NCBI RefSeq assembly: GCF_021028975.2
Contig: NC_059433.1
Span: 51,026,143 to 51,090,000, forward strand
Length of the DNA: 63,858 nucleotides
Reading direction: 5' to 3'
DNA from: Sphaerodactylus townsendi
Taxonomy: Eukaryota
Part shown: positions 1 through 63,858 of the stretch, in pieces
Numbering within the stretch: the first letter of the stretch is position 1
How the letters are laid out: each line of letters opens with the position of its first letter
Notes under the pieces: model-generated
Database searches by the model: none
Seen by the model: only the letters and a program-made list of their open reading frames with translations
What the model was told of the DNA's origin: nothing
Translations under genes and position numbers: made by a program

Positions 1-190
1 TTACCCAAACCAGATGGCATTTCAATATACAATCAATATTCCAAACCTAAACAAAATTATACCTGGCATTCAGGAATGGCTAGAAGCCTTCTGACCTGAC
101 ACTTATTCTAATGCCTCATTAGGTTTTCTTTTTTGGACAGTGGGAGGCAGGAAGAGCAGCAAGGGGAGCTATTCAGCACAGGTGGGAATG

Positions 191-3100
191 ATAGATGAGA
201 AGGTGGTGTAATGGATGAGAAGGTGGTGTAATGGATGAGAAGGTGGTGTAAGGCAGAGGGTTTCAGATTTGTCAGGAACTGGGGAACCTTTTGGGACAAG
301 GTAGGCCTGTACAAACGGGACGGGCTTCATCTTAACCAAAGAGGAACCAGGCTGCTGGCGCTCAACATTAAAAAGGTGGCAGAACAGCTTTTAAACTGAT
401 CACTGGGGGAAAGCCGACAGGAGCTGAGGTGACTTCGGTTCGGAATACAGTATATATGGGGATGCAGACAGAGAGGGAGGTTTTTCTAAATCAACCACAT
501 ACAAGCGAGGAACATAGCAATGTGCATGTGACAAGGGATAGTGTCTACAAAGAGACTTGAGGGGTAAAGCACATAAGTCCCAGGTTGGGACAGAGACAGG
601 GTATACAGGTGTCTCTATGCTAATAGTAGAAGCATTCGACCTAAAATGGGGGAGCTAGAATACAGAGTTTTGAAGGAGGACTTTGATATAGTGGGCATTA
701 CAGAGACATGGTGGAATGAGGAGAACCAGTGGGATGCTGTTATACCAGGCTACAGGCTCTATAGGAAGGATAGGACAGGGGAGCACATTGGGGGTGGAGT
801 TACCCTTTACATCAAAGAGAGCATAGGTATCACATAAAATAGACAATGCAAGGGGAGCTGGTTCCCCCTACAGAATCACTGTGGATATCAATACCAGGTG
901 TGAAGGACAGTTTAATATTAGGAATATATTATCGTCCCCCTGACCAAAAGTGCACAAAGAGGATTCACAGGATGGAAAAAAAAGAAATTAGAGAGGCCAA
1001 CAAAAACAAAAATGCTTGGTGGTAATGGGTGATTTTAACTATCCCCATATAGAAACTGGAAAAATGCATGTTCAGGTCATAGTAAGGAGAGAGCATTCCT
1101 GGATATACTAAATGACTGTAACTTAGAGCAGATGGTTGTGAGACCAACCAGGGGAGAGGAGTGATCCTAGATCTAATTCTATGTGGGACCCAGGACCTGG
1201 TGCAGGAAGTCCCAGTGTTGTTGGGCAGAGTAGGGAGCAAACCACAATGCTGTCAGATTCAGGTATCTCAGCATGCAGACAAGTGGCAACTACTAATGTA
1301 GTTACATTAAGCCTTCAGAAAGGGAAATTTCTCAAAGATGAGAGTTAATGTGCGCAGAGAGCTGAAAAGGAAAATCAAGAGAGTCAAAACTATCCAGGAT
1401 GCTTGGAGGTTATTTAAAAAAACACAGTAATAAAAACTCAGCTGGAATGTGTTCCCACAGGTTAGAAAAAGGCAGCACCCAGTCCAAAAGAAAGCCACCA
1501 TGGTTAACAAAGAGAGGTTGAGGAAATTATCAGAAAAAAGAAAATGTCTTTTAAGAAAATGGAAGTCCAGTTTGTCTGATGAATAATATGAGAGGGAACA
1601 CAAATGGTGGCAAAAAAGAGAAGCAAGTTAGCTAGCAAGGGGAGGCAAAAAAAAGGATTATGAGGAACGCATGGCTATAGGCAACAAGACCAACAACAAA
1701 CAGTTCTTCAAGTACATCAAAAGCAGGAAGCCAGCAAGAGAAGCCCCGGTAGGCCTGTTAGATGACAAAAGGAACAAAGGGTGTGCTAAAAGATGGCAGG
1801 GAGATTGCAGAGAAGCTAAATGAATTCTTTGCATCTGTGTCTTCATAAGAGGAGGTGAGGAACATTCCTGCACCTGAACCAAAGCTTCTTGGGAGGCGAA
1901 TCCGAGGGAACTAGCAGAGATAGTGGTAGACAAGGAAGAGAAGTTCTGGCTTCCATTGATAAACTAAATGTGCAAATCCCCTGGCCCAGATTGCATTCAC
2001 CCAAGAGTGCTTAAAGAGCTCAAGCATGAAATTGCTGATCTTCTCACTTTAATATGCAACTTATCCCTGAAATCAGGCTCCATCCCTGAAGACTGGAAGA
2101 TGGCCAATGTCACACCAATCTTTAAAAAGAAAGGGATCTAGGGGGGGGACCCGGAAATTACAGGCCAGTCAGTTTGACATCTGTTCCTGGTAAATTAGTA
2201 GAATCTATCATTAAAGAATAAAATTATAAAACATGTAGAAAAGAAACAAGACCTGCTTGAGAAAGAGTCAGCATGGCTTTTTTGCAGAGGCAAATCCTGT
2301 CTTACAAACTTACTAGAGGTTCCTTTGAGGGGTGTAAACAGGCATGTGGACAGGGGAATTGAGACCGGTGGACATTAAGTCTACTTGGATTTCCAAAAGG
2401 CTTTTGACAAAGTTCCTCACCAGAGACTGTTGAAAAGGAAAAACTCAGCAATGAAGGGAATAAGAGGGGAAGTCCTCCCTATGGATTAAAAAACTGGTTG
2501 AGAAACAGGAAACAAAGAGTGGGTGTAAATGGGAAGTTCTCACAATGGAGAGATGCCGGGAGTGGGTGTCCCCCAAGGATCCGTTTTGGGACCAGTGCTC
2601 TTTAACCTATTCATAAATGAACTGGAGAGTAGGGGTGGAGTAAGCGTGGTGGCCAAGTTTGCAGATGCATACCAAATTATGTAAGGGTGGTGAGAACTCA
2701 CAAAGGGGATTATGGCGAAAGAGCTCCAAGCCGGACCTTGATAAATTAGATGAGTGGAGCTCAGAAATGGCAAAATGCAGTTCAATGTAAGCAAAATGTA
2801 AAGAGTAGTGATGCACATAGGGGCAAAAATCCAAACTTCACATACAACGCTTACAGGGGTCAGTGCTATCAGTCACAGACCAGGAAAGGGATTTAGGCAT
2901 CTGTAGTTGAAGTAGTTCCATGGGAATGTCAACTCAATGCATAACGCCAGCTGTGAAAAAAGGCAAACTCTATGCTGGGGATCATTAGAAAGGAAATTGA
3001 TAATAAAACTGCAAAGATTGTCATGCCCTCTTATATAAAGCAGTGGTCGCGAATCCGCACTTGGAGTACTTGTGTCCAGTTCTGGGTAAGCGCATCTCAA

Positions 3101-3732
3101 AAAGGATATTGAGGGAGATAGAAAAAGTGCAGAGAAGGGCAACTTAAAAGGGATGATTATTGAGGGACTGGAGCACCTTCCCTATGAGGAGAGGCTGCAG
3201 TGTTTGGGACTCTTTAGTGTGGAGAGGAGGTGACTGGGGGGGGGATATGATTGAAGTCTACAAAATTATGCATGGGGTAGAAAAAATGTTGACAGAGAGA
3301 AATTTTTCTCTCTTTCTCTCACAATACTAAGAACCAGGGGGGCATCTTGCATTGAAAATGCTGGGGGGAAGAATTAGGACTAATAAAAGGAAACACTTCT
3401 TCACTTAGCGTGCTTGATTGAGGGTGTTTGGAATATGCTGCCACAGGAGGTGGTGATGGCCACAAACCTTTATAGCTTTAAAAGGAGCTTGGACAGATTT
3501 ATGGAGGAGAAGTCGATTTATGGCTACCAATCTTGATCCTCTTTGATCTGAGATTGCAAATGCCTTAACAGACCAGGTGATCTGGAGCAACAGCCGCAGA
3601 AGGCCATTGCGTTCACATCCTACATGTGAGCTACCAAAGGCACCTGGTGGGCCACTGCGAGTAGCAGAGAGCTGGACTAGATGGACTTTGGTCTGATCCA
3701 GCTGGCTTGTTCTTATGTTCTTATGTTCTTAT
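191..3732 (+). mobile_element. CR1 LINE, 5'-truncated within ORF1, with full-length but frameshifted ORF2 (APE endonuclease + RT)
   Basis: ORF1 esterase C-terminus (GFRFVRNWGTFWDKVGLYKRDGLHLNQRG...LLN*, ending near 398). ORF2 endonuclease motifs (CLYANSRS, DIVGITETWW, GYRLYRKDR, YYRPP, GDFNYP) and RT motifs (YRPVSLTS, LDFQKAFDKVPH, VPQGSVLGPVLF, KFAD). The 3' end is a (TTCTTATG)n repeat at about 3710-3732, typical of CR1. Confidence 0.95.
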
Positions 3733-3785
3733 AGAGACTTTACCACTAGAGATGCTCTTTATTATCAAATAGGATGATCCCAACT

Positions 3786-4165
3786 GAAGAAGAAGGGTTG
3801 ATTTTTATGCCTCACTTTCCCCCTCTACCTTTAAAGAGTCTCAAAAGAGTCTCAAAAGAGTCTCAAAATCACCTTCCCTTCCCCTCCCTACCACAGGCAC
3901 CTTATGAGGTAGATGGGACTGACAGATTTCTGAAAGAACTGTGGCTAGTCCAAGGAAGATTCTGAATGGGCCAAAAATAGTGGTGCGGAAATGGTGTAAA
4001 ATGATTTAAAATGGTGTAAAAGGGTTTAAACCTTTTTCACACCTTTTTCACACTGCTGTTTTTGGCCCATGTGGAATCCCCCCAAGGCTATTCAGCAGGC
4101 TTCATGTATAAGAGTGGGGAATCAAATCCAATTCTCCAGATTAGAGTCAGCTGCTCATTTATATG
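3786..4165 (-). mobile_element. tRNA-derived CORE-type SINE (Squam3-like), interrupted by a MITE
   Basis: Similar to the SINE at 23569-23869 (ccttatgaggtag core, ggaatcaaatcc B-box complement, CTT-rich tail). Confidence 0.7.
3954..4082. mobile_element. Palindromic PIF/Harbinger-like MITE
   Basis: TIRs GGAAGATTCTGAATGGGCCAAAAA / GGGGGATTCCACATGGGCCAAAAA; 3-bp TSD CAA on both sides (3951-3953, 4083-4085). Confidence 0.75.
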
Positions 4166-4189
4166 CAACACAGATTTAGACTGAAACCT

Positions 4190-4441
4190 TTCCCCCATGC
4201 CATAGAGTTGCCACTTTGTGCCCCCCCCCCCCAACTACTCATCAATGCATCTGTGAAAATCACCACATTATGAGGGAACATACTTAGATCTTCCATTTTG
4301 GCTTTGGTTTCTAGGGATAGTGTAGAAGCCCTCAACCATGCATGATGTCTTAAGACCACTCCTCACCACCAGCCTTTTTGGTTCTTGACAACAGCATGGA
4401 GGGGAGATACGAAATAACTTCATTCTTCATGCCATGGTCTC
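4190..4441 (-). mobile_element. Degraded DIRS-like retroelement RNase H fragment (target of the hAT insertion)
   Basis: The minus-strand ORF contains VVIFTDALMSSWGGGAQ...AWGK, resembling the DIRS RNase H motif TDASxxGWGA. Confidence 0.45.
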
Positions 4442-5366
4442 CAGGGGCGTACCTAGGCAAACTGGCGCCCAGGGACAAAACCTGAGTTTGGCGCACCCCC
4501 CGCCTGGCGTATGGGTGCCCCCCCCCCCACCATGACCATGACAATGATTTTTTGTACCAGCTCACAAAACACCTCCCACTCCCAGCAAAACATACATGGC
4601 TCTCTCCCCACCAACTCTTTTCCTAATTTCCTAATCACAACAACCCTATGAGGTAGGTTGTTAGCCTGAGCAACAACTCCAAGCCATTTCTGAGGCACGC
4701 TGCACATTTTTGGGGCCCATAAAATTGAACCCCCAGAAGCAAAGGTCTCCAAACCTGGATGATATTACCAGGAGGCCCTCCTGGAGCCACCCTGAAAGTC
4801 TGGTGCCTCTATCTTCAAAAATGTGCAGCCTGCCTACACACTCAGAAATTCCCCATTGGCTACAATGGAGCAAAATCACTGCAAAACAAAGAATCTTGGG
4901 CACATTTCTTGGGGTGCCTGGAAGGGGTGTATTTTTAAAGCTAGTGACACCAAAATTTCAGGATATCATCTGTTAACTATTCTTATGATGCCACCCAAGT
5001 TTGGTGAAGTTATGTTCAGGGGGACCAAAGTTATGGTCCCTCAAATGGGTAGCCCCCATCTCCTGTTAGCTCCCATTGAAAACAATGGGAATGGGGGCAC
5101 CCCCTTTGGGGGTCCATAACTTTGCTGCCCCTGAACCAAACATCACCAAATTTGGATGGTATTATCAGGACAGTCTCTGGATGGTACCCTGAAATTTTGG
5201 TGTTGCTAGCCTTAAAAATGCGCCCCCTGCAGGCCGGAACGTGAAAAAACACTTTAAAACTTTAAAAACACACAAACAACCCTGAAATGTTGGCGCCCCC
5301 CCACGTGACTAAATGGGGGCGCCTGGGGACATAGGGTACCCCTGTCCCTAGGCAGGAACGCCACTG
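4442..5366. mobile_element. Non-autonomous hAT-type element (family A, 925 bp)
   Basis: TIRs CAGGGGCGTACCT / CAGTGGCGTTCCT; perfect 8-bp TSD ATGGTCTC (4434-4441, 5367-5374); internal long hairpin at about 4948-5202. Confidence 0.92.
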
Positions 5367-5807
5367 ATGGTCTCCATCAAGACCTGGGGGGCATGGCACT
5401 TTAAAAAGTTAAAATCTAAGCTCTATAATGACACCACATAACCATAATAGACTCAGGGATTTAGTATTGCCTAATTTTGCCCTAAAGTAAATGGCGCATC
5501 CTGAATCTTAAACTTTTGAATATGACAGCTTGGAATAAGTTTCAATTCATTATTTGGTAAAGAGAAAGGGAAAATAATTCTCCTTCCCCAATGGCTATCA
5601 CAAATGCCTTAGCTATTTTAAACAGCCAGGTAAATAATTTGCCTGTTAGATATTATCATTATCATTACAACTTCTAATATGAATGTCCAGTTCCACAAAG
5701 GACAAAGTAGTATGTATATACTGTCTAGAAAAAAATCTAACAGTTTACCAGTATATCAGATAATTGTGCCCCCCCCCCCCCCCCCACTTCTATTGGTATT
5801 TTCATAC

Positions 5808-6002
5808 CTTTTTGAACAGCTATGGGAAGCTGTTGGAGCCTCCAAAGGGACAGGTAATCAGAATTTAAACGTAGCTTTTTCCTGCGGCGTATTTCAACCT
5901 CCAAAGCTTCTTCAGCAGCTTTACGTTCATGTTCTAGTCTTGTAACTAACTCTGTGGCCTCTGCCAGAACATCGGTTGTTTTCTGCTTTAAAGGCTGTAT
6001 AT
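5808..6002 (-). CDS. CCDC178: CCDC178 coding exon (195 nt)
   Basis: AG/GT bounded. Translates (D)IQPLKQKTTDVLAEATELVTRLEHERKAAEEALEVEIRRRKKLRLNSDYLSLWRLQQLPIAVQK(E), resembling recalled mammalian CCDC178 (LLSEAIRLIKSLETDRADAEEAL...WKLQELPLAVQKE). Phase matches exon 12462-12553. Confidence 0.92.
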
Positions 6003-6654
6003 CTTTAAAAATAAAAAAATGTTTAAAATGTACTACAGCATTTTAGGTCTATTTTGTTGCTTTATTGTCTGTTGCTATCGTGTTATATTGGTAAAATGCC
6101 TTCGGTTTTTTCTTGAAAGGAACGGTGGGGCATAAATATTTTAAACCAAATAAATAAACATCTCTAAATTTCAGCTCTGCTTTCAACATGGTACCATGTC
6201 ACACATACTGCCCCAGAACTTTGTACATTAAAGTACAGAAACTATACACAAATCAACGTTTTATTGCAATAGAGATTCTGCATTCACTGACTTATTGCAA
6301 AATGAACAAAAACACATTTAATTAAATGGTTGCCAAAACTCCCTCAATTTTGCTAATTACTGAGATCACTTCAGCTGTTCATACATTCATGAAAAAAACA
6401 TGAATAAGTTAGACCACTGGTCTACTGAGATCAGTACTGTCTTCTCTGATTGGACCCAATGCTTCAAAGCCTTTTACACTATCTCTTACCTGATTCTTTT
6501 AACTGGAGACTGAATTTAAGATCTTCTGCATGTAAAACAGATGTTCTATCAATGATTGATGGCCTCCCTATAGTTTAATCTGACTCAATTTGAAACATTT
6601 TTGCTGTACAAGGCCAAGAGCTCACATTTGAACATGAGTTGTTTCTGCCACAAT

Positions 6655-6822
6655 NNNNNNNNNNNNNNNNNNNNNNNNNNNNNNNNNNNNNNNNNNNNNN
6701 NNNNNNNNNNNNNNNNNNNNNNNNNNNNNNNNNNNNNNNNNNNNNNNNNNNNNNNNNNNNNNNNNNNNNNNNNNNNNNNNNNNNNNNNNNNNNNNNNNNN
6801 NNNNNNNNNNNNNNNNNNNNNN
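6655..6822. other. Assembly gap (168 N)
   Basis: Run of N. Confidence 1.
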
Positions 6823-7017
6823 CCGAAGGGCTCATTTAAATCCATCCACTTTGCTAAAACACCCACAGAAATTCTTGAGCAAAATTTGAGATGTGAATCA
6901 AGGTGTAGGGAAATGCAAGACAATGTAAGGTATTTCTTAGAGTAAGCCCCAAAAGCACTTTCTTAGCATAAGCCCCAATGAATTAAATGGAACTTAATTA
7001 TAAACAGACCTGCTTAG

Positions 7018-7152
7018 TCGAAGGCTTTCACGGGTTAGACTGTGGCTGGCATCTTCAGAGGATCTGAAGATGCCAGCCACAGATGCAGGCGAAACGTCAG
7101 GAGAGAATGCTGCTAGAACACGGCCATACAGCCCGGAAACCAGACAGCACCC
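7018..7152. mobile_element. Penelope-like element terminal fragment with inverted ends and hammerhead ribozyme core
   Basis: 13-bp TSD CAGACCTGCTTAG (7005-7017, 7153-7165); 20-bp inverted arms (7040-7059, 7063-7082); CTGAAGA (7064-7070), stem, GAAAC-GTC (7091-7098). Confidence 0.8.
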
Positions 7153-7325
7153 CAGACCTGCTTAGGTTTGTTCCGTAACTAATTTCCTACATGAAATCAA
7201 TTTTTTCCACAAGTACCATCTTGAGGAAAAACAGAAAAAAACAGAAAGATAGGAAGTACCCTTCACTTGAATCATTTCCAGTTAGACATCAATGTTACTG
7301 AGACTCTGAGAATTTTAGTTATGGA

Positions 7326-7761
7326 CAAGGATGTAGGTAAGGGGGGGGTTCCTGGGTTCAACCCCCCTATTACATGTCTGAAGCTCTGCCCCCCCCCATC
7401 TGGGAACCCAGCCAGCAGCCAGCCGTTCTTCCCTCCCCTTTGGGGAGAAAAGACTGCTGTCCCCAGCCTCAGAGAGCTGTTTTTATAAGCACTGAGGCCG
7501 GGGAGTGGGGCTTGGGAGGCATGGCTGGGGTGTGGGGTTGGGGAGCCTTTTCTCCCCATTGGGGAGAGAAGAAGGGACTGCTGGCTGCCGGCTGGGCTCC
7601 CAGCCGGTGGGGGGGCAGGAAGCAGGTCGGGGGCAGGGGCGGGGAGCAGGGCGGGGGAGATAGCCAACCCCGGCCTTGAAGCCCTGAGGCTGGGGGCGGA
7701 GCTTGGGGAGGCATGGCCATGCCCAAACCCACCCCATAAAAAATCTATAGCTACCTCACTG
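7326..7761. mobile_element. Non-autonomous hAT-type element (family B, short copy)
   Basis: Termini CAAGGATGTAGGTA / CAGTGAGGTAGCTA; 8-bp TSD GTTATGGA / GTTGTGGA; same ends as 11292-12265 in reverse orientation. Confidence 0.85.
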
Positions 7762-7799
7762 GTTGTGGATAATGATTAATGAATCCTTTATAGAGTCTG

Positions 7800-9780
7800 T
7801 TTGATAAGAAATCTGGAAAACAAACCACTATAATTGAAATGGTTCAGCTGAAACTTCCTTGGGATGGACCATCCAACATAAGGATACAGCACATTATTTC
7901 TAAAGTGGGGAAAAAAATCACAAGCAGAGTTCAACTTCACAGAAGCCAGGGACAAATCACTTTTGCCAGATCTTCTGATAGAAGAAATGAGTATTGTTGA
8001 TCTTTAGTGGATAATTTTTTGGAGCTGTTCCCCTTCCAAAAGTGGCACTTTTGATCAAATTGTCCAGAACATTAGCACAGACTTATCACTGCAGCAAAGG
8101 ACCCTTTCCTTGCTGATCCCCTCACTTGGGGAAGTACAGTCCTTTTCTCTGCCAACAACTGAAGAAGCTATATTAGCTAAGGCTGATATTGCCAAAAAGT
8201 TGTAATGTGTGCACACATTATTCTCCTAGAATAGTAGTAAAATAAAAGTTTCACCCACTACAGTATTCCCACAATGGTTTAAAAGAGGGGCCGCTAATAT
8301 CAACCGCTACACAATACTTGCCCATATTTGGTCATTGACTGTAAATAAAGTCTTTTTCTTCTTCAGTACTTGCCCATCTGATTGAAAAATATATCAAACC
8401 ACTTGGCAGAAAATTTTATGAGGCTTTTAATAATCTAAAAAGGGCTTTTGTTAGTATTCCCCACACCAGACTGTGGGAACAATTAGCGAAGACCTCTATG
8501 GATCTTTGACTCCTCTGGTTAATATAAAACTATATTCAAATAATACTGCACAGGTGATATGTGGAGAAAATGGCCAACTGATCAAAGTAATCAAAATAAA
8601 CAGCTGTGTGTCAAGGTGGCCTTTTGGCTCCCTACCGCTTTGACTTTTATCTAAATAAGATTGATAGTTCTCTTTCAGGCAAACTATTCCATCCTCCACA
8701 GCTATCTTGCAGACCTATCTCAAATTTGTTTTATTCAGAGGACACCATCCTGCTATCTCGATCTCAAATTGGGCTAAGGCGATTGATGAGTGCTTTTGCA
8801 CAGTACTGTTCTAGAGAGTTCTTAGGTATCAATTACCAAAAGACCAAAGTTATGATTTTCTTTAAAAGTGCTCCATCATGTCATTTACCTTGGTTTATAA
8901 ACAGCCAGTCAATTGAGCAGGTGAACACCTTTCACTACCTTGGTAGTATCTTTTCCCATAATCTGTCCTGGATAGGATAGATTACTGCTGCTAAAAGGTT
9001 AGCATCAATATACTCCTCAATCCTCCTGAGATTCTTTTGGACCGTGGGTGGTAACTATTTACCTGCTGCTATTGGTTCCTTTCAGGCAAAGGTAGCTCCT
9101 ATCCTATTATATGGAGCATCACTAACAATAGCCAAGATCAATGAAAAGTATGATTCATGTTTAAATTCCTTCCTACACTCACTTTCAAACATCTCTATGT
9201 GTATTTCTTGCCCAGCCATTCACTTGGAATTTGCTGAACCATCCCTGGAGGCCAAGGTATGGATAGCAACCTTTACTCTTAGATTAAAAATTTATCACTC
9301 GTCAGAGAGCTACTATCTGTACTATCAGGCCAAAAATGGCTTTCAAAGCTCGTGGCTGAAACTGGTGGATGACAGATTACAAAAACTGGGCCTTTCCCTG
9401 GAAACCCTTAATCAAATGGATCTCATGCAAACAAATCAAACTTAGTATCTTACAGTTTGATAAACAGAGCACCTGCTGCAGAGCACAAAAATTATGCTAC
9501 ATTATTTGGGTCTCTGAACTTTGAAGACTTTCCCCACATCCCTTTATCTAAACGGTTTTGTGACTGTAAATCAGGGATTTAGATACCGTCTGGCATTTCT
9601 TTATTGACTATAAGAAATACAACATGGCTCATGAAAAATGGATTAATAAATATATCCAGAAATTGAGCCCTGTTGCAAAACAGGAGCTCAGAGCTAAGTT
9701 ACTAGAGGATACTGATCCTAATGTGACTTTGGCAGTGCAAAATTTCTGTCTATGGCACTTAATGGCACTACCTCTTAAAT
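7800..9780 (+). mobile_element. Degraded non-LTR retrotransposon RT region (RTE/RTEX-like)
   Basis: Motifs LKRAFVSIPH, CQGGLLAP..FDFYLN, LFYSEDTILLS (decayed YADD), INYQKTKVMIF and IEQVNTFHYLG in ORFs 8606-8980 and 9044-9445 and adjacent frames. Boundaries approximate. Confidence 0.75.
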
Positions 9781-11291
9781 TTTAACTGATTAATTTTGCA
9801 TACTACAACTATGTAAGTTTTTACAAGACCCCTCAAAACTATAAGGGATCAGAAGTACTCCCACCCCTCAGTTCTAAAAAACGGACTGATTAGTTCAATG
9901 TCTGTACCCTCCTATTGCTGGGGAAATCCCTGGCATCAAAAAACAGTACACAGGAACAGCCCCAAGACAGTCAGAGTTCAAAGTCTGGGAGGCTAAGGAG
10001 AACCAAATGGTTTGCCACTTATGTGATATTTGGAATTAAAGGGAAGAGAGAGAAAGTTCACTACCCTATCCTTCAGTCCAGAACCTACTGTAAAGGCTGC
10101 AGAAGAATTATGAAAAGACCCAGTATTCAGGCCTCCCTAGTATCCCCTTGTTTGTCAAGGATCAGAGAGATAACAAACTTGAAATGGCCTAATACCAAAT
10201 ACCCAGAGTTCTCAAGACACAATATTGATCTTCGCAGCCTTCCTCCCACCAAACAAGTTCCATGAATCCAATGGATGAAGGGACCCTGAAGAGGCCTAGC
10301 ACAGTGTCACTGTAGTTTTCATGATGTGGTATAGTGGTTACATTTGAACTCTATGGCCCACTCCACATAGCAAAGGTATAGCAGGTTGCAGTTGGGATAA
10401 AGTAATCCTTTTCCTGTTTTCACGTTTCCATGCATCCGTGTAGGCTGCGATTAAAGCCATCGGAAAAACTGCGGGTTGCTGTTGCGCCTTCGCATGTAGG
10501 TGCATGTATTTTTTATTTACTTCCCATTGATGCACAGCTATGCAGGCATGCACAAATGAACCCCCACAGCCATGCTGATATCTCACAATACAACCTACAC
10601 AGATGTAAGCTGCGAAAAAAATTTTTAAGAAAGGAAAACAGAGGCAAATAAATTGCCTCCTGGCCAGCCATTCACTTGCAAGCGGCTGCAACCTGGGATT
10701 TTTTTAAAGACTCGCTAATAGTGCGATTCTCCAAAAAAACAGTTTGGGGAAAATAACATGGGGTGGCTCATTTTAGGGGAGGGATCTGTGTGGTGCCCCC
10801 CCCCCCAAAACAGTTTGTTACCGTTCCAAACCCATTTTTGTTGGTCTGTGTGGAGTGGGCCTGTCAGAGAAGCTTGCAGGGTGCCTTTGGCCAGTCAGCC
10901 TCACAAAGTAGTTGTGAGGATAAAATGGAAGAAAAAAGAATAATGGAAGCTGCTTTGGGTCTCCATGAGAAAGAAAGACAGGGCATAAATAAAGTAAATA
11001 AACAGAGACTTCTGCTTGAATCCTATTCACTAGACAAGGAACACATAATGTCCTAAGAGGAAAATAATAAATCCACCCTCTTTTATCTGCCTCTTCTCTC
11101 TCAGTGTACATTGCAGGTATTCCTTGTTTGTTTAATGATATTCCAGGTATCTGGAAATGTGTGGCTGTTTACCACCTTTACTGGCAAAGCAGGAGATGTA
11201 ACATTAGAAGGCTGAGAGGAAGAAGATAGACTGTATTTTGGGTACATACAATCTTTGACTTGTGTGAGGGACCAAGTAAGAGCTCTACAGA

Positions 11292-12265
11292 CAGTGAGAT
11301 AGGTATAGATTTTTTATGGGATAGGTTTGAGGGGAGGGGTCCTGCCCCCACCTGCCCGTGGGGGTGTGGCCACGCCTCCCCAAGCCATGCCCCCAGCCTC
11401 AGTGCTTATAAAAGCAGCTCCCCGAGGTTGGAGACAGCAGACTCCCCTGCCTCACCTGCCCGCCCCCCACTGGCTGGTCTCCCAGCCGTCAGCTGGCAGT
11501 CCCTTCTGCCCTCCCCTCCAGGCAGCAGCATAGCTAGGGAAAATGGAGCCCGATGCAGAATCTGAGTTTTGTGCCCCCCCCCCCCCCAATGGGCAGCCAC
11601 TGTGATGCTGGAATCCACCCCCAAACGGTATCATTTTCAATAGTGTTTAAACTAGGGAGCCCAGATTCTCCTTTTAAATCCACCTTAAAGGGAGAACCTG
11701 GGGTTCCCAGTTTAAAGAACATTGAAAGTGATGCTGTTTTGGGGTGGATTCTCCCCCACCCTGAAACAGCATCACTTTCAATGTTTAAACTGGGGACCTC
11801 AGATTCTCCCTTTAAATCCATGTCGAAGGGGGTGGATTTAAAAGGAGAATCTGGGGGAAATTTGGAGGGTGCCTGCTGTCAGGGGTGCAATTGTTAAGCT
11901 AGCAGAACCAAAATTTTAGGGTATCTTAGGAGATTCTCCTGATGATACACCCAGGTTTCATGAAGTTTGTTTCAGGTTATGGACCCTCAAAAGTGTCGCC
12001 CCCATCTTCTATCAGCTCCCATTGGAAACAATGGGGGATGGGGGCACCCCCTTTGAACCAAACGTCACCAAATCTGGGTGGTACCATCAGAAGAGTCTCC
12101 CAAAAATCCCTGAAATTTTGGTGCTGCTAGCCTAAAAACTGTTCCCCCTACAGGCCACAAAATGAAAAAACACTAAAAAATACAAAAAAGCTCACAAACG
12201 GGGCGGAGCTTCAGACATGTAATGGGGGGAGTTGAACCCGGGAACCCCCCTTACCTACGTCCTTG
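11292..12265. mobile_element. Non-autonomous hAT-type element (family B, 974 bp, composite)
   Basis: Termini CAGTGAGATAGGTA / CAAGGACGTAGGTA; perfect 8-bp TSD TCTACAGA (11284-11291, 12266-12273); multiple internal inverted repeats. Confidence 0.9.
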
Positions 12266-12461
12266 TCTACAGATATCAAAATTCCTCACTGTCTGATCCT
12301 AAGGAATTGTCCACAGTGCCCCATTCTTTCTTAAAGCCACATTTCCATTCACATTCCTCATTTGGTAATATTCTTCCTTGTACAACAACAGTAGATTTAA
12401 GTCAACTCAAAAAATTTTATCCCAGAAAATTCTGACAAAGGAAGTAAGTAAGTAATCATAC

Positions 12462-12553
12462 CTTTCCAATACATTGACTCTTCAGCCTTTAATTCAGGAG
12501 GGGCTGTTAGCCAGATATCTGTAGTTTCTTCAGTAATTTTCATATCTGAATAC
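12462..12553 (-). CDS. CCDC178: CCDC178 coding exon (92 nt)
   Basis: Pyrimidine tract and AG, GTATG donor; (W)YSDMKITEETTDIWLTAPPELKAEESMYWK(D); phase fits both neighbours. Confidence 0.85.
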
Positions 12554-13098
12554 CTTAAAAAAGAAGTCAACATTTAAAATCTAGAACGGCTTCCCCTCAT
12601 CTACACGTCACTTCTGTTTCTTCAGATTTTCTGTGAGACTATCCGACATCTCTTTAAGTCCTCCAATTCTCATCCCCAAAGAAAACAAAATAAAATATAC
12701 ACACCGTATTTATTAACATTCGCTTTTTCTCAGCATTACCATTCATTCCTACCACGTCTGTTATCACCCCCTACTGTTGATATTTAGATTTTCTTTGGGC
12801 AGGAATCCCTTATTTTGTCAATATTATACTACAAAGCAATTTTTAAAACTGACTGGATCCAAAGGTCATTTTCTGCCAGCATGAAATCATTTATATCAGC
12901 AGAAAGGGGGTGACTTTCATCACTTTTCTTCTATTGTTATCCATTAAGCTCAAACAAATGCTGTTTCTGAGGGATGGGGCAACACTGGAGGAACTGATAA
13001 AACTTGTCTCTGCCTTCTACTGATAGAAAATAACCTTTAGATATATTTCAACATAACCAAAGGTTAAGACTTCACATTACAATTTGTTACATGTAGTG

Positions 13099-13408
13099 CA
13101 GTGGTCCCCATAACAGCACCCATGGCACCCACCAACACCTTTCCTGGTGCCCATCAAATATTTTAAAGTGGGTGGGGCCAGGTGAGGGTTTTGACCAGCA
13201 AGATTTCTGATTAGCTGTGCAGATGTTTTAATGTTGTTTCAACAGCAACTGCCACCACAACACCATACCACATCTCACTCTGGGAGTGAAGGAGAGATGA
13301 GCAACCATTTTGTAGTTGACTCCACCTCCACCATTTTGTGGCTGCACACAGCATACTGTGTTGAAATTCCAAAGACATCCACAGGCGTAAAAGGATTGGG
13401 GACCCCTG
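13099..13408. mobile_element. Old hAT/Charlie-like MITE
   Basis: Ends CAGTGGTCCCCA / TGGGGACCCCTG; a related reversed copy lies at about 35115-35573; TSD not preserved. Confidence 0.55.
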
Positions 13409-13584
13409 GTGCTACTGGGATGCAATTAGGATATAGACCTCTAAATCACTCTTCCCTACTTTTTGGCTCTTCTCACCTTCTCTCTAATATTAATTCCAAA
13501 ATAATAATATGTACCACCAGCTAAAACTATTCATTTTATCTCATGTTTAGAATAGTTGTATTGACTTACAGAACCATGCAGAAA

Positions 13585-13775
13585 TGTTGTGGCTCACTGG
13601 CAGAGCATCTACTCAGCACGCAACAAGTTCAGTCTCTTGGTTCTCCAGTTAAAAGTGTGAGACAGCAGGTGATGGGAAAGACCTCTACCTGACAATGGAA
13701 AGTTGCTGCCAGTCTGAGTAGACAATATTGACCTTGATAAACTGATGGTCTCATTCAGTGAAAGGCAGCTTCAAG
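13585..13775 (+). mobile_element. tRNA-derived SINE (Squam2-like)
   Basis: A-box-like GTGGCTCACTGGCAGAGC head; related reversed copies at about 6395-6570 and 55530-55735. Confidence 0.55.
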
Positions 13776-13947
13776 GAAATATAATTTAAGAACTCTTGAT
13801 CTAGCCTTGTAACATACTAGTTTTTTAAAATCCATATTACATTTCCATGCAAAATAGAGGAGAAATTTGGTAAATTCACAGCACGTGATTGTTCATGTTA
13901 CAATGATACCTCACAAAATTATTAAAGCACACTCATAAGATCCTTAC

Positions 13948-13982
13948 CATGAAATGTTCTCCAACTTACATAAACGATCATA
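13948..13982 (-). CDS. CCDC178: CCDC178 35-nt coding microexon
   Basis: ttaattacAG|TATGAT...TCATG|GTAAGG; YDRLCKLENIS(W); needed to connect the phase-0 end of 15755-15894 to the phase-2 start of 12462-12553. Confidence 0.8.
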
Positions 13983-15754
13983 CTGTAATTAAAAATGACT
14001 TGTTTGAGTAGATAATTTAGATTATATTACAATACACATTAACGTTTACATTGAAGGTATAATAACAGTTGCACATTATAAGATAAGCATATATAAATAT
14101 ATAAATAAGCATAATTTTTTTTAAATTGTTTTGGGAGCCACAATTTCATTTCATAGACACATATCCATCTCTATTTGCAGTCCTGCTATAACTTGTGGGG
14201 CACATATAAGGTGCTGCATATTTGAATGTTGACTTCCTGAACACTGCAAGTCAAGTAACTGTAATTTTTACTACAACATACTACAATTTCTTAGATAATA
14301 AAAATTATCATTCCATCATCACCCTGCTAATTAAGGAACAAACATCTGCCATGTGTGTTCACATTACTAAGTGATGTGTAACTAAGCAAAATTGTAGAAC
14401 TAAGCAAAATTGAAGCAAAGGACCAACTTTTGTGCTATTTGTGATCTTATATATAAGGGAAAACTCTATAGGCACTGAGCCCTAAGATTAGTCCTGCATT
14501 GCTGGTGCCAATAGTGCCTTAAATTCTGCTGAATCCCTACTTCAAAGTATTTTGGTTCTACATTGCAAAGGAAAGCTCCATTCCTGATCAGGTAGCAAGC
14601 CTGAAAAACAAATTTAGTAGTGGGTGGGCCATAAGAATGTCTGACATAAAAAGCAAAAACCTTAATACAAAAACAGAATATATATAATCCACTAAGCATA
14701 AGTTAACATTTTAATATGGAAAAGAAAGTGGCAAATGTTTGGCACTCCTACCAATACCTCTGCACTCATTGGATAGAATGTCATAAATGAGGAAACAGGT
14801 CCACACTGAACTGAGTAGCTATGCAGAATACTGCCTATTTTTATTCTTTTGTTTCTATAAAAGGGTCAGAAACCTGCTCCCCCCCACACCCTAAATTGAA
14901 AGCTAAAAATGCACAAAAGCAGTCAGAAGCATCTTGGGGGGGGGGAGGGGGGAGGAACTCAAATAATCTCCATTATGACTACAATCTTGCCAAAAGCTGG
15001 TTTTCCTCAGGGCTGGACTTTTGAGGCATTGTGCAAGTAGCAATCTTAAGTGCCGCTACATATGGCCTCTCCCTCCAGAAGTTGCTCAAAGGTTGATGAA
15101 CAGCTTTGGTAGAATCCATGATTTGTTAGAGATTGTTTCAGCAAACAAAAAACTTTACCTACGCAGCTATAAGATTTTTTTGCTACCAGAAACACTTTTT
15201 GATGGGCAAGTGGGAGAGAGAAGGACAGCATTGTCTCTAGATGCCATCTCATCTACCTTAACTATATGCATCATGACAACCAAAGCAAATTTATTTTTAT
15301 CAAATTATAAGAATGTCTCAAGAGTCCAATGAGATTTACTACCTAATAAGTATGTTTGGGAGTGAAGTCTAGTTCACACTCTCCAAACACACTTACTATG
15401 AACTCAATGATTGCTTGCTTGGAAGAAATTAATCAACGAGAGTTACTTCCCAGAAACTGTGCACAGGACTGCCAGACTGCCATTGTAGGATTGTAAAGTA
15501 CCATTCTTCCTTTTTCAAAACAAAATTACAAAAATAAAGATGTCCCTTCTATGCTTTCATAATTATGTAAGAAACAGGATGGTTGGATGGATTATGTTAA
15601 GGTAGATTAAGGCTCCTCCAAAACAAGTGAAACAGTTTGACTATTTTGACATTTTCACAGAAGACAAATGAAGCTTGTATCTCCTAGATGACAGTATTCC
15701 ATAGTAGAATTAATAATCATCTACTGACTTTAAACTACTGCAGACATGTGGTAC

Positions 15755-15894
15755 CTGTTGAAAGGATGCTTCCATGTTCACTTCTAGATCTTGAATGTGA
15801 TTAATCGCTTTGTTAACACATGCAGATGGAGTAATTACAGTAGTACAACTACGTTGCTTGGAGGGAGTGTCCAATGACATCTTTTCATTTGCAC
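15755..15894 (-). CDS. CCDC178: CCDC178 coding exon (140 nt)
   Basis: AG/GT bounded; (G)ANEKMSLDTPSKQRSCTTVITPSACVNKAINHIQDLEVNMEASFQQ resembles recalled mammalian RHSCAVVNIPAPCVNKMISHIQDVESKI. Confidence 0.92.
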
Positions 15895-18494
15895 CTAAAA
15901 TAATTCCAGTTGGTGATGGGGGGAAGTAAGCATTTTAGAAGTTGCAATCATTGTGTATATACAGGAACACTTTAGTTCCATGCTGTGATTCAGCTGTGCA
16001 TATGCAGTTCCTATCAGATGATAACTGTGTTGATCAGCCATTTCTCCCAAATACCTGATTGGCACTATTGCTGTTACTAACTATTTGACAGAGCCACAGT
16101 TATTGAATAGATCTTTACAAATGCAGTCACAGTTGCTAGATTAGGATGGGGTGTAGTATGAATTTGTTTTAAAGAAGGTATGAATCCCAATATACAGGTG
16201 AGCTGATTAGAAATAAATACATTACCTTGAGTAAAAGGTATTTAAGGACAGCATCATCACAATAAAGGAATATACTGTTTTATGAAGGAAACAGAGTTAT
16301 AGCTTTAGTATCTGAAAAAATTGAAATTTTTACTCTGTGAATTGTTTATTGATGCATTCTACTGTTATTATTTTGTAATCCAGCTTTATTGTACTGTTTG
16401 TTGCATATATGAGGCCTACCTTTATTGTTTTCTTATTCTGTAATCCACCTCAAGTTTCAACAAGGCAGACTGTAAATGAAATAAATAAATAACGTACCAG
16501 ATCAATGCAATTGCAACATAAAAAAGCAAAGTCTATTTTTTCTTACAAAATTTAAATGATACACAGTTTCAGTAGAAAAAAATAGCTTCTGGTGGCGACC
16601 TGTGATTGCTGGAAGATGACAAATATAACTATATTCCAGTCACTGCTGTCACAGTTCTGCACAGCCTTGTTTATTTTTTAAAAAAATTCTTATTCAAAAC
16701 TTATGTTTACAACATTGTTATTATAGTATACATGTAGGAAATAATTATTATTATTATTATGGCCATGGTAAAAGATATGTACATGTGAGACAAGCAGAAG
16801 CGTATTGGGGGGAAATGGTGCCCAGAGACAACACTTTTGGGGGGCAGGGGCTTGGGGGCATGACTTGGGGGCACCAAGCCCTGCCCCCTGGCTTCCTTGC
16901 AGGCCAGTTCCTGAAGATGCCAGGAGCCGATCTGCACAGAGACTGGGGGGTGGGGCTTCAGGGAGGTATGAGGTGGGGCTTCAGGGGGTATGAGGTGGGG
17001 TTCAGGGAGAGGGTTCGGGGCCACCCGCCACCAAGTTATGCCCCTGGCCTCCATGCAGGGCCTGGGGATGCTAGGAGCCAGCCTGCAGGGAGGCCAGGAG
17101 GTGTGGTAGGGTGGGGTGGGTGGCCCAGGCAGCTGAGCCCCGCCCCCTGCCTCCCTTCAGGCCAGCTCCTGGGTGACTCCATGTCCCTATAGGCTGTATG
17201 CCTCTGGAGACAAGTATACAAACAGTCAGAGTTTAACTTTCATTTTTCTCTGCCACCTTTCCAAGCACTAAACACCTTGCCTGAAAGGGGAGGGGTGACC
17301 TATTAAGTCCAATAAATAATAATAAAAGTGGGCGCAGCTGCAGAACATGGTAGTAAATTTCCAGCAGTATACTGCTGTCTCTCACGTTCTTGGCTAGTAT
17401 GTTTGATCCTGAAGACAGACAGATAGGACTCAAAATGGTTCTGAGGATAATTTTATTGGACTGTTTTGGGAAGAGTAAAATCAAACTGCAAAAAACCTTA
17501 TTGCTATGATCACTTCAAGGAACTTTGCATGGCTTTTCTCTTAAGTTAGACATTAGGGGAAAGCAGTTTTGCAATCAACAAGACATACTTCTAAATAAAT
17601 ATGTTTAGGAATGAAGTGAAGATAACCAAGTTATATTGCTTCAACCACACAATGCATTGTGTGTGTGGTGTATTACATTAATACAACAGAAAATAGGTGA
17701 GAAGGAAATACTGAATATTATTACAGGTCTCAGTTTCATCAGGTAAACTATACGTAAATGCTTCTACATTCTATTTCACACTTCATTAAATAAAATTAAA
17801 CAGTTAGCAGTACAACATTGTAAATAGCTTGGCACTTCGAACTACTGTAGCAAGAATAACTTGTCAATATAGCTTTTAAAGACATTACACATAAAACTAA
17901 CATTTCAAATAGGAAAGTGAGAATTTGGCACAAACAAAATTCTTCATTTACTGCAAGACATAATGTTACATAATTGCTTGTAAAAAAAATGAAGTTACAG
18001 TGTGAAAAGTAAGAGATCACTTGTCCAAATAATACAAAAGACAAGTGGCACCTTCCATAATACATTCCACTATTCATCAAGTTTTTAAGGGATAGAAGAA
18101 TTATACTTCTAATCAATTAATTTAATCCGTGATTTTAAAAAAAAGAACAGGAAAACTTAACCTTTGTGAGCAGGTCAGTTTACTGGTCACAACGCCAAGC
18201 AATAATAAGCTCAGTAGCCAGGTCTCCAGATTGGCCCCAATGTATTTTGCAAATGTTTGCCCTTGTAAAAACTATCCTACATATTACACAGCCACTAGGT
18301 CAGAGAACAGATTTTACCTTTCAACTTGAAGTACAATATATAGAGGAAAATGTTCAGATGTTTCCAGAAAAATATGAATATGCATAGTGAGATAACATGT
18401 GTGCATACCATTCTCAAGGCCTAAACAGAATGAATCCCTGCATATAGAATAAATCTGTCAGTGTCAAACAAAACTATATTAAACTGAGCTCCAC

Positions 18495-18614
18495 CTTGCA
18501 TTAAAATGTCTTCATCTTTGTTTTGCTTTGGCCTTGAATAATTTACAGGAGCTGAGGCTGTGCTTACATGTTTCGGGAATTCTCTTTTCAGTATTTTTAA
18601 TTGAGCTGCACAAA
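18495..18614 (-). CDS. CCDC178: Probable CCDC178 N-terminal coding exon (120 nt)
   Basis: tgtgtttcAG acceptor, AAG|GTGGAG donor; open frame CAAQLKILKREFPKHVSTASAPVNYSRPKQNKDEDILMQ(G), phase-compatible with the next exon. The start-codon exon was not identified. Confidence 0.7.
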
Positions 18615-20017
18615 CTGAAACACAAATAAGATAACAGAATGCTTAATATGTGTATTATTTAAATATTTTAACATATTTGTACACAGCATTTGATCATTAA
18701 TTTTCTATTACATTTTTATCAACACTTTTTACTGTTTCAAGTGACCATAACGGATGTGGGATTTGTATAAACATATGGAGCAATTACATTAAAACTAAGT
18801 TTCAATTTGCAGTTACTAAGGCAACCAGCACATCCAGCATAAGAATGGATAAGGAAAGTCACTTTCTGCTTTGTATGGTTTTTGTTAAAAAAAAAATGTC
18901 TATAGTAGTCTGTTTCACAAAAAATGAGAGGATTTAGAAAGCATCATAAAGAGTTGCCCTGTCCACTGGTGGTAAAAAGAATACTTACCATTTCCAACAT
19001 AACATTTTGAAACAATTGTATAGCTTTTAAAATTATTTGTATGGATTTATATATTGTATTGTATTATTTAATTTGTGCACCACCCTCCCCCGAAGGGCTC
19101 AGGGCGGTGAACAACAACAGTATAATACCAAACATCAGTAATCATAACATCAAACAATCCCCCCCCCCATCAATAAACATAGCATCAATCAACATAGGAA
19201 CTCCTCTTGTAACTGCCAAACCCCTCCCCCTGCAGGTGTTTCCAAGGGGGTGGGTGGAGAAGGACTCTCACTCCTTCCCATGGACACCAGCTAACTCCCT
19301 AATCATAGATCCCACAACTACAAAAACTAAAATACAATGAACAAATTTAGAGTCTGCTCCACCTACAGCATAACCCTCCCCAAACAGTCCCCAAAGGGGC
19401 GGTGGCCTTTTGCTGGAGGCCTTTGGCTGCTGCCCAAGCCTTAGGCTGCTGGTGGAACTCTTGTTCTAACTGCCAGCCCCCCCCCCCCCACCACACACAC
19501 ACAGGTGTTTCCAATGAGGTGGGTAGGGAAGGACTCTCACTCCTTCCCATGGGCAGCAGGCGGCAGCTCACCAGGTCGACTTCTGCTTGGCTGGTTGGCA
19601 GGTAGGCAATCCAACAGGGAGGCTCTGTCTCAGGCAGGGCTGAGCAAGCATTTTGGAATGTAAAATTTCATATTAATTTATTCAATAATTTATAATAGGT
19701 AGCTGGAATGTGAATAGCTGGAATGTATGGATATTATGAAAATCTGTTTTTAACTTGGATACTGCAGTAAGGACAAAGTGGGGTCCTGCAGCTAATGCCC
19801 AAATTATAGGTAGAAAACAAACTATTTACAGCTAGGTGCACAAAGGGTGAAGGTGAAACTGACCACTCCCTCCTATCTCTGTAGTGTGTCTCAAGAAACA
19901 TCTTCTCTTGAGAGGTGAACTTGACAAGGGGTTCAAAATTTCCAGTTACCCTCACCTTTTACACTGAAGGGGCTTCTCCGAACTGAGGCTTGACTGTTTT
20001 ATCATTGATTTGTCTGT

Positions 20018-20545
20018 GGCTTTCACTGCCAAAATCAGCGGGTTGTGGTGGGGGTTTTGGGCTGCGTGGCCATGGTCTGGTAGTTTCAGCTCCTAATATT
20101 TCACCTGCATCTATGGCTGGCATGTTCAGAGACATGTCACAGTAAGAGGTGTTTCTCTCCATGGCACAAATGTGGAGTTTTTTTTCACGTAGTCAGGTAT
20201 TTGTTTTGTCCACTTCATCTCAGAAGTACCCCTCCGACTACCTAAACTCACTCCAGTTTCTGAGTCACATTCATTTAACCCACCAGGACATACATATACA
20301 AAAGCAATTACAAATGAACTCCACAAAAACACATGCCAAAGTGCTTCATCTACCTCCAACCTCAGAGCTGGACAGAACAAATATTCAACTGCACGAAATG
20401 CTCCACACTGTGACATGGAGATAAACATATCTTACTGTGACATGCCTCTGAAGATGCTAATCTTAGATGTGACTGAAATGCTAGGGGTTAAAACTACCAG
20501 ATCACAGCCATACAGCCCTGCCCCCCAAAACACAACAACACAAAA
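20018..20545. mobile_element. Penelope-like fragment with about 130-bp inverted terminal arms (degenerate hammerhead)
   Basis: 20040-20165 is the reverse complement of about 20410-20540; CCTCTGAAGATGC...GAAATG motif as at 7064-7098. Confidence 0.7.
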
Positions 20546-21019
20546 AACACAACACAACTGTTTGCAGCCTCTATACAAAAAAATAGATAACATTCGATAT
20601 CATCTAAAAATGGAACCATGTGTTTGTTGTTTCAAGAATAACCCCGCACCTGCTGGCCCAAATGCTCTGAAAATTTCACAGACACTTACTCATTCCCCCG
20701 ACTGTGTTCTTACGTACCTACCACTGTCAGACAACACACCTGAGCCAGGTAAAACATCTTTTTCCTGGAGCACCAGGCCATGAAGCTGCCTGTGTGTAAC
20801 TGTCACCCTTAGAATGTTCTTGCCCTTAGAATGTACGCTTAGATGGCCAGATATGAGCAGTGAAAACAGTACATAGGCAATAACTCGAGTGGATGTGAAA
20901 TACATACACACGTTGTGGTGAAAGACGTCAGGTGGGGTTCCTCCCCCTCACACCCAGGTACCTTTCACTCTCTGTACCTCACCCACTACTACCACACAAC
21001 ATACCTACTCTCAAACACA

Positions 21020-21410
21020 TTCAGTGGAAGGAGAGGGAATGGACGGAGGGGGAGGCATGCAAGGGAAGAGAAGTGGGGGAGGGAACAGAGAGTGAGGGGT
21101 GGCATGCAAGGGAGGGGAGGGGGCGGGCCCAGAATCTGGATATGACCCACCCACCCTAGCAGAGGGAGATGGGAGGGAGGGAGGGGGAGGGGTGGCATGC
21201 AAGGGAAGAGAGGGTGGGAGAGGGAAGGGACGGAGGGGGAGGCATGCAAGGGAATAGAAGTTAGGGAGGGGAGAGAGTGAGGGGTGGCATGCAAGGGAGG
21301 GGGAGAGAGGGGGGCACAGCATCTGGATATGACCCACCCACTCTAGCAAAGGGAAGGGGGAGGGAGGTAGGGGGAGGGGTGCCATGCAAGGGAAGAGAAG
21401 TGAGGGAGGA
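21020..21410 (+). repeat. Purine/G-rich minisatellite (GGCATGCAAGGGA units, about 186-bp higher-order period)
   Basis: Repeated ggcatgcaaggga; tctggatatgacccacccac occurs at about 21135 and 21322. Confidence 0.85.
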
Positions 21411-23450
21411 TGCGGTCACACACATCAATGACATTGCACAGTATCAGCCTGCGCGTTTCCATGAGCACGTACTGCTGGCCTCTGCAATTGATTTGCTGCT
21501 ACTGTTCCTTTCCCATTTCACCACAATAAGCACAGCAACGCATGGCTGGGCCCCGCTAGTAATCTATGAAAGACTGGCACATGCTTACCTCCCCAAACTT
21601 CTGCATCAAATGATGAGAAGCTCCTGTAGAAGTGAAAACTGATCACAGTTCTAGTGTAAACAAGATATTGAACAATCTATTTCCCAGACTCAAAGAACAA
21701 CTATGAAACTAACTTTTATGTTATTATTCAAAGCCTTTGTCCTATGAGGCAAAACTTGTGGTTTCAGTTTGGTACTTGATTAAGTTGCAAGGGGAATTTA
21801 AATAATCCAGTATGATCTACAGGGCATGGAGCATTGAACATTCTCATGCTTCCACCAAACCCTACTATCTAATTGAACCATAAATGAAATGCTAAAAATA
21901 ATCTACTGTCTTGTACAGCTGGTGGTAATGATTAACAATTCAGTGTAAGATTTTTTGGTATACATTTCCAGCCCAGTTTTCATTATATCATCATTATTAT
22001 ATATGTTTACTCTGTGTTTTCTCTTTTAAATGGTATTATCAGTTCAACTTTTTCTTGTTTATAAGCTGATTATCTGACCCTTAAATATGTCATTGAAAGA
22101 AAAACATGTTTCCCCATAGAAGTAGCCACAACAAGAGGACTCAATATATTGACTCTATAAATGAAACACAGTGGAGACAGACAACAACCCATCCTTTAAT
22201 GGAATTTGCTTTCAAGTAAGTCTGCCTAATTATTTCAAGGTACACCTACACCTTACCTTACAAAAATATTTCCAAACAGATATATGTAAGGTACTTTGTA
22301 TTATTTATATACATAATTTATATTCTGATTTTCTCCTCATTGGAACCAAAAACAGCTTTCACCACTCTTCTTGCCTCCTTTTTGTCTTCACAAAAACACA
22401 GTATGTTGAGAGCTGTGATTCTCTCAAGGTTACCCAGCAAGCTTCCATGGCAGACTAGGGATTCAAAATAGGGTCTTCCAGATCTAACATTCTAACCTCT
22501 ATACCACACTGGTTCTACAATGTGGTAATGTGGGCGGGGGGGGGGGGGGGTAGAAAGATCCCATCACAATGCCAATGACTCTTCCCTACAACTGCCCCCA
22601 TGCATATCTGTATGCACAGGGTTTGGAACCCTGAGCATACCTAATATCAGTGATGGGGGGGTTGTTTTTTATTTTAGTGAACTGAAAGGTTTCAGTACTT
22701 ATATTTGTGTTGATTTCTACCAATTTCTCCAGAGGACTTGGAAGAGTCCTGGGGCCGGGGGTGGGAGGTGCTGGTTCTGTCACAAAAAAGCCCTGCCTAG
22801 TATCGTGCATTAGTATCATGCTGCACTAGTTTAATGTATTGCTTTAACTATGACAAAGTTAACTATTTAACTTTAAATATTTCAAAGTATCAACAATTGC
22901 AAATATCATGAAGTATTTCACCAGAATCACTAATTGCTCCAGAAAGATTAATGCTCTCTCACTTCCTCTCTTTCTCAGGTATGTTTTTGTGTGTGTACAC
23001 ACGCATGCGCACGCACGCACACACAGGTTCAAATTTCTATTTCGCCATGGAAGCTCATTGAAATGGCACTGAGTCAGTCATACTCTTAGTAAATTAGCAA
23101 ATTCAATCCAGGGACCTCAACTTTAAGAGACATCTGTATGCACATACCTTAGGACAACATAAGGGGGGGGGGGACCAAGAGTCACAACCAATATCAAAGC
23201 TTAGAGCCCTTGGAATTCTGTAAGCAACTGCAATGCTAGCAAAGAAACAAAATCCCCAAGCTGGCTGACAATCCTACAGTTTTATACCAAAAAAGTCAAA
23301 ATCTGATGGCAGGCTGCAAGACCCACAAACAGATAGATAGGGGACAGCTATCAAGAGAATAATCAGTCAAACAGATACAGATAACATGTTGAAACATCCT
23401 TCAGAAAAGAACATTCATCAAAATTATAGGAGTGCCTGCTCTCAGTGGCT

Positions 23451-23531
23451 GTTGCTAGGAAACCACTATAGTGTTTTCATCCAACAAGCTTTAGTCTTTT
23501 GTCAGTAAAAGGTAAGGGGAGTGGGCGTGGC
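23451..23531. promoter_or_regulatory. Candidate CCDC178 promoter elements: RFX X-box and SP/KLF GC-box
   Basis: GTTGCTAGGAAAC (23451-23463) and GGGAGTGGGCGTGGC (23517-23531), upstream (on the minus strand) of a good donor AAG|GTATGT at 23148/23147. Confidence 0.5.
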
Positions 23532-23568
23532 TCTTTTTAGGGCTGCTTTGACCTTTGAGAGAGGTCTT

Positions 23569-23869
23569 AGAAGAAGAGAAGAGTTTGGATTTATGTCCCC
23601 CCTTTCTCTCCTGCAGGAGACTCAAAGGGGCTTACAATCTCCTTGCCCTTCCCCCCTCACAACAAACACCCTGTGAGGTAGGTGGGGCTGAGAGAGCTCC
23701 GAGAAGCTGTGACTAGCCCAAGGTCACCCAGCTGGCATGTGTGGGAGTGTACAGGCTAATCTGAATTCCCCAGATAAGCCTCCACAGCTCAGGTGGCAGA
23801 GCTGGGAATCAAACCCGGTTCCTCCAGATTAGATGCACGAGCTCTTAACCTCTTACGCCACTGCTGCTC
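23569..23869 (-). mobile_element. Full-length young tRNA-derived CORE-SINE (Squam3-like)
   Basis: On the minus strand: A box TGGCGTAAGAGG, B box GGTTTGATTCC, CORE-like ctacctcacagggtgttt, (CTT)n tail; TCTTA at both flanks. Confidence 0.85.
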
Positions 23870-24740
23870 TTACTGGGGTCAAGGCTAGCAGCAAACACTG
23901 CATGACTTACTGGTCAATTATGCACAATGTGCTTGCTGCATGATAGGGACAAATGTCCACTGTGGCAAGATTTCTTGTATGGACCTATTTCCTGGAGTCC
24001 CGCTTTCACTTTCCAGCAAGTGAAACCACTTTCAGCATGCCTTTTAATTTGTTTCACTGCCAGAGCGAGAAGAGTTGCCAGTGAGCACAGCTTTGCTCCA
24101 GACATCTTATCTCCACTGCCAGCCTTTCCACGTCCTCGTGCCACTTTGCACACCTTCCCCCTCATCCCCCATGCTGCCAGCTCCTTTAAATGTTCATGCT
24201 GAGAGATCAATATCTTGATAAAACAACAACAGAGAGGGATTTTGAAAGGAACAGTACAGTCTCTTTGACTCCACCCCACCTCCCCAGCTCTGGTTCCACC
24301 CTCTCCAATGATCAGGAGGGCTTTTTAAAATTTTATTTCAGACAAGACTTGGTTTTAAAACAAGCCTCTCTCTTCTCTTCTCATGTAGCAGCAAGAGAGA
24401 AGGGGGGAGAGGGAGAGTGTGGAGGAGAAGGGAGGGGGAGATAATATCAGCTTTAGTGTTGAGATTCTCAGGTATGATGAGATCTGTGCCTTTAAGGCTG
24501 TTGATGGGCAGAGTTAAGAGAACCAGGAGAACTAGAGGTTTAGCAGAAAAGCTGCGCTGCAGGTTATGGGCTGGGTCCTCACAAGTAAACAGAGATATGT
24601 GAGGTGAATCCACTACAGCTTTTCTGCACAGCTAAGAGGCCCGAGGTAAGTGTTGCACGTATATTGGGCCACTACCATGCAACATTAATGACTCACCCAA
24701 GCCTGGCCACTTGCTACTGTTCAACAGCAGCCACCCACAA

Positions 24741-24975
24741 CAGCCAGTGTGGTGTAGTGGCTAGAATTACAGATTAGGATCTGGGAGACCTAAGTTCAAA
24801 TTTCTACATCGTCATGGAAGCTCACTGAATTATACTGAGAGCCACATACTCTCAGCCTAACCTACCTCACAGAGTTGTTGTGAAGATAACGTGCTGGAGA
24901 AGAAAGAGAACTATGTAAGTTGCTTTGTGTCCCTATTGTGGAGAAAGGCAATGTATAAAGTAAAAATAAAATTAA
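24741..24975 (+). mobile_element. tRNA-derived CORE-SINE, older copy
   Basis: GTGTGGTGTAGTGG A box, GTTCAAAT B box, cctacctcacagagttgttgtgaagataa core, A-rich tail. Further partial copies at about 10845-11005, 22310-22515, 30555-30790 and 43310-43405. Confidence 0.75.
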
Positions 24976-26779
24976 AATATAGTTGAAGATGAAGGGATAT
25001 ACAAAATCACCTTGGTTGGTCAGTGGGAAGAAGAGAAGGAGGCAGAGGAAGTTGAGAATATAGGGGTGCCATGAAGAAAAACCATGGGGAGAGAGATTCA
25101 GGCAAAAATGAGATGAAACCCTGACAAGTTCTTGCAGGTTCCCCTTCATGCAACTTGGCCCAGCCCAACTTGGCTTCTGGGCCCAGTCCAATGACTGGCA
25201 CCACACAACCCAGCCAGATTTTTCCTGGTGTGAGGCTGCCAGTGGGAGGGGAAAGAGGGAAAGCTAAAGACAGGGAGAAAGTAAAAGTAGGTTGGCTGAT
25301 GGGTGGGAAAGAAAGAAGGAAGCAGGAAAAGGAAAAATGTTGCAGTGGAAAATTGAAATAATGGGGGAGAGGTAAATGAGATGCCTCCCTGTAAATCTTG
25401 GTGGATCCCCCTCTTGTCACATTTAAGAGCCATGATATTGTATAGTTTTCATATTTGGATATACAGAGCACTATTTTTAAGAGGAGATTAACTTAATACC
25501 AGGTGAAACTGCTCATTTATAAATCCTCTCCTGACCACATGCTTAGCAATATTTAACTCAAAATGTAATTTTCAATACACATGTTTTCTACTCAAAATGT
25601 CTATCATATTACATGTAAAAGTTATTGAATGGCCAGGGTATTTCAGAGAGGACTGCAGTTTCCTAATTAGCTGGTTTTCTTTGCCCTGCAGACTAAGTAA
25701 ATGGAGCTTTTAATGGAGAATTTTATAAAACATAATCTATTATCAACCAGTGTTGGACCACCAATCTATATTCTATGTCTCACACATCAAGCAAAACCTC
25801 ATTTTCATTCTAACTCCATGATATAGCCATACCTTTATATAACCTCTCCACCACCACCCCACTTCCATGGAAGTACCGAATCACTCAAATGGAGACGGAA
25901 GGCCTATCACAGACCAACCCAATTCATTTAGGCATGTTCCAGACCACTGAAATCAGTAAATCAGACTGAACCATAAAATCAACAGTGCTCACTGATACTG
26001 ATCTTTCTTGACTTGACTTTCCCCAACTTCTGGAGACCTTAGAACAGTTGATGCTGTAGTCACAAGACCTTCATGGATAAAATGCCTTGATGTGAGTGAA
26101 GAAGTAGTATCTGGACTGAAGAAGTAGCATCAATAAAGATCAAGTATCTCTGTCTTTTGACAAGCCAAGTTTTTGGTAGTGAAAAGAGGCCCCCCTGATG
26201 GAAGAGTGAAGTGTAAACAATTTCCCCTCATTCCTCCTTACAACAGCCCTTCAGTGTTTTAGGGCATTTTGTTCAAAGGTTCCTGACATCCAATATTAGT
26301 GTTTCAGAGGTCTCTGGATGCTGCTAGGGAAACTGGAACTCAGAAAAGATCCATTTGCAAGTTGCTATCAGTTTGAAGCAACTTGATGTATCAACTGATT
26401 ATAGATCAACATACCAACATGGTATAAAAATATCCAAGTGATAGTGGGCAGCCTGTTGCATGAGCAGGGGCAGGGAAACCCGGAAACCCCCAGTTATCAC
26501 TTTGGTGCATTGGCACCTACAGGAGCAACCAGGTGCCACAGAAAAAGACTGCAGACTGGAAACCTTTTTCACAGACCCCACAACCCGGTCTCCTTACTGA
26601 GCAAACAGAAGACTTGGGGTGGGGGGTGGCTTAGAAATGCCAGCGTATGGCTGGCATTGGTCTTAGAAAATCTTGGAAAGTTTTTCCAAGACTTTTCGGT
26701 ATCAGAGAAGAAAGGGGGGGGGGGGGGCAGAAGGCTCCTAAACACATCAAGAGCATGGATTCCGCCCAGCATCTCTATT

Positions 26780-27540
26780 GCAACTCGTTATAAAGAGACT
26801 GTACCGAATCCGCTCAAAGTTGCTTCAAAGAAATGGGCTGGGCGTGATCCCATCCACTGCGTAAAACGAGAGAAGAGGCGGATCTTGAAGACGCTCGCTC
26901 AGGCTCTGGAGTTCACCCGCTTCTTCTGCACAGGCAGAGCGGCATCAGCGCCCTCCGCTTTCCCGCCACCAGGCGCTCTTCTCTTTTGGCCCTTGCACCA
27001 CGAGGTCTCTCTCCCGCCTCCGCGCCTACACTCACCATCTCCAATCCGGTTCCACGGCTGGGTGAAGCGCCCGTTGCAGTTCGTGTTTTGCGTCTCCAGG
27101 CAACGACGGCTGTTTCGAAGACGCGCGTGGGGCGCTCCCCCGCTCTCCTCCCCTGCTCCGGCTTGCCGCCCCCACCCCTTTTCCTTCAAGCTAGGCGGCA
27201 CGTTTAGCTCTTTCAAAGTAGCTTGAATACTGTAAAAGACTCTACTGCAAACTACTGCAAATATTTTTCTCGGCACTCGAATAACGGCGTTTTCCAGCGT
27301 TGCTGTTTCAAAGTATACAGCCATAATGTTACAAACCAACTGGAAGAAATTGCAATAAATAAAACGCCGCTCACTGCGATCACACAGGGAACGGGAATAA
27401 TTCAGGCACGTCCCGTGGTGTCCCTTTATGCTACAGACCCTGAGGTTGTCACTTAGCTCTCGACACCTCACTTTATGTTCCCGAAAGGGGGAAAATATTT
27501 CCGTATTGCTTCTCTGTGTTTGAAACATACCGCAGGCTCT
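26780..27540. promoter_or_regulatory. CpG island, candidate main CCDC178 promoter
   Basis: CpG-dense unique sequence with RFX-like GTCTCCAGGCAAC (27092-27104), CCAAT (about 27041) and GC-box CCGCCCC (about 27166), upstream of the CCDC178 exons. Confidence 0.55.
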
Positions 27541-27544
27541 AGAC

Positions 27545-28181
27545 CAGGGGTCCCCAAACTACGGCCCGGGGGCCAAATGTGGCCCCCTGAAGGCATTTAT
27601 CTGGCCCGCCAGGCATGGCGGCGATGGCTCCATTCATGTGCAGTGGGGGCTCGAGGGAGAGGAGGAACTGGCCCCAACGGCTGTTGATTGCAGTTACATG
27701 ATGGCACCCCCAAATCTCCATGAATTTTCTGACCCAGAGTTGGAAATCTTACATGTGGCAACGCCTGCTCCACCCTTCCCTCTCAGCTACTCCATGTGTT
27801 GCTCTCAGGCTTTCTGTTCCGCCTCACTCCCATTGGCATCAGCCAGGCTGGCGAATCGCTCGCTGGCTGCTAGGGAGGAAAGAACCCAGGAAGATACCTG
27901 ATCCTGGGTTAGATGGAATGCTTCATTGGGAAAGTTCTGCTTTTTTTTACAGGGGAAGGTATTCCACAGCCTCCCCAACAATATTTGGAGCCCACCCTGT
28001 ACTTGACATACTTTGGTCACTGTTCTAAAAATAGACCATGACAGAAAGGCTGAAAGGTGAAATCAAACATTTTACAATAATTTGTGCATAGGAATTTGTT
28101 CATAGTTTTTTTTAGTCCGGCCCTCCAACAGTCTGAGGGACAGTGAACTGGCCCCCTGTTTAAAAAGTTTGGGGACCCCTG
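27545..28181. mobile_element. hAT-Charlie MITE, OposCharlie1 (OC1)-like ends
   Basis: TIR CAGGGGTCCCCAAACT at both ends; TSD CTCTAGAC / GTCTAGAC (Charlie-type NTCTAGAN target). The right end GTCCGGCCCTCCAACAGTCTGAGGGACAGTGAACTGGCCCCCTGTTTAAAAAG is recalled as OC1-like. Confidence 0.85.
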
Positions 28182-29368
28182 GTCTAGACTGAAATGCGCA
28201 TTGGCAGAAATAGTGCCTTGAAAACTAATGGCACTGGGGGTTGGCGCATGAGCCTTCCAGTTTAGAAAGTTATAGCAACTTTAAAGAAAAGTTGAGGTTA
28301 CACGTGACCTTTTTTCTCAATGGCATCAACACTGAAGGGAAAGTGCCTGGTGACAAATGGGGCAGAAGCCCTTGAGGAATACATTAAATTGTATTTATGA
28401 AGCTGAAACAGCAAAGAGCTGTTTAGCACGCTGTAGACTAACGTTTGTTTTGGCATCAGATTCCAAGGGTTACAGTCCACTTCATCAGATGTATGGCTTG
28501 TATACCTTTCCCAACAATGGTTGTTAAAAATGTTGTTACAATTATAAGTGAACTGTGGCTTAAATGAAGAAAGCCACTTGTATAAATGCAAATGTCAGCT
28601 ATATAATAGAATAAATCTGGAAAGACTGCTTCCCAAGTTCCTGCAGCACGAATTTCTCAGTAGTGGCAAAAATTAGCAAACACCTACAGTTCCAGTCCTC
28701 CACATGCCACTGTGATAGTAATGCTTTTAATCTAGTAGTTTAACTTCACCAATTTTCAGAAAAAATATACTTGTCTAAGTCATTTACAGAGTAATGTAGA
28801 GTTACACACTGAAGTCATTGGGCTTAAAAGTGTGCAACTCTGCTTAGGACAGCACTGTGATTCTCTTATCATAATTCCCCACATATTGTCTTCACTTTGT
28901 TTTCAAGTTCTCTGGTAACCATTTCTTAGTTCTTGGCCATCTCAATACATGAAATGGTTGCTAAATATGATTGTGAATTCAGTTACTACATATGAATGCC
29001 ACAGAGTAGCTACAACAGGAAATATGATAGCTTGGCTTAATTTGGTAGCTTGGCTTAAAACTTTCATTCTCTTGATAACTTTTAAATGTTTTTATAGATG
29101 CAGCACAAAGTACTGTTCTAAATAGTTATCACAGGAAATAGAAGGTTGAAGAGATGTTTTTAAATACATTCAGTGATAAGCTCTGGGTCAGACCAAAATA
29201 CTGTTGTAAATTAACCATTTGTTTCCCCATAGTTTTGTTGAAAGTGTCACCTGATGGAAGATGGGAATTGGACAGAAGAACCTATTCAAATGCTTTTAGT
29301 GGCTATGGATGCTTTCTGAATGAACAATTCACTTGCAAGGTAGGGTCTCTTACTAGTGCTCTTCAGGG

Positions 29369-30536
29369 CAGGGGCGTAACGAGGCAAACTGTAGCCCTGG
29401 GCAAAACCTGAGTTGGATGCCACACCCTCCCCCCCCCCCATGGGCGGCCACTCCACCATGACCAAATTTTTTTGCAACAGGACATTGGTGCCTGCAAGGG
29501 GTACATTTGTAGACATATCAACACCAAAATTTCAGTGTATCATCAAGAGACTGTCCTTATGCTGCTCCCCCAGGTTTGGTGAGGTTTGGTTCAAGGAGTC
29601 CAAAGTTATGGATTCCCAAAGGGGGTGCCCCATCCCCCATTGTTGCCAATGGGAGCTAATAGGAGATGGGGGCTACAGTTTTAAGGGTCCATAACTTTGG
29701 CCCCCCTGAACCAAACTGCACCAAACCTGGGGAGTATCATCAGGGCAGTCTCCTGATGAGACCCTGAAAGTTTTGAGACTGTGCCTTCAGAAATGTGCCC
29801 CCCCCCAGCCTGCAACCCCCATTGACAGCAATGTAGAAAACTCAATGCAGAACAAAGATTCTTGGGCAAATTTCTGGGATGTTCCTGCAGGGGGCGCATT
29901 TTTGGATGTATTGGCACCAAAATTTCAGGGTATCATCTGGAAACTGTCCTAATGGGACCCCCCAGGTTTGGTGCAGTTTGGTTTAGGGTCAAAGGGGGTC
30001 CCCATCCCCCATTCTTTGCTAAGGAGATGGGGGCTACCCTTTTGAGGGTCCATAACTTTGGACCCCCTGAACCTAACTGCACCAAACTTGGGGGTGCCAT
30101 CATGACAGTCTCCAGATGATACCCTGAAATTTTGGTGCTGATACGTCCAAAAATGCACCCCCTGCAGGAACATCCCAGAAATTTGCCCAAGAATCTTTGT
30201 TCTGCATTGAGTTTTCTGCATTCATTACCCATTACCCAGCGTATCATCAGGAGACTGTCCTTATGCTGCCTCCCAATTTTGGTGAGGTTTGGTTCAGGGA
30301 GTCCAAAGTTATGGACTCCCTGAACCAAACCTCACCAAACTTGGGGGGTAGCATAAGGACAGTCTCCTGATGATACGCTGAAATTTTGGTGCCGCTAGCC
30401 TAAAAACTGCGCCCCCTGCAGGCCAAAAATGGAAAACCACTAAAAATACCCAAAAGCGAACCCTGCATTTTGATGCCCCCCACAAGGTGGTGCCCTGGGC
30501 AGATGCCCACCTTGCCCAATGGGCATTATGCCCCTG
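29369..30536. mobile_element. Non-autonomous hAT-type element (family A variant, 1168 bp)
   Basis: TIRs CAGGGGCGTAA / CAGGGGCATAA; perfect 8-bp TSD CTTCAGGG (29361-29368, 30537-30544); three internal hairpins built from the same module. Confidence 0.92.
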
Positions 30537-31950
30537 CTTCAGGGTCTGTGGGTATTTATTTATTAACCTCATTCATTACCCATTGTTCTTTCTTATGGAG
30601 ACCCTAAATGGCTTACCACGTTCTCTCCTCTATTTTATCCTCACAACAATCCTGTGAGGTAGGATAAGCAAAGAGTGTGTGAGTGGCCCAAGACAAGGAG
30701 CTTCATAGGAGCTGCCTTGGGGACACAAACCTGGGTCTTCCAGATCCCAATGATGTCCAATAGTCTGGTTTCTACACCATGCTGGCTCGGTAGGTATAAG
30801 AGAGAAATAGCAGTCAGCAATTATGAAATGAATGAGTTTCTAAATGTTGTAGGTACAACTTAGAAAGGCTGCTGAGCTAAAACACTCTCTCTCCCATTGT
30901 GTCAGCAGGCTATGAATTTTTGGAGGGGGGAAGGATAATTCCAGCTTTTTTTGTCAGGGTTGTGAACATGGAGGAACTAAGTTATTTGTCCAACTTATTA
31001 GCTTTCTGAGCTTTGGCAATTGTGCTGTCTGGGTGCCATTTTGTAAACTTTACCCACAGGATACCAAATGAGGCAGAAAGCAATTATCTTCATGTGTTCA
31101 TGCCAACATTATATAACTAATGAAATGTGGCTGCATGAAAATGTCTTAAATCTCATAATGCTGTAGATGTCTTAATAAAGCAAAACTTAAAAAAAAATCT
31201 TTAACCTCCTACTCCCTATTTCTCTTTGGAGATCTGCCTCATGCTGACTTCGCAAGTGCTTCCACCATGTTCTTCATGTGTATCTGTAAGTCAAGCAAAT
31301 ATTCTGAAGAGACTGTGCACCTCAACTGCTCTCCCATCCAAAGGACACCAAAATTTGTAGTGCTGCCCTTGGAAATTCACACCACTTGGGGGGATGTGGA
31401 AGCACTCAAAAATAACAAGAGAGATACAGTGAAGATCCTTGTATTGTCAAAGGCTTTCACTGCCGAAATCACTAGGATGTTGTGGGTTTTTCGGGTTGTA
31501 GGGCCTTGTTCCAATATATTGTAGCCCCCTTCCAAAAATAACCCCAAAAGAAAGAGGCAAAACAATTCCCAGGACCACACTCTGCTGATGAAGGGGGGCA
31601 TGTCCTAGAATTGATATCCCCCCCCCATATACACACACATACTTCATGCTGTGCTTCCACAGGAAGAGACAGAGGCTTGTTATGAAGTGGTTAGCCCACC
31701 ATTCGTAATTCATTCTACAGACATCTCCCACCCCCAGCCTATTGTTAACTGCAATGGCTCTGGAAGTGAGAGCATGAGGGGAATGGCTGATCCACCATTT
31801 GAAAGTTTTCAAATGTAATTAAAAAAGCATTTTTCAGTGATTCCCTGTTTCTATCGATATATCAACATTGCAATATAATAAATAAAAATTGAAGTAATGA
31901 CAAAACTGAAAGGGGGGAGGGGAAGAGGTGTGCATGGGAGTGGGAGGGAA

Positions 31951-32387
31951 TGGGAGGGGCTGATGGTAGGCAGAGGAAAGATGACTGGTGCAAAGCTGTG
32001 CTCACTGGCAAATCTCCCCCATTCTGGTGGTGTTGCTTGGCATGGGAATGGGAAGAATTGAAACATTAAAGTTTCAATTAAAGTGGTGTTGCTTGGCATG
32101 GGAAGAATGGAAACTGAAAGCAGGGCTCAGGAAGTACATCCATACAAAAAAATCTGGCTGCAACGGACATGGGAGGGGCTGATGGTAGGCAGAGGAAAGA
32201 TGACTGGTGCAAAGCTGTGCTCACTGGCAAATCTCCCCCATTCTGGTGGTGTTGCTTGGCATGGCATGGGAAGAATTGAAACATTAAAGTTTCAATTAAA
32301 GTGGTGTTGCTTGGCATGGGAAGAATGGAAACTGAAAGCAGGGCTCAGGAAGTACATCCATACAAAAAAATCTGGCTGCAACGGACA
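31951..32387 (+). repeat. Near-perfect tandem duplication of about 219 bp
   Basis: Copy 1 is 31951-32169 and copy 2 is 32170-32387. Part of it is related to the reversed repeat at about 24070-24125. Confidence 0.95.
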
Positions 32388-34980
32388 TTTGCCCCTGCTG
32401 CACAGCAGGCACCTTATGTATAATGGCACCTATGATAAGCAAAATCTCCAGTCTTCCTACCTGTTACCTTCTTAACACAGACACAAAGATCCAGTCCATG
32501 CACCTTTTGTGTGCCATGGCAGCCATAAAATATTGAGCTTGGCCTGACAAAGTGGATTCACCAAGGATATTGAAGTCCTGCAGGACAATCAGCCTCAGGG
32601 TTCTCAACACGAACCACTCAACATGACCACTACTGCTAGCTCAGCCAAGGCAACTACTGGAAGGCTGGAGGGCAGGGTGGCAAGCCTGGGGAAACCCCAA
32701 CCTGCCCCTGAACCCAACACAAGGTAATATAATCAAAACTGCCTTCCATCTACACTGGGATTCTGCTACAGAGATTCATGCCAAAGTAGTCACATATTTG
32801 CATATCCAGCTGGGACCACAGAACATCAGATTACCCTTCCTGAAGGTCAGTAAAGTAGGAAATATCCACCTGAACTATAATAAGATAGTAACTTTTTTAG
32901 TCTTTAGATCTGTTATTGCTTAACATTAAGGTTGAAGTAGAGGTTGTGAGAACCTCCCCAACTACATCTTTGCACGTTTAAAGTGGGATGGAGATGGGTG
33001 TACTGTGTACTTTTACTAAATAATAATCTATGTGGCTAAGGAGAGCTAAATCCTCCTCTCCCTCACACACCATCCCTCCTTGTATGCCCTTTCTTTCAAA
33101 ATTTTCTTCAGTTTTAAGTCACTTTTTATATAGGAACCATCTGATAGAAAAATGCTGGAAGAAATTGAATGCAATGAAGCAGACGAAAGCAGACATGGTT
33201 TAGCACTTCTTGCCTGCACAGTCCAGTTTTATTTAAAAATAGACACCCACCCACATCACTTTAGATATGAATGAGTGAACTTGTATAAATACAAGAGAAT
33301 CCTCCTATAATTTCTTCTTTGAACCTTAGTTTAATTAAAAAGTTTCCCCAACCACTGTCAGTGGTAGCACTCTCTCTGTAACAGCACTGCTGTCCCAAAT
33401 ATGCACACCATCCCAAGGTAGCTTTTAATGAGAACTTAAGGAGAAAGATGCTGACGGATTCCTCACTTCCATGAATTCTAAAGCAGAAAGTCAGAATAAT
33501 GTTCAAATCTGAAGAATATGAAATATTAACTTATTAATTTTGCTTCCAGCCTAGGTAATACTATATTTACAAGTGGGATATTTTGGTTTAATTTTTGCAT
33601 TAGTTAATATCTGAATGCACCACCTTAATAGAGGGGTCTGGTGGGGAATCTTTTTAAGTTCTGTAATTTCTTGCCGTCCAACTTTTACAATAAATTTGAC
33701 TTCCATGTTCAGAGACAGTAACACTATGAATATTAGGGATGGGGAGAAGCACTGGTTATCATAACTGGCTTATCATAATCAGTGCTTTTTGAAGAACTGG
33801 TTGGTCACTGAAAAAAATAGGATGCTGGATTAAATGAACCATGACTGTTCTTGAATTCTTTCCTCAAAAAGGTTTTGTACATTGTGATGGGCAATACATT
33901 CAACAGGTACAGCTTTCATATCAGTACATCTCAAAGCTGAGGGAACTATGCCAGTTGAATTTCTGTTATACAGCTAGAGACTTTGTCTTGAAAAAAGGTG
34001 GCAATTCTGAATAATTTCCAGGATTAACAGACTACATAAAGTAAGGTTTGAGTGAAAAGGGTTGATGTAATATCCATTTACTTTTGTGTAGTTCCCATTA
34101 GGCTGAGCTAGTGTAAGTGGATCATTGAAGCACAATTTAAAATGTCAGGGATATTCCTACATAGCTAATTTTTTCATAAAAGCTCACAGATGGCAGACAG
34201 TATGATTTTCTGCCTTGAGACATAAGCAGTAAAATTCAGCTATCAGCTGAATAAGTTTGGCAGTCTCATAATGGCAAATTTGTAGAGTCTTAAAAGGAAT
34301 GTAACAAATGAGTAAGTGCAATAAAAATATCTTGTATAAGCTTTATGGCTTCTAAAAAGAATATTGGTGCCACTGTACAGTAATAAGGCACTCCTCCAGT
34401 AAGAAAGCAGCTATGATGTTTCTCGTCAATAGTCCAACTGTTAGTTCAAAACACTGTTATGCATATGACCATTTAATCATTGGGCTCTAAACATGGACAT
34501 GTAAAATCATAATTTTGAGTTTTCCACTGTAGTGCATGCATATTGGCATTTGTTCTAGGAATGCTATATTGGTCACAGGTCCCTGTTGCATGCATAGGCC
34601 ATGGTAAACATGCATTTGCCATCACATAGCATGCAGAATTTTTCAGCAGCTGCAAATAAAACAACAGAGACTCTGAAATTTTGAAGATTAACACGTTTAT
34701 TGTGGAATAAGGGTTTGCGAGTTTAAGCAACCATGTTGGCCATCTGCTTTCAAAGAAACTTCTATCTCTTAATTGGAGGAATGTCGATATCCCAGTTGAT
34801 GTACAGATGCCTAAATGATACTACTTCTTAGTATTTCTGATCAATTTCCCTGAAATATTATTTTTCTAGGAGAAAAAGTTGTCCATAAAGAAGGACCTTC
34901 TGAACCAATGTTATCCTAATTTGTCAGGACAATTGTTGTCTGTTGTTGCTAATACCAGTGAATATATCTTCAGATACTGT

Positions 34981-35046
34981 TTCCTTCCTTCCTTCCTTCC
35001 TTCCTTCCTTCCTTCCTTCCTTCCTTCCTTCCTTCCTTCCTTCCTT
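34981..35046. repeat. (TTCC)n microsatellite
   Basis: Direct observation. Confidence 1.
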
Positions 35047-35982
35047 AACAAGATAGGACATATGCAACTAAGATTAAAGTTAATGATGTTCCACATAAAC
35101 ATACATTAAAAAGGAGACCTCAGCCCTTTTGAGCCTGCAAACATCTTTGGAATTCTGTCACAGTGTGGTGAGTGCAGGTACAAAATGGCTGCCACAGGAG
35201 ATGGAACCAACCACAGCGTCAGCAAGTAAGGTCATGTACAGTATACCTGTAGCAGTAACTCTTCAACCTTTCAGGCAGAAGCTGTGTTGAACAGGATGCC
35301 TTTAAAAATGAACATATTGTTTATTAAAATATTTTCTTGTGTACACATAGCTTGCCTGCACTCATGTAATGAAGATCCTTGTGCTGTATTGGCAGTTGCT
35401 GTCAAAAATCTGTTCTTTGGATGATTCAGATCAGATCGCCAATGGCCAGTCAGAAGCCCTGCTGGACAAAAGCCTCACCTGGCCCTGTCCACTTTAAAAA
35501 AAATACTTGGTGGAAAACAGGAAAGGTATTGATGGGCACCATGACATCTATGGGCTCTAGGTTGGGGACCCTGCATTAAATTATATTGCATTTTGTACTA
35601 TATTGCTATCTTCATTTGCAATAGGTATCGCAACAATCAAAACATAGTGAGTACAGTGTAAAATTTAATCCTTACCAAGAGTTTGAAACCTAGATGAAGA
35701 GAATATGGAAAAGCAGAGGAGAGGGGTGCTTAATACCTGCTGCACAAAAATTATCTGCTTTAAAATGTTGCGCAGGACAGCTTTATTTTTTTTAAAAAAA
35801 TCAGGTATTGTAGCCCAGTTATATTACTAAAGTTATATTATTAAAGACACAATGCTGGGAGTTCTGTAAATGGTATTCCCCTACAAATATGCACCTTTTA
35901 ATATTTATATTACTAAGGTAAAGTAGTCATGGAAAACCCTTTGGCTCAGGCAAAGTGTAGCTTTGCCCTATGGGCCATTTGA

Positions 35983-36504
35983 GGTCCTTTCTGCACGGGC
36001 CATTCAGACCGGCGTGGAGCTGATAAAAACGCTGTTGTGTGGGAGAAGATTGCACAGCTACCACTGCTGTGCTGCATCCCCTTCACCACCACCACCACCA
36101 CCCCCCCCCCAGCGTTTTTCAGCATTTGAGACTCATTCAGCAAGTCTTTTGGAAAATGCCAGCTTCCATCTGGCGCCAAGCGAATGGTATTGGGTGGAAG
36201 GCGCCATTTTTCGGCCCTCCACTTTTGTTATTAAAACTTACCCCCCCCTTCCTACATCGCTCCATGGGAATGAGGGCACACACCTCTTGTTCTCCAGCCC
36301 CTGTGGCCCTCGTCCTGACGAAGCGACACAGGAAGACAGGGTAAGTTTTAAAAACAAAAGCGTTGTGCCTCTTGCAAAGACGCCACTGCAGGGAAACAGG
36401 AATGCTGAGGCCGTAAGTGCACAACTGTGCAAACGGCCCCAGGCTGGCACCAGTGCCATGTATACCAGCGCTCCAGTGCTCCTGGAGCCCATGCAGAAAT
36501 GGCC
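35983..36504. mobile_element. PIF/Harbinger-like MITE
   Basis: TIRs GGTCCTTTCTGCACGGGC / GGCCATTTCTGCATGGGC; flanks TGA / TTA (TWA-type 3-bp target). Confidence 0.75.
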
Positions 36505-38277
36505 TTACATATTACATGGTTTTGTTCACAGGTATAGGAAGGACTAAATACCATCTTATTTGAATATTATATTTCTATTTTGGCACAGTTTTGTCTACAT
36601 GGAAGTCATTGCACACTTCTAATTTTAAATATTTGTAACCATAGCAAAATGTGCATATGCATTTCCCCTGTGTTGTCCATAAAGAAGGACCTTATTGTTC
36701 ACATAAAATTGCACACTTTTTGTACAAAATGTATCGAGGTTCAAAGATAGGAAGCTCTTTGATGACAATTCCCACACTGGGGGCGGGGGGTGTCAGTCAC
36801 AATAGTGTTGACTAGTAGCTGTGGTAAACATAGGTTTATAAATATTCTAATCAAAGAATACTTCCTTTGTTCTGGGGGAAAAACACATCTGTTCAGAAGG
36901 ATAACTAGATCAGTATGACGTACTATTACTGAATGTCCCTTGCACCCTTGCAATACTTTTCACTTGCGTTCTGTCTGTCATGATGGCTCCTCTGATGCCT
37001 CTGGTTTTGCTTGTTCAGATTTGTCATAGCCCTTCTGGCTTCAAATGATTTATCTGATCTCCTTCCATTAAAAAAACCCTTTGCTAGTCTTGACCTAGGG
37101 CATGTTGGTTCTTTAGAGTGATTTTGAGATCTGAGAATCTGAATACTCAAGTCTGTGAGCATCCAATGTGAAATTGAACCCCCTCATCTATGTCAGTGCT
37201 CCTTGAGTTTTTGAATTACAGCTTGTTGATGCTGATTGACTCAATGGTTTTGGAGCTTTTAGATCAAAACTGTTAGACAACATTCTGTACTTATATTTGA
37301 GATAGATTCAAGTCATGCATCAGTATTCGGGTATATCATCCTGAAAATCCATAATGATTGTGAGCAATAAGCCAAAAAAAGTTATAAATATGACTAGAAA
37401 ATCATATAAGGATATTACTGGTAATGCTATAGAATAAATGATCACATATTTCCTAATGTTTTCTATTTAACCACTATCAATTATTTTTCTTTATCACAGA
37501 TTAGTAACCCTTATTCCAAACTTATATGTGCAAAATTTCACGTTTATTAAGAGCTTGAATGGGTAAAGGACAAGAATATGTAGTTGCCTATTCCAAAGGT
37601 TCACAATTAGATATGGGAGTGAATAAAAAGAAATGAATGCATTTCTTAACAATTAACAGAGCATCTCCCAACATGTAGTGGGCATACTGGTTTTTCAAAT
37701 GAAAAAGTGCTTCATATGAAAAAAAAACTCCATAATACTTGAAAACACTGTAAAGATAAGATTCTAAAAATTAATATCAATATACAATCTATGAGTGTGC
37801 TTCCATATTAATTCATTCATTCATTTTTAGATTTATACCCCGCCCATCCCCGTAGGGCTCAGGGTGGCAAACAGCATAATATAACAGTATACATTAAATA
37901 AAATACAAACTTGTAAAATAACATACATAAAACTGTAAAATAAAAAAGTTTAAGATGGCGACTTAACACATCAAACCTAGCACTAGTCAGTTACAATAAA
38001 TATGATGAAGATTCTGTTTTCTATACATATGTCTCTATCGGCCCCTTGAAACCACAATTTTTGTTGCATTATTTCCACACCGTGCCACTGCAGACTTTTT
38101 GAGGAATTAAAAAAAAGGTCAATTGCTATCTTATCTTACTATCATAAATAATTGGCTAGGGGTTCGAATATCCAACAACGAACCCTTAGGCAACTGCTGT
38201 GTGAGACACACAGGGTCCAAAGCCTCTTGTGTCCTGCATGCCCATTGGCCATTGGCATCAAAACCTTCAACACTCCC

Positions 38278-38280
<3 letters not shown>

Positions 38281-38344
<64 letters not shown>
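38281..38344. repeat. (AC)n microsatellite
   Basis: Direct observation. Confidence 1.
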
Positions 38345-38346
<2 letters not shown>

Positions 38347-38441
38347 ACTTCCCTTCCCCAGCCTTGCAAGCCTGGGGGAGGAAGGTGAGGGTGAATGCCC
38401 TGCCTGTTGGACTCATGCGCCCTCACCCCCTACCCTATCTA

Positions 38442-38956
38442 GGGCCCTTTCCGCACGTGCCAAATACAGCGCCCTGGAAACGGCAAAAACACCGTTCCCA
38501 GGGAGCTGTTCGCATGGGGGGCGCAGCTGCTTCGCAACCACGCCGCCCTCGCGCCTCCCCAGCGGCGCAATTACCATTTTGCCACTTCGTTTCCCGAGCG
38601 AGGTTGCTGGAAAACGGCGGCTTCCAGCCGCTGCCATGCAAACGGCAGCGGCTGGAAGACACCATCCCTCCCCCCTTTGCCCGATTGACCTACCTTCTCT
38701 GTGACCGTCCGGCATGTCGCCGAGGCCTGGGGACACGCCCCCCTGCCCTGCAACTCCGGAGCAGTGCCGCAGGGCAGGGGTGTGTGTCCCCTGGCCTCGG
38801 CGACGCGCCGGATGGTCGCAGGGAAGATACGTCAATCGGGCGATGGCACTCCGCGGTGCCATCTTCCCTTTCATTACCTGGACCGTTCGTGCGAACGGTT
38901 CCGGGGGGGTTGGGTCGGCGTACATGACCCCCAGCGTGGCCATGCGGAAACAGCCC
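38442..38956. mobile_element. CpG-rich PIF/Harbinger-like MITE with internal hairpin
   Basis: TIRs GGGCCCTTTCCGCA / GGGCTGTTTCCGCA; internal inverted repeat with arms of about 70 bp at 38679-38841; TSD unclear. Confidence 0.75.
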
Positions 38957-39529
38957 AAGTCTGTTGTATTACCCTACAGCAGGCTTTACTGCTAGTTCCA
39001 TGACAACACAACAGCAATTTATATGGAAAAAAATCTCTCAAAAAGCTCTATAATGGTACAACAAGGGGAAAGGGGCTGATTGCAAGGCTGCCTCTGGTGA
39101 TGGTCAGGCTAAATACCTGCAGCTGAGGAGGAACAAACGCTCAATCTAGATCATGTTCAGCTGATACAAATTTCCTCTCACCTCCATTTGCCTTCCATTT
39201 TAACAGAATTCTGCGCTGTTCTAAATCAAATTCTTCACTTTTCATTTGGAACAAAGGTAAATGAGAAGATAAAATAAAGTAGGAATTAATTCAGCGGAAG
39301 ATACGATAGTTTGATAGGCAGCCTTGTTTTTCCAGATGGTAGCTGAATTGTCCTGACCCTCTTCCTACACAACAAAACTTTCTGCTACATAGTACATTGT
39401 TAGAGATAGGGCATGTGTGGGTTAAGTTGAGAAGGGGGGGAGAAAATTAGAGTGATGATTGTTTTGAACTCAGTCTGGATGGAAAGGCAGTCTCTAGCAT
39501 TTGGTATCTTTTTAAAAAAAATAGAAACA

Positions 39530-40230
39530 ATTTATTAAAGAAAAATAATTATCAAACAGAAAAAAATACATTATGACATGAACATCAGTTTGAAGATGCT
39601 ACGTTGCTATCTTACATCATAATGTATGGGTACTTATACTGTGTCTTAAATAGGTTACACATGATATAGCATCACTATTTAAAGCATGTTCAATATTTCA
39701 AATTACATTACTCCAATTTCTTTTAACATTTACAATATCTTGTGACCTTTGTTGTGATATTACTTTTAACAATTTAAACATTTCTTTGACCTTGCTTAAC
39801 TAATCATCCACCGATAATCTGTTCTGTGACTTCCAGACTTCAGCAAATACGAAGCCTACTGCTGTTAATAAATACAATGGTAATGTCTGGTACTGTTTTG
39901 GGATGCATACTGTATAGTTAAGAAGAACAAATTCAACTGATTTTCTTAAATTCCCCTCCCATGCCACAGACAACAAATCAACTATCACTTTCCAAAAAGA
40001 CTCTGCTTTTATACACTGCCACCACATAGGCAAAATGGTATCATTTGAGGTTTAAAATCAATATTTAGCTCTGCTGTTTCTTTAGATTCTGGCAATCCAA
40101 ACAGGACAGAGATGCCACTGATGAACCATTTTACAAATATTTTCTTTAAACAACATTGAAAAGGAAGAACCATGAATAAATAAATAAGACCAGACTCTTA
40201 TATCTATATAATGATCTATTGACATCCCCC
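39530..40230 (-). mobile_element. L1/Tx1-like LINE ORF2 C-terminal remnant
   Basis: ORF 39800-40033: MWWQCIKAESFW...YLLTAVGFVFAEVWK, like the Cys-rich C-terminus of non-mammalian L1 ORF2. Confidence 0.65.
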
Positions 40231-41229
40231 ATTTTAAATCTAGCTAGGGATTGAACTGTTATAGATTTCCAGCAGAAAAAATAATAGATTAATATAGTAC
40301 CCTGATTTTGTGATAATCAAGTCTCAAACTTATTCAAACCCATTCTTAATATGTATTATGCATTTTTAAATTTACTGTTATACTTGCTTCCTATCAATCT
40401 TAGCATTTTCCATTTCCAAACAAAACCAGTGACTGCTTTCTGACATTTTCAAAAATTCAGCTTCAGGTATATGAATTGGGGAATTCTGAACAAAAATATA
40501 AACTTTGGAAGAATGATCATTTTAATAAAATTGATTATATCAAGCAGTGATAACTGAAAGAATAATTTCAGCTTAATATTTACTTCTCTGAAAATTGGGG
40601 TGAAATCCATAGGTGTAAGACCCCCAGATATCTTTTTACTTCTGGAAGTGAAACTTATGTATATAAATAACCAAGTATGTTTATTTAGATCTTATCTAAC
40701 CTTACTAAATAATAATAATTCAGTTTTAAAGGTGTTTAACTTATATCCCAATACTGTTGCATACTCTGGTACTTTTCTAATAAGGAGGTGAAGGATAATC
40801 AAATCAAATCTAATAAGGAGGTGAAGGATAATCAAAGAACTTCATGGACTAGCCACAGGATTCACTGTCTCCTCAAGCACCCCCTTCAACTGCCCCTTCT
40901 TTGCTTAATGAATAATTACATTGTGGAATTCACTGCCAGTGGACCTAGTGACAGCCATGAGTATGGATGGTTTCAAAAGGAGGTTAGATTAATGGAGGAT
41001 AGGTCCATCAGTGGCCTTAAAACCTGACAAATAAAAAGAAGGTCTATATTTTGAATCAGCAAATATCTGAATGCGAGTATGCTAGAAGACCTTGGCCTCC
41101 ATGTCCATGTCCAAGTGTGACTGGTTGGCCAATGTATGATATGGGAAGTTGGATCAGATGGACCGCTGCTGTTCTGTTTGATTTGAAAATAGCTGCAACT
41201 CCCCTTTCTCATTTACCTGGGTGTTCATA

Positions 41230-41630
41230 ATGCTACCCAAGGTGTTTTCTCCAGTCTGTAAATGATCTGCCTAATCATCCTACTTCTGAGCAGGTTCGTG
41301 CAGAGGAGAAGGCTCGTGGCTCTATTATTTTGGCTATGGAGACGTCTCAACTCCTGCACCTAAAAGATTTGCCATCTGCCCAGAGTTGCTGGCAAGCCTT
41401 AAAGGCTCTATATCAGCGAGAGACCGTAGGAGTTAAAATAATGTTGACAAGGAGACTCTAAAGAACTCTTCTGAAACCGGGTGAGTCCTTATCAACACAT
41501 ATCCAATCTCTGCGTGTTATTTTTGCTTAGCTAGCAGACCATGGACTTACTTTTGAGGATGCCCATAAAGCATTCATCCTTCTTTCTTCTTTGGATGAGT
41601 CATGGGACACCGTTGTGACCAGTTTTACAA
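41230..41630 (+). mobile_element. Ty1/copia gag fragment (inverted relative to its LTR), two in-frame stops
   Basis: From 41252: QSVNDLPNHPTSEQVRAEEKARGSIILAMETSQLLHLKDLPSAQSCWQALKALYQRETVGVKIMLTRRL*RTLLKPGESLSTHIQSLRVIFA*LADHGLTFEDAHKAFILLSSLDESWDTVVT, matching the copia gag (UBN2/Retrotran_gag_2) pattern. Confidence 0.85.
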
Positions 41631-41632
41631 GC

Positions 41633-42126
41633 TTGTGCTTGCATCTGCACACACCAGGTAGCATAATTCATCTCATTCAGCCTCGTCACAGGCATATAGG
41701 CTGAGGAAGAAGCCATCTGGAACAGCAGTACATCTTCCGGACTATGACACACAGTACCACGCAGTCCTTACTCCCGAGTATACCGGTGTGCTGGTCCTAT
41801 AACCTGTTGAGGTGTAGAGTAAACACCCCTGTAGTAGAGCAGCACGGAATACTGGAACCCTGTAGGAACACAGACACTAACACAGAAGTTCTGCTTCACA
41901 GAAGCAGCCTGCATTTATTGGTTCACAAGTATGATTCACTCGGACAAAGTGCTTCGCAAAGCAAAGCGAAGACATGAGTCTCACAGTTCTCAGTATGCTG
42001 CAGCCTTATATACTGTTACCTAGCCTATCACAGTTCACTGTTAATTATACTCAGAAAGTGGCTGCAGCTGTTGGCTGTCATGTAAATGCAAAGTAGATTT
42101 TGATGATCAGTTTACTTACACTGACA
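41633..42126 (-). mobile_element. Ty1/copia 5' LTR, primer-binding site and gag start
   Basis: LTR at about 41805-42126 (TG...CA, TATATAA, AATAAA on the minus strand), directly followed by GGTTATAGGACCAG (copia-type PBS GGTTATGGGCCCAG). ATG at 41716 gives MASSSAYMPVTRLNEMNYATWCVQMQA (LxxxNYxxW gag motif). Confidence 0.85.
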
Positions 42127-45100
42127 CAACTATGTCCATATTGACCTACCAGTGGGTGTGGTGTTGACTTACCAGTGGGTGGGGTGTTCCTCAGGAGGGA
42201 CATCTGGTGGAAGGATGTTTCAATTTGGTTGAGCCTCTGATTGCTCCCGGACTACACATTGCTGATAGGGGCTACTTTGCCATCTGTTGAGCAAGTTTTT
42301 TTTTAACCTTTTGCTGCCCAAAATATTGGGGACCTTGAATTTGACAGGTGGACTGGAAGGGTCTGGATTTTAGACTTGCTAGTTCTGAAAAAAAAATCAG
42401 AATCAGCAGTGTGAGTGAGCCATTGAGCTCTCGGAAACAGCCTCCCCCTTTTCTTTGTTTTTCTCCTTTCTTTTTCTTTCTTAACTTTTCAACTTTCTTT
42501 TCCTGTAATTCTTTGTTGATAAAATAAAAATTATTTGAAAAGGATGTTCTGAGGTTGACAATGAAAGTCCCTGCATAAGGTGGTGTATATGATGGAATGT
42601 ATGTTGATCGAATTTCAAACCTGATCTCTGAATCCCAAAGCAGTTTGATTGTTCTACTTCAAGAACACCAAGACTGTCCTATTATACTTAGCCATGATGG
42701 ACAAAAAGTAGACATAGATCTCAGGAGTTTGGAGTTGCCAAGTGAAGATGACCATTCAACAGTTTGCTTAAAGAGAAGACAACGGTTGCATGTCTTGGCT
42801 GTATAAATGATGGTATAAAACTGGAGCGCAACAAAGACTGCTTAAATGATGAGCTAACAACCTTGCACACACCTACATGTATGTGTACAGTGATAAAGAT
42901 GGGAAAGACAATTAAAATTTTGAGTTCTTTTGACAAGAATGATTGATAAGGAAAGGAATTTTCTTGGAAGATACCGGTCATATTTAACTCTCAAAAGAAA
43001 TCAGACAATACATTTGGATAACTTAATAAGAAAGAGTTGTCACTTGTCCCAGGAATGGGAGAGACTGCATCTGATCAACAACAACAAAAGCAACAACAGC
43101 AACAAAGAATAAAAGAGTAGATCAAAACACACTAGAATCAGACTTTCCTCTGTGAAATTCTTAAAAGAAAACTTCTTCAACTTTAGCTTTACTAGGAAAC
43201 AGGCCACTATTAAGCCAGGGATACTATGTTTCATATAACATGAAACGCTGGTTAAAACTATCCCTAAATAATCATATACAATGTAGCTTTAGATGATCAA
43301 CCAAATGTGGCCATTGTGGTTCTGGGCGACCCAGGTTCAAATCCCCACTCTTCCATAAAAACTTGATAGGTTCCTTGGATAAGTCACATACTCTCAGCCT
43401 AATCTACTATTGTCTGAAATATGCATACTTGAAGATTATCTTGAAGTAAATTGATCTAGGTACCTCCTAAGATATGACTGTAACACCATCTACACAGTAG
43501 ATGTAATTGGGCTCTGTATACGAGAAGCAAGCCTTTATTGGCATAGACAGCAGTACAACAATAATAAAAACAGATTAAAAAGCATATACAATACAGGATA
43601 TACATGTTAGGATGAAGGAAATCTACTGGCATTTAGTAATTTCGGGCTCTGTATACAACATTTTTTCCTAAAAAAATGATTAGAAGAATGAACAATAAAC
43701 ACATTCAAAATGCATTTTTTAAAAGAACACTTGTCAGAAAAAAAACTGTGTATCAACTGTACATCAACACAACAGTAGGGGGATAGCAATTTGATAGAGA
43801 AATTAAAATGTCCAGCCAAAACCTACAACACAAAAAAATTAGATATCATGGGCACCAGAAAAGCAGACTGTATTTCTTGGTGCCAAAAAGAAAGTAAAGA
43901 TGTATCATTTTGTCTGTTTTCAGAAAGAAATTTATTGGGCATGTCTAGAAAGACAGCTCTTTCTCCAGCAGTCACCCATTTAAATTTAGAGCAGGAGCAC
44001 CCACAAAAGATGGTGTCTCAACTTTGGGGTATGTTCCTATGAGACCTTGGTGCCCTGGACTCCAACTATTCAGGGCTTTAATGGTCATAGTCAACACTCT
44101 GAGCTTGGTCCCAAAACAATCTGAGAGCCAATGAACATTCAAACTGTGGGTTTAATATGATTACTATGGCTGTTGACACTTGCCACCTTATAAATAGCCC
44201 TTCTAATGACAGGAAGTGTAAAATCTGGGCAATTTTTAAAAGCAATATGGAGGTTAATTGGGGCAAGCTGCTAAAACCAAATAGGGAGAAACACTTTGTG
44301 GCCCTTGATTATAAGAAAAAATGGGAAGAAATGTGAGACTTGGACTTCAAAAAGTTATCAGTTATCCGATCTTATTCTTATAAGTGTGTGTATTTTACTC
44401 ACACACACATAAGCAGTATATGTGTATGTATTTATGAAGTGTGCGTGTATACATACATACTTTGGTCATGTGAACATATAAATTTTGTGCAAGAGTCACC
44501 TTTTAGTTACAAATGGCAAGAATATAACATATAGCATATATTGTTTCTTCAGAAGAATAGAATGCAAGTTGATCTTGCACATCCCCAAATCAGGAAACTG
44601 ACTTGGAAATGTAAATAGTTTAGATGCATGAAATACATGATTCTCTGAATCACAGCTTTTCACTGTTTCAGTTAGCACATTCTGAAACATACTGAAGCAA
44701 TTAAAGATGGAAGGAATATCGTGTGAGGATAAGATTCTTGAAAGCTATTAAAATCTGGCCTTTGGTAAAAAGGTCAAAGTATCTATTTTCTACATGAAAT
44801 ATTACTCCCAACATGAGCAATCTCCAGTGTAACAAATTGGATATTATTTGCAATGTCAAATATACATAGTAATACTGAATTCTGAGAAAGCACCAGTATT
44901 TTTTTTACTGTAAATCCTGTTTTTTTCATTATGTTTTAGTAAAAAATAGAAAATAAGGACATGGGTTTGCTAATTGTATTGCTTTGGCATGCACCCAACT
45001 TGCAACTCAATCTTCATTTTGATGCATTGCCTTTAGCAAACAGAGGAATGGCTGAATATAGATTGAGTAGTAAGTTCAGCACATTGTGAGGCAATCACAT

Positions 45101-46724
45101 GATTTGCATCATTCTGTGTTCATCCATCATTCACAAGAGTTTGGTCAATTAATCTGGTTTTGATTTCCATATAACATTTTTAAGGATTTGAGTTTTAAAG
45201 AATTCCATTATGTCCTTGTGCTCTTTTGGCTTTGCTAGCAGTGTAGTCTTAGCTATAATAAGTTATAATGTACTTTCTGCAGACAAAATAAATTTAGAAG
45301 AGAGATTTTTATAGTATTATTGTCTCTGTAAAGTACTCAATTTTGCATGCTTTCTGTCTGTTCTACTTGTTCCTAATTAATTCAAAAAGCAGACATGAAC
45401 CATGAAGATTATTCTTTACTGATTATATTTAGTAATTATGACTGATATATTTTTCTTAGCATAAATGATGATAGCATAATCACTTAATATAATGAAATAT
45501 TTTTAATAATTTTGCAAAACCAAATGAGTGGGCAAAACCAGGGGGCCATAAAATGATAGTAGCTTTTAAATACACATTAAAATTCTTTCATTTCCCAAAC
45601 CAGTCTTTCTTATAGGTTTGTATTCTAATCGGCAATTGTAACCTAATGGCCAGTTGTCTAAATGACTGTCCTATAAAGCTTACAGCCCACAAACCTTTAT
45701 TACTTGTTATATAATGTCCTGCATTCTGCCTTATAGCCTCTTTACATGACCTTATGATAACCTCAGGACTTAAGGAAAGGAATTGCTTCATCCAATCCCA
45801 GAATTTTAGATTAACCCTTTACTTTTAAAAATGTGATTGTTGGGTGATGTAAATTTTTAGAACCAACACTTTACATTTAACTGCACTGTTTCTGAAAGTG
45901 AAAGGCTAACATTACATGGATGCATTGTTATATTTCTTTATGTAAAGCTAGTAATATAAACACTGTTTTGTGATTTTGCATATACTTATACAATGATTTA
46001 CAGTCCTCCCTGCCACATCACTATTTTCTACTTCAGTTTTCTAGATCTTGGGTAGAAATCTCCCAACAGAACCCTGCTGCCGAGCAGAGGCATTTCTTGG
46101 CAAACTGGAGCCCGGGGACAAAACCTGAGTTTGCCCCCCCCCCCCGGTATGGCCGGCCATCCTCCCCCACCACAACCAAACAATTTTTTTTGCACCAGCT
46201 CACAAAACATCTCCTACCCCCAGCAAAACATACATGGTTCTCTCCCCACCAGTTCTCTTTACTAATTTTGTCCTCACACCAACCCTATGAGGTAGGCTGT
46301 TAGCCTGAGAAACAGCTCCAAGCCAGTGCAAGCGGGTATTAAGAATGTAAATCTCTCATAAATCACCCCCAACGCAGCTCTACTACAGCTGACAAGGTTG
46401 AGTGGTGTCGCCAATCTGCCTCCCTTCCTTGCCAGGCTGTATACAGAGTTATACTGGATCATGGGCTTAGATTGGAGAACTCTGTATAGGACAGCACTGT
46501 TAATTCCTGGTGAAGTTGTTCAGATAGTGTAGTATAGGGACAATCTTGGAGATTTAATTAAATACGATGTTTGCATAATATCCTGATCATATGAAGACTG
46601 TCAAGCATATCCTATGGAATGGTTGAATATGTTTAATTGTAGGAAGAGACTTTACTCACAAATGTTTCGTGCTTGACATGAGACAGGCTTAATTATCAAT
46701 TAACATTTATTATGTCAAAGCTAG

Positions 46725-46980
46725 GCCTTACAACAGAACTTCAACAAGAAAGAAAAGATTCTGAGAATTAACAAAGCTTGGCTACCAGTATTTTAAAACA
46801 CCAGAATCAAAGGCCAAGGTCATGCAAACCCCACCCACAATCCAATACTATCAACCACATCTTTGCATAGCAAGTTCCACCCAAACACTTACTGATTTGT
46901 TCCCCTCCCTGGGACATGGACAATATATACCCCACTAAAACATTTCCTTCTCACTGGACACAGTGTGTAACAGACTTCTA
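46725..46980 (+). mobile_element. Penelope-like ORF C-terminal and UTR remnant inside the cargo
   Basis: Translates NRTSTRKK/NFNKKEKILRINKAWLPVF-like sequence, recalled as the end of the Penelope GIY-YIG domain. Confidence 0.45.
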
Positions 46981-48173
46981 TTTCAGGTTCCTCTTCATAC
47001 CTTCTGTTAAACAGCCAGCCTTACACATTTTTGCTGGTTTAATTTTTCCATTTGTAAAATTAACATCATTCTCTTCCACACTAGTCTTAGTAAACAGGTT
47101 AGAAATGTTAAACAAAATTAGTTGGCTCTAATTACAGGGTCTTCATATTGTCACACACATCAGCTTCATCCACTCTAGATGCAACAGTGTACCTGACTCA
47201 ACCGCAGGGACACCTCTGCCATTTTACTGATGAAGTGCCTACAAATGCTGCAAGCGACTGATCCTGATCAGGACTGCTGCAGTGAAGGGAGCGGCTCACC
47301 CTTGACATTTTCAGTAGACCAAATCACTGGCCCTTGAGCTTTTGAAAATGTTGCGGGGGGGGGGGCAAGCTCCTGTCCTCCCCTTCTTTGTGGGTTTAAT
47401 CAAGTTTTAAATATGGGTGGGCTGTGTCCAGATTTTTTTAGTTCCTTTACAGAAACAGAAACACTTAAACAAACAAGTACATTAATAAGAATAGAAGGGT
47501 ACAGAAGGTCCAAGCCTCTGCCTGATACTGGACCCTGATATATCAACTGTAGCTGATTAACTCATACATTCTGAACAATAACATGAAAAGGTAAAACTAC
47601 TTGCATCAAACAAAGATGCAAACTCTGTTCTAGTATTCTTGTTTAATTGGTATAGGAGAATATCTCTCTTTGGAGAATCCTGGCTCATCCCTCAGCTTTT
47701 ATATAGTTCTACAAACAGGAACCTGTTCACTTTAAGTGGCAAGGTGAGGACACTAAGATGCAAATTATGTTGGCTGGAACTGGAGGCCAGATCAGCTGAA
47801 AAGAAACAGGACAGACCAGGCCAAGAGAAGAAAAGTAAAGATTTGAGAAAACAGTATGTGAATGGAAAAAGGACTGACAAAGAGAAGGTTTATGACCAAA
47901 CTTCACTGGGATCCAACAAGCTAGGGGGTGCTACGTCTTTTAAGTAAAATCTTTGTGCCTTTAATTTATTACACTGCTTTCCCAAAAATTGCAACCTGAA
48001 ATCTACTTAGTTGAAATTCCAAGAATTGAAACTGGAGCTTGTAAGCCTCTCCTCAGCTTGGCTTACCCGCCGCCTCACCCACTGCAAGCGCCACTGGCCT
48101 TTGGAATGGGTTTTCCAGAAGCAAGCGTCACTGGCAGCGGATGAGGCAGTGGGCTGCAACTTGATGGCACTCA

Positions 48174-48175
<2 letters not shown>

Positions 48176-48237
<62 letters not shown>
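48176..48237. repeat. (AC)n microsatellite
   Basis: Direct observation. Confidence 1.
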
Positions 48238-48241
<4 letters not shown>

Positions 48242-48936
48242 CGATTGCATTGCTTACTGGATATCCCATCCTGTTGATGGCACTGTTTGGCCTTGGGTAA
48301 TCCACCTCCAGCCTTAGTGAGAAAGGGGGAATATAAACTTTGCCAATAAATACATGAATGAATAAAACAGCAAGCCAAATTATACAAGGTGAGAAGCTGA
48401 CAACACTTCCCTGTCACTGCTTGAATTGTGGTGGCAAATGTGTGTGTGTGTGTGTGGGGTGGAGGCTTTCACCATAGGGCCTTTATGAAAACCCTGGGGT
48501 GGGTTAACAGCCAGGGGGAGATTGGCTTTCTAACATACCAAGACCTCTGATGGGCCACTGCCCCGGGAACCTTCCAGTGGTCAAGAGCTGAGCTGACTGG
48601 ACCACAGGGGGCTAAAGATGCCATTGCCAGACCCCAGGTGGGACCTGGAGATCCCCTGGAATGACAGCTCCTCTCCAGACCACGGAGATCACTTCTCCAG
48701 GAGAAAACAGATGCTTTGGAGGCTGGGCTGTGGGGCATTCACCAGTGGTCTGGTGGGAGGGCAACACTACTGGGGGGGGGCGGGCGCTGTGTCCAGGGCT
48801 GCTTGAAACACCAGCCCTGTTCCCAGCTTTCTGCAAAGGCTTAGCAGCTGAAGAGCTGTGGGTTCCCTTCCTGAAAGCTCGCTGCCCACCCCGTCTGCTC
48901 ATTTCAGCTGGCAAGAAGAAAGAGGAGGGGGGGAGT

Positions 48937-48968
<32 letters not shown>

Positions 48969-49610
48969 GCAGCCAAACAGGCTCTGAAGGAGCAACCCAG
49001 GTCGCCCTCCTCCTCCTCCTCCTCCTCCTCCTCCTCCTCCTCCTCCTCCTCCTCCGCAAGGACAAAAAGCTGTCGTCCCCTGCGCGTAATCCAGCCTTGC
49101 ACCTGCCCAGCACCTGCCTTGCTAGAGTCGAACTGGCCTAGCGAGGAGAGGGGGAGGAAAGATGGACCAGCCCAGCCATCGAGCTGACAAACCTCTCCTG
49201 GTTCGCTGTGGCTGCCCCTTGGAGTCGTCAAAGGGACGCCCGTGCGCTCTCTGGGCGCAGTGCCTGTGGGCTTGGTGAGCGACCGGCAGGTTGGGCGCCT
49301 GCTGCACTCCAGGGAAGAAGCGGCACCTGGTTTTGAAAGGAGGCAGCGGCAACACCAGGGAAGGGCCGAGGGGGAGGGGGCATGGTGGCTGGCCGAGTGC
49401 CCTCCACCCCTCATTGCCAGGCCGGTCTTCACTTACCTGGTCAGCAGCCAAGCGCACCAGCAGCTGGCCTCCAAACATGCCGAGGTGGGGCGCAGTGCAG
49501 AGAGAAAGCGGGGCAGGCGAGGAAGGAGGGGCAGGGCGGCTGCAAGGTGTGTGGGGGAGACGGGCTGAAGTCTGCAGGAAGCAAAAGCCTGCTTCTTCCC
49601 ACCGTGCCTG

Positions 49611-49651
<41 letters not shown>
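48937..49651. repeat. Cluster of (GA)n, (CCT)n and (CTG)n microsatellites in GC-rich cargo
   Basis: GA at about 48937-48967, CCT at about 49006-49055, CTG at about 49611-49651. Confidence 0.95.
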
Positions 49652-49652
<1 letters not shown>

Positions 49653-50046
49653 GCTCCAGGGGCTGGCTCGACTTCCCTTCCCTGTGCCGGCCAGTCAGCC
49701 GAGGAGAAGGCAAGGCATGCTGGGTCGGAGGGAGGCGGAGCTCCCCGGCTTACTGGGAGCTGGGACTTGGAGCACACTACACAATGAGACTGGGCCAGTG
49801 GGCCACCATCCAGAGTGGGCGGGGCTGAGTTAGCCTGAGCCCAGTGGTGGTGTAAAGCTTGCTGGCAAAATGCTGCAGTTTGTGGGGGGACATTTTGGCG
49901 CCCCCCACGTGACAGAAATTGTTGCGCCCGGGGACAAGGGGTACCCCATGTCCCTAGGCAAATTCGCCACTGCTGCCCAGCTTACCTGGGGTCCTTGGGC
50001 AGGTGAGAGGCCAAGGAGGCGATAAGGCTGCTGGCAGGAGCCAACA

Positions 50047-51381
50047 TGGGAGAGATGGTAAGATGTTGCTTTTACATATACCAAAGAGGTGTTACTTTAA
50101 ATATATATGGGACAATGACAATGATTGCCTTATAAGTTATAAAGGAGGTATCATTAAGTGTTTTTATAAAGTGTAAGACTATTAAATATTGTAAATATAT
50201 TGTATGTAAATATGGAACTGAGAAAGAAAAACAAGACATATGTACAGTAGATGGAAGGGGTGTCAGAAAATGTAAGTTTGTAGGAGACATTTATTGCACG
50301 CATAGAGGCTGACTGACCCTGAGCAGAGTTGTAGAGATAAGATGTCAAAAGAAAGTATTGGCCTGGCTTCAAGATTAGGAAAAGTTAATTGGAGATGGGT
50401 ATGATGCTTATCCGGGCTTATCACATCCCATTTGAAGTTGGTCAATGACTAATTGGGATAGCAGAAGAAAAAGAGAACATAGTGACCTGTACAGAACACC
50501 AGCTCTGAGATAATAAGCAAAGAGAAGAATTTGCAAACAGAAGAAACAGGGGTCAAAAGTTTAGTGGGGAATAGGTAGCACAAAAGTTTATAAAATTATG
50601 TTGCTTTTATATTGAAGCTAATCATGAAACTTTAAGAATATGTTAATCACTCATGTTCAATGTATGTATCCTATGCTATTGGCATTGAATGTTTCATATG
50701 AATCTTTGTATAATCCTTTAATATGGTCAAAAGGAAGTGTTCCTCTCTCAGTTTGAAGTGTAAAATAGCTAAAAAGGCCTCTAGATAATAACTGTTTATC
50801 CTGAATATTGATTTATATCTTATATATTAACCTAGATATAAAGAAACACTTTAAAGTCTTTTTCTAAGATGCTTCTGAAGCCTGGATTCAATAGTCAAAG
50901 GAATGCAGGTCAAGAAGACCTAGGTTCTTGTGCCAAGAAGGCACCTGCTGATAAGAAGGCCCCTAACAAGCTTGTGATCGTGTTTTCAAAGCAGAAGAGT
51001 GGGTCAAGAAAAACTAGGTTCTTGTGCCAAGCACTAATGAAGGTTTGACAGCTAAGACAAACCAAAAATTAATTACAGGAAATGACCATATGGAGATGTA
51101 TTAATTGGAGAAGATACCACCTGGTATATGACATACCAGTAGTATGCCTAGATGAATTGTAATAGGCTGGGCCCTCTCATCTCATAGCCAATGGAGAGAT
51201 GAGGGAGGGATTGGGTGGTCCTGAAAAAGTAATATAAACTGCTGCAGAACAAAGGAACTGTGTGTCCACCACTGGGTGAGCACCCGGGCTTGCAAGACCA
51301 TAAACTAATAAAAGGTTTGTTAACTGCTTCATCAAATTGATCCAGAGTGTTTTTAGAGTTCTTAGACTAGCGTTTCTTACA
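50047..51381 (+). mobile_element. Solo LTR (about 1335 bp, ERV/Gypsy type)
   Basis: TG...CA ends (TGGGAGAGA / TTTCTTACA); 4-bp TSD AACA (50043-50046, 51382-51385); CCAAT near 51188, TATAAA near 51233, AATAAA near 51307; it interrupts a continuous GC-rich flank. Confidence 0.75.
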
Positions 51382-52954
51382 AACAGAGGCCAAAGGGAGG
51401 AAGGGCCAGAGGGAGGAAGGGTCTGACCCTGGGAGAGGGGCTTGGGCTGGAAACTGGGAGGGGGGATATTTTACTCATTTTCTCATATTGTGGAGGGTGC
51501 TGTGCCTCTAACCCCTGCAATGTGGAAGGGAGGACTGCAATTTTTAAAAGGGGCCATCCCAGCTGCCTTTAATGTAAAGATGGGAATAGTGTTAGAGATC
51601 CATAGCAATGAGTGTTAGAGATCCATAGCAATAAACTGAGAAAGGAAGAAAGTGAAAGAAGAGATATTCCCATTCAAAGAAGGTATGTACAACCAATTAG
51701 AGGTTCAAAGGTTCAAAAGCTTTCTTCTAGAGTAAACTCCACCTCTTTGTTATTTCAATATAGTGGACATGGTTAGGATTTTATGATTCTTTGGAGAAAT
51801 ATAGTCCCTAGAAGTTCAGAGTGACTGGGACAACTGTATAAAAGTATAAAGGCGTAACCACCAAGACCTTAACTGAGCTCCCATTTTGTTCCTAAAACTT
51901 GTTTTCTAAAAATAATATTGGAGCCCCTCCCCCATGTGTTTCTATGACCATCAAGTGGGAAAAGAATTGTGTGGTTTCATACCAAAACATCTATTTTGAA
52001 ATTGTAAAGGAACTCCCTTAGCAGGAGTTCCTTTCCCTATAACCAGGACATTTCTACGACCATTTGGAAGATTCAGTGTATTTCTGTGGTCACTCAAAAG
52101 GAAAACTAGCATTGATTGGACTTGACATTAAGACATTTGCTTGAACATCTGGCAATACTTCCTAAGAGCCACTGGCTCCACAAAACCCTCTCTGTGGACA
52201 GAGATTTTATGTGGCTATTTAGAAGCATCAATGCATTTCTATGACTATTCAGAAAGGATAGCAAACAGCTATTTATTACCCAAAAATGTAATCACTTTAA
52301 GATGTTCTTGAACTCCATAATAGGAAGAAGCCCGGTCTTAGCAGTGCCCTATCTATTTTTTAAACTGTAGAAGATTTCTGGCAATCTTAGAATTAACTAT
52401 ACAGCTATTTGGGCCCATACAATCCAAAACCAAGAACAAAATTCACTTATCTTTTACTAGGATCAACCAAATTGGCATAAAGCAGTATTTATTTTACTGT
52501 GATTATGTTGTTGGTTCTAATAAAATGTGTTGCATGGATTTTGTTCTTGATTTTGAATCTTAGAACTGGCACTTCGAATGTCTTTGTGTTTAATCCCATG
52601 CACTAAAGAAGGATTTGATATTCATATTTTGTAATCATGCTGTGAATTATGCTATATTTTTATGTGGAACCATTGTCTGTCTGCCTTACGGATTTGATAG
52701 ATTGAATGCTATGCTCCCCCCCCTCCCTCTGTGTCCACATTTCTTCTGTTGAATGTGAGAGTGGTTTGGAACAGTGTTGCATTATGTAAATTTATGATGT
52801 GGTGTAAGGAAAACAGCACACCTGTCAACAAGGGTGGGTAACTACAGGATGAATCCAGAACAACACGAACAACTTGGATAGATGAATCTGTCATTAATTA
52901 CATGTACATAGTTCTTCAGAATGCATACCCCTAGCTAGACAGATTGCTCTGGAA

Positions 52955-53155
52955 CTGGAATGACAGCCCCCCTCCCTGAGTGGAATGATGGTTGCTGGGG
53001 AAAAAAGTATTTTGTGACTGAAATGACAGCCCTCAAAGTGGAATGACAGTCCCCAGAACAGATAATCTGCTCTATGAATGGAATGACAGCCCCCAAAAGC
53101 AAAGAGGGTATCCAGGAATATGATCAGTTTTCTGGGAATGGAATGACAATTTCCA
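52955..53155 (+). repeat. Degenerate GGAATGACAG repeat array
   Basis: Several GGAATGACAG units; the reverse complement CTGTCATTCC recurs at about 54180-54292 and 57468-57680. Confidence 0.7.
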
Positions 53156-54292
53156 GAGAGATGGTCTCCTGTGATTAAAATCAATGCTGTGCAACTGCAC
53201 AACTGTAATCATAAACCTTAGAGTGGAGTGAAATACCTTACATTTTAATTAATACTTCTGGAGTTTGCATTGTTATCCCCAACAAATCAGACCATCACAA
53301 CAGTTCTCTGCTTGTCAGCCGTTCTGTTCCTTTCTAGAGTCATGGTGTTGGTGTCAGCCACCTCATTCTGCTCTGTTGACAAATATAAATCTTGCCCTTC
53401 CTTTTCTTCCTTAGAGCCTGCATTTAAGTCTCCTTTCTTCCTGTCCTCCAGGTTCCTGTTATGTGCCACATCCTGCTTGAGCTCCTTGGGCACTTTTGCC
53501 CACTATGGTGTCCTGTAACCAACAGCACCCATCTCAGTCTCCCTGCAAAAAACTTCATCCTAATGCATTTTCATATATGAAGATTTTAATATCTAAATCT
53601 CTGTATAGCATGTCATTTGCCCATCTTGACAAATACTCTGACTGTTTCTGGCTGTCCAGTATCTCGGGCACAGCTGAATGGTTCTCTGCTTCCTGCCTTC
53701 TCTTTCACACCCCTGCCTTCTACCTCTCAATACGCACTCTTACCCAATGATTACTATGGCAGTTACAGAAGGATTCAGAGAAGAAAATTTACTGATACAG
53801 TATTAATTGTTGAATGAAACTGGTATAATATTATCTCTAATGTACACACTCTTTGCAAACAAAATACATGGATAGTTTGGTGGTGGTTGATGACATACAA
53901 GCTGCATACCACTGCCTGCAGTTGCAACAGAATAACATGCAGTCTTCTGATATGAAGTTGCCTTGCAATGACTTTTCTGAGCAGGTTGAATATCTGCTGG
54001 TATCTTTATCAGCTAACAACACAAGATACTATAGTAGAGGTTGTTCAGGTATGTGTACTTTGGGAACCATGGAAAGACGCTGATGGTATAATTTCTGGTA
54101 GGAATCTTGATCCTGTTTTTGTTCCAGTCCCAAGACACTGGTTGCATTCCTAGAAATAATCAGTACAGGGAGCGGGGGGAATCATTCCATTCTCAGAACA
54201 GGTTATCTAGTTTCAGGGACTGTCATTCTACTCTTAGGCCTCTCATTTCAATTGCAAAACGCTCCTGCTACTCCAAGAGGCTGTCATTCCAT

Positions 54293-57200
54293 CAGGGGTG
54301 TAGCTAGGAAAAATGGAGCCCGGGGCAAAATCTGAGTTTTGCCCCCGCCCATGTAGACGACCACCCTCCCCAACCACAACCAAACAACAATTTTTTGCAC
54401 CAGGTCATTTCAGTCACCATCACATTGTAGAACATGCCCCAACTCACAAATCTGAACACAGCAATGGTTCATGCCACACAGTGGAAATATTGTTTTGACA
54501 TTTTCAAAATGTTTTATTACTGCTGAGAAAAAATATATAAAAATAAAACAAAAGGGCCCAAAAAGGAACTTCTAAATGGCTTTCATTTGTTTTCCTGCAT
54601 GACACTAACCCTAACCCTGTGATCCATGGGCAGGGAGGTGTGTTGGGGATGGAGGGGGGGGGGAGGCTGGCAGAGCTTGCAATTTGTGGGATGTGTTTGT
54701 ATTGCAAGCTGTTCTGGAGGACTCAGATGGTCAAAAAGATGGCAGTACAATATTTTAACAGTACAAATCAATGTATAAATATTATATGTACTTAATCAGA
54801 AGCAGATAAACACACTCCGACACTATCACTCAGGATCAGACAAAATCTTGATTTCAATACTAATGTCTTAACACAGTCCACTATTTTCTTGATGACATTT
54901 CTGAACACTGGTTAACCTCAAAGGCCAAAATATGGGGTATAAATACTTCCACAAAAAACAACCCTGGGCAAATACAGCACCTTCACCACAAGGTAAGGGG
55001 TGCTGTCTTTCCGAGTGTGTCCATGACCCTTCATATCCCTCTTAAGATCAGCATATGTTAAAGTTAATTGTAGACTTTCCTTCTTTTTATCACTTTTCTA
55101 GAGCAGCAGGTCCACAATGATGCTTACTGAACTGATGCAAAATCACCTTCTAAAGGTGTTTTGGAAGTGAGGCTAAGGGCACTATCACACATGAGAATAA
55201 TGCATTTTCAAGCCACTTTCAATGCACTTTTCAGCTGGATTTTACTGTGCGAAAGAGCAAAATCCACTTGCAAACAATTGTGAAAGTGGATAGAAAATGC
55301 ATTATTCTGGAAATGCCAAAGTGCCCCAAGAACAGTTCATACACTTCACGAAACCAACAGGATAGGCATTTAGCTAGCCAAAACACAACACATACGCACA
55401 CAATGGATTGACCAAATTGCCAATTTATCAGCACATCACAAAAAGAGAAAGACTGAAAAACCAACTTTAAAAAATACAGATAAAAACTCTCCTGGAGGCA
55501 CAGCACTATGAAAAACCACATGGACCCACACAGGAAGCAGCCTTATACCAAGCCAGACCTTTTGGTCTGTTGGGGTCAGCATTGCCCACTCTCACTGGAC
55601 ACAGCTCTGCTGGGTCTCAGTTGGAAAGTCTTCCACATAACCTCCTACTTGATTTTTTAAACTGGAGATGCCAGCAATTGAACTGGGGACTTTCTGAATG
55701 CCAACTAGATGCTCTTCCACTGAGTCATGCCCCCAAACTTCTCTCCTTCCCTCCCTTCCATAAAGGCAGAGGACTCCACAGAATCCTGACTTCTGCACAC
55801 TTCTGATTGGGGGCAGGGGTGTGTGTGGCTTTTCTGAATGTGCAAAACACCTTCCTGAGGGGAAAGTGGAAATATTTTATATTACAACCAATTGGAACAG
55901 TGTGTTTCTTTTTTACTTACATTTTTTTACCTTTCCTTTTTAAGGGAAACACGTCTATTTATTTGAACCCTTATTTATGTTGCTTACAAAGTGTAGCCCT
56001 GTGTGGAATGGGGGGAGAATGAAAGGAGAAAAGCTGACCCCCTCTTAACAGCCCAGCTCAATCTTAAACACACTTACTTGAGAGTAACTGCTACTGAATT
56101 CAATGGGATTTACTTCAGAGTATACGCTTCCAGGTTTGCACTTCAAGAGGTTCTTTTTAGTTGACTAGAAGAGGGATTTTTGGGAGGCAACTGTTTAATT
56201 GCAGTGGTTGAGTTTACCTTTGATGGGGATGGGTGAGTTCTGAGATAAAAACTGAAATCCCAATTCCAGAAAATGTGAAGTCCTGCTGCCCCAAACAGTC
56301 CAGAGTCCCTTTACTCACAAGCCGGTCCTGCTGAGCTCAGTCGAGCAAGCCCCCCCCCCTCTTGTCTGAGCAGCCCATGCACTCCGAGCAAGTCAGGGAG
56401 GTGAGAGGAAGAAGAGGATCGTTCAAAAAAAGTTTAAACAAAAAAAAAGGCCAAAACAAAAGCAGAGGGCAGCTCTGGGAAAGGACAGGAAAGGGGAGTT
56501 TCTTTCTCCCCTGCCCCCAAGATCTACCGTGAAAGGCGAAGGAGCAGGGAAGGGGAGAAGTCCAAAGCCCTTTGCTCTGTGCAACGTCCACAACAGCCAA
56601 GACACAAAACAAGGCACCAACTTCTGCAAGTAGCAGCAGGGAAACTGCGCGGAGGGAGGCTCGTGGGTCCCGGCAAATGGAGGGAAGCCTGGACGCCCCC
56701 CCCCTGCATTCTCACACACATGCGCTCACGCTCACACACCCTCCTCCGGCTGAATCTCGCCCCCAACCAGATCCAAATGCATCTCTGGCGCAAAACTGAA
56801 AGGGCTCCTTCCCCACTGTGGTCAGCCTCCCCTCCACTTGCTACCAGCACAACCTGGGAGACCCTCGCTTGGAAATGCAGCCCTTCTCCCCATTGTTCCG
56901 TCTGGACGCCCCCTCACCGTGTGCTGCGCGCCTCTCAGCCCTTGATGGGGGCGGCAGTGGCAGGGCTGGCAAACAAGTCAGTGCTGTGGCCGCTGGAGGG
57001 TCTGAGCCATTAAAAGTGCTGGGAGGCGGCGGCGGCGGCGGCGGCCACAGGCGGAGAAGGGAAGCGGTGGGAGCGGAGGGGGAGCGGCGGGGAAGGGTCG
57101 CCATGGCTAGGGCGAGCTCGCTGGCTCCCATAGGGAAAGTGGAGCCCAGGCGAGAAATGCAGGGCGGGGACGAAGAGGAAAGCCTCGCTGGTGAGAGAAG

Positions 57201-57467
57201 CAGGAAGTGGTCACTGCTGCTGCTCGTTGGCTGTCTCCCTCTTCCGCCCACCCCCAGCCGGCTGCCTGGAGGGGAGGCGGGGAGAGCACTCCCTCGGCTG
57301 GAAGCCAAAAGGCGCAGGCCTCCTCTCCGGCATCGTGCAGCCAAACCAAGCCACGCCCCTCCTCCTTCCCGGAAGTGTGCAGGGAATTTTTCCGCCCTCC
57401 ACGTGACCTTGCAAGCCTGCGCCCGGGACAAGCCGCCCCGGATGTCCCCGTTGGCGCTTTGCCACTG
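54293..57467. mobile_element. Large cargo-carrying hAT-type element (family A termini, 3.2 kb)
   Basis: Termini CAGGGGTGTAGC / CAGTGGCAAAGC; perfect 8-bp TSD CATTCCAT (54285-54292, 57468-57475). The left about 110 bp and right about 75 bp (CCACGTGAC...GCGCCCGGGACA...TGTCCC...GCCACTG) are homologous to family A ends. Confidence 0.88.
55177..55326. mobile_element. Palindromic 150-bp Harbinger-like MITE inside the cargo
   Basis: GGGCACT...AGTGCCC ends, TAA / CAA flanks, mostly self-complementary. Confidence 0.65.
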
Positions 57468-57864
57468 CATTCCATTCTGGGGCCTCTCGTTCCAGGCCCA
57501 GAATATTGATTCTATTTGTGGGACCGTCATTCCACTCTGGGAACTGTCATTCCAATCACAGAAACCTTTTCTTACTCACATGTACCACCACTCCATTCTG
57601 AGGCTTGTTATTCCAGGTCCACAACACTTAAGCTGTTCCCAGGAATCATCATTACACCCTGGCAGCTGTCATCCCAGTCCCAGAAAAGTCTATCTGGGCC
57701 AATTGACCATCGTTCAAAATCCATTCTGCATTTTCACTGCAGCTTTTGGGTGTTGTAATATTTCAGTGGAGCCGACTGAAGCCAGTTGGCATTGTTTGTT
57801 CCCATTATATCCACTGGGCATTCCCACCTCTCCCATTGTCTCCAACATGTCAATTATTTTAGGA

Positions 57865-58060
57865 ATAAGATTGCCAGTCTCCAGGTAGAGCCCGGAGATC
57901 TCCTGCTATTACCATTGATCTCCAGTTGATCAAGATCAGCTTCCCTGAAGAAAATTGGCTGCTTTGGAAGGCGGATGATGTAACATTATATCTGCTGAGT
58001 CCCTCCCCTCCACAGACCCCTGCCAGTGCCTTCCCAAGACTTCATTCCCAAACTCTCCAG
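57865..58060 (+). repeat. Unclassified interspersed repeat
   Basis: ttgccag...ccaggt...ggagatc...ctccag...agatca...gaaaa...gctttgga, shared with about 48622-48740. Confidence 0.6.
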
Positions 58061-58067
58061 AGTTCCT

Positions 58068-59215
58068 TGTTTGTTTATAATTGTATTTCTAGTCCACCTT
58101 TTCCCTGGATGGGCTCAGGGCAGCTTTCAACAGTAAATTAAAGGATTGAAACATACAACTATATGTTATAAGGCACCATAAAATCTCTCACTAAGGGGAA
58201 TGAATTAAAGAAATAGGGTAAGAAAAAGGGAAAACTAAATATGGGCAGGAAGGGAGGTCAGATATGATTGAATGTAATTGCTGTCTTCAGCTACAGGCCT
58301 GGTGGAACAGCTCTGTTTTACAGACCATGCAAAATTTTGATAGGTCCCACAGGGTGTGTGACATGGTGTTCCAAACAGGCAGGAACCAGAGTCGAAAAGG
58401 CCTTGGCCCCATTCAAGGACAGTCTGATATCTTTCAGGCTACGGATTACCAACAAGCTGTTATTTAAAGCGCAATGTGCTCTCTTGGGGTGTACTTAGAG
58501 AGGCAGTCTCGCAGGCATGAGATCTCAGACCACTCAGTGCTTTAAAGGTTAACACCAAACCCTTGAACCTGACTTGGTACTCCACTGGTAACCAATGTAG
58601 CTAGTGGAGAACTGAATGGATGTGCTTCTGCCACAGTGCTCCAATAAGGAGTTGTGCAGCTACATTTTGAACCAATTGGGAGTTTCTGGATTAGTCTCAA
58701 GGGCAGTAGAGCAAGTTACCATATGCATGTCAGGGCGCAACAAGTAGGGGGCTGGTAACCTGGCCTGGTGTGGGTGATACAATGTGACTTAAGTCAAGAT
58801 GGCACCAAATATCACACCCAAGCTCCAGATGGTCAGAAAATATTTTAGTTGCACCCTGTCAAGAGCTGGAAGATGATCAGTCCCTGCCAAGTCTCTGTGA
58901 CCCAGCTATAGGAACTCCATCTTTGACAGATTTAATTTTAGCCAGCTCTGCTTCAACCATTTCACCAGACTCCAAACAACTGGCTAAAATATCTGGGGCA
59001 GCATCTGATCAGCCACTCATCAACAGGGTACAGCTGAGTGTCAACAGCATACTGGTGACAAGCTGGTCCAAAACTCAAGGGGGCGCATAAAGATGTTAAA
59101 CATCATCGGGGAGAGGATCACCCCTTGTGGGACGCCACACACCAACAAATACTGTGATGTCCTCACTCAGAGCTGGCAACCCTTGAAAGATTGCAGCCTT
59201 TCACTCTGCTCTATG
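58068..59215 (-). mobile_element. L2 LINE RT and 3' remnant
   Basis: The minus strand reads GVPQGVILSPMMFNIFMRPL...CHQYAVDTQLY (L2-type YADDTQLY), with an L2-like 3' end near 58070-58130. Confidence 0.85.
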
Positions 59216-59699
59216 TCAAACAGTATATACAGCTCTCTAGTTGTAAACCTTATATTTTTAATGCCTTACCTTTCCATTATTTATTTAGCCATCATTTGTT
59301 TTATTTACATATTTGCTATATCTAAAATATTCCTGCCCTTTTCCTGATCAAGCCAGGCTGAGAACTATATAATGAAATGCAATAAAACTATATAAAATCA
59401 TATAATTAAAACTATAAATTAAAACAATTAATCATATAGACTAAAACGATTAAAGGCCACCACTTTAAAAACAATGAACGCATTTCCTCTAGGAAAAGTG
59501 CCATTGATTTCAGCACGGTCTATTTCCAAATAATGCCTATCTCTAGTAAAAGTGTGCAGCCTTTCGCTGCTAACCTGGAAACCGATAAGCAGCTTGCCCG
59601 TTATGGCGGTGAGCAACTAATTTCATACAGGTATTCAAAATAATTGAATTTGGGAGGGGATTTTACTTTCTCGTTGTACTCGTAGACTACAAAACCCGA

Positions 59700-60232
59700 G
59701 AGGCAATATGCTATCATTAAAAAAAAGGCACAGGCGCGTTGCACATTGGGGCATGTAGTCTAGTCTTAATTGTTCCCCTTTATGTGTAAAACTAAAAGGG
59801 GAGTGGGGAAGGGAAAGAAATAGAGGGGACGGGAGTGGGTTGAAGAGAGGGTCTCCAGAAGCTCTCGCGAGATCTTTGAGAGCTCTTTCTTTTCTCTGTG
59901 TCTCGTGCGGTTTGCTCGCGAGCACGGCTGCCTTGGCTGGGATGTTTTGTACAGTCGCCATTCCCTTGTGTGACGTCATAGTGCATTGTTGTGACTTGCG
60001 TAACGGAGCATCCCTCAAGCTGTCAGCTGTGTCGCCGCCGCCGCTGCGGGAGCGCGAGCCCCAGCCGGCCCAGCCCTCCGCCTCCTTGTCTTCCTCCCGC
60101 CCCTCCCTCAGGGGTTCTAGAACTCCACGTCACCGTATCATTGTCTGTGCGGGACCCTCCGGCTCCCCCTCCCTCCCCCGTCCCTGCACGTTCCATCCCG
60201 CCCCCATAGAACCATCTCAATGAGATGCAAAC
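59700..60232 (+). promoter_or_regulatory. ASXL3: ASXL3 CpG-island promoter and 5' UTR
   Basis: CpG-rich; TCTCGCGAGA (59863-59872), GCTCGCGAGC (59914-59923), CRE TGACGTCA (59971-59978), TTGCGTAA (59996-60003). Confidence 0.8.
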
Positions 60233-60286
60233 ATGAAAGACAAGAGGAAGAAGAAGGACCACACCTGGGCCGAGGCTGCCCGCCTG
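60233..60286 (+). CDS. ASXL3: ASXL3 first coding exon (start of HARE-HTH/ASXN domain)
   Basis: MKDKRKKKDHTWAEAARL then CTG|GTAGGT donor; matches the recalled ASXL3 N-terminus MKDKRKKKDRTWAEAARL. Head-to-head with CCDC178 as in mammals. Confidence 0.95.
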
Positions 60287-61339
60287 GTAGGTGCGACCAG
60301 AGCTTTGTGCGCGGGGGGCCGGCCCGCCCGGTTGCTGTTCCCGGGGCAAGTCGGGGAGGAGCCTAGCGCAGCCTGCTCCGGACTCGAGTCCTTTGCATTG
60401 TTGCGGTCGGTAGGGGATGCTGGAGTGACTGTGCAAGGCTGGACGTGGGGCAGAGTCAGTTCTTCTCGAGCTTCACGGCAAAGCTAGAGATGCGGGATGG
60501 GACTGGAAGCGGCGGCGGCTGCGTTCTCATGGAACGGTGTTCCGTGCAGAAGTCTTGGCATCGGGGGTTCTGTGAGAACTACTTTGTTCAGGGACTGTCT
60601 GCATGCCACGTCCTGCAGTGAGGTAGTGAAAAGACCAAGAGGTTACTCCGGGGGCCGGTGGGAGTGAACCTACTGAACACAATGCGGGGATCCCTGGGTG
60701 GTGTTGTGTATAAGTCACAGTGAAGCTCCCTTCCCTTCCCTCACCTGACCTAACCACGACCACTTGGGATTCTCCTGCAATAAGCTGAAAGCTGGAGGGC
60801 ATTATCCCCCCCCCCCCGCCCACGAGCAGTTTCTTATGTGTGGAGTTGTGTGGACTTATCCTGGGACCACAGATAAGCCACTCCCTGCTCACCCTGATTG
60901 TGACCTCTCCATAATGATTTCATACATCATCAGAATCAGGGCATATGTAAAGCAGACTGAAGTAGGGGTATTGGTTTCATCCTGAAGACAGTGTGATCAT
61001 TTCATTTCTATGTGCATGCACACAGGAGAATGGGCACCTCCCTTTGTAATGAAATATGTAGAACCGAGCAATTTCCTGGATAATAGTACAGAAAATGTTA
61101 TTGGGTGTGTATATACGTGTGTGTTTGCATATGCATGTTTGTGTGTGTGTGAATGAATTACTCAGATAAACTTCTGTAGCATGTACATGTCCAATAAGTA
61201 TTTACATCTTTTAACAAGCATGTGAGGCATTGCACTCAAGACTCCTTTGTAGCATATATGAGTGTAATATTTGTAACCTCTGCACCCCTCTTCTCCCCCC
61301 AACAAAAATAAAGGGATGGGGTAAAAGCCAGGAGCCAGA

Positions 61340-62600
61340 TTGCCCCGGAATGGGTATTAAATGAGTTAGAGCACCACAAAAACTGTAGCATGTATTAGAG
61401 GCACTTCAGAACTACAATCTAGGGGGAAAAAACACAGAGACAACATGCATTTGTTAACCCTTTCGAGGCCAAAAATGCCTCTGGAACAGCAAAAAAAGCC
61501 CGGAATGGGCATTAAACGAGTTAGAGGTCCACAAAAAACTGTAACATGCATAAGAGGCACTCAAAAACTACAATCTAGAAAAAAATGCATTAAAAACTTG
61601 CATTTATTAACCATTTCCAGGCTAAAAATGCCTCCGAAACAACAAAAAAAAGTCCAGAATGTACCGGAACATGCATTAAACGAGTTAGAGGACCACGAAA
61701 AACTGTGGCATGCATTAGAGGCACTCTAAAACTACAATCTGGGAAAAAATGCACAAAAAATGTGCATTTATTAACCATTTCCAGACCAAAAATGCCACCA
61801 GAACAGCAAAAGAAGCCCGGAACAGCCCGGAAATAGCATTAAATGACCTAGAAGAACACAAAAAACAGTGGCATCCATTAGAGACACTCCACAACTACAA
61901 CCTAGAACAAAAAATGCGCAGACAACCTGCCTCTCGTACCCTGTTCCAGGCCAAAATGCCTTCAGAACCAGAAAGTGGCCTGGAACAGGCATTAAATGAA
62001 TTAGAGGACCCCAAAAAACTGATGTACGCATTAGAGGTACTCCAGAACTACAACCTAGAAAAAATAATACAGAGACAACTTGCCTCTCTTACTCTGTTTT
62101 GAGCCAAAATGCCTTCGGAGCCAGAAAATGGCCCGGAACAGCCCAGAACAGGCATTAAACGAATTAGAGGGCCACAAAATTCTGTGGTACACATTAGAGG
62201 CACACCAGAACTTCAACCTAGAACAAAAAACACAAAGACAACCTTCCTCTCTTATCCCGTTCCGAGCCAAAATGCCATTGGAGCCAGAAAATGGCCCGGA
62301 ACAGGCATTGAAAAAGCTACAGGGCAACAACATACAGAGGCATGCATTAGAGGCACTCCAGAACTACAACCTAGAACAAAAAACACAGAGACAACCTGCT
62401 TCTCTTATCTCGTTCCGGGCCAAAATGCCTTTGGAGCCAGAAAATGGCTCGCAACAGGCATTAAACCAGCTACAGGGCCACGAAAAACTGTGGCTTGCAT
62501 TAGAGACACTCCAGAACTACAACCTAGAACAAAGAATGCAGAGACAACCTCTTACCCCGTTCTGGGCCAAAATTCCTCAATAGCCAGGAAACGGTCTGGA
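61340..62600 (+). repeat. Tandem satellite, about 8 copies of a 153-164 bp unit, in ASXL3 intron 1
   Basis: The anchor ATTAAA...TTAGAG recurs at about 61356, 61511, 61675, 61838, 61991, 62154, 62307 and 62460; an inverted partial copy lies at about 62595-62673. Confidence 0.95.
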
Positions 62601-63858
62601 GTGTCTATAATGCATGCCACAGTTTTTTGTGATCCTGATTTGTTTGATGCCTGTTCTGGGCCGTTCCGGGCCAATCTTCCTTGAGTCTCAATTAACAGAC
62701 CCTTACTCCATCTCTCCATCTCGCACCTAGGTCTCCGTCACACCCAGATTAAGGTGCTAGTGTGGACAGTACCATTTTTAAACTGGTCTCAAACCAGTTT
62801 CAACCCAGTTTAAAGTCTGCAGTGTGGAAGTGACCATAGAGTCCCTTAGTAAGCGAATGCAGCCTTTTACCAAGGGGAAAATTTGGGTGGAGGGGTTGCT
62901 GCAGGGAGTTCACTCTTAAAGGTAGAGTTACCATATTCTCAGGGGGTCTTCAGGAGATTATCCTGATGAGCCCCCCCACACCACCCCGGTTTTGTAAGGT
63001 TTGGTTCAGGGGGTTCATAACATTGGACATGCAAACAAAATTCTGTGTTGCAAACTACCAAACTGTTGTAAGACAACAAATATGCAAAGTCAGAATTGAT
63101 TTCTCATTCTAGCCAGGAAAACATCCCATCTTTCAAATTTGTCAGTTTGCAGTGATATAAACAAATTAATTGAAGCACATAAGTATATTTTATTAATTTA
63201 ATCATTCCTCCTTGTTTGGAGCTATTTTCTTCTTGCAGTTTTGAGCAAAATTAGCATTATGGATGCCATTAACAACAAATTCACGAATATATTTTGAAAG
63301 GGAGATCTACATAGTCTAACAAAAAACCATCATGGGATAATGGTAACTTTTTAGCTTTAAAGATAGCCGTGGCAATTTTAATATAACACTCTGCTGCTCT
63401 CTTCCACTCCCACCAGATGTGTATAACATTGGCATTGGTACCCAACAATCCCCATTAGCCCCTTGTTTAATTGGTGATTTTTAGAGGGGTTAAGTAACAG
63501 TGAAATAGCATTTTTTCAAAAATTTCTTTGGCAGTTTAATTAGAAGTTTAATGCCTGTTCCGAGCCGTTCTGGCTTTTACCCCGTCCCAAAAATAAATTG
63601 CATGTCTGTTGCTAAAATGTACAGGAACCTCCCTTTCTGCACAGCACCCTCACATTTTGTGAAACACTGATGGACTTTCTTTGTGTGCCTCAGAGTGTAG
63701 CTAAGGTTTCACCTCTCCTCAGACTATCCAGTTACCCTAGTACTCAAAAGCTTACTATTTTTCTAAGAACAATTGTATTCCCCAACTAGGGAAATGTGTG
63801 TCTTTCCTCTTTCTTGTCTGTGTTTATGTGATTGTTATACTGTTTTAAAAACCCCATT

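Follow-up and report, generated by a model that had tools for sequence, protein, structure and literature searches.

A multicopy gecko hAT element with a mosaic interior likely captured from host DNA

The 63,858-nucleotide stretch of Sphaerodactylus townsendi DNA analyzed here (the window) holds, at 46085-49972, a 3.9-kb insertion with a GC-rich block and a consensus splice donor near its right end, which raises the questions of where its interior came from and whether it serves CCDC178. A first-pass annotation of the sequence had read it as one transposon carrying a captured gene 5′ region, with a donor that could give rise to chimeric CCDC178 exons. Our analysis argues, with good confidence, for a non-autonomous hAT element at eight loci whose interior is likely host DNA, captured stepwise and then spread by a transposase likely acting in trans.

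Extent, class, and copies of the element

The element is a single non-autonomous DNA transposon of 3,888 bp, and its coordinates and features are as the annotation described them. It is flanked by an 8-bp target site duplication (TSD), CTGCCGAG and CTGCCCAG, with one mismatch, while alternative lengths of 7, 9, and 10 bp produce 6 to 8 mismatches. Since both ends share this one TSD, the sequence is one mobile element rather than two insertions, the alternative that the annotation had singled out for checking. The terminal inverted repeats (TIRs) are short and imperfect (CAGAGGC/CAGTGGC), with 6 of the first 7 bases complementary and weak pairing further in. A complete 14.1-kb relative in the genome G000 (C4:44524515-44538628) possesses a perfect TSD and a 967-codon open frame with PF14291 and PF05699; its ends are 70 to 73% identical to those of the 3.9-kb element, and it lacks the cargo. 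The 8-bp TSD, the short imperfect TIRs, and the transposase-coding relative with related ends place the element among the hATs, and the TSDs suggest that it was likely mobilized in trans by a transposase. A short member of the group (4442-5366) is 82% identical over 46085-46325 and 81% identical over 49889-49975. The cargo limits proposed earlier, about 46325 and 49893, do not hold (Table 1): 49591-49972 is transposon-native, and 46203-46439 is common to sister families.

Table 1. Parts of the element and its flanks, in window coordinates
Feature	Position	Strand	Remarks
Left TSD, 8 bp	46077..46084	+	1 mismatch versus right copy
hAT terminus, 3′ end in transposase orientation, transposon-native	46085..46202	-	73% to terminus of G000:C4:44524515-44538628
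Older filler		46203..46439		Common to sister hAT families and the short member at 4442; absent from transposase-coding element
Two pieces, order swapped	46440..46732	+	Match G000:C3:45568352-45568551 and C3:45567406-45567510; 93% ungapped identity
High-copy interspersed repeat fragment	46733..46973		Many matches, mostly 92-96%, on several contigs, among 40 candidates scored
1.07-kb piece	46974..48038	+	Matches G000:C6:55810233-55811292; 94.3% ungapped identity
Junction filler	48039..48147		Six full-length copies only; holds 33-bp inverted match to sequence just past C12 donor
0.97-kb piece	48148..49117	+	Matches G000:C12:23893227-23894195; 88.2% ungapped identity
Junction filler	49118..49216		Eight family loci only
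Likely CCDC106 intron 1 start	49217..49436	-	G000:C15:30177479-30177689
Likely 3′ part of CCDC106 non-coding first exon	49437..49590	-	Ends in donor CAG|GTAAGT
Transposon-native 5′ subterminal region	49591..49888	-	Contains CAG-rich block
hAT terminus, 5′ end in transposase orientation	49889..49972	-	
Right TSD, 8 bp	49973..49980	+	

A count of genomic copies, which the annotation had proposed, gave eight loci in G000 with homology to the element, its limits lying at 46085 and 49972. Seven of the eight have both ends and their own distinct 8-bp TSD (six perfect, one with a single mismatch); for L023, a search of 20 kb failed to reveal a left end. The copies are located on C9, C3, C1, and C14, with five of the eight on C9, and the donors of the interior lie on C15, C12, C6, and C3. 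The finished unit measures 3.6 to 3.9 kb. Positions 46421-46658 are deleted in four of the six full-length copies. The diagnostic junction fillers were matched in 6/6 and 8/8 candidate loci, with every candidate scored.

Origin of these sequences through two independent insertions, a segmental duplication, or an assembly artifact is extremely improbable. Two of the loci (L023 and L027) do adjoin long low-complexity G/C runs, and L024, L025, and L026 carry 7 to 25% private differences in patches, compared with 0.3 to 4% near the left end, a pattern that looks like assembly error. Against this, homology among the copies starts and stops at the element's two limits, the different TSDs at seven loci refute such an origin, and independent public runs contain the GC block at 97 to 98% identity. 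The best-assembled copies differ by 1.7 to 3.7%; dating from interior divergence between copies was set aside because of the patchy differences. A 2,726-nt contig from organism B is continuous with the right flank up to precisely 49970; among the 40 candidates scored, none of the others matched the first 68 bases of that flank. Judged from this right-flank junction, the contig looks like an empty site, rather than the orthologous cargo in outgroups that the annotation had named as evidence against its reading. We propose that transposition was recent and often along one chromosome.

Sources of the interior

Approximately 70% of the element (∼2.7 kb) matches four unlinked low-copy loci; several of the DNA searches scored 40 candidates each. 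Ungapped identity is 84% for C15, 88% for C12, 94% for C6, and 93% for C3, so that divergence from the donors changes stepwise with distance from the element's 5′ end (84%, 88%, then 93 to 94%). The graded identity suggests serial capture, and the four-donor mosaic may record the order of the captures. No paired element ends surround any of the donors, and no terminus lies within 100 bp of one; the nearest is a lone hAT-like remnant 438 bp to the left of the C12 match, which means that C12 could be the relic of an older element and not plain host DNA. The C12 donor lies upstream of a ZBTB16-like CpG island, at a distance of ∼13 kb; a BTB domain was identified, and the translated sequence leads us to name the gene ZBTB16. 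At C12, 8 of 18 host CpGs are TG or CA in the element, versus 1 of 11 in the reverse comparison. At the C6 donor, 70 kb of sequence showed no long frame that could be recognized, nor is any frame conserved throughout the piece. For the two junction fillers, the only source found was the short inverted C12 match.

The simple repeats have separate origins. The (CTG)13, (CCT)n, and (GA)n repeats reported previously are present, and the window tracts comprise (TGC)13.7 at 49611-49651, (CCT)16.7 at 49006-49055, (GA)17 at 48933-48966, and (AC)31 at 48176-48237. The (CA)n, (GA)n, and (CCT)n tracts derive from the C12 piece and are short at C12 itself. The CAG tract has 13 units in the window copy, 19 in L021, and 3 in each of the remaining six, and a CAG-rich block is also found in the complete transposase-coding relative. 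A host origin of the tract was rejected, as the block sits in the transposon's own 5′ region. The "CAG-repeat exon" once regarded as the captured unit therefore dissolves into a transposon-native CAG block and (CCT)n and (GA)n tracts from a different donor.

The C15 piece supports the annotation's claim that the 5′ region of a gene was captured. Its source is a CpG island upstream of CCDC106, whose start codon (C15:30175072) follows the splice donor at 2.6 kb on the same strand; CCDC106 was identified by Pfam PF15794, and its N-terminus was located by homologue mapping. At 1.2 kb downstream, a strong acceptor marks the beginning of a stretch matching the predicted CCDC106 N-terminus of another gecko. 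From this arrangement, the captured piece is likely the non-coding first exon of CCDC106 and the start of intron 1. The capture is independent of that in the neighboring element (54293-57467), as stated earlier, with only ∼110 bp of terminus in common.

The consensus minus-strand donor, CAG|GTAAGT, is present at 49431-49439, as the annotation had it (49437/49436). Taken by itself, the 9-mer is no more frequent than chance predicts, with one occurrence in the window versus 2.6 expected from shuffles; what gives it weight is its homology to the host donor CAG|GTAAGC. The frame MFGGQLLVRLAADQ, with its ATG at 49478, is also present. A captured coding exon was nonetheless rejected: the ATG position reads GCG in the host and GCG or ACG across the host and diverged relatives, the window copy alone has a 3-nt insertion in the frame, and the CCDC106 start lies well downstream of the donor. 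The ATG and the perfect GTAAGT both fall at decayed CpGs; thus, MFGGQ... is not a captured coding start. Among the host CpGs of the C15 piece, 11 of 29 are TG or CA in the element, compared with 0 of 16 in reverse.

The opposite direction of transfer must also be weighed, in which the GC-rich exon and donor originally belonged to an old hAT lineage and CCDC106 gained its first exon by exaptation of a copy that had inserted there, the other cargo still being captured. We consider this improbable. Retention of the donor, together with ∼45 bp of surrounding sequence, in at least 17 elements from two or more families fits exaptation, as does a weak local match (score 34, z 5.4) between the 3′ part of the host exon and the transposase-coding element; a region farther upstream in the host also matches L033 weakly (score 32, z 3.8). 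The CpG polarity would be the same had a transposon piece been exapted into an unmethylated promoter, so retention of host CpGs fits either direction. A C15 island query returned 15 matches from 15 candidates, namely itself and 14 partial ones, and those inspected were element copies, except L223. Against exaptation, no terminus-like 22-mer occurs within 5 kb on either side of C15, host similarity ends where similarity to the transposase-coding element begins, and the non-repeat part of the C15 query had a BLAST match in 0 of the 15 transposase loci examined. The same element, moreover, demonstrably holds other low-copy genomic pieces. Likewise, none of 14 element 5′ regions matched the 90 bp that lie immediately upstream of the junction in the host (z at most 1.1; 60 shuffles). 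Transfer from host to element is the likely direction, read from an unrooted comparison.

At the C15 junction, TTGCC(T) is common to the transposon-native side and the host; the other junctions are short or contain fillers. Under host-to-element capture, a deletion derivative would have switched template at a TTGCCT-like sequence from its own CAG-rich 5′ region to the CCDC106 CpG island, joining the transposon leader to the 3′ part of the host exon, its donor, and ∼220 bp of intron. Later template switches would have added the C12 piece, followed by the C6 and C3 pieces, and the finished unit would have transposed recently. CpG decay inside the element likely produced the ATG and the perfect GTAAGT, and the microsatellites would then have expanded copy by copy.

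The splice donor and CCDC178

The orientation noted in the first-pass annotation is borne out: the donor points toward CCDC178 on the same strand, upstream of the first coding exon, an arrangement that allows splicing. The window copy could thus be a working alternative first exon, its transposon promoter firing and position 49437 being spliced to the acceptor near 15897. The donor is perfect, the first coding exon has this acceptor, and one survey reports at least 30% of the Pack-TIRs of three species to occur in chimeric transcripts (PMC8277862). We nevertheless regard such a role as unlikely. The distance is 33.5 kb, and downstream of the donor the element itself contains five acceptor-like sites rich in pyrimidines, along with several poly(A)-like hexamers. 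At 26751-27500 there is also a CpG island that has a minus-strand donor of its own; its copies on C3, of 87 to 90% identity, kept it from being confirmed as the native CCDC178 promoter. This is a young insertion, perhaps lacking in organism B, and its CpG decay suggests methylation. In organism B RNA (6% and 19% of two runs), depth was 0 to 1.6 over 49056-49704, with no joint listed at 49437, a coverage too shallow to count either way. If the donor is used at all, an acceptor closer by, within the element, is a more likely partner than CCDC178, and the copy is most likely a passenger without an established role for that gene.

A broader scenario is also unlikely. Geckos might possess a Pack-MULE-like hAT system that joins transposon promoters to captured CpG-island exons whose splice donors are live. 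The cassette would be passed between hAT families, even to one with different termini, and would still be amplifying in relatives; such cassettes would serve as mobile first exons, one of which the window copy would supply to CCDC178.

Comparison with gene-capturing transposons

Mutator-type elements have long TIRs and a 9- to 11-bp TSD, and the Pack-MULEs of rice show multi-gene chimerism. The gecko element lacks the Mutator-type TIRs and TSD length. Like rice Pack-MULEs, it is a non-autonomous TIR element that likely copied GC-rich host sequence to unlinked sites; it differs from them in being a hAT with short imperfect TIRs, an 8-bp TSD (8 to 11 bp in Pack-MULEs; PMC5861414), a relative encoding a DUF4371 and hAT-dimerization transposase, and a vertebrate host. 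Helitrons are rolling-circle elements, whereas the gecko element is a cut-and-paste TIR element with TSDs; both are DNA transposons that amplify host gene fragments in a vertebrate, with capture of promoters and exons by Helitrons described in bats (PMC4224331). Our search of the accessible literature found no paper on gene-capturing hATs in geckos.

The 64-kb window contains two unrelated multicopy hAT families with cargo, one at the eight loci described here and the neighboring one with ∼25 near-complete or long partial matches. The four-donor mosaic with its graded divergence makes capture by template switch and subsequent transposition testable in an amniote whose genome also has an intact transposase frame and whose close relatives likely differ in presence or absence.

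The closest counterparts are the multicopy Pack-TIRs, which according to Tan et al. (2021) make up only 4 of 281 Pack-TIRs in 100 animal genomes, most animal capture being, in their conclusion, independent of transposition (PMC8277862). Their example, the frog Pack-hAT-N8_XT, carries 291 bp of the CAPSL 5′ UTR; the median captured size was 224 bp, and two frog cases had 3 and 5 copies. Both systems combine hAT ends with a GC-rich, non-TE interior from a distant, unflanked parent, including a gene 5′ UTR, and several copies with distinct TSDs, for which a template switch followed by transposition is proposed. The gecko element has such an interior, unflanked parents, and dispersed copies far from them. 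The survey's rules called for a non-TE interior of 100 to 5,000 bp enclosed by both ends of a single TIR element, a parent without a flanking TIR element (100-bp rule), and one parent at ≥90% identity covering 80 to 120% of the interior length. The gecko element has four parents at 84 to 94%, each at most 27% of the element; the pipeline, needing one parent, would not have called it, and single-parent filters would miss such elements generally. Its cargo is a ∼2.7-kb mosaic from four contigs in eight copies, and its oldest captured piece is common to several families, unlike the multicopy Pack-TIRs as described there. In the manner of plant Pack-MULEs, the gecko element likely took up parts of host genes and dispersed them, and its multi-donor cargo, together with the same donor in at least 17 elements, goes beyond the multicopy Pack-TIRs described in the text of that survey.

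Copies of the element and their setting

The element at 46085-49972 lies between CCDC178, whose closest homologs are gecko proteins (88-96% identity), and a gene that, from its translation, we take to be ASXL3-like; a tandem array of 153-164-bp units (61344-62550) is located within the first intron of the latter. The features described for the element in the first-pass annotation were all found in the sequence, and an 8-bp duplication with one mismatch bounds both ends, as a single element requires. The 9-mer of the splice donor is not rarer than chance in the window (1 seen versus 2.6 expected).

Searches with the GC-rich block and with the left interior recovered the same set of loci (40 candidates scored per search). 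The copy count that the first-pass annotation had proposed was obtained in full with two family-specific junction fillers, for which 6/6 (48020-48170) and 8/8 (49090-49240) candidates matched. Six copies are full length (the window copy, L021, L022, L024, L025, and L026), L027 is internally deleted, and L023 has lost its left part in a low-complexity run. Five of the eight copies are on contig C9. Both ends and a separate 8-bp TSD were found for seven of the eight. Among the window copy, L021, L022, and L023, divergence is 1.7 to 3.7% at aligned columns; the remaining copies carry patchy private differences, which we infer to be assembly error. The deleted copy (L027 3062-4603; G000:C1:87.52 Mb) lies ∼190 bp away from the final coding exon of what is presumably a TAF5L-like WD40 gene, in the opposite orientation. 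Kilobases of a G/C-only, 39-bp-like repeat adjoin two copies (L023 1-5600 and L027 5650-10000) and are probably an assembly artifact.

A second, unrelated cargo-bearing hAT occupies 54293-57467 and is flanked by an 8-bp TSD; its 5′ block is GC-rich, and a donor-like site lies on the minus strand near 56310. Long stretches of this element are matched at 71-93% by at least ∼25 loci (among the best 40 of 434 candidates); L240 matches end to end at 96%, and L244, L246, and L247 match parts, with no ends detected there.

Transposon leader and mosaic cargo

Judged by its sequence, the element of interest is a hAT. The hAT dimerization domain is present in a sister element, L145, which as a query recovered long transposase frames. 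One of these relatives (G000:C4:44524515-44538628; L249, L177, and L178) is complete, with a length of 14,114 bp, a perfect TSD, and an intact transposase frame of 967 codons in which PF14291 and PF05699 are found; it is a candidate helper or domesticated gene. The strand of this frame makes 49972 the 5′ end of the window element. Some 7.7 kb rich in other repeats precedes the frame and may be a long first intron. Several further frames of 872-1042 codons are present, and three transposase loci cluster at C3:12.97-13.05 Mb. The 5′ region of the C4 element shares its subterminal sequence and CAG-rich block with the window element as far as a TTTTGC(C/T)T motif. Thus, the CAG repeat, previously read as part of a captured exon, belongs to the transposon's own leader; it has 13 units in the window copy and 19 in L021, and each of the remaining six copies has 3.

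Successive interior pieces match four low-copy donor loci, on contigs C15, C12, C6, and C3.

Positions of the cargo matches and neighboring exons in the window
Feature	Position	Strand	Ungapped identity
C15 match	49217-49590		273/325 (84.0%)
C12 match	48148-49117		735/833 (88.2%)
C6 match	46974-48038		986/1046 (94.3%)
C3 match, two pieces in swapped order	46440-46732		179/192 and 98/105 (both 93%)
CCDC178 coding exons	15880-15737, 12552-12457, 6009-5809	minus
First exon of presumed ASXL3-like gene	begins near 60230	plus

The pieces are separated by part of a high-copy repeat and by two ∼100-bp fillers. In one filler, 33 bp match, in inverted orientation, the sequence immediately beyond the C12 donor, as might result from template switching during replication. 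At C12 the (CA)n, (GA)n, and (CCT)n tracts are short; the element has them in expanded form. No element terminus was found within 100 bp of any of the four loci or within 5 kb of C15; a single unpaired terminus remnant 438 bp from C12 makes that locus weaker as a pure host locus. Lone 270-460-bp fragments of the element interior, without family ends, occur at L041/L042 (G000:C16:29.24 Mb) and L043 (C1:4.55 Mb), one of them 98.5% identical and crossing the repeat/C6 junction; these are possibly secondary captures from the element.

Origin and spread of the splice donor

The sequence matched at C15 is a CpG island in a cluster of what, from their translations, are presumably zinc-finger, U2AF2-like, and EPN1-like genes. 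Two exons downstream score as PF15794, and the start codon indicated by squamate CCDC106 proteins is 2.6 kb downstream on the same strand (C15:30175072). At 1.2 kb downstream of the C15 donor, a strong acceptor opens a stretch with two short matches to another gecko's predicted N-terminus (E 0.002 each, 3.1-kb subject). The C15 splice donor is likely that of CCDC106, and the captured piece is predicted to comprise the 3′ part of its noncoding first exon and ∼220 bp of intron, so the element likely carries a predicted CCDC106 first-exon donor fused to the transposon leader. Of the gene 5′ region initially proposed as captured, this part probably stands, without the CAG tract. At the element's ATG (49478) the host has GCG, and the host donor context is GTAAGCG versus GTAAGTG; the ATG and the perfect GTAAGT both lie at CpG-to-TpG changes.

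Host similarity starts where similarity to the transposase-coding element stops, and this switch falls around a TTGCC(T) common to both. Across 14 element 5′ regions, no match was found to the 90 host bases preceding this junction (z ≤ 1.1, 60 shuffles), BLAST matched the nonrepeat part of the C15 island to 0/15 transposase loci, and CpG decay is one-sided at C15 (11/29 versus 0/16) and C12 (8/18 versus 1/11). Together, these results argue for capture from the host. The CpG polarity equally fits exaptation, in which the GC-rich piece would have moved from transposon to CCDC106, and two weak local matches (z 5.4 and z 3.8) count against capture; given the similarity switch, the BLAST result, and the lack of a terminus within 5 kb of C15, we consider exaptation improbable. 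By this comparison within genome G000, the CCDC106 piece likely moved from host to element.

A 25-letter pattern around the donor occurs at 19 sites with ≤1 mismatch (reversed control, 0): the host, 17 sites with a hAT 5′ terminus 373-549 bp upstream, and one without a terminus. Six of the 17 belong to the window element's family and 11 to another, in which most of the exon is deleted and the donor kept. L028 also carries the exon and has its own TSD. At L030 2828-5191 (G000:C4:48.73 Mb) and L032 2853-4231 (C5:82.74 Mb), the CAG block and CCDC106-like exon, followed by a 154-bp tandem array, are in elements with a different terminus (CAGGGGTCC...), which suggests that the cassette may have passed between hAT subgroups; L030 has a poor TSD (3/8 mismatches), and the position of the far L032 end is uncertain. 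Since the C15-derived donor is found in other families, the C15 capture is probably older than those from C12, C6, and C3, in agreement with the divergence gradient of the donor identities.

Other organisms, CCDC178, and known systems

Four coded sequencing runs were compared with 49056-50800. Organism B contigs are 97-98% identical over the GC block, and one 2,726-nt contig joins the right flank exactly at 49970. Because CTG ends both the flank and the terminus, this is the point at which an empty site is expected to start. For the first 68 bases of the flank, no second match is present among 40 scored candidates, and this contig is likely an empty site. Organism C yielded one 589-nt contig over 49084-49701 at a depth of 415, versus 24-38 for flank contigs, which suggests many near-identical copies, although depth itself is not copy number.

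Strand and orientation permit the chimeric exon envisaged earlier, spliced from 49437 to an acceptor near 15897, but the span is 33.5 kb, and on the CCDC178 strand the element itself contains five AG sites with pyrimidine-rich tracts as well as seven hexamers resembling poly(A) signals. In addition, a CpG island at 26751-27500 has a minus-strand donor, although this island has copies on C3. We regard such a putative splice into CCDC178 as unlikely. In two organism B RNA runs (∼6% and 19% read), depth over the GC block is only 0 to 1.6, too low to weigh for or against the splice, and the joints and loose ends listed include none at 49437. The 1.6-kb stretch at 25867-27472, which includes a strong CpG island and a minus-strand donor, has 87-90% copies on C3 at 2.04 and 3.27 Mb and would be either a duplicated CCDC178 promoter or another moved piece.

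We conclude that the element is a real, recently mobile, multi-donor Pack-hAT. A literature search of limited coverage found no gecko case of a gene-capturing hAT. Its GC-rich capture resembles that of Pack-MULEs (PMC5861414), but the element is not a Pack-MULE. It resembles the multicopy Pack-TIRs of Tan et al. (PMC8277862) in the biological criteria checked here and differs only at the single-parent detection cutoff, below which it falls because it is a mosaic.

What the first reader, a model, noticed from the sequence alone, without database searches (positions are those of the whole stretch)
46085..57467. Candidate Pack-hAT system: non-autonomous hAT ends mobilising host promoter, first exon and intron cassettes
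Seen: four elements share the same termini (4442-5366, 29369-30536, 46085-49972, 54293-57467). Each has an 8-bp duplication exactly at the terminal inverted repeats (8/8, 8/8, 7/8, 8/8). The two short ones carry a hairpin module. The two long ones carry different 3-4 kb cargos with the same layout: a GC/CpG-rich promoter-like block next to the right end, then a minus-strand splice donor, then AT-rich intron-like DNA with old repeats running to the left end. Established: 8-bp TSDs and CAG-starting TIRs mark hAT transposons, and gene-fragment capture is well known for plant Pack-MULE and Pack-CACTA elements. Inference: this family captures 5' ends of host genes and disperses ready-made promoters. 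I am not aware of this being described in squamates but cannot check the literature. No transposase is present in the window.
Basis: partly seen in the sequence, partly recalled or inferred. Interest (0 to 1): 0.88.

Follow-up and report, generated by a model that had tools for sequence, protein, structure and literature searches.

The report
Cargo-carrying hAT transposons in a gecko
Two 3-4 kb jumping-gene copies in this gecko sequence share their ends with small hAT transposons but carry unrelated GC-rich non-coding DNA; one jumped in recently and has tens of copies, but nothing shows that the cargo is a stolen gene promoter.

Summary
Four elements (4442-5366, 29369-30536, 46085-49972, 54293-57467) share homologous left ends (about 110-240 bp) and right ends (about 85-95 bp). 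Their 8-bp target-site duplications sit exactly at those ends (8/8, 8/8, 7/8, 8/8).

The two long elements, E3 and E4, share nothing beyond those ends. They carry no transposase relic.

New evidence for E4 (54293-57467):
- A single-copy contig of a related species joins 54284 directly to 57468. That is an exact empty site with one duplication copy.
- The whole 3.2-kb interior is multi-copy: about 14-20 near-identical copies, and 30-95 copy-equivalents at 80% likeness or more.

So E4 is a recently mobile, amplified, non-autonomous hAT element moved as one unit.

The claim that the cargo is a host promoter, first exon and intron is not shown:
- No donor locus was found.
- No protein matches any reading frame tested.
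- The "splice donor" hexamers occur at chance frequency.
- E3's GC block is CpG-depleted (o/e 0.32).
- RNA from the related species gives depth of only 0-5 and no splice joints.

Pack-type hAT elements in animals are already catalogued (PMC8277862). The first-stage reader of this scan flagged similar hAT elements with CpG-rich cargo elsewhere in this genome; those notes are unchecked.

The parts
4442..5366 (+). E1, a short non-autonomous hAT element with an internal hairpin module. Its duplication ATGGTCTC lies at 4434-4441 and 5367-5374.
29369..30536 (+). E2, a short non-autonomous hAT element with nested hairpin modules. Its duplication CTTCAGGG flanks both ends.
46085..49972 (+). E3, a 3888-bp cargo-carrying element. 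Its duplication is CTGCCGAG (46077-46084) and CTGCCCAG (49973-49980), 7/8.
46085..46325 (+). E3 left end, 82% identical to E1 4442-4686.
46326..48499 (.). E3 AT-rich interior (GC 0.42, CpG o/e 0.17). It has no Pfam hit and no match elsewhere in the window except a (GT)n tract.
48500..49888 (-). E3 GC-rich block (GC 0.62, CpG o/e 0.32) with CAG/GAG triplet runs. A GTAAGT hexamer on the minus strand starts at 49436.
49889..49972 (+). E3 right end, 81% identical to E1 5284-5366.
54293..57467 (+). E4, a 3175-bp cargo-carrying element. Its duplication CATTCCAT lies at 54285-54292 and 57468-57475. It is absent from the orthologous site of organism C.
   Evidence: X6 record 9 joins 54284 to 57468
54293..54407 (+). 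E4 left end, 77-80% identical to the E3 left end. This end type is extremely abundant: summed depth is 1.2-1.4 million against 87 for single copy. Contigs diverge exactly at 54293.
54408..56299 (.). E4 AT-rich interior (GC 0.41, CpG o/e 0.09), multi-copy as part of the unit. It holds an old palindromic repeat and a stretch of higher copy number, listed below.
55194..55308 (.). Palindromic core (53-nt arms) of a very abundant repeat, nested in the E4 interior.
55560..55770 (+). A stretch that looks like a tRNA-derived SINE. That identification is from my memory of squamate SINEs and was not tested. Local depth is raised (20,632 against about 3,000 in neighbouring bins).
56300..57375 (-). E4 GC-rich, CpG-island-like block (GC 0.62; 56850-57467 has GC 0.67 and CpG o/e 0.64). 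A GTGAGT hexamer on the minus strand starts at 56318. An ATG in a gccATGg context lies at 57104.
57376..57467 (+). E4 right end, 71% identical to the E3 right end over 96 bp. It shares the GGGACA..TGTCCC palindrome and the GTCACGTGG motif.
11523..12265 (+). A decayed fifth member: left end plus hairpin module. Its right boundary and duplication are not resolved.

Best explanation
E3 and E4 are non-autonomous hAT transposons. They use the same left and right end sequences as the short hairpin-carrying elements E1 and E2, but the hairpin module is replaced by two unrelated non-coding interiors of about 3.6 kb and 3.0 kb.

Shown:
- The ends and duplications.
- The two interiors are unrelated and hold no transposase relic.
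- E4 was inserted as one 3175-bp unit after the split from a closely related gecko, about 1.4% diverged in the flanks.
- The whole E4 unit exists in about 14-20 near-identical copies, plus older ones, in two species.

Inferred:
- A hAT transposase encoded elsewhere moves them in trans by cut-and-paste.
- The interiors entered an internally deleted element by template switching during repair of the excision gap, the Pack-TIR route. That route is known to favour GC-rich DNA.
- The E4 cargo looks like ordinary genomic DNA: an old palindromic repeat and a SINE-like stretch lie beside a CpG-island-like block.

Not shown: that the GC blocks are promoters and first exons of host genes.

My odds:
- Cargo-bearing non-autonomous hAT elements: 0.95.
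- E4 recently mobile as a unit: 0.9.
- Interiors copied from non-transposon genomic DNA: about 0.6.
- Interiors taken from gene 5' ends: about 0.3.
- Acting as dispersed promoters today: about 0.1.

The overall confidence of 0.6 is for the whole statement, including the inferred genomic origin of the cargo.
For: - Duplications lie exactly at homologous ends.
- E3 equals E1's ends (82% and 81%) with a different interior.
- E3 and E4 share only 119 bp on the left and 96 bp on the right.
- Empty site: X6 record 9 (2430 bp, depth 36, 15 mismatches in 1041 bp) runs 53700-54284 and then directly 57468-57923. X1 records 1 and 8 cover both filled junctions with no mismatches.
- Copy number: interior unitigs have depth 1247-1739 against 86-87 for the flanks in X1, and 391-506 against 36 in X6. 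Summed depth is raised evenly across 54564-57299 and falls to near the flank level (222 and 626, against 2,827-8,267 inside) just outside the element.
- No Pfam domain reaches its cut-off in 30 stop-to-stop pieces of 55 aa or more.
- GC-rich capture by multicopy Pack-TIRs and template-switch models are described in PMC8277862.
Against: - No donor locus was seen, so the interiors could be transposon-specific sequence of unknown origin.
- Single-copy contigs at about 85-88% identity over 55303-55669 and 56538-57415 in both species (records 4-6, 12, 14, 15) may be the donor, or just old family copies. I could not see whether they carry hAT ends.
- No contig was shown that bridges cargo and ends in other copies, because unitigs break at the repeat boundary. 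That every cargo copy is flanked by these ends is therefore inferred from the depth profile.
Confidence: 0.6

Rival explanations
1. These are ordinary non-autonomous hAT families, and their interiors are the transposon's own non-coding DNA. For example, they could be the 5' promoter, leader and intron region of autonomous relatives left behind after the transposase was deleted. Under this reading the GC block next to one end, facing inward, is the element's own promoter and not a captured host one.
For: - In both elements the GC block abuts the same end and any transcription would run inward, as expected for a transposon's own promoter.
- The E4 unit behaves as a normal multi-copy family in two species.
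- No host protein or donor was found.
- A follow-up on another hAT element of this genome concluded that it was an ordinary element (s1-740239).
Against: - The E3 and E4 interiors are unrelated to each other even in the GC block.
- No transposase relic was found in 30 reading-frame pieces.
- The E4 interior holds an old palindromic repeat and a SINE-like stretch, as ordinary genomic DNA does.
Confidence: 0.3
2. The long interiors arrived after insertion. On this reading a short element like E1 sat at each site and was later filled by nested insertions of other repeats or by local rearrangement, so the hAT ends never moved the cargo.
For: The E4 interior does contain at least one nested repeat, 55194-55308. 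E3 was not tested with reads.
Against: - For E4 the related species lacks the whole 3175 bp plus one duplication copy, not just the interior.
- The entire interior is multi-copy at even depth.
- Neither interior shows the ends, duplications or reading frames of another transposon.
Confidence: 0.05
3. The GC blocks are resident CpG islands of this intergenic region, and hAT-like ends happen to lie on either side.
For: The window has three other CpG islands outside hAT elements: 26600-27400, 38300-39100 and 59700-60800.
Against: - E4 is absent from the orthologous site of a related species and is multi-copy.
- Both elements have duplications exactly at ends fixed by homology.
Confidence: 0.02

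Closest known systems
Pack-TIR elements of animals, including Pack-hAT (Tan et al. 2021, PMC8277862); multicopy example Pack-hAT-N8_XT in Xenopus tropicalis, which carries 291 bp of the CAPSL 5' UTR
   Same: hAT ends and 8-bp duplications around non-transposase DNA. The element is multi-copy with recent transposition and is absent from the orthologous site of a relative. The cargo is GC-rich, as that paper reports for multicopy cases.
   Different: - A parental locus is the defining feature there and was not found here.
- The cargo here is 3-3.6 kb, against a median of 224 bp there.
- Copy number here is in the tens, against 3-5 there.
- No squamate is named in that paper's main text.
Pack-MULEs and other Pack-TYPE elements of plants (PMC8903248)
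   Same: Non-autonomous elements with inverted-repeat ends that amplify foreign GC-rich DNA, often taken from gene 5' regions.
   Different: A different superfamily and kingdom. Plant cases have identified parental genes and often carry several gene fragments; here no gene fragment is identified.
Helibat Helitrons of vespertilionid bats, which captured promoters, 5' UTRs and first exons (PMC4224331)
   Different: Rolling-circle mechanism, with no inverted-repeat ends and no duplications. Donor genes and chimeric transcripts were demonstrated there and not here.
Ordinary non-autonomous hAT families (hAT-N type consensus entries, Ds-like deletion derivatives)
   Same: Shared ends, trans-mobilisation, internal sequence unrelated to the transposase, tens of copies.
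   Different: The interior here is long, and one end of it looks like a CpG island. Two members of the same end-family carry unrelated interiors.

Membership tests
hAT superfamily (non-autonomous member) | 8-bp target-site duplication directly flanking the termini | tested here: met
   8/8, 8/8, 7/8 and 8/8 at boundaries fixed by homology.
hAT superfamily (non-autonomous member) | Short terminal inverted repeats starting with CAG | tested here: met
   All eight termini read CAG...CTG. TIR match is 11/14 in E1 and E2 and only 8/14 in E3 and E4 (my count). The ends are homologous across members.
hAT superfamily (non-autonomous member) | Duplication consensus nTnnnnAn | tested here: inconclusive
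   T at position 2 in 3 of 4 and A at position 7 in 2 of 4. Four sites are too few.
hAT superfamily (non-autonomous member) | A cognate transposase with a hAT dimerisation domain, carried by an autonomous element with the same ends | not testable with these tools
   None was found in the two interiors tested. The rest of the genome could not be searched.
hAT superfamily (non-autonomous member) | Mobility: a clean empty site with one duplication copy in a relative | tested here: met
   E4 only: X6 record 9 joins 54284 to 57468. E3 was not tested.
Pack-TIR / Pack-hAT | An internal region that is not transposase and not the family's usual interior | tested here: met
   No Pfam hit. The interiors are unrelated to E1, E2 and each other.
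Pack-TIR / Pack-hAT | A parental locus elsewhere in the genome, without the ends, homologous to the cargo | tested here: inconclusive
   Single-copy contigs at about 85-88% identity exist in two species (records 4-6, 12, 14, 15). Their flanks were not visible, and there is no genome search tool.
Pack-TIR / Pack-hAT | Cargo derived from a gene (exon or UTR) | tested here: not met
   No protein match for the GC-block reading frames tested. The untranslated or non-coding origin of the cargo could not be tested.
Pack-TIR / Pack-hAT | Multicopy with independent insertions | tested here: met
   E4: 14-20 near-identical copies by unitig depth in X1 and 11-14 in X6. The flanks of the other copies were not seen.
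CpG-island promoter with first exon | GC of 0.55 or more and CpG o/e of 0.6 or more over 500 bp or more | tested here: inconclusive
   E4 56901-57500 meets it (GC 0.67-0.68, o/e 0.62-0.66). The E3 block fails it (o/e 0.32-0.47).
CpG-island promoter with first exon | Transcripts that start there and splice at the proposed donor | tested here: not met
   RNA runs X9 and X10 of organism C give depth 0-5 over the cargo and no joint at 56318. Only 6% and 19% of those runs were read, and the tissues are unknown.

The most novel reading that the evidence does not exclude
An active hAT lineage in geckos repeatedly picks up kilobase pieces of CpG-island promoters, with first exon and intron, from host genes. 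It then amplifies them to tens of copies, seeding the genome with portable promoters. That would be far larger and more prolific than any animal Pack-TIR described so far.
Probability: 0.2. Interest if true: 0.7.

Novelty: new member of a known kind. Interest (0 to 1): 0.4.

Why it matters
Two things make this worth noting.

First, it gives direct evidence that a 3.2-kb DNA transposon moved recently in a gecko lineage, because the site is filled in one species and empty in a close relative. A working hAT transposase was therefore available not long ago, which is uncommon among amniotes.

Second, one end-family carries unrelated kilobase cargos with CpG-island-like blocks. If donors at gene 5' ends were found, this would be the largest and most amplified Pack-type capture known in an animal. 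It would also be a natural system for studying how transposons spread promoters.

As it stands, it is a well-documented member of a known kind.

Tried and rejected
- **Proteins for the GC blocks.** Three word-index searches found nothing: the E4 minus frame 56844-57467, the E4 plus frame 56438-57010 and the E3 plus frame 49188-49565. The first was swamped by low-complexity words. A full HMMER pass over 1.84 billion representatives with the E4 frame that holds the ATG at 57104 also found nothing. A blank says little about untranslated exons.
- **Transposase relics.** Pfam on 30 stop-to-stop pieces gave only sub-threshold noise.
- **RNA families.** Rfam on the whole window gave no family.
- **Remote homology between the E3 and E4 interiors.** Relaxed blastn and nhmmer found none.
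- **Other cargo copies or donors inside the window.** None found.
- **Earlier findings by sequence.** Blank three times.
- **Splice donors as evidence.** Rejected, because GTRAGT occurs at chance density.
- **A composite of two complete small elements.** Rejected, because there are no internal ends in E3 or E4.
- **E3 on reads.** Not possible. Reads were laid on E4, which I chose for its intact duplication and better-kept CpG content.
- **Other copies of the E4 family with their flanks.** No tool here searches a gecko genome.
Full report
**1. The observation**

- Each starts with CAG and ends with CTG. Each is flanked by an 8-bp direct repeat exactly at those letters: ATGGTCTC, CTTCAGGG, CTGCCGAG/CTGCCCAG and CATTCCAT.
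- The left ends are homologous over about 100-245 bp. E1 against E3 is 82% over 248 columns, E3 against E4 is 80% over 108, and E2 against the others is 72-75%.
- The right ends share a common plan over about 85-96 bp: CAGTGGC, a GGGACA..TGTCCC palindrome, GTCACGTGG and an A-run. E4's right end is the most diverged, 71% to E3.
- Homology fixes the boundaries, so a matching 8-mer there is not a search artefact. A blind scan of 20 shuffled windows for any CAG/CTG pair with inverted-repeat ends and a duplication gave 0-2 hits each.
- E1 and E2 carry long self-complementary modules. A fifth, decayed member starts at 11523.

**2. What the long elements contain**

E3 has E1's ends: 46085-46325 matches E1 4442-4686, and 49889-49972 matches E1 5284-5366. 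A different 3.56-kb interior lies between them. The E3 and E4 interiors share nothing detectable, even under relaxed blastn and nhmmer.

Neither interior has a long open reading frame. Thirty stop-to-stop pieces of 55 aa or more gave no Pfam hit above cut-off, so no transposase relic is seen. Rfam finds nothing.

Both interiors have a GC-rich block (GC 0.62) against the right end, and the rest is AT-rich (GC 0.41-0.42). The blocks differ in how well CpG has been kept:

| Block | CpG o/e |
|---|---|
| E3 48500-49888 | 0.32 |
| E4 56300-57382 | 0.51 |
| E4 56850-57467 | 0.64 |
| Three CpG islands elsewhere in the window | 0.67-0.87 |

The minus-strand GTAAGT at 49436 and GTGAGT at 56318 exist. 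GTRAGT runs at 0.36 per kb per strand in this window, and the elements hold several each. They therefore carry little weight.

**3. Reads: E4 is young, mobile and multi-copy**

Public runs from four coded organisms hold this DNA. I laid 53700-58000 on two DNA contig sets (X1 of organism A, X6 of organism C) and two RNA runs of organism C, at 80% likeness.

(a) Empty site.
- X6 record 9 is a 2430-bp contig at single-copy depth 36. It matches 53700-54284 and then, without a break in its own numbering, 57468-57923, with 15 mismatches in 1041 bp.
- It therefore lacks exactly the 3175-bp element plus one copy of CATTCCAT, which is a clean empty site.
- X1 records 1 and 8 cover the two filled junctions with no mismatches. 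X1 may be the sample the window was assembled from, so it is not independent support.
- hAT excision usually leaves a footprint (established knowledge). I therefore read the clean site as never occupied: E4 inserted after the two lineages split, at about 1.4% flank divergence.
- The insertion split one unit of a loosely repeated GTCATTCCAYTCTGGG motif. The long, near-identical flank matches make a false joint unlikely.

(b) Copy number.
- Interior unitigs in X1 have depths 1739, 1380 and 1247, against 87 and 86 for the flanks. That is about 14-20 copies sharing identical 31-mers.
- In X6 the depths are 506, 391 and 435 against 36, or about 11-14 copies.
- Summed depth at 80% likeness or more is 2,827-8,267 across the interior in X1, or 32-95 copy-equivalents, leaving out three bins that hold higher-copy repeats (54564-54707, 55140-55427 and 55572-55715).
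- It is raised evenly over the AT-rich and GC-rich parts and falls to near the flank level (222 and 626) just outside the element. The repeating unit is the whole element.

(c) The ends.
- The left-end type is enormously abundant. Summed depth is 1.2-1.4 million, on the order of 10^4 copies.
- Hundreds of contigs diverge exactly at 54293 with no consensus beyond it, which confirms the terminus.
- The right-end type is far rarer, about 400 copy-equivalents.

(d) Diverged paralogues.
- Several contigs at single-copy depth match 55303-55669 and 56538-57415 at about 85-88% in both species (records 4-6, 12, 14, 15).
- One shares a 142-bp gap (56832 to 56975) in both species.
- They could be the donor locus or old family copies. 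I could not see their flanks.

(e) RNA. Depth over the cargo is 0-5, there is no joint at the proposed donor, and no pile-up of starts. Only 6% and 19% of the two runs were read. About a dozen family copies would contribute to this depth, so expression is at background level in those samples.

**4. What the cargo looks like**

The E4 interior holds two repeat-like stretches:
- 55194-55308 is the palindromic core of a very abundant repeat, whose genomic copies continue differently on both sides (loose ends at 55194 and 55309).
- 55560-55770 resembles a tRNA-derived squamate SINE. That identification is from my memory and was not tested. It has locally raised depth.

Old repeats embedded in a young, nearly uniform family suggest that the interior was ordinary genomic DNA when it was acquired. 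A long-lived master copy could also have collected them.

No reading frame of the GC blocks matches any protein, in three word-index searches and one full HMMER pass. If there is an exon, it is untranslated or too short to detect. The best E3 candidate codes for only 14 residues before the GTAAGT.

**5. Mechanism**

Shown: the ends, the duplications, the clean empty site and the multi-copy unit.

Inferred from established hAT biology: cut-and-paste by a transposase supplied in trans, which recognises the shared terminal and subterminal sequences.

How the cargo got in:
- E3 keeps E1-like ends on both sides and has no internal ends. A composite of two neighbouring small elements is therefore unlikely.
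- Replacement of the internal module during repair of the excision gap, with a switch to an ectopic template, fits better. This is the gap-filling or FoSTeST route proposed for animal Pack-TIRs.
- The same paper notes that multicopy cases favour GC-rich DNA (PMC8277862).

The common layout, with the GC block at the right end and facing inward, rests on two elements and has about a 1 in 4 chance of coincidence.

The main rival is that the GC block is the transposon's own promoter region, left after the transposase was lost. Against it stand the lack of any homology between E3 and E4, the absence of transposase relics and the embedded old repeats. I give it 0.3.

**6. Comparison with what is known**

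Tan et al. (PMC8277862) catalogued 370 Pack-TIRs in 100 animal genomes.
- 208 of them are hAT.
- Only four are multicopy: three in a frog and one in an alligator.
- One of the frog cases is a 291-bp 5' UTR piece carried by hAT-N8_XT.
- The median cargo is 224 bp.
- No squamate is named in the main text.

E4 fits the pattern of a multicopy Pack-hAT but lacks its defining proof, a parental locus. It equally fits an ordinary non-autonomous hAT family. I therefore file E4 as a non-autonomous hAT element, with membership features met. It is only a candidate Pack-hAT, because the parental locus is inconclusive and the gene origin is not met.

**7. Earlier notes of this scan**

Other first-reader notes on this same gecko genome describe hAT elements with CpG-rich or promoter-like cargo: s1-740878, s1-740356, s1-740441 and s1-743286. 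One follow-up, s1-740239, judged another cargo-carrying hAT element to be ordinary. All are unchecked by me and are not counted as evidence. They are a reason to run the genome-wide test. That the genome is a gecko I take from s1-740228.

**8. Limits**
Its age, copy number and orthologous site are untested. Its 7/8 duplication and low CpG suggest it is older than E4.
- No tool here searches a gecko genome, so donors and other copies with their flanks could not be fetched.
- The N run at 6655-6822 was left alone.

**9. Verdict**

This is a new member of a known kind. Interest is 0.4. It would rise to about 0.7 if donors at gene 5' ends and recurrent capture were shown, which I put at about 0.2.

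Noticed in passing
window 27545-28181: A 637-bp small element of a different hAT family. It has perfect 14-bp inverted ends CAGGGGTCCCCAAA and the duplication CTCTAGAC/GTCTAGAC (7/8). It lies just right of a CpG island.
   Followed up: no
window 11523-12265: A decayed fifth member of the same end-family, with a left end and a hairpin module. No matching duplication was found.
   Followed up: partly
window 55194-55308: The palindromic core of an extremely abundant repeat. Summed contig depth is about 8 million against 87 for single copy, and it is also the most abundant thing in the RNA reads. Genomic copies continue into GCATGTGCGGAAGGGGCC-type arms.
   Followed up: no
window 54160-54292 and 57468-57700 (also 52894-53202): The DNA around E4 holds an irregularly repeated motif, GTCATTCCAYTCTGGG. 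E4 inserted inside one unit. Tandem Repeats Finder reports no regular array.
   Followed up: partly
window 26600-27400, 38300-39100, 59700-60800: Three CpG islands (GC 0.53-0.60, CpG o/e 0.67-0.87) that are not bounded by ends of this hAT family. Their genes were not identified.
   Followed up: no
window 7200-7900, 16700-17400, 20800-21600: GC-rich but CpG-poor blocks (GC 0.56-0.62, o/e 0.11-0.24) of unknown nature.
   Followed up: no
window 4635-4686 and 46270-46325: The inner part of the left end shared by E1 and E3 carries AACCCTATGAGGTAGG..CTGAGA. From memory this motif is common in squamate SINEs. A 25-bp piece also matches 24859-24883.
   Followed up: no
window 54409-54621: Other genomic copies of the E4-type left region carry internal deletions here. 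Joints 54468 to 54616 occur in 7 contigs of X1 and 2 of X6, so shorter subfamilies exist.
   Followed up: no

What the first reader, a model, noticed from the sequence alone, without database searches (positions are those of the whole stretch)
54293..57467. 3.2-kb element with perfect TSD carrying a housekeeping-type promoter and first exon
Seen inside the TIRs: ETS/GABP motifs CCGGAAGTG (about 57369) and CAGGAAGTG (about 57201), an SP/KLF box GCCACGCCCC (about 57350) and a (GGC)n run. On the minus strand there is a good Kozak GCCATGG at 57104 opening MATLPRRSPSAPTASLLRLWPPPPPPPP..., ending at a donor CACG|GTGAGG near 56917, followed by about 2.5 kb of intron-like DNA with a SINE and a MITE. 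The CTGTCATTCC repeat on either side resumes across the TSD, so the whole block behaves as one insertion. CpGs are retained, which suggests a young or unmethylated copy. It lies about 2.8 kb upstream of the ASXL3 start codon and could act as an ectopic promoter or enhancer. The donor gene is not recognised.
Basis: partly seen in the sequence, partly recalled or inferred. Interest (0 to 1): 0.8.

Follow-up and report, generated by a model that had tools for sequence, protein, structure and literature searches.

The report
Cargo-carrying hAT transposon upstream of ASXL gene
This is a real, fairly recent insertion of a 3.2-kb "hitch-hiker" DNA transposon of the hAT type whose cargo looks like a gene promoter. 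The same cargo sits in about ten other places in a related gecko, no donor gene or transcript was found, and lizard hAT elements are already known to pick up genomic DNA.

Summary
Window 54293-57467 (3,175 bp) is flanked by an exact 8-bp duplication, CATTCCAT. Removing it restores the 61-bp period of the surrounding repeat. A contig from a related gecko (flanks about 3% diverged) joins 54284 to 57468 precisely, which is the empty site.

The ends (CAGGG.../...CACTG) belong to a hAT family with four more duplication-flanked copies in this window. One is a 3.9-kb sibling (46085-49972) that shares only about 115 bp and 92 bp of ends with this element.

The cargo contains no transposase remnant. 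Its right-hand 0.6-1.1 kb is a CpG-island-like block carrying ETS, SP/KLF and E-box motifs.

- The cargo is not a one-off capture. The related species, which lacks this insertion, holds the cargo, CpG block included, at roughly 10 times single-copy depth.
- The "first exon" is ambiguous, because equally good exon-like units exist on both strands.
- It has no protein relative in 1.8 billion sequences.
- Two RNA libraries show no transcription or splicing.

No donor gene was found and no promoter activity was shown.

The scan noted this same stretch as s1-747524, and similar cargo-carrying hAT units elsewhere in this genome (s1-743345, s1-740321, s1-740239).

The parts
54285..54292 (.). left copy of the 8-bp target-site duplication, CATTCCAT
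   Evidence: In one search the 8 letters fit both sides of the empty-site joint.
54293..57467 (+). element A: a 3,175-bp non-autonomous hAT transposon, oriented left end to right end as in its family
54293..54411 (+). family left end. It starts CAGGG and holds the subterminal motif GAGCCCGGGGCAAAA at 54317-54331. The stretch up to about 54569 is very high copy in related genomes.
   Evidence: BLAST to element B: 78% over 119 columns, E 9e-20. nhmmer 1.9e-33. Depth about 15,000 times single copy.
54513..54518 (-). AATAAA on the minus strand near the left end, a possible polyadenylation signal if the element is read on the minus strand
   Evidence: Sequence only, no RNA support.
54570..57375 (.). 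cargo: no similarity to the cargo of sibling B and no transposase remnant
55194..55308 (.). nested hairpin MITE (53-nt arms, 77% complementary), extremely abundant in related genomes and in RNA reads from other copies
   Evidence: I1; bins 55106-55373 and loose ends; one search gives only sub-threshold generic hairpin hits
55540..55740 (-). nested tRNA-derived SINE, with the tRNA-like head at 55663-55734
   Evidence: RF00005, 20.8 bits, below gathering; bin 55642-55775 is raised. Extent judged by eye.
56300..57467 (.). GC-rich CpG block. The core 56880-57467 has GC 0.675 and CpG o/e 0.65.
   Evidence: No relatives found.
57103..57190 (+). mirror exon-like unit on the plus strand: same palindromic GCCATGGC, 29 codons, GT donor at 57191
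57025..57045 (.). (GGC)7 run
57350..57377 (+). SP/KLF-type box GCCACGCCCC (57350-57359) and ETS consensus CCGGAAGTG (57369-57377). A second ETS-like CAGGAAGTG lies at 57201-57209.
57376..57467 (+). family right end. It ends GCCACTG and holds the E-box CACGTGAC (57400-57407) and the motif GCGCCCGGGACAAG (57419-57432), both conserved in siblings B and C.
   Evidence: BLAST to B: 71% over 96 columns, E 2e-6; nhmmer 9e-20
57468..57475 (.). right copy of the target-site duplication, CATTCCAT
46085..49972 (+). sibling element B (3,888 bp). Same family ends, unrelated cargo, duplication CTGCCGAG/CTGCCCAG (7/8). GC-rich block next to the same end. Minus-strand ATG at 49478 giving MFGGQLLVRLAADQ, then a GTAAGT donor.
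4442..5366 (+). sibling C, a 925-bp MITE of the same family with duplication ATGGTCTC (8/8)
29369..30536 (+). sibling D, a 1.17-kb MITE with duplication CTTCAGGG (8/8)
16795..17206 (+). probable distant sibling E (412 bp) with duplication GAGACAAG (8/8). The end matches are weak.
   Evidence: (E 0.07 and 0.03)
60233..60286 (+). ASXL-type first coding exon, MKDKRKKKDHTWAEAARL, followed by a GTAGGT donor, inside its own CpG island (59880-60700, o/e 0.73)
   Evidence: The family name comes from my knowledge of ASXL N-termini; the paralogue was not tested.

Best explanation
Window 54293-57467 is one copy of a young, multicopy, non-autonomous hAT transposon family of this gecko lineage.

It was cut and pasted by a hAT transposase supplied in trans. 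It landed in a 61-bp minisatellite 2.77 kb upstream of an ASXL-type gene and duplicated 8 bp of target. The insertion happened after, or segregated across, the split from a related species that still has the empty site.

Only about 120-270 bp at the left and about 90 bp at the right are family ends. The 2.8 kb between them is cargo that travels with the element: an AT-rich part with an old SINE and a hairpin MITE, and a 0.6-1.1-kb CpG-island-like block abutting the right end.

Shown: the insertion, the hAT family membership, the lack of transposase, and that the cargo is multicopy.

Inferred: the cargo was taken up once by the family's founder as a piece of ordinary genomic DNA, plausibly the 5' end of a gene. 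This is the behaviour described for lizard hAT (hobo_AC) families. Nothing shows that this copy acts as a promoter or contains a real exon.
For: - Exact 8-bp duplication, and restored 61-bp repeat register.
- Run X6 (organism E) has a 2,430-nt contig at depth 36 that joins 54284 to 57468 ('skips 3183', 8 letters fit both sides). Its flanks differ from the window at 26 of 818 bases.
- The termini CAGGG/CAGTG fit the hAT YARNG motif, and the 8-bp duplication is the hAT hallmark (PMC3014272, section 8).
- The left and right ends match sibling B (E 9e-20 and 2e-6) and siblings C and D. Each sibling has its own 8-bp duplication.
- No Pfam family in 30 ORFs or stop-free pieces.
- Cargo contigs in X6 stand at depth 391-506 against 36 for the single-copy flank. 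Six to 12 distinct contigs cover sites in the CpG core, and bins 56446-57249 sum to 354-724, although X6 lacks this insertion. Those contigs differ from this copy by about 1.5%.
- The nested SINE and MITE lie in one high-depth contig (55303-55729), so they were in the family before it amplified.
- Anolis hobo_AC families show the same pattern: similar ends, unique centres made of genomic DNA that contains older TEs (PMC3014272).
Against: - The terminal inverted repeats are poor (9 of 16 bases).
- No autonomous partner with matching ends was seen in this window.
- Contig depth is an indirect copy-number measure. It can be inflated where a contig includes SINE or MITE words, so 'about 10 copies' is rough.
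- The junctions of this very copy were not seen in the same-species run X2, so independent confirmation of the assembly at this site is lacking.
- The strongly promoter-like make-up of the cargo, and the same placement and orientation in sibling B, suggest the cargo may be more than random filler.
Confidence: 0.82

Rival explanations
1. Pack-type capture, with function. The cargo is the promoter, first exon and part of intron 1 of a host housekeeping gene, transduplicated by hAT ends. At this site it acts as an ectopic promoter or enhancer near ASXL3.
For: - CpG-island-like block with a consensus ETS site (the only CCGGAAGT in 63.9 kb), an SP/KLF box, a Kozak ATG, an open frame and a GT donor, followed by AT-rich DNA with old repeats.
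- Sibling B has unrelated cargo with the same layout next to the same end, including ATG...CAG|GTAAGT.
- TE-borne 'promoter + first exon + partial intron 1' is documented for HelibatN3/NUBPL in bats (PMC4224331).
- Capture of DNA between neighbouring same-orientation insertions is the Pack-TYPE model (PMC8903248).
Against: - No parental gene found. There were 0 relatives of the exon peptide among 1.84 billion proteins, 0 in the word search and no Pfam match.
- An equally good exon-like unit exists on the opposite strand.
- Two RNA-seq libraries give at most 2.5 reads of depth over the block and no joint at 56917. They come from a species lacking this copy but holding about 10 relatives.
- No internal relics of fused ends.
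Confidence: 0.25
2. Internal-deletion derivative. The CpG block, exon-like piece, intron-like DNA and the minus-strand AATAAA near the left end are what remains of an autonomous element's own multi-exon transposase gene (its promoter, 5' exon, intron and 3' end) after the coding exons were lost.
For: - In A and B the GC-rich block sits at the same end in the same orientation.
- The E-box CACGTGAC is conserved in the right ends of A, B and C, so that end may be the native promoter side.
- AATAAA on the minus strand at 54518.
- An unchecked scan note reports an autonomous hAT here with a 5' exon spliced to its transposase (s1-743286).
Against: - No transposase remnant at all.
- The cargoes of A and B are unrelated although their ends are 71-78% alike.
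- The cargo contains older nested repeats, as expected of ordinary genomic DNA.
Confidence: 0.15
3. Not an insertion. The 8-bp match is a by-product of the CATTCC-rich tandem repeat, or of misassembly, and the CpG block is an ancestral upstream promoter of the ASXL gene.
For: The duplicated octamer is part of the repeat unit, so short matches are more likely there than in random DNA.
Against: - A precise empty site in a related species.
- Family ends shared with four other duplication-flanked elements.
- The cargo is present elsewhere at high depth in the species with the empty site.
Confidence: 0.02

Closest known systems
Non-autonomous hobo_AC (hAT) families of Anolis carolinensis (Novick et al., PMC3014272)
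   Same: - Lizard hAT elements of 1.3-3.4 kb with 8-bp duplications and YARNG termini.
- Families share ends but have unique centres made of incorporated genomic DNA that already contained older TEs.
- Young, low-divergence, modest copy number.
   Different: - Different terminal sequence: the Anolis elements start TAGGCTTG, these start CAGGGG/CAGTGG.
- A gecko host.
- The cargo here includes a CpG-island-like, promoter-motif-rich block at a fixed end, which that paper does not describe.
Pack-TYPE transposons, including Pack-hAT, of plants (PMC8903248)
   Same: - Non-autonomous TIR elements whose conserved ends flank unrelated, less repeated internal DNA.
- Neighbouring same-orientation insertions are proposed as the route of capture. 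A and B lie 4.3 kb apart in the same orientation.
   Different: The definition requires cargo matching a host gene. That was not shown here. These are also plant systems, and the animal record is sparse (PMC2572040 states that transduplication of coding genes was unknown in animals in 2008).
HelibatN3 and other promoter-carrying Helitrons of vespertilionid bats (PMC4224331)
   Same: [quoted passage not shown] 5' gene ends are over-represented among its captures.
   Different: Those are rolling-circle Helitrons (no duplication, no TIRs) with an identified parental gene (NUBPL) and thousands of copies. Here it is cut-and-paste hAT, there are about ten copies, and the parent is unknown.

Membership tests
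hAT superfamily, non-autonomous element | 8-bp target-site duplication | tested here: met
   CATTCCAT on both sides, 8/8. The 8 letters are shared at the empty-site joint. Siblings score 8/8, 8/8, 8/8 and 7/8.
hAT superfamily, non-autonomous element | YARNG terminal motif and short terminal inverted repeats | tested here: met
   The ends read CAGGG and CAGTG. The inverted repeat itself is weak (9 of 16). Criterion as given in PMC3014272.
hAT superfamily, non-autonomous element | Ends shared with other independently inserted copies | tested here: met
   BLAST to B, E 9e-20 and 2e-6. nhmmer finds 4-6 copies in the window.
hAT superfamily, non-autonomous element | Mobility: presence/absence at an orthologous site | tested here: met
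   Precise empty site in run X6.
hAT superfamily, non-autonomous element | No transposase of its own | tested here: met
   No Pfam hit in 30 ORFs or stop-free pieces.
hAT superfamily, non-autonomous element | An autonomous partner with matching ends encoding a hAT transposase | not testable with these tools
   None in the window. Scan notes mention intact hAT transposases elsewhere in this genome (s1-740228), but their ends could not be read here.
Pack-TYPE / transduplicating transposon | Cargo homologous to a host gene that exists at a separate parental locus | tested here: inconclusive
   No protein relatives and no Pfam match. No squamate genome was available for a DNA search. High-depth cargo contigs in X6 cannot tell family copies from a parental locus.
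Pack-TYPE / transduplicating transposon | Same ends, different internal DNA among relatives | tested here: met
   A and B share only 115 bp and 92 bp of ends.
CpG-island promoter | More than 500 bp with GC above 55% and CpG o/e of at least 0.6-0.65 | tested here: met
   56880-57467 (588 bp): GC 0.675, o/e 0.65. The whole block 56300-57467 has o/e 0.54.
CpG-island promoter | Transcription starts there | tested here: inconclusive
   At most 2.5 reads of depth and no splice joint in two RNA-seq runs of a related species that lacks this copy. No RNA from the window's own species was on hand.

The most novel reading that the evidence does not exclude
This gecko's hAT lineage repeatedly takes up CpG-island promoters with a first exon and intron from host genes, always at the same end and in the same orientation. 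Examples would be A, B and the similar units noted elsewhere in this genome. Such cargo could keep elements unmethylated or drive transposase in autonomous relatives, and it would scatter ready-made promoters next to genes such as ASXL3. That would be a cut-and-paste counterpart of the bat Helitron promoter captures.
Probability: 0.2. Interest if true: 0.7.

Novelty: new member of a known kind. Interest (0 to 1): 0.38.

Why it matters
The result documents a hAT family that was still moving around the time related gecko species split, with a clean filled-site/empty-site pair. That is useful as a phylogenetic or population marker and as evidence of recent DNA-transposon activity in geckos.

If the CpG-rich cargo proves to be a captured host promoter, it would be a rare animal example of promoter transduplication by a cut-and-paste element. 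It would also be a ready-made natural experiment on whether a mobile CpG island stays unmethylated and alters a neighbouring developmental gene (ASXL). As it stands, the promoter and exon reading is unproven, and the behaviour (same ends, unrelated genomic cargo) is already described in Anolis.

Tried and rejected
- Word-based protein search with the 229-aa minus-strand ORF that spans the exon-like unit: 4,036 candidates, none at E <= 0.001.
- Full phmmer search of the 62-aa exon peptide against 1.84 billion representatives: 0 hits.
- Pfam on 10 ORFs of the CpG block and 20 stop-free pieces of the AT-rich cargo: nothing, apart from one chance-level ubiquitin-like hit at E 0.1. I therefore dropped the idea of a decayed transposase.
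- Rfam and ARAGORN on 54000-58000: only sub-threshold hairpin and tRNA-like hits.
- Exact-pattern scans of the cargo (SP/ETS 28-mer) and of the family end motif in metagenome and viral collections: blank. These collections hold no gecko DNA, so the blanks mean little.
- nhmmer for internal relics of family ends inside A, as the 'fusion of two neighbouring elements' model predicts: none.
- RNA: two raw-read libraries show no expression or splicing of the block. This is weak evidence, because that species lacks this copy.
- ASXL exon 2 was looked for in the window to name the paralogue and was not found.
Only single exons were used, by reference.
- The N run at 6655-6822 was left alone.
- I considered and rejected Helitron (the ends and the duplication do not fit), an LTR or retrocopy origin (no LTRs, no poly-A tail, 8-bp duplication with hAT ends), and a chance duplication (refuted by the empty site).
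Full report
**What is there.**
- The element runs from 54293 (CAGGGGTG...) to 57467 (...GCCACTG).
- CATTCCAT lies at 54285-54292 and again at 57468-57475.
- The flanks are a degenerate ~61-bp tandem repeat. TRF misses it, but the repeat finder family D1 shows copies 60-61 bp apart at 63-71% identity.
- The spacing across the insert is 3244 = 3183 (element plus one duplication) + 61, so removing the element restores the register.
- The listed motifs, the (GGC)7 run, the minus-strand ATG at 57104 with a 62-codon open frame and the GT donor at 56917 are all present.
- CpG o/e is 0.65 over 56880-57467 (GC 0.675). It is 0.12 in the rest of the element and 0.11-0.17 in the flanks.

**It is a true insertion.** I laid two DNA-type runs and two RNA runs on 53900-57900.
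- In run X6 (organism E) a 2,430-nt contig at depth 36 runs 53900-54284 and continues directly at 57468-57900: "skips 3183", with 8 letters fitting both sides. This is the precise empty site with a single CATTCCAT.
- Its flanks differ from the window at 26 of 818 positions (about 3%), so it comes from a related but distinct species.
- Run X2 (organism B) matches the flanks at 1 difference in 401 positions, so it is probably the window's own species. No junction of this copy was listed for it.

**It is a hAT element of a family present several times in the window.**
- The termini CAGGG and CAGTG fit the YARNG motif. With the 8-bp duplication, these are the hAT hallmarks as stated for lizard hATs in PMC3014272.
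- The strict inverted repeat is poor (9 of 16 bases).
- About 115 bp at the left and about 92 bp at the right match a second element at 46085-49972 (78% and 71% identity, E 9e-20 and 2e-6). That element has its own duplication, CTGCCGAG/CTGCCCAG.
- Profiles of the two ends also find short copies at 4442-5366 (ATGGTCTC, 8/8) and 29369-30536 (CTTCAGGG, 8/8), a probable one at 16795-17206 (GAGACAAG, 8/8), and a left-end fragment at 11527-11599.
- Both ends carry a GCCCGGGGACAA-like motif in direct orientation. The right ends of A, B and C share CACGTGAC.
- The left 270 bp stands at about 15,000 times single-copy depth in X6, and the right end at about 300 times.

**Cargo.**
- Between the ends, A and B share nothing.
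- Thirty ORFs or stop-free pieces of A give no Pfam family, so no transposase relic remains.
- The AT-rich two-thirds contains a hairpin MITE at 55194-55308 and a tRNA-derived SINE in minus orientation (sub-threshold).
- The right third is the CpG block.

**The cargo is multicopy.** Organism E lacks this insertion, yet it holds the cargo.
- Single contigs cover 54908-55089, 55303-55729 and 55953-56152 at depth 506, 391 and 435, against 36 for the flank.
- Bins across the CpG block (56446-57249) sum to 354-724.
- Six to 12 different contigs cover individual sites in the CpG core.
- Those contigs differ from A by about 1.5%.
- Depth is an indirect measure, and some of these contigs include SINE or MITE words. 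The CpG-core contigs do not, so a family of roughly ten copies is the reasonable reading.
- X2 shows the same pattern at lower coverage.
- The 31-mer index finds 27-45% of the block's words in runs labelled as five different organisms.
- The nested repeats lie inside one high-depth contig, so they were in the family before it spread. This is the same argument used in Anolis to infer uptake of genomic DNA (PMC3014272).

**Promoter and exon claims.**
- The motif content is somewhat more than chance. CCGGAAGT occurs once in the whole window, here, against 0.04 expected in the block. GT[AG]AG cores occur 7 times against 3.2 expected.
- The "exon" is not diagnostic. The palindrome GCCATGGC gives a Kozak ATG, an open frame and a GT donor on both strands: minus 57104 to 56918, plus 57103 to 57190.
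- The minus-strand peptide is proline-rich and low in complexity. It has no relative in the word search or in a full phmmer pass over 1.84 billion proteins.
- In two RNA-seq libraries (about 16 million reads sampled from each) the block has at most 2.5 reads of depth and no joint. Almost all RNA reads laid belong to the abundant MITE and the hAT left end of other copies, and 91-95% of them run on into unlike sequence.
- These libraries come from the species that lacks this copy, so they only weakly argue against activity.

**Most likely mechanism.**
- A hAT transposase made elsewhere in the genome recognises the conserved ends, excises a family member and integrates it with an 8-bp staggered cut. 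This step follows from established hAT biology, and here the product and the empty site are seen.
- The family's founder acquired 2.8 kb of foreign DNA. Whether that DNA was the 5' end of a host gene (Pack-type capture, as in PMC8903248, or the bat HelibatN3 case in PMC4224331) or the remains of an autonomous element's own 5' region cannot be decided here.
- The same placement and orientation of a GC-rich, exon-like block in A and B hints at more than random filler. Other unchecked notes on this genome point the same way (s1-743345, s1-743286, s1-740321). A follow-up of a similar element found no captured gene (s1-740239).

**Comparison and novelty.**
- Same ends with unrelated genomic cargo containing older TEs, young age and modest copy number are exactly what Novick et al. 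described for Anolis hobo_AC families (PMC3014272).
- I therefore file this as a new member of a known kind.
- The CpG-island cargo at a fixed end is the one feature that could lift it to a new variant, if a parental gene or promoter activity is shown.

**Limits.**
- No squamate genome could be searched at the DNA level.
- The name ASXL3 rests on the 18-residue first exon and my recollection of ASXL N-termini. The paralogue was not tested.
- The N run at 6655-6822 was not touched.

Noticed in passing
window 46085-49972: Sibling hAT element B (3,888 bp, duplication 7/8) has unrelated cargo. It has a GC-rich block (48760-49972, GC 0.63, CpG o/e 0.38) next to the same end as in A, long (CTG)n, (CCT)n and (CA)n runs, and a minus-strand ATG at 49478 giving MFGGQLLVRLAADQ followed by a consensus CAG|GTAAGT donor. 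It lies 4.3 kb from A in the same orientation.
   Followed up: partly
window 4442-5366, 16795-17206, 29369-30536, 11527-11599: Three more short members of the same hAT family have perfect 8-bp duplications, and there is one left-end fragment. C and D share an internal repeated unit that is absent from A and B.
   Followed up: partly
whole window: All six left-end hits and all five right-end hits of the family lie on the + strand. For six independent insertions the two-sided chance is about 0.03. This could be an orientation bias from local hopping or selection, or it could be chance.
   Followed up: no
window 54100-54292 and 57476-57760: The target is a degenerate ~61-bp minisatellite built around CTGTCATTCCA. 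It is itself moderately repeated in run X2 (bin 57518-57651 at depth 3177, against about 7 for single-copy sequence).
   Followed up: no
window 55194-55308: A hairpin MITE (53-nt arms) stands at tens of thousands of times single-copy depth in the DNA runs. It is well represented in RNA reads of both libraries, at depth 300-440 on both strands. Its consensus extends beyond the copy here with ...GGCCCCTTCCGCACATGC on each side.
   Followed up: no
window 54317-54331, 57400-57407, 57419-57432 and the matching places in B and C: The family ends carry a GCCCGGGGACAA-like motif in direct (not inverted) orientation at both ends, and a conserved E-box CACGTGAC about 65 bp inside the right end. These are candidate transposase-binding or native promoter elements.
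   Followed up: no
window 56980 and 57161: Two of the roughly seven bases in the CpG core where this copy differs from the multicopy consensus are CpG-to-CpA changes in this copy. That hints at some methylation-driven decay. The numbers are too small to conclude anything.
   Followed up: no
window 59880-60700: The ASXL-type exon 1 sits in a separate, stronger CpG island (o/e 0.73) with its own divergent GC-rich ORFs. A further GC-rich patch lies at 26438-27528 and another, beside a (CA)n run, at 38123-38958. Neither has family ends.
   Followed up: no
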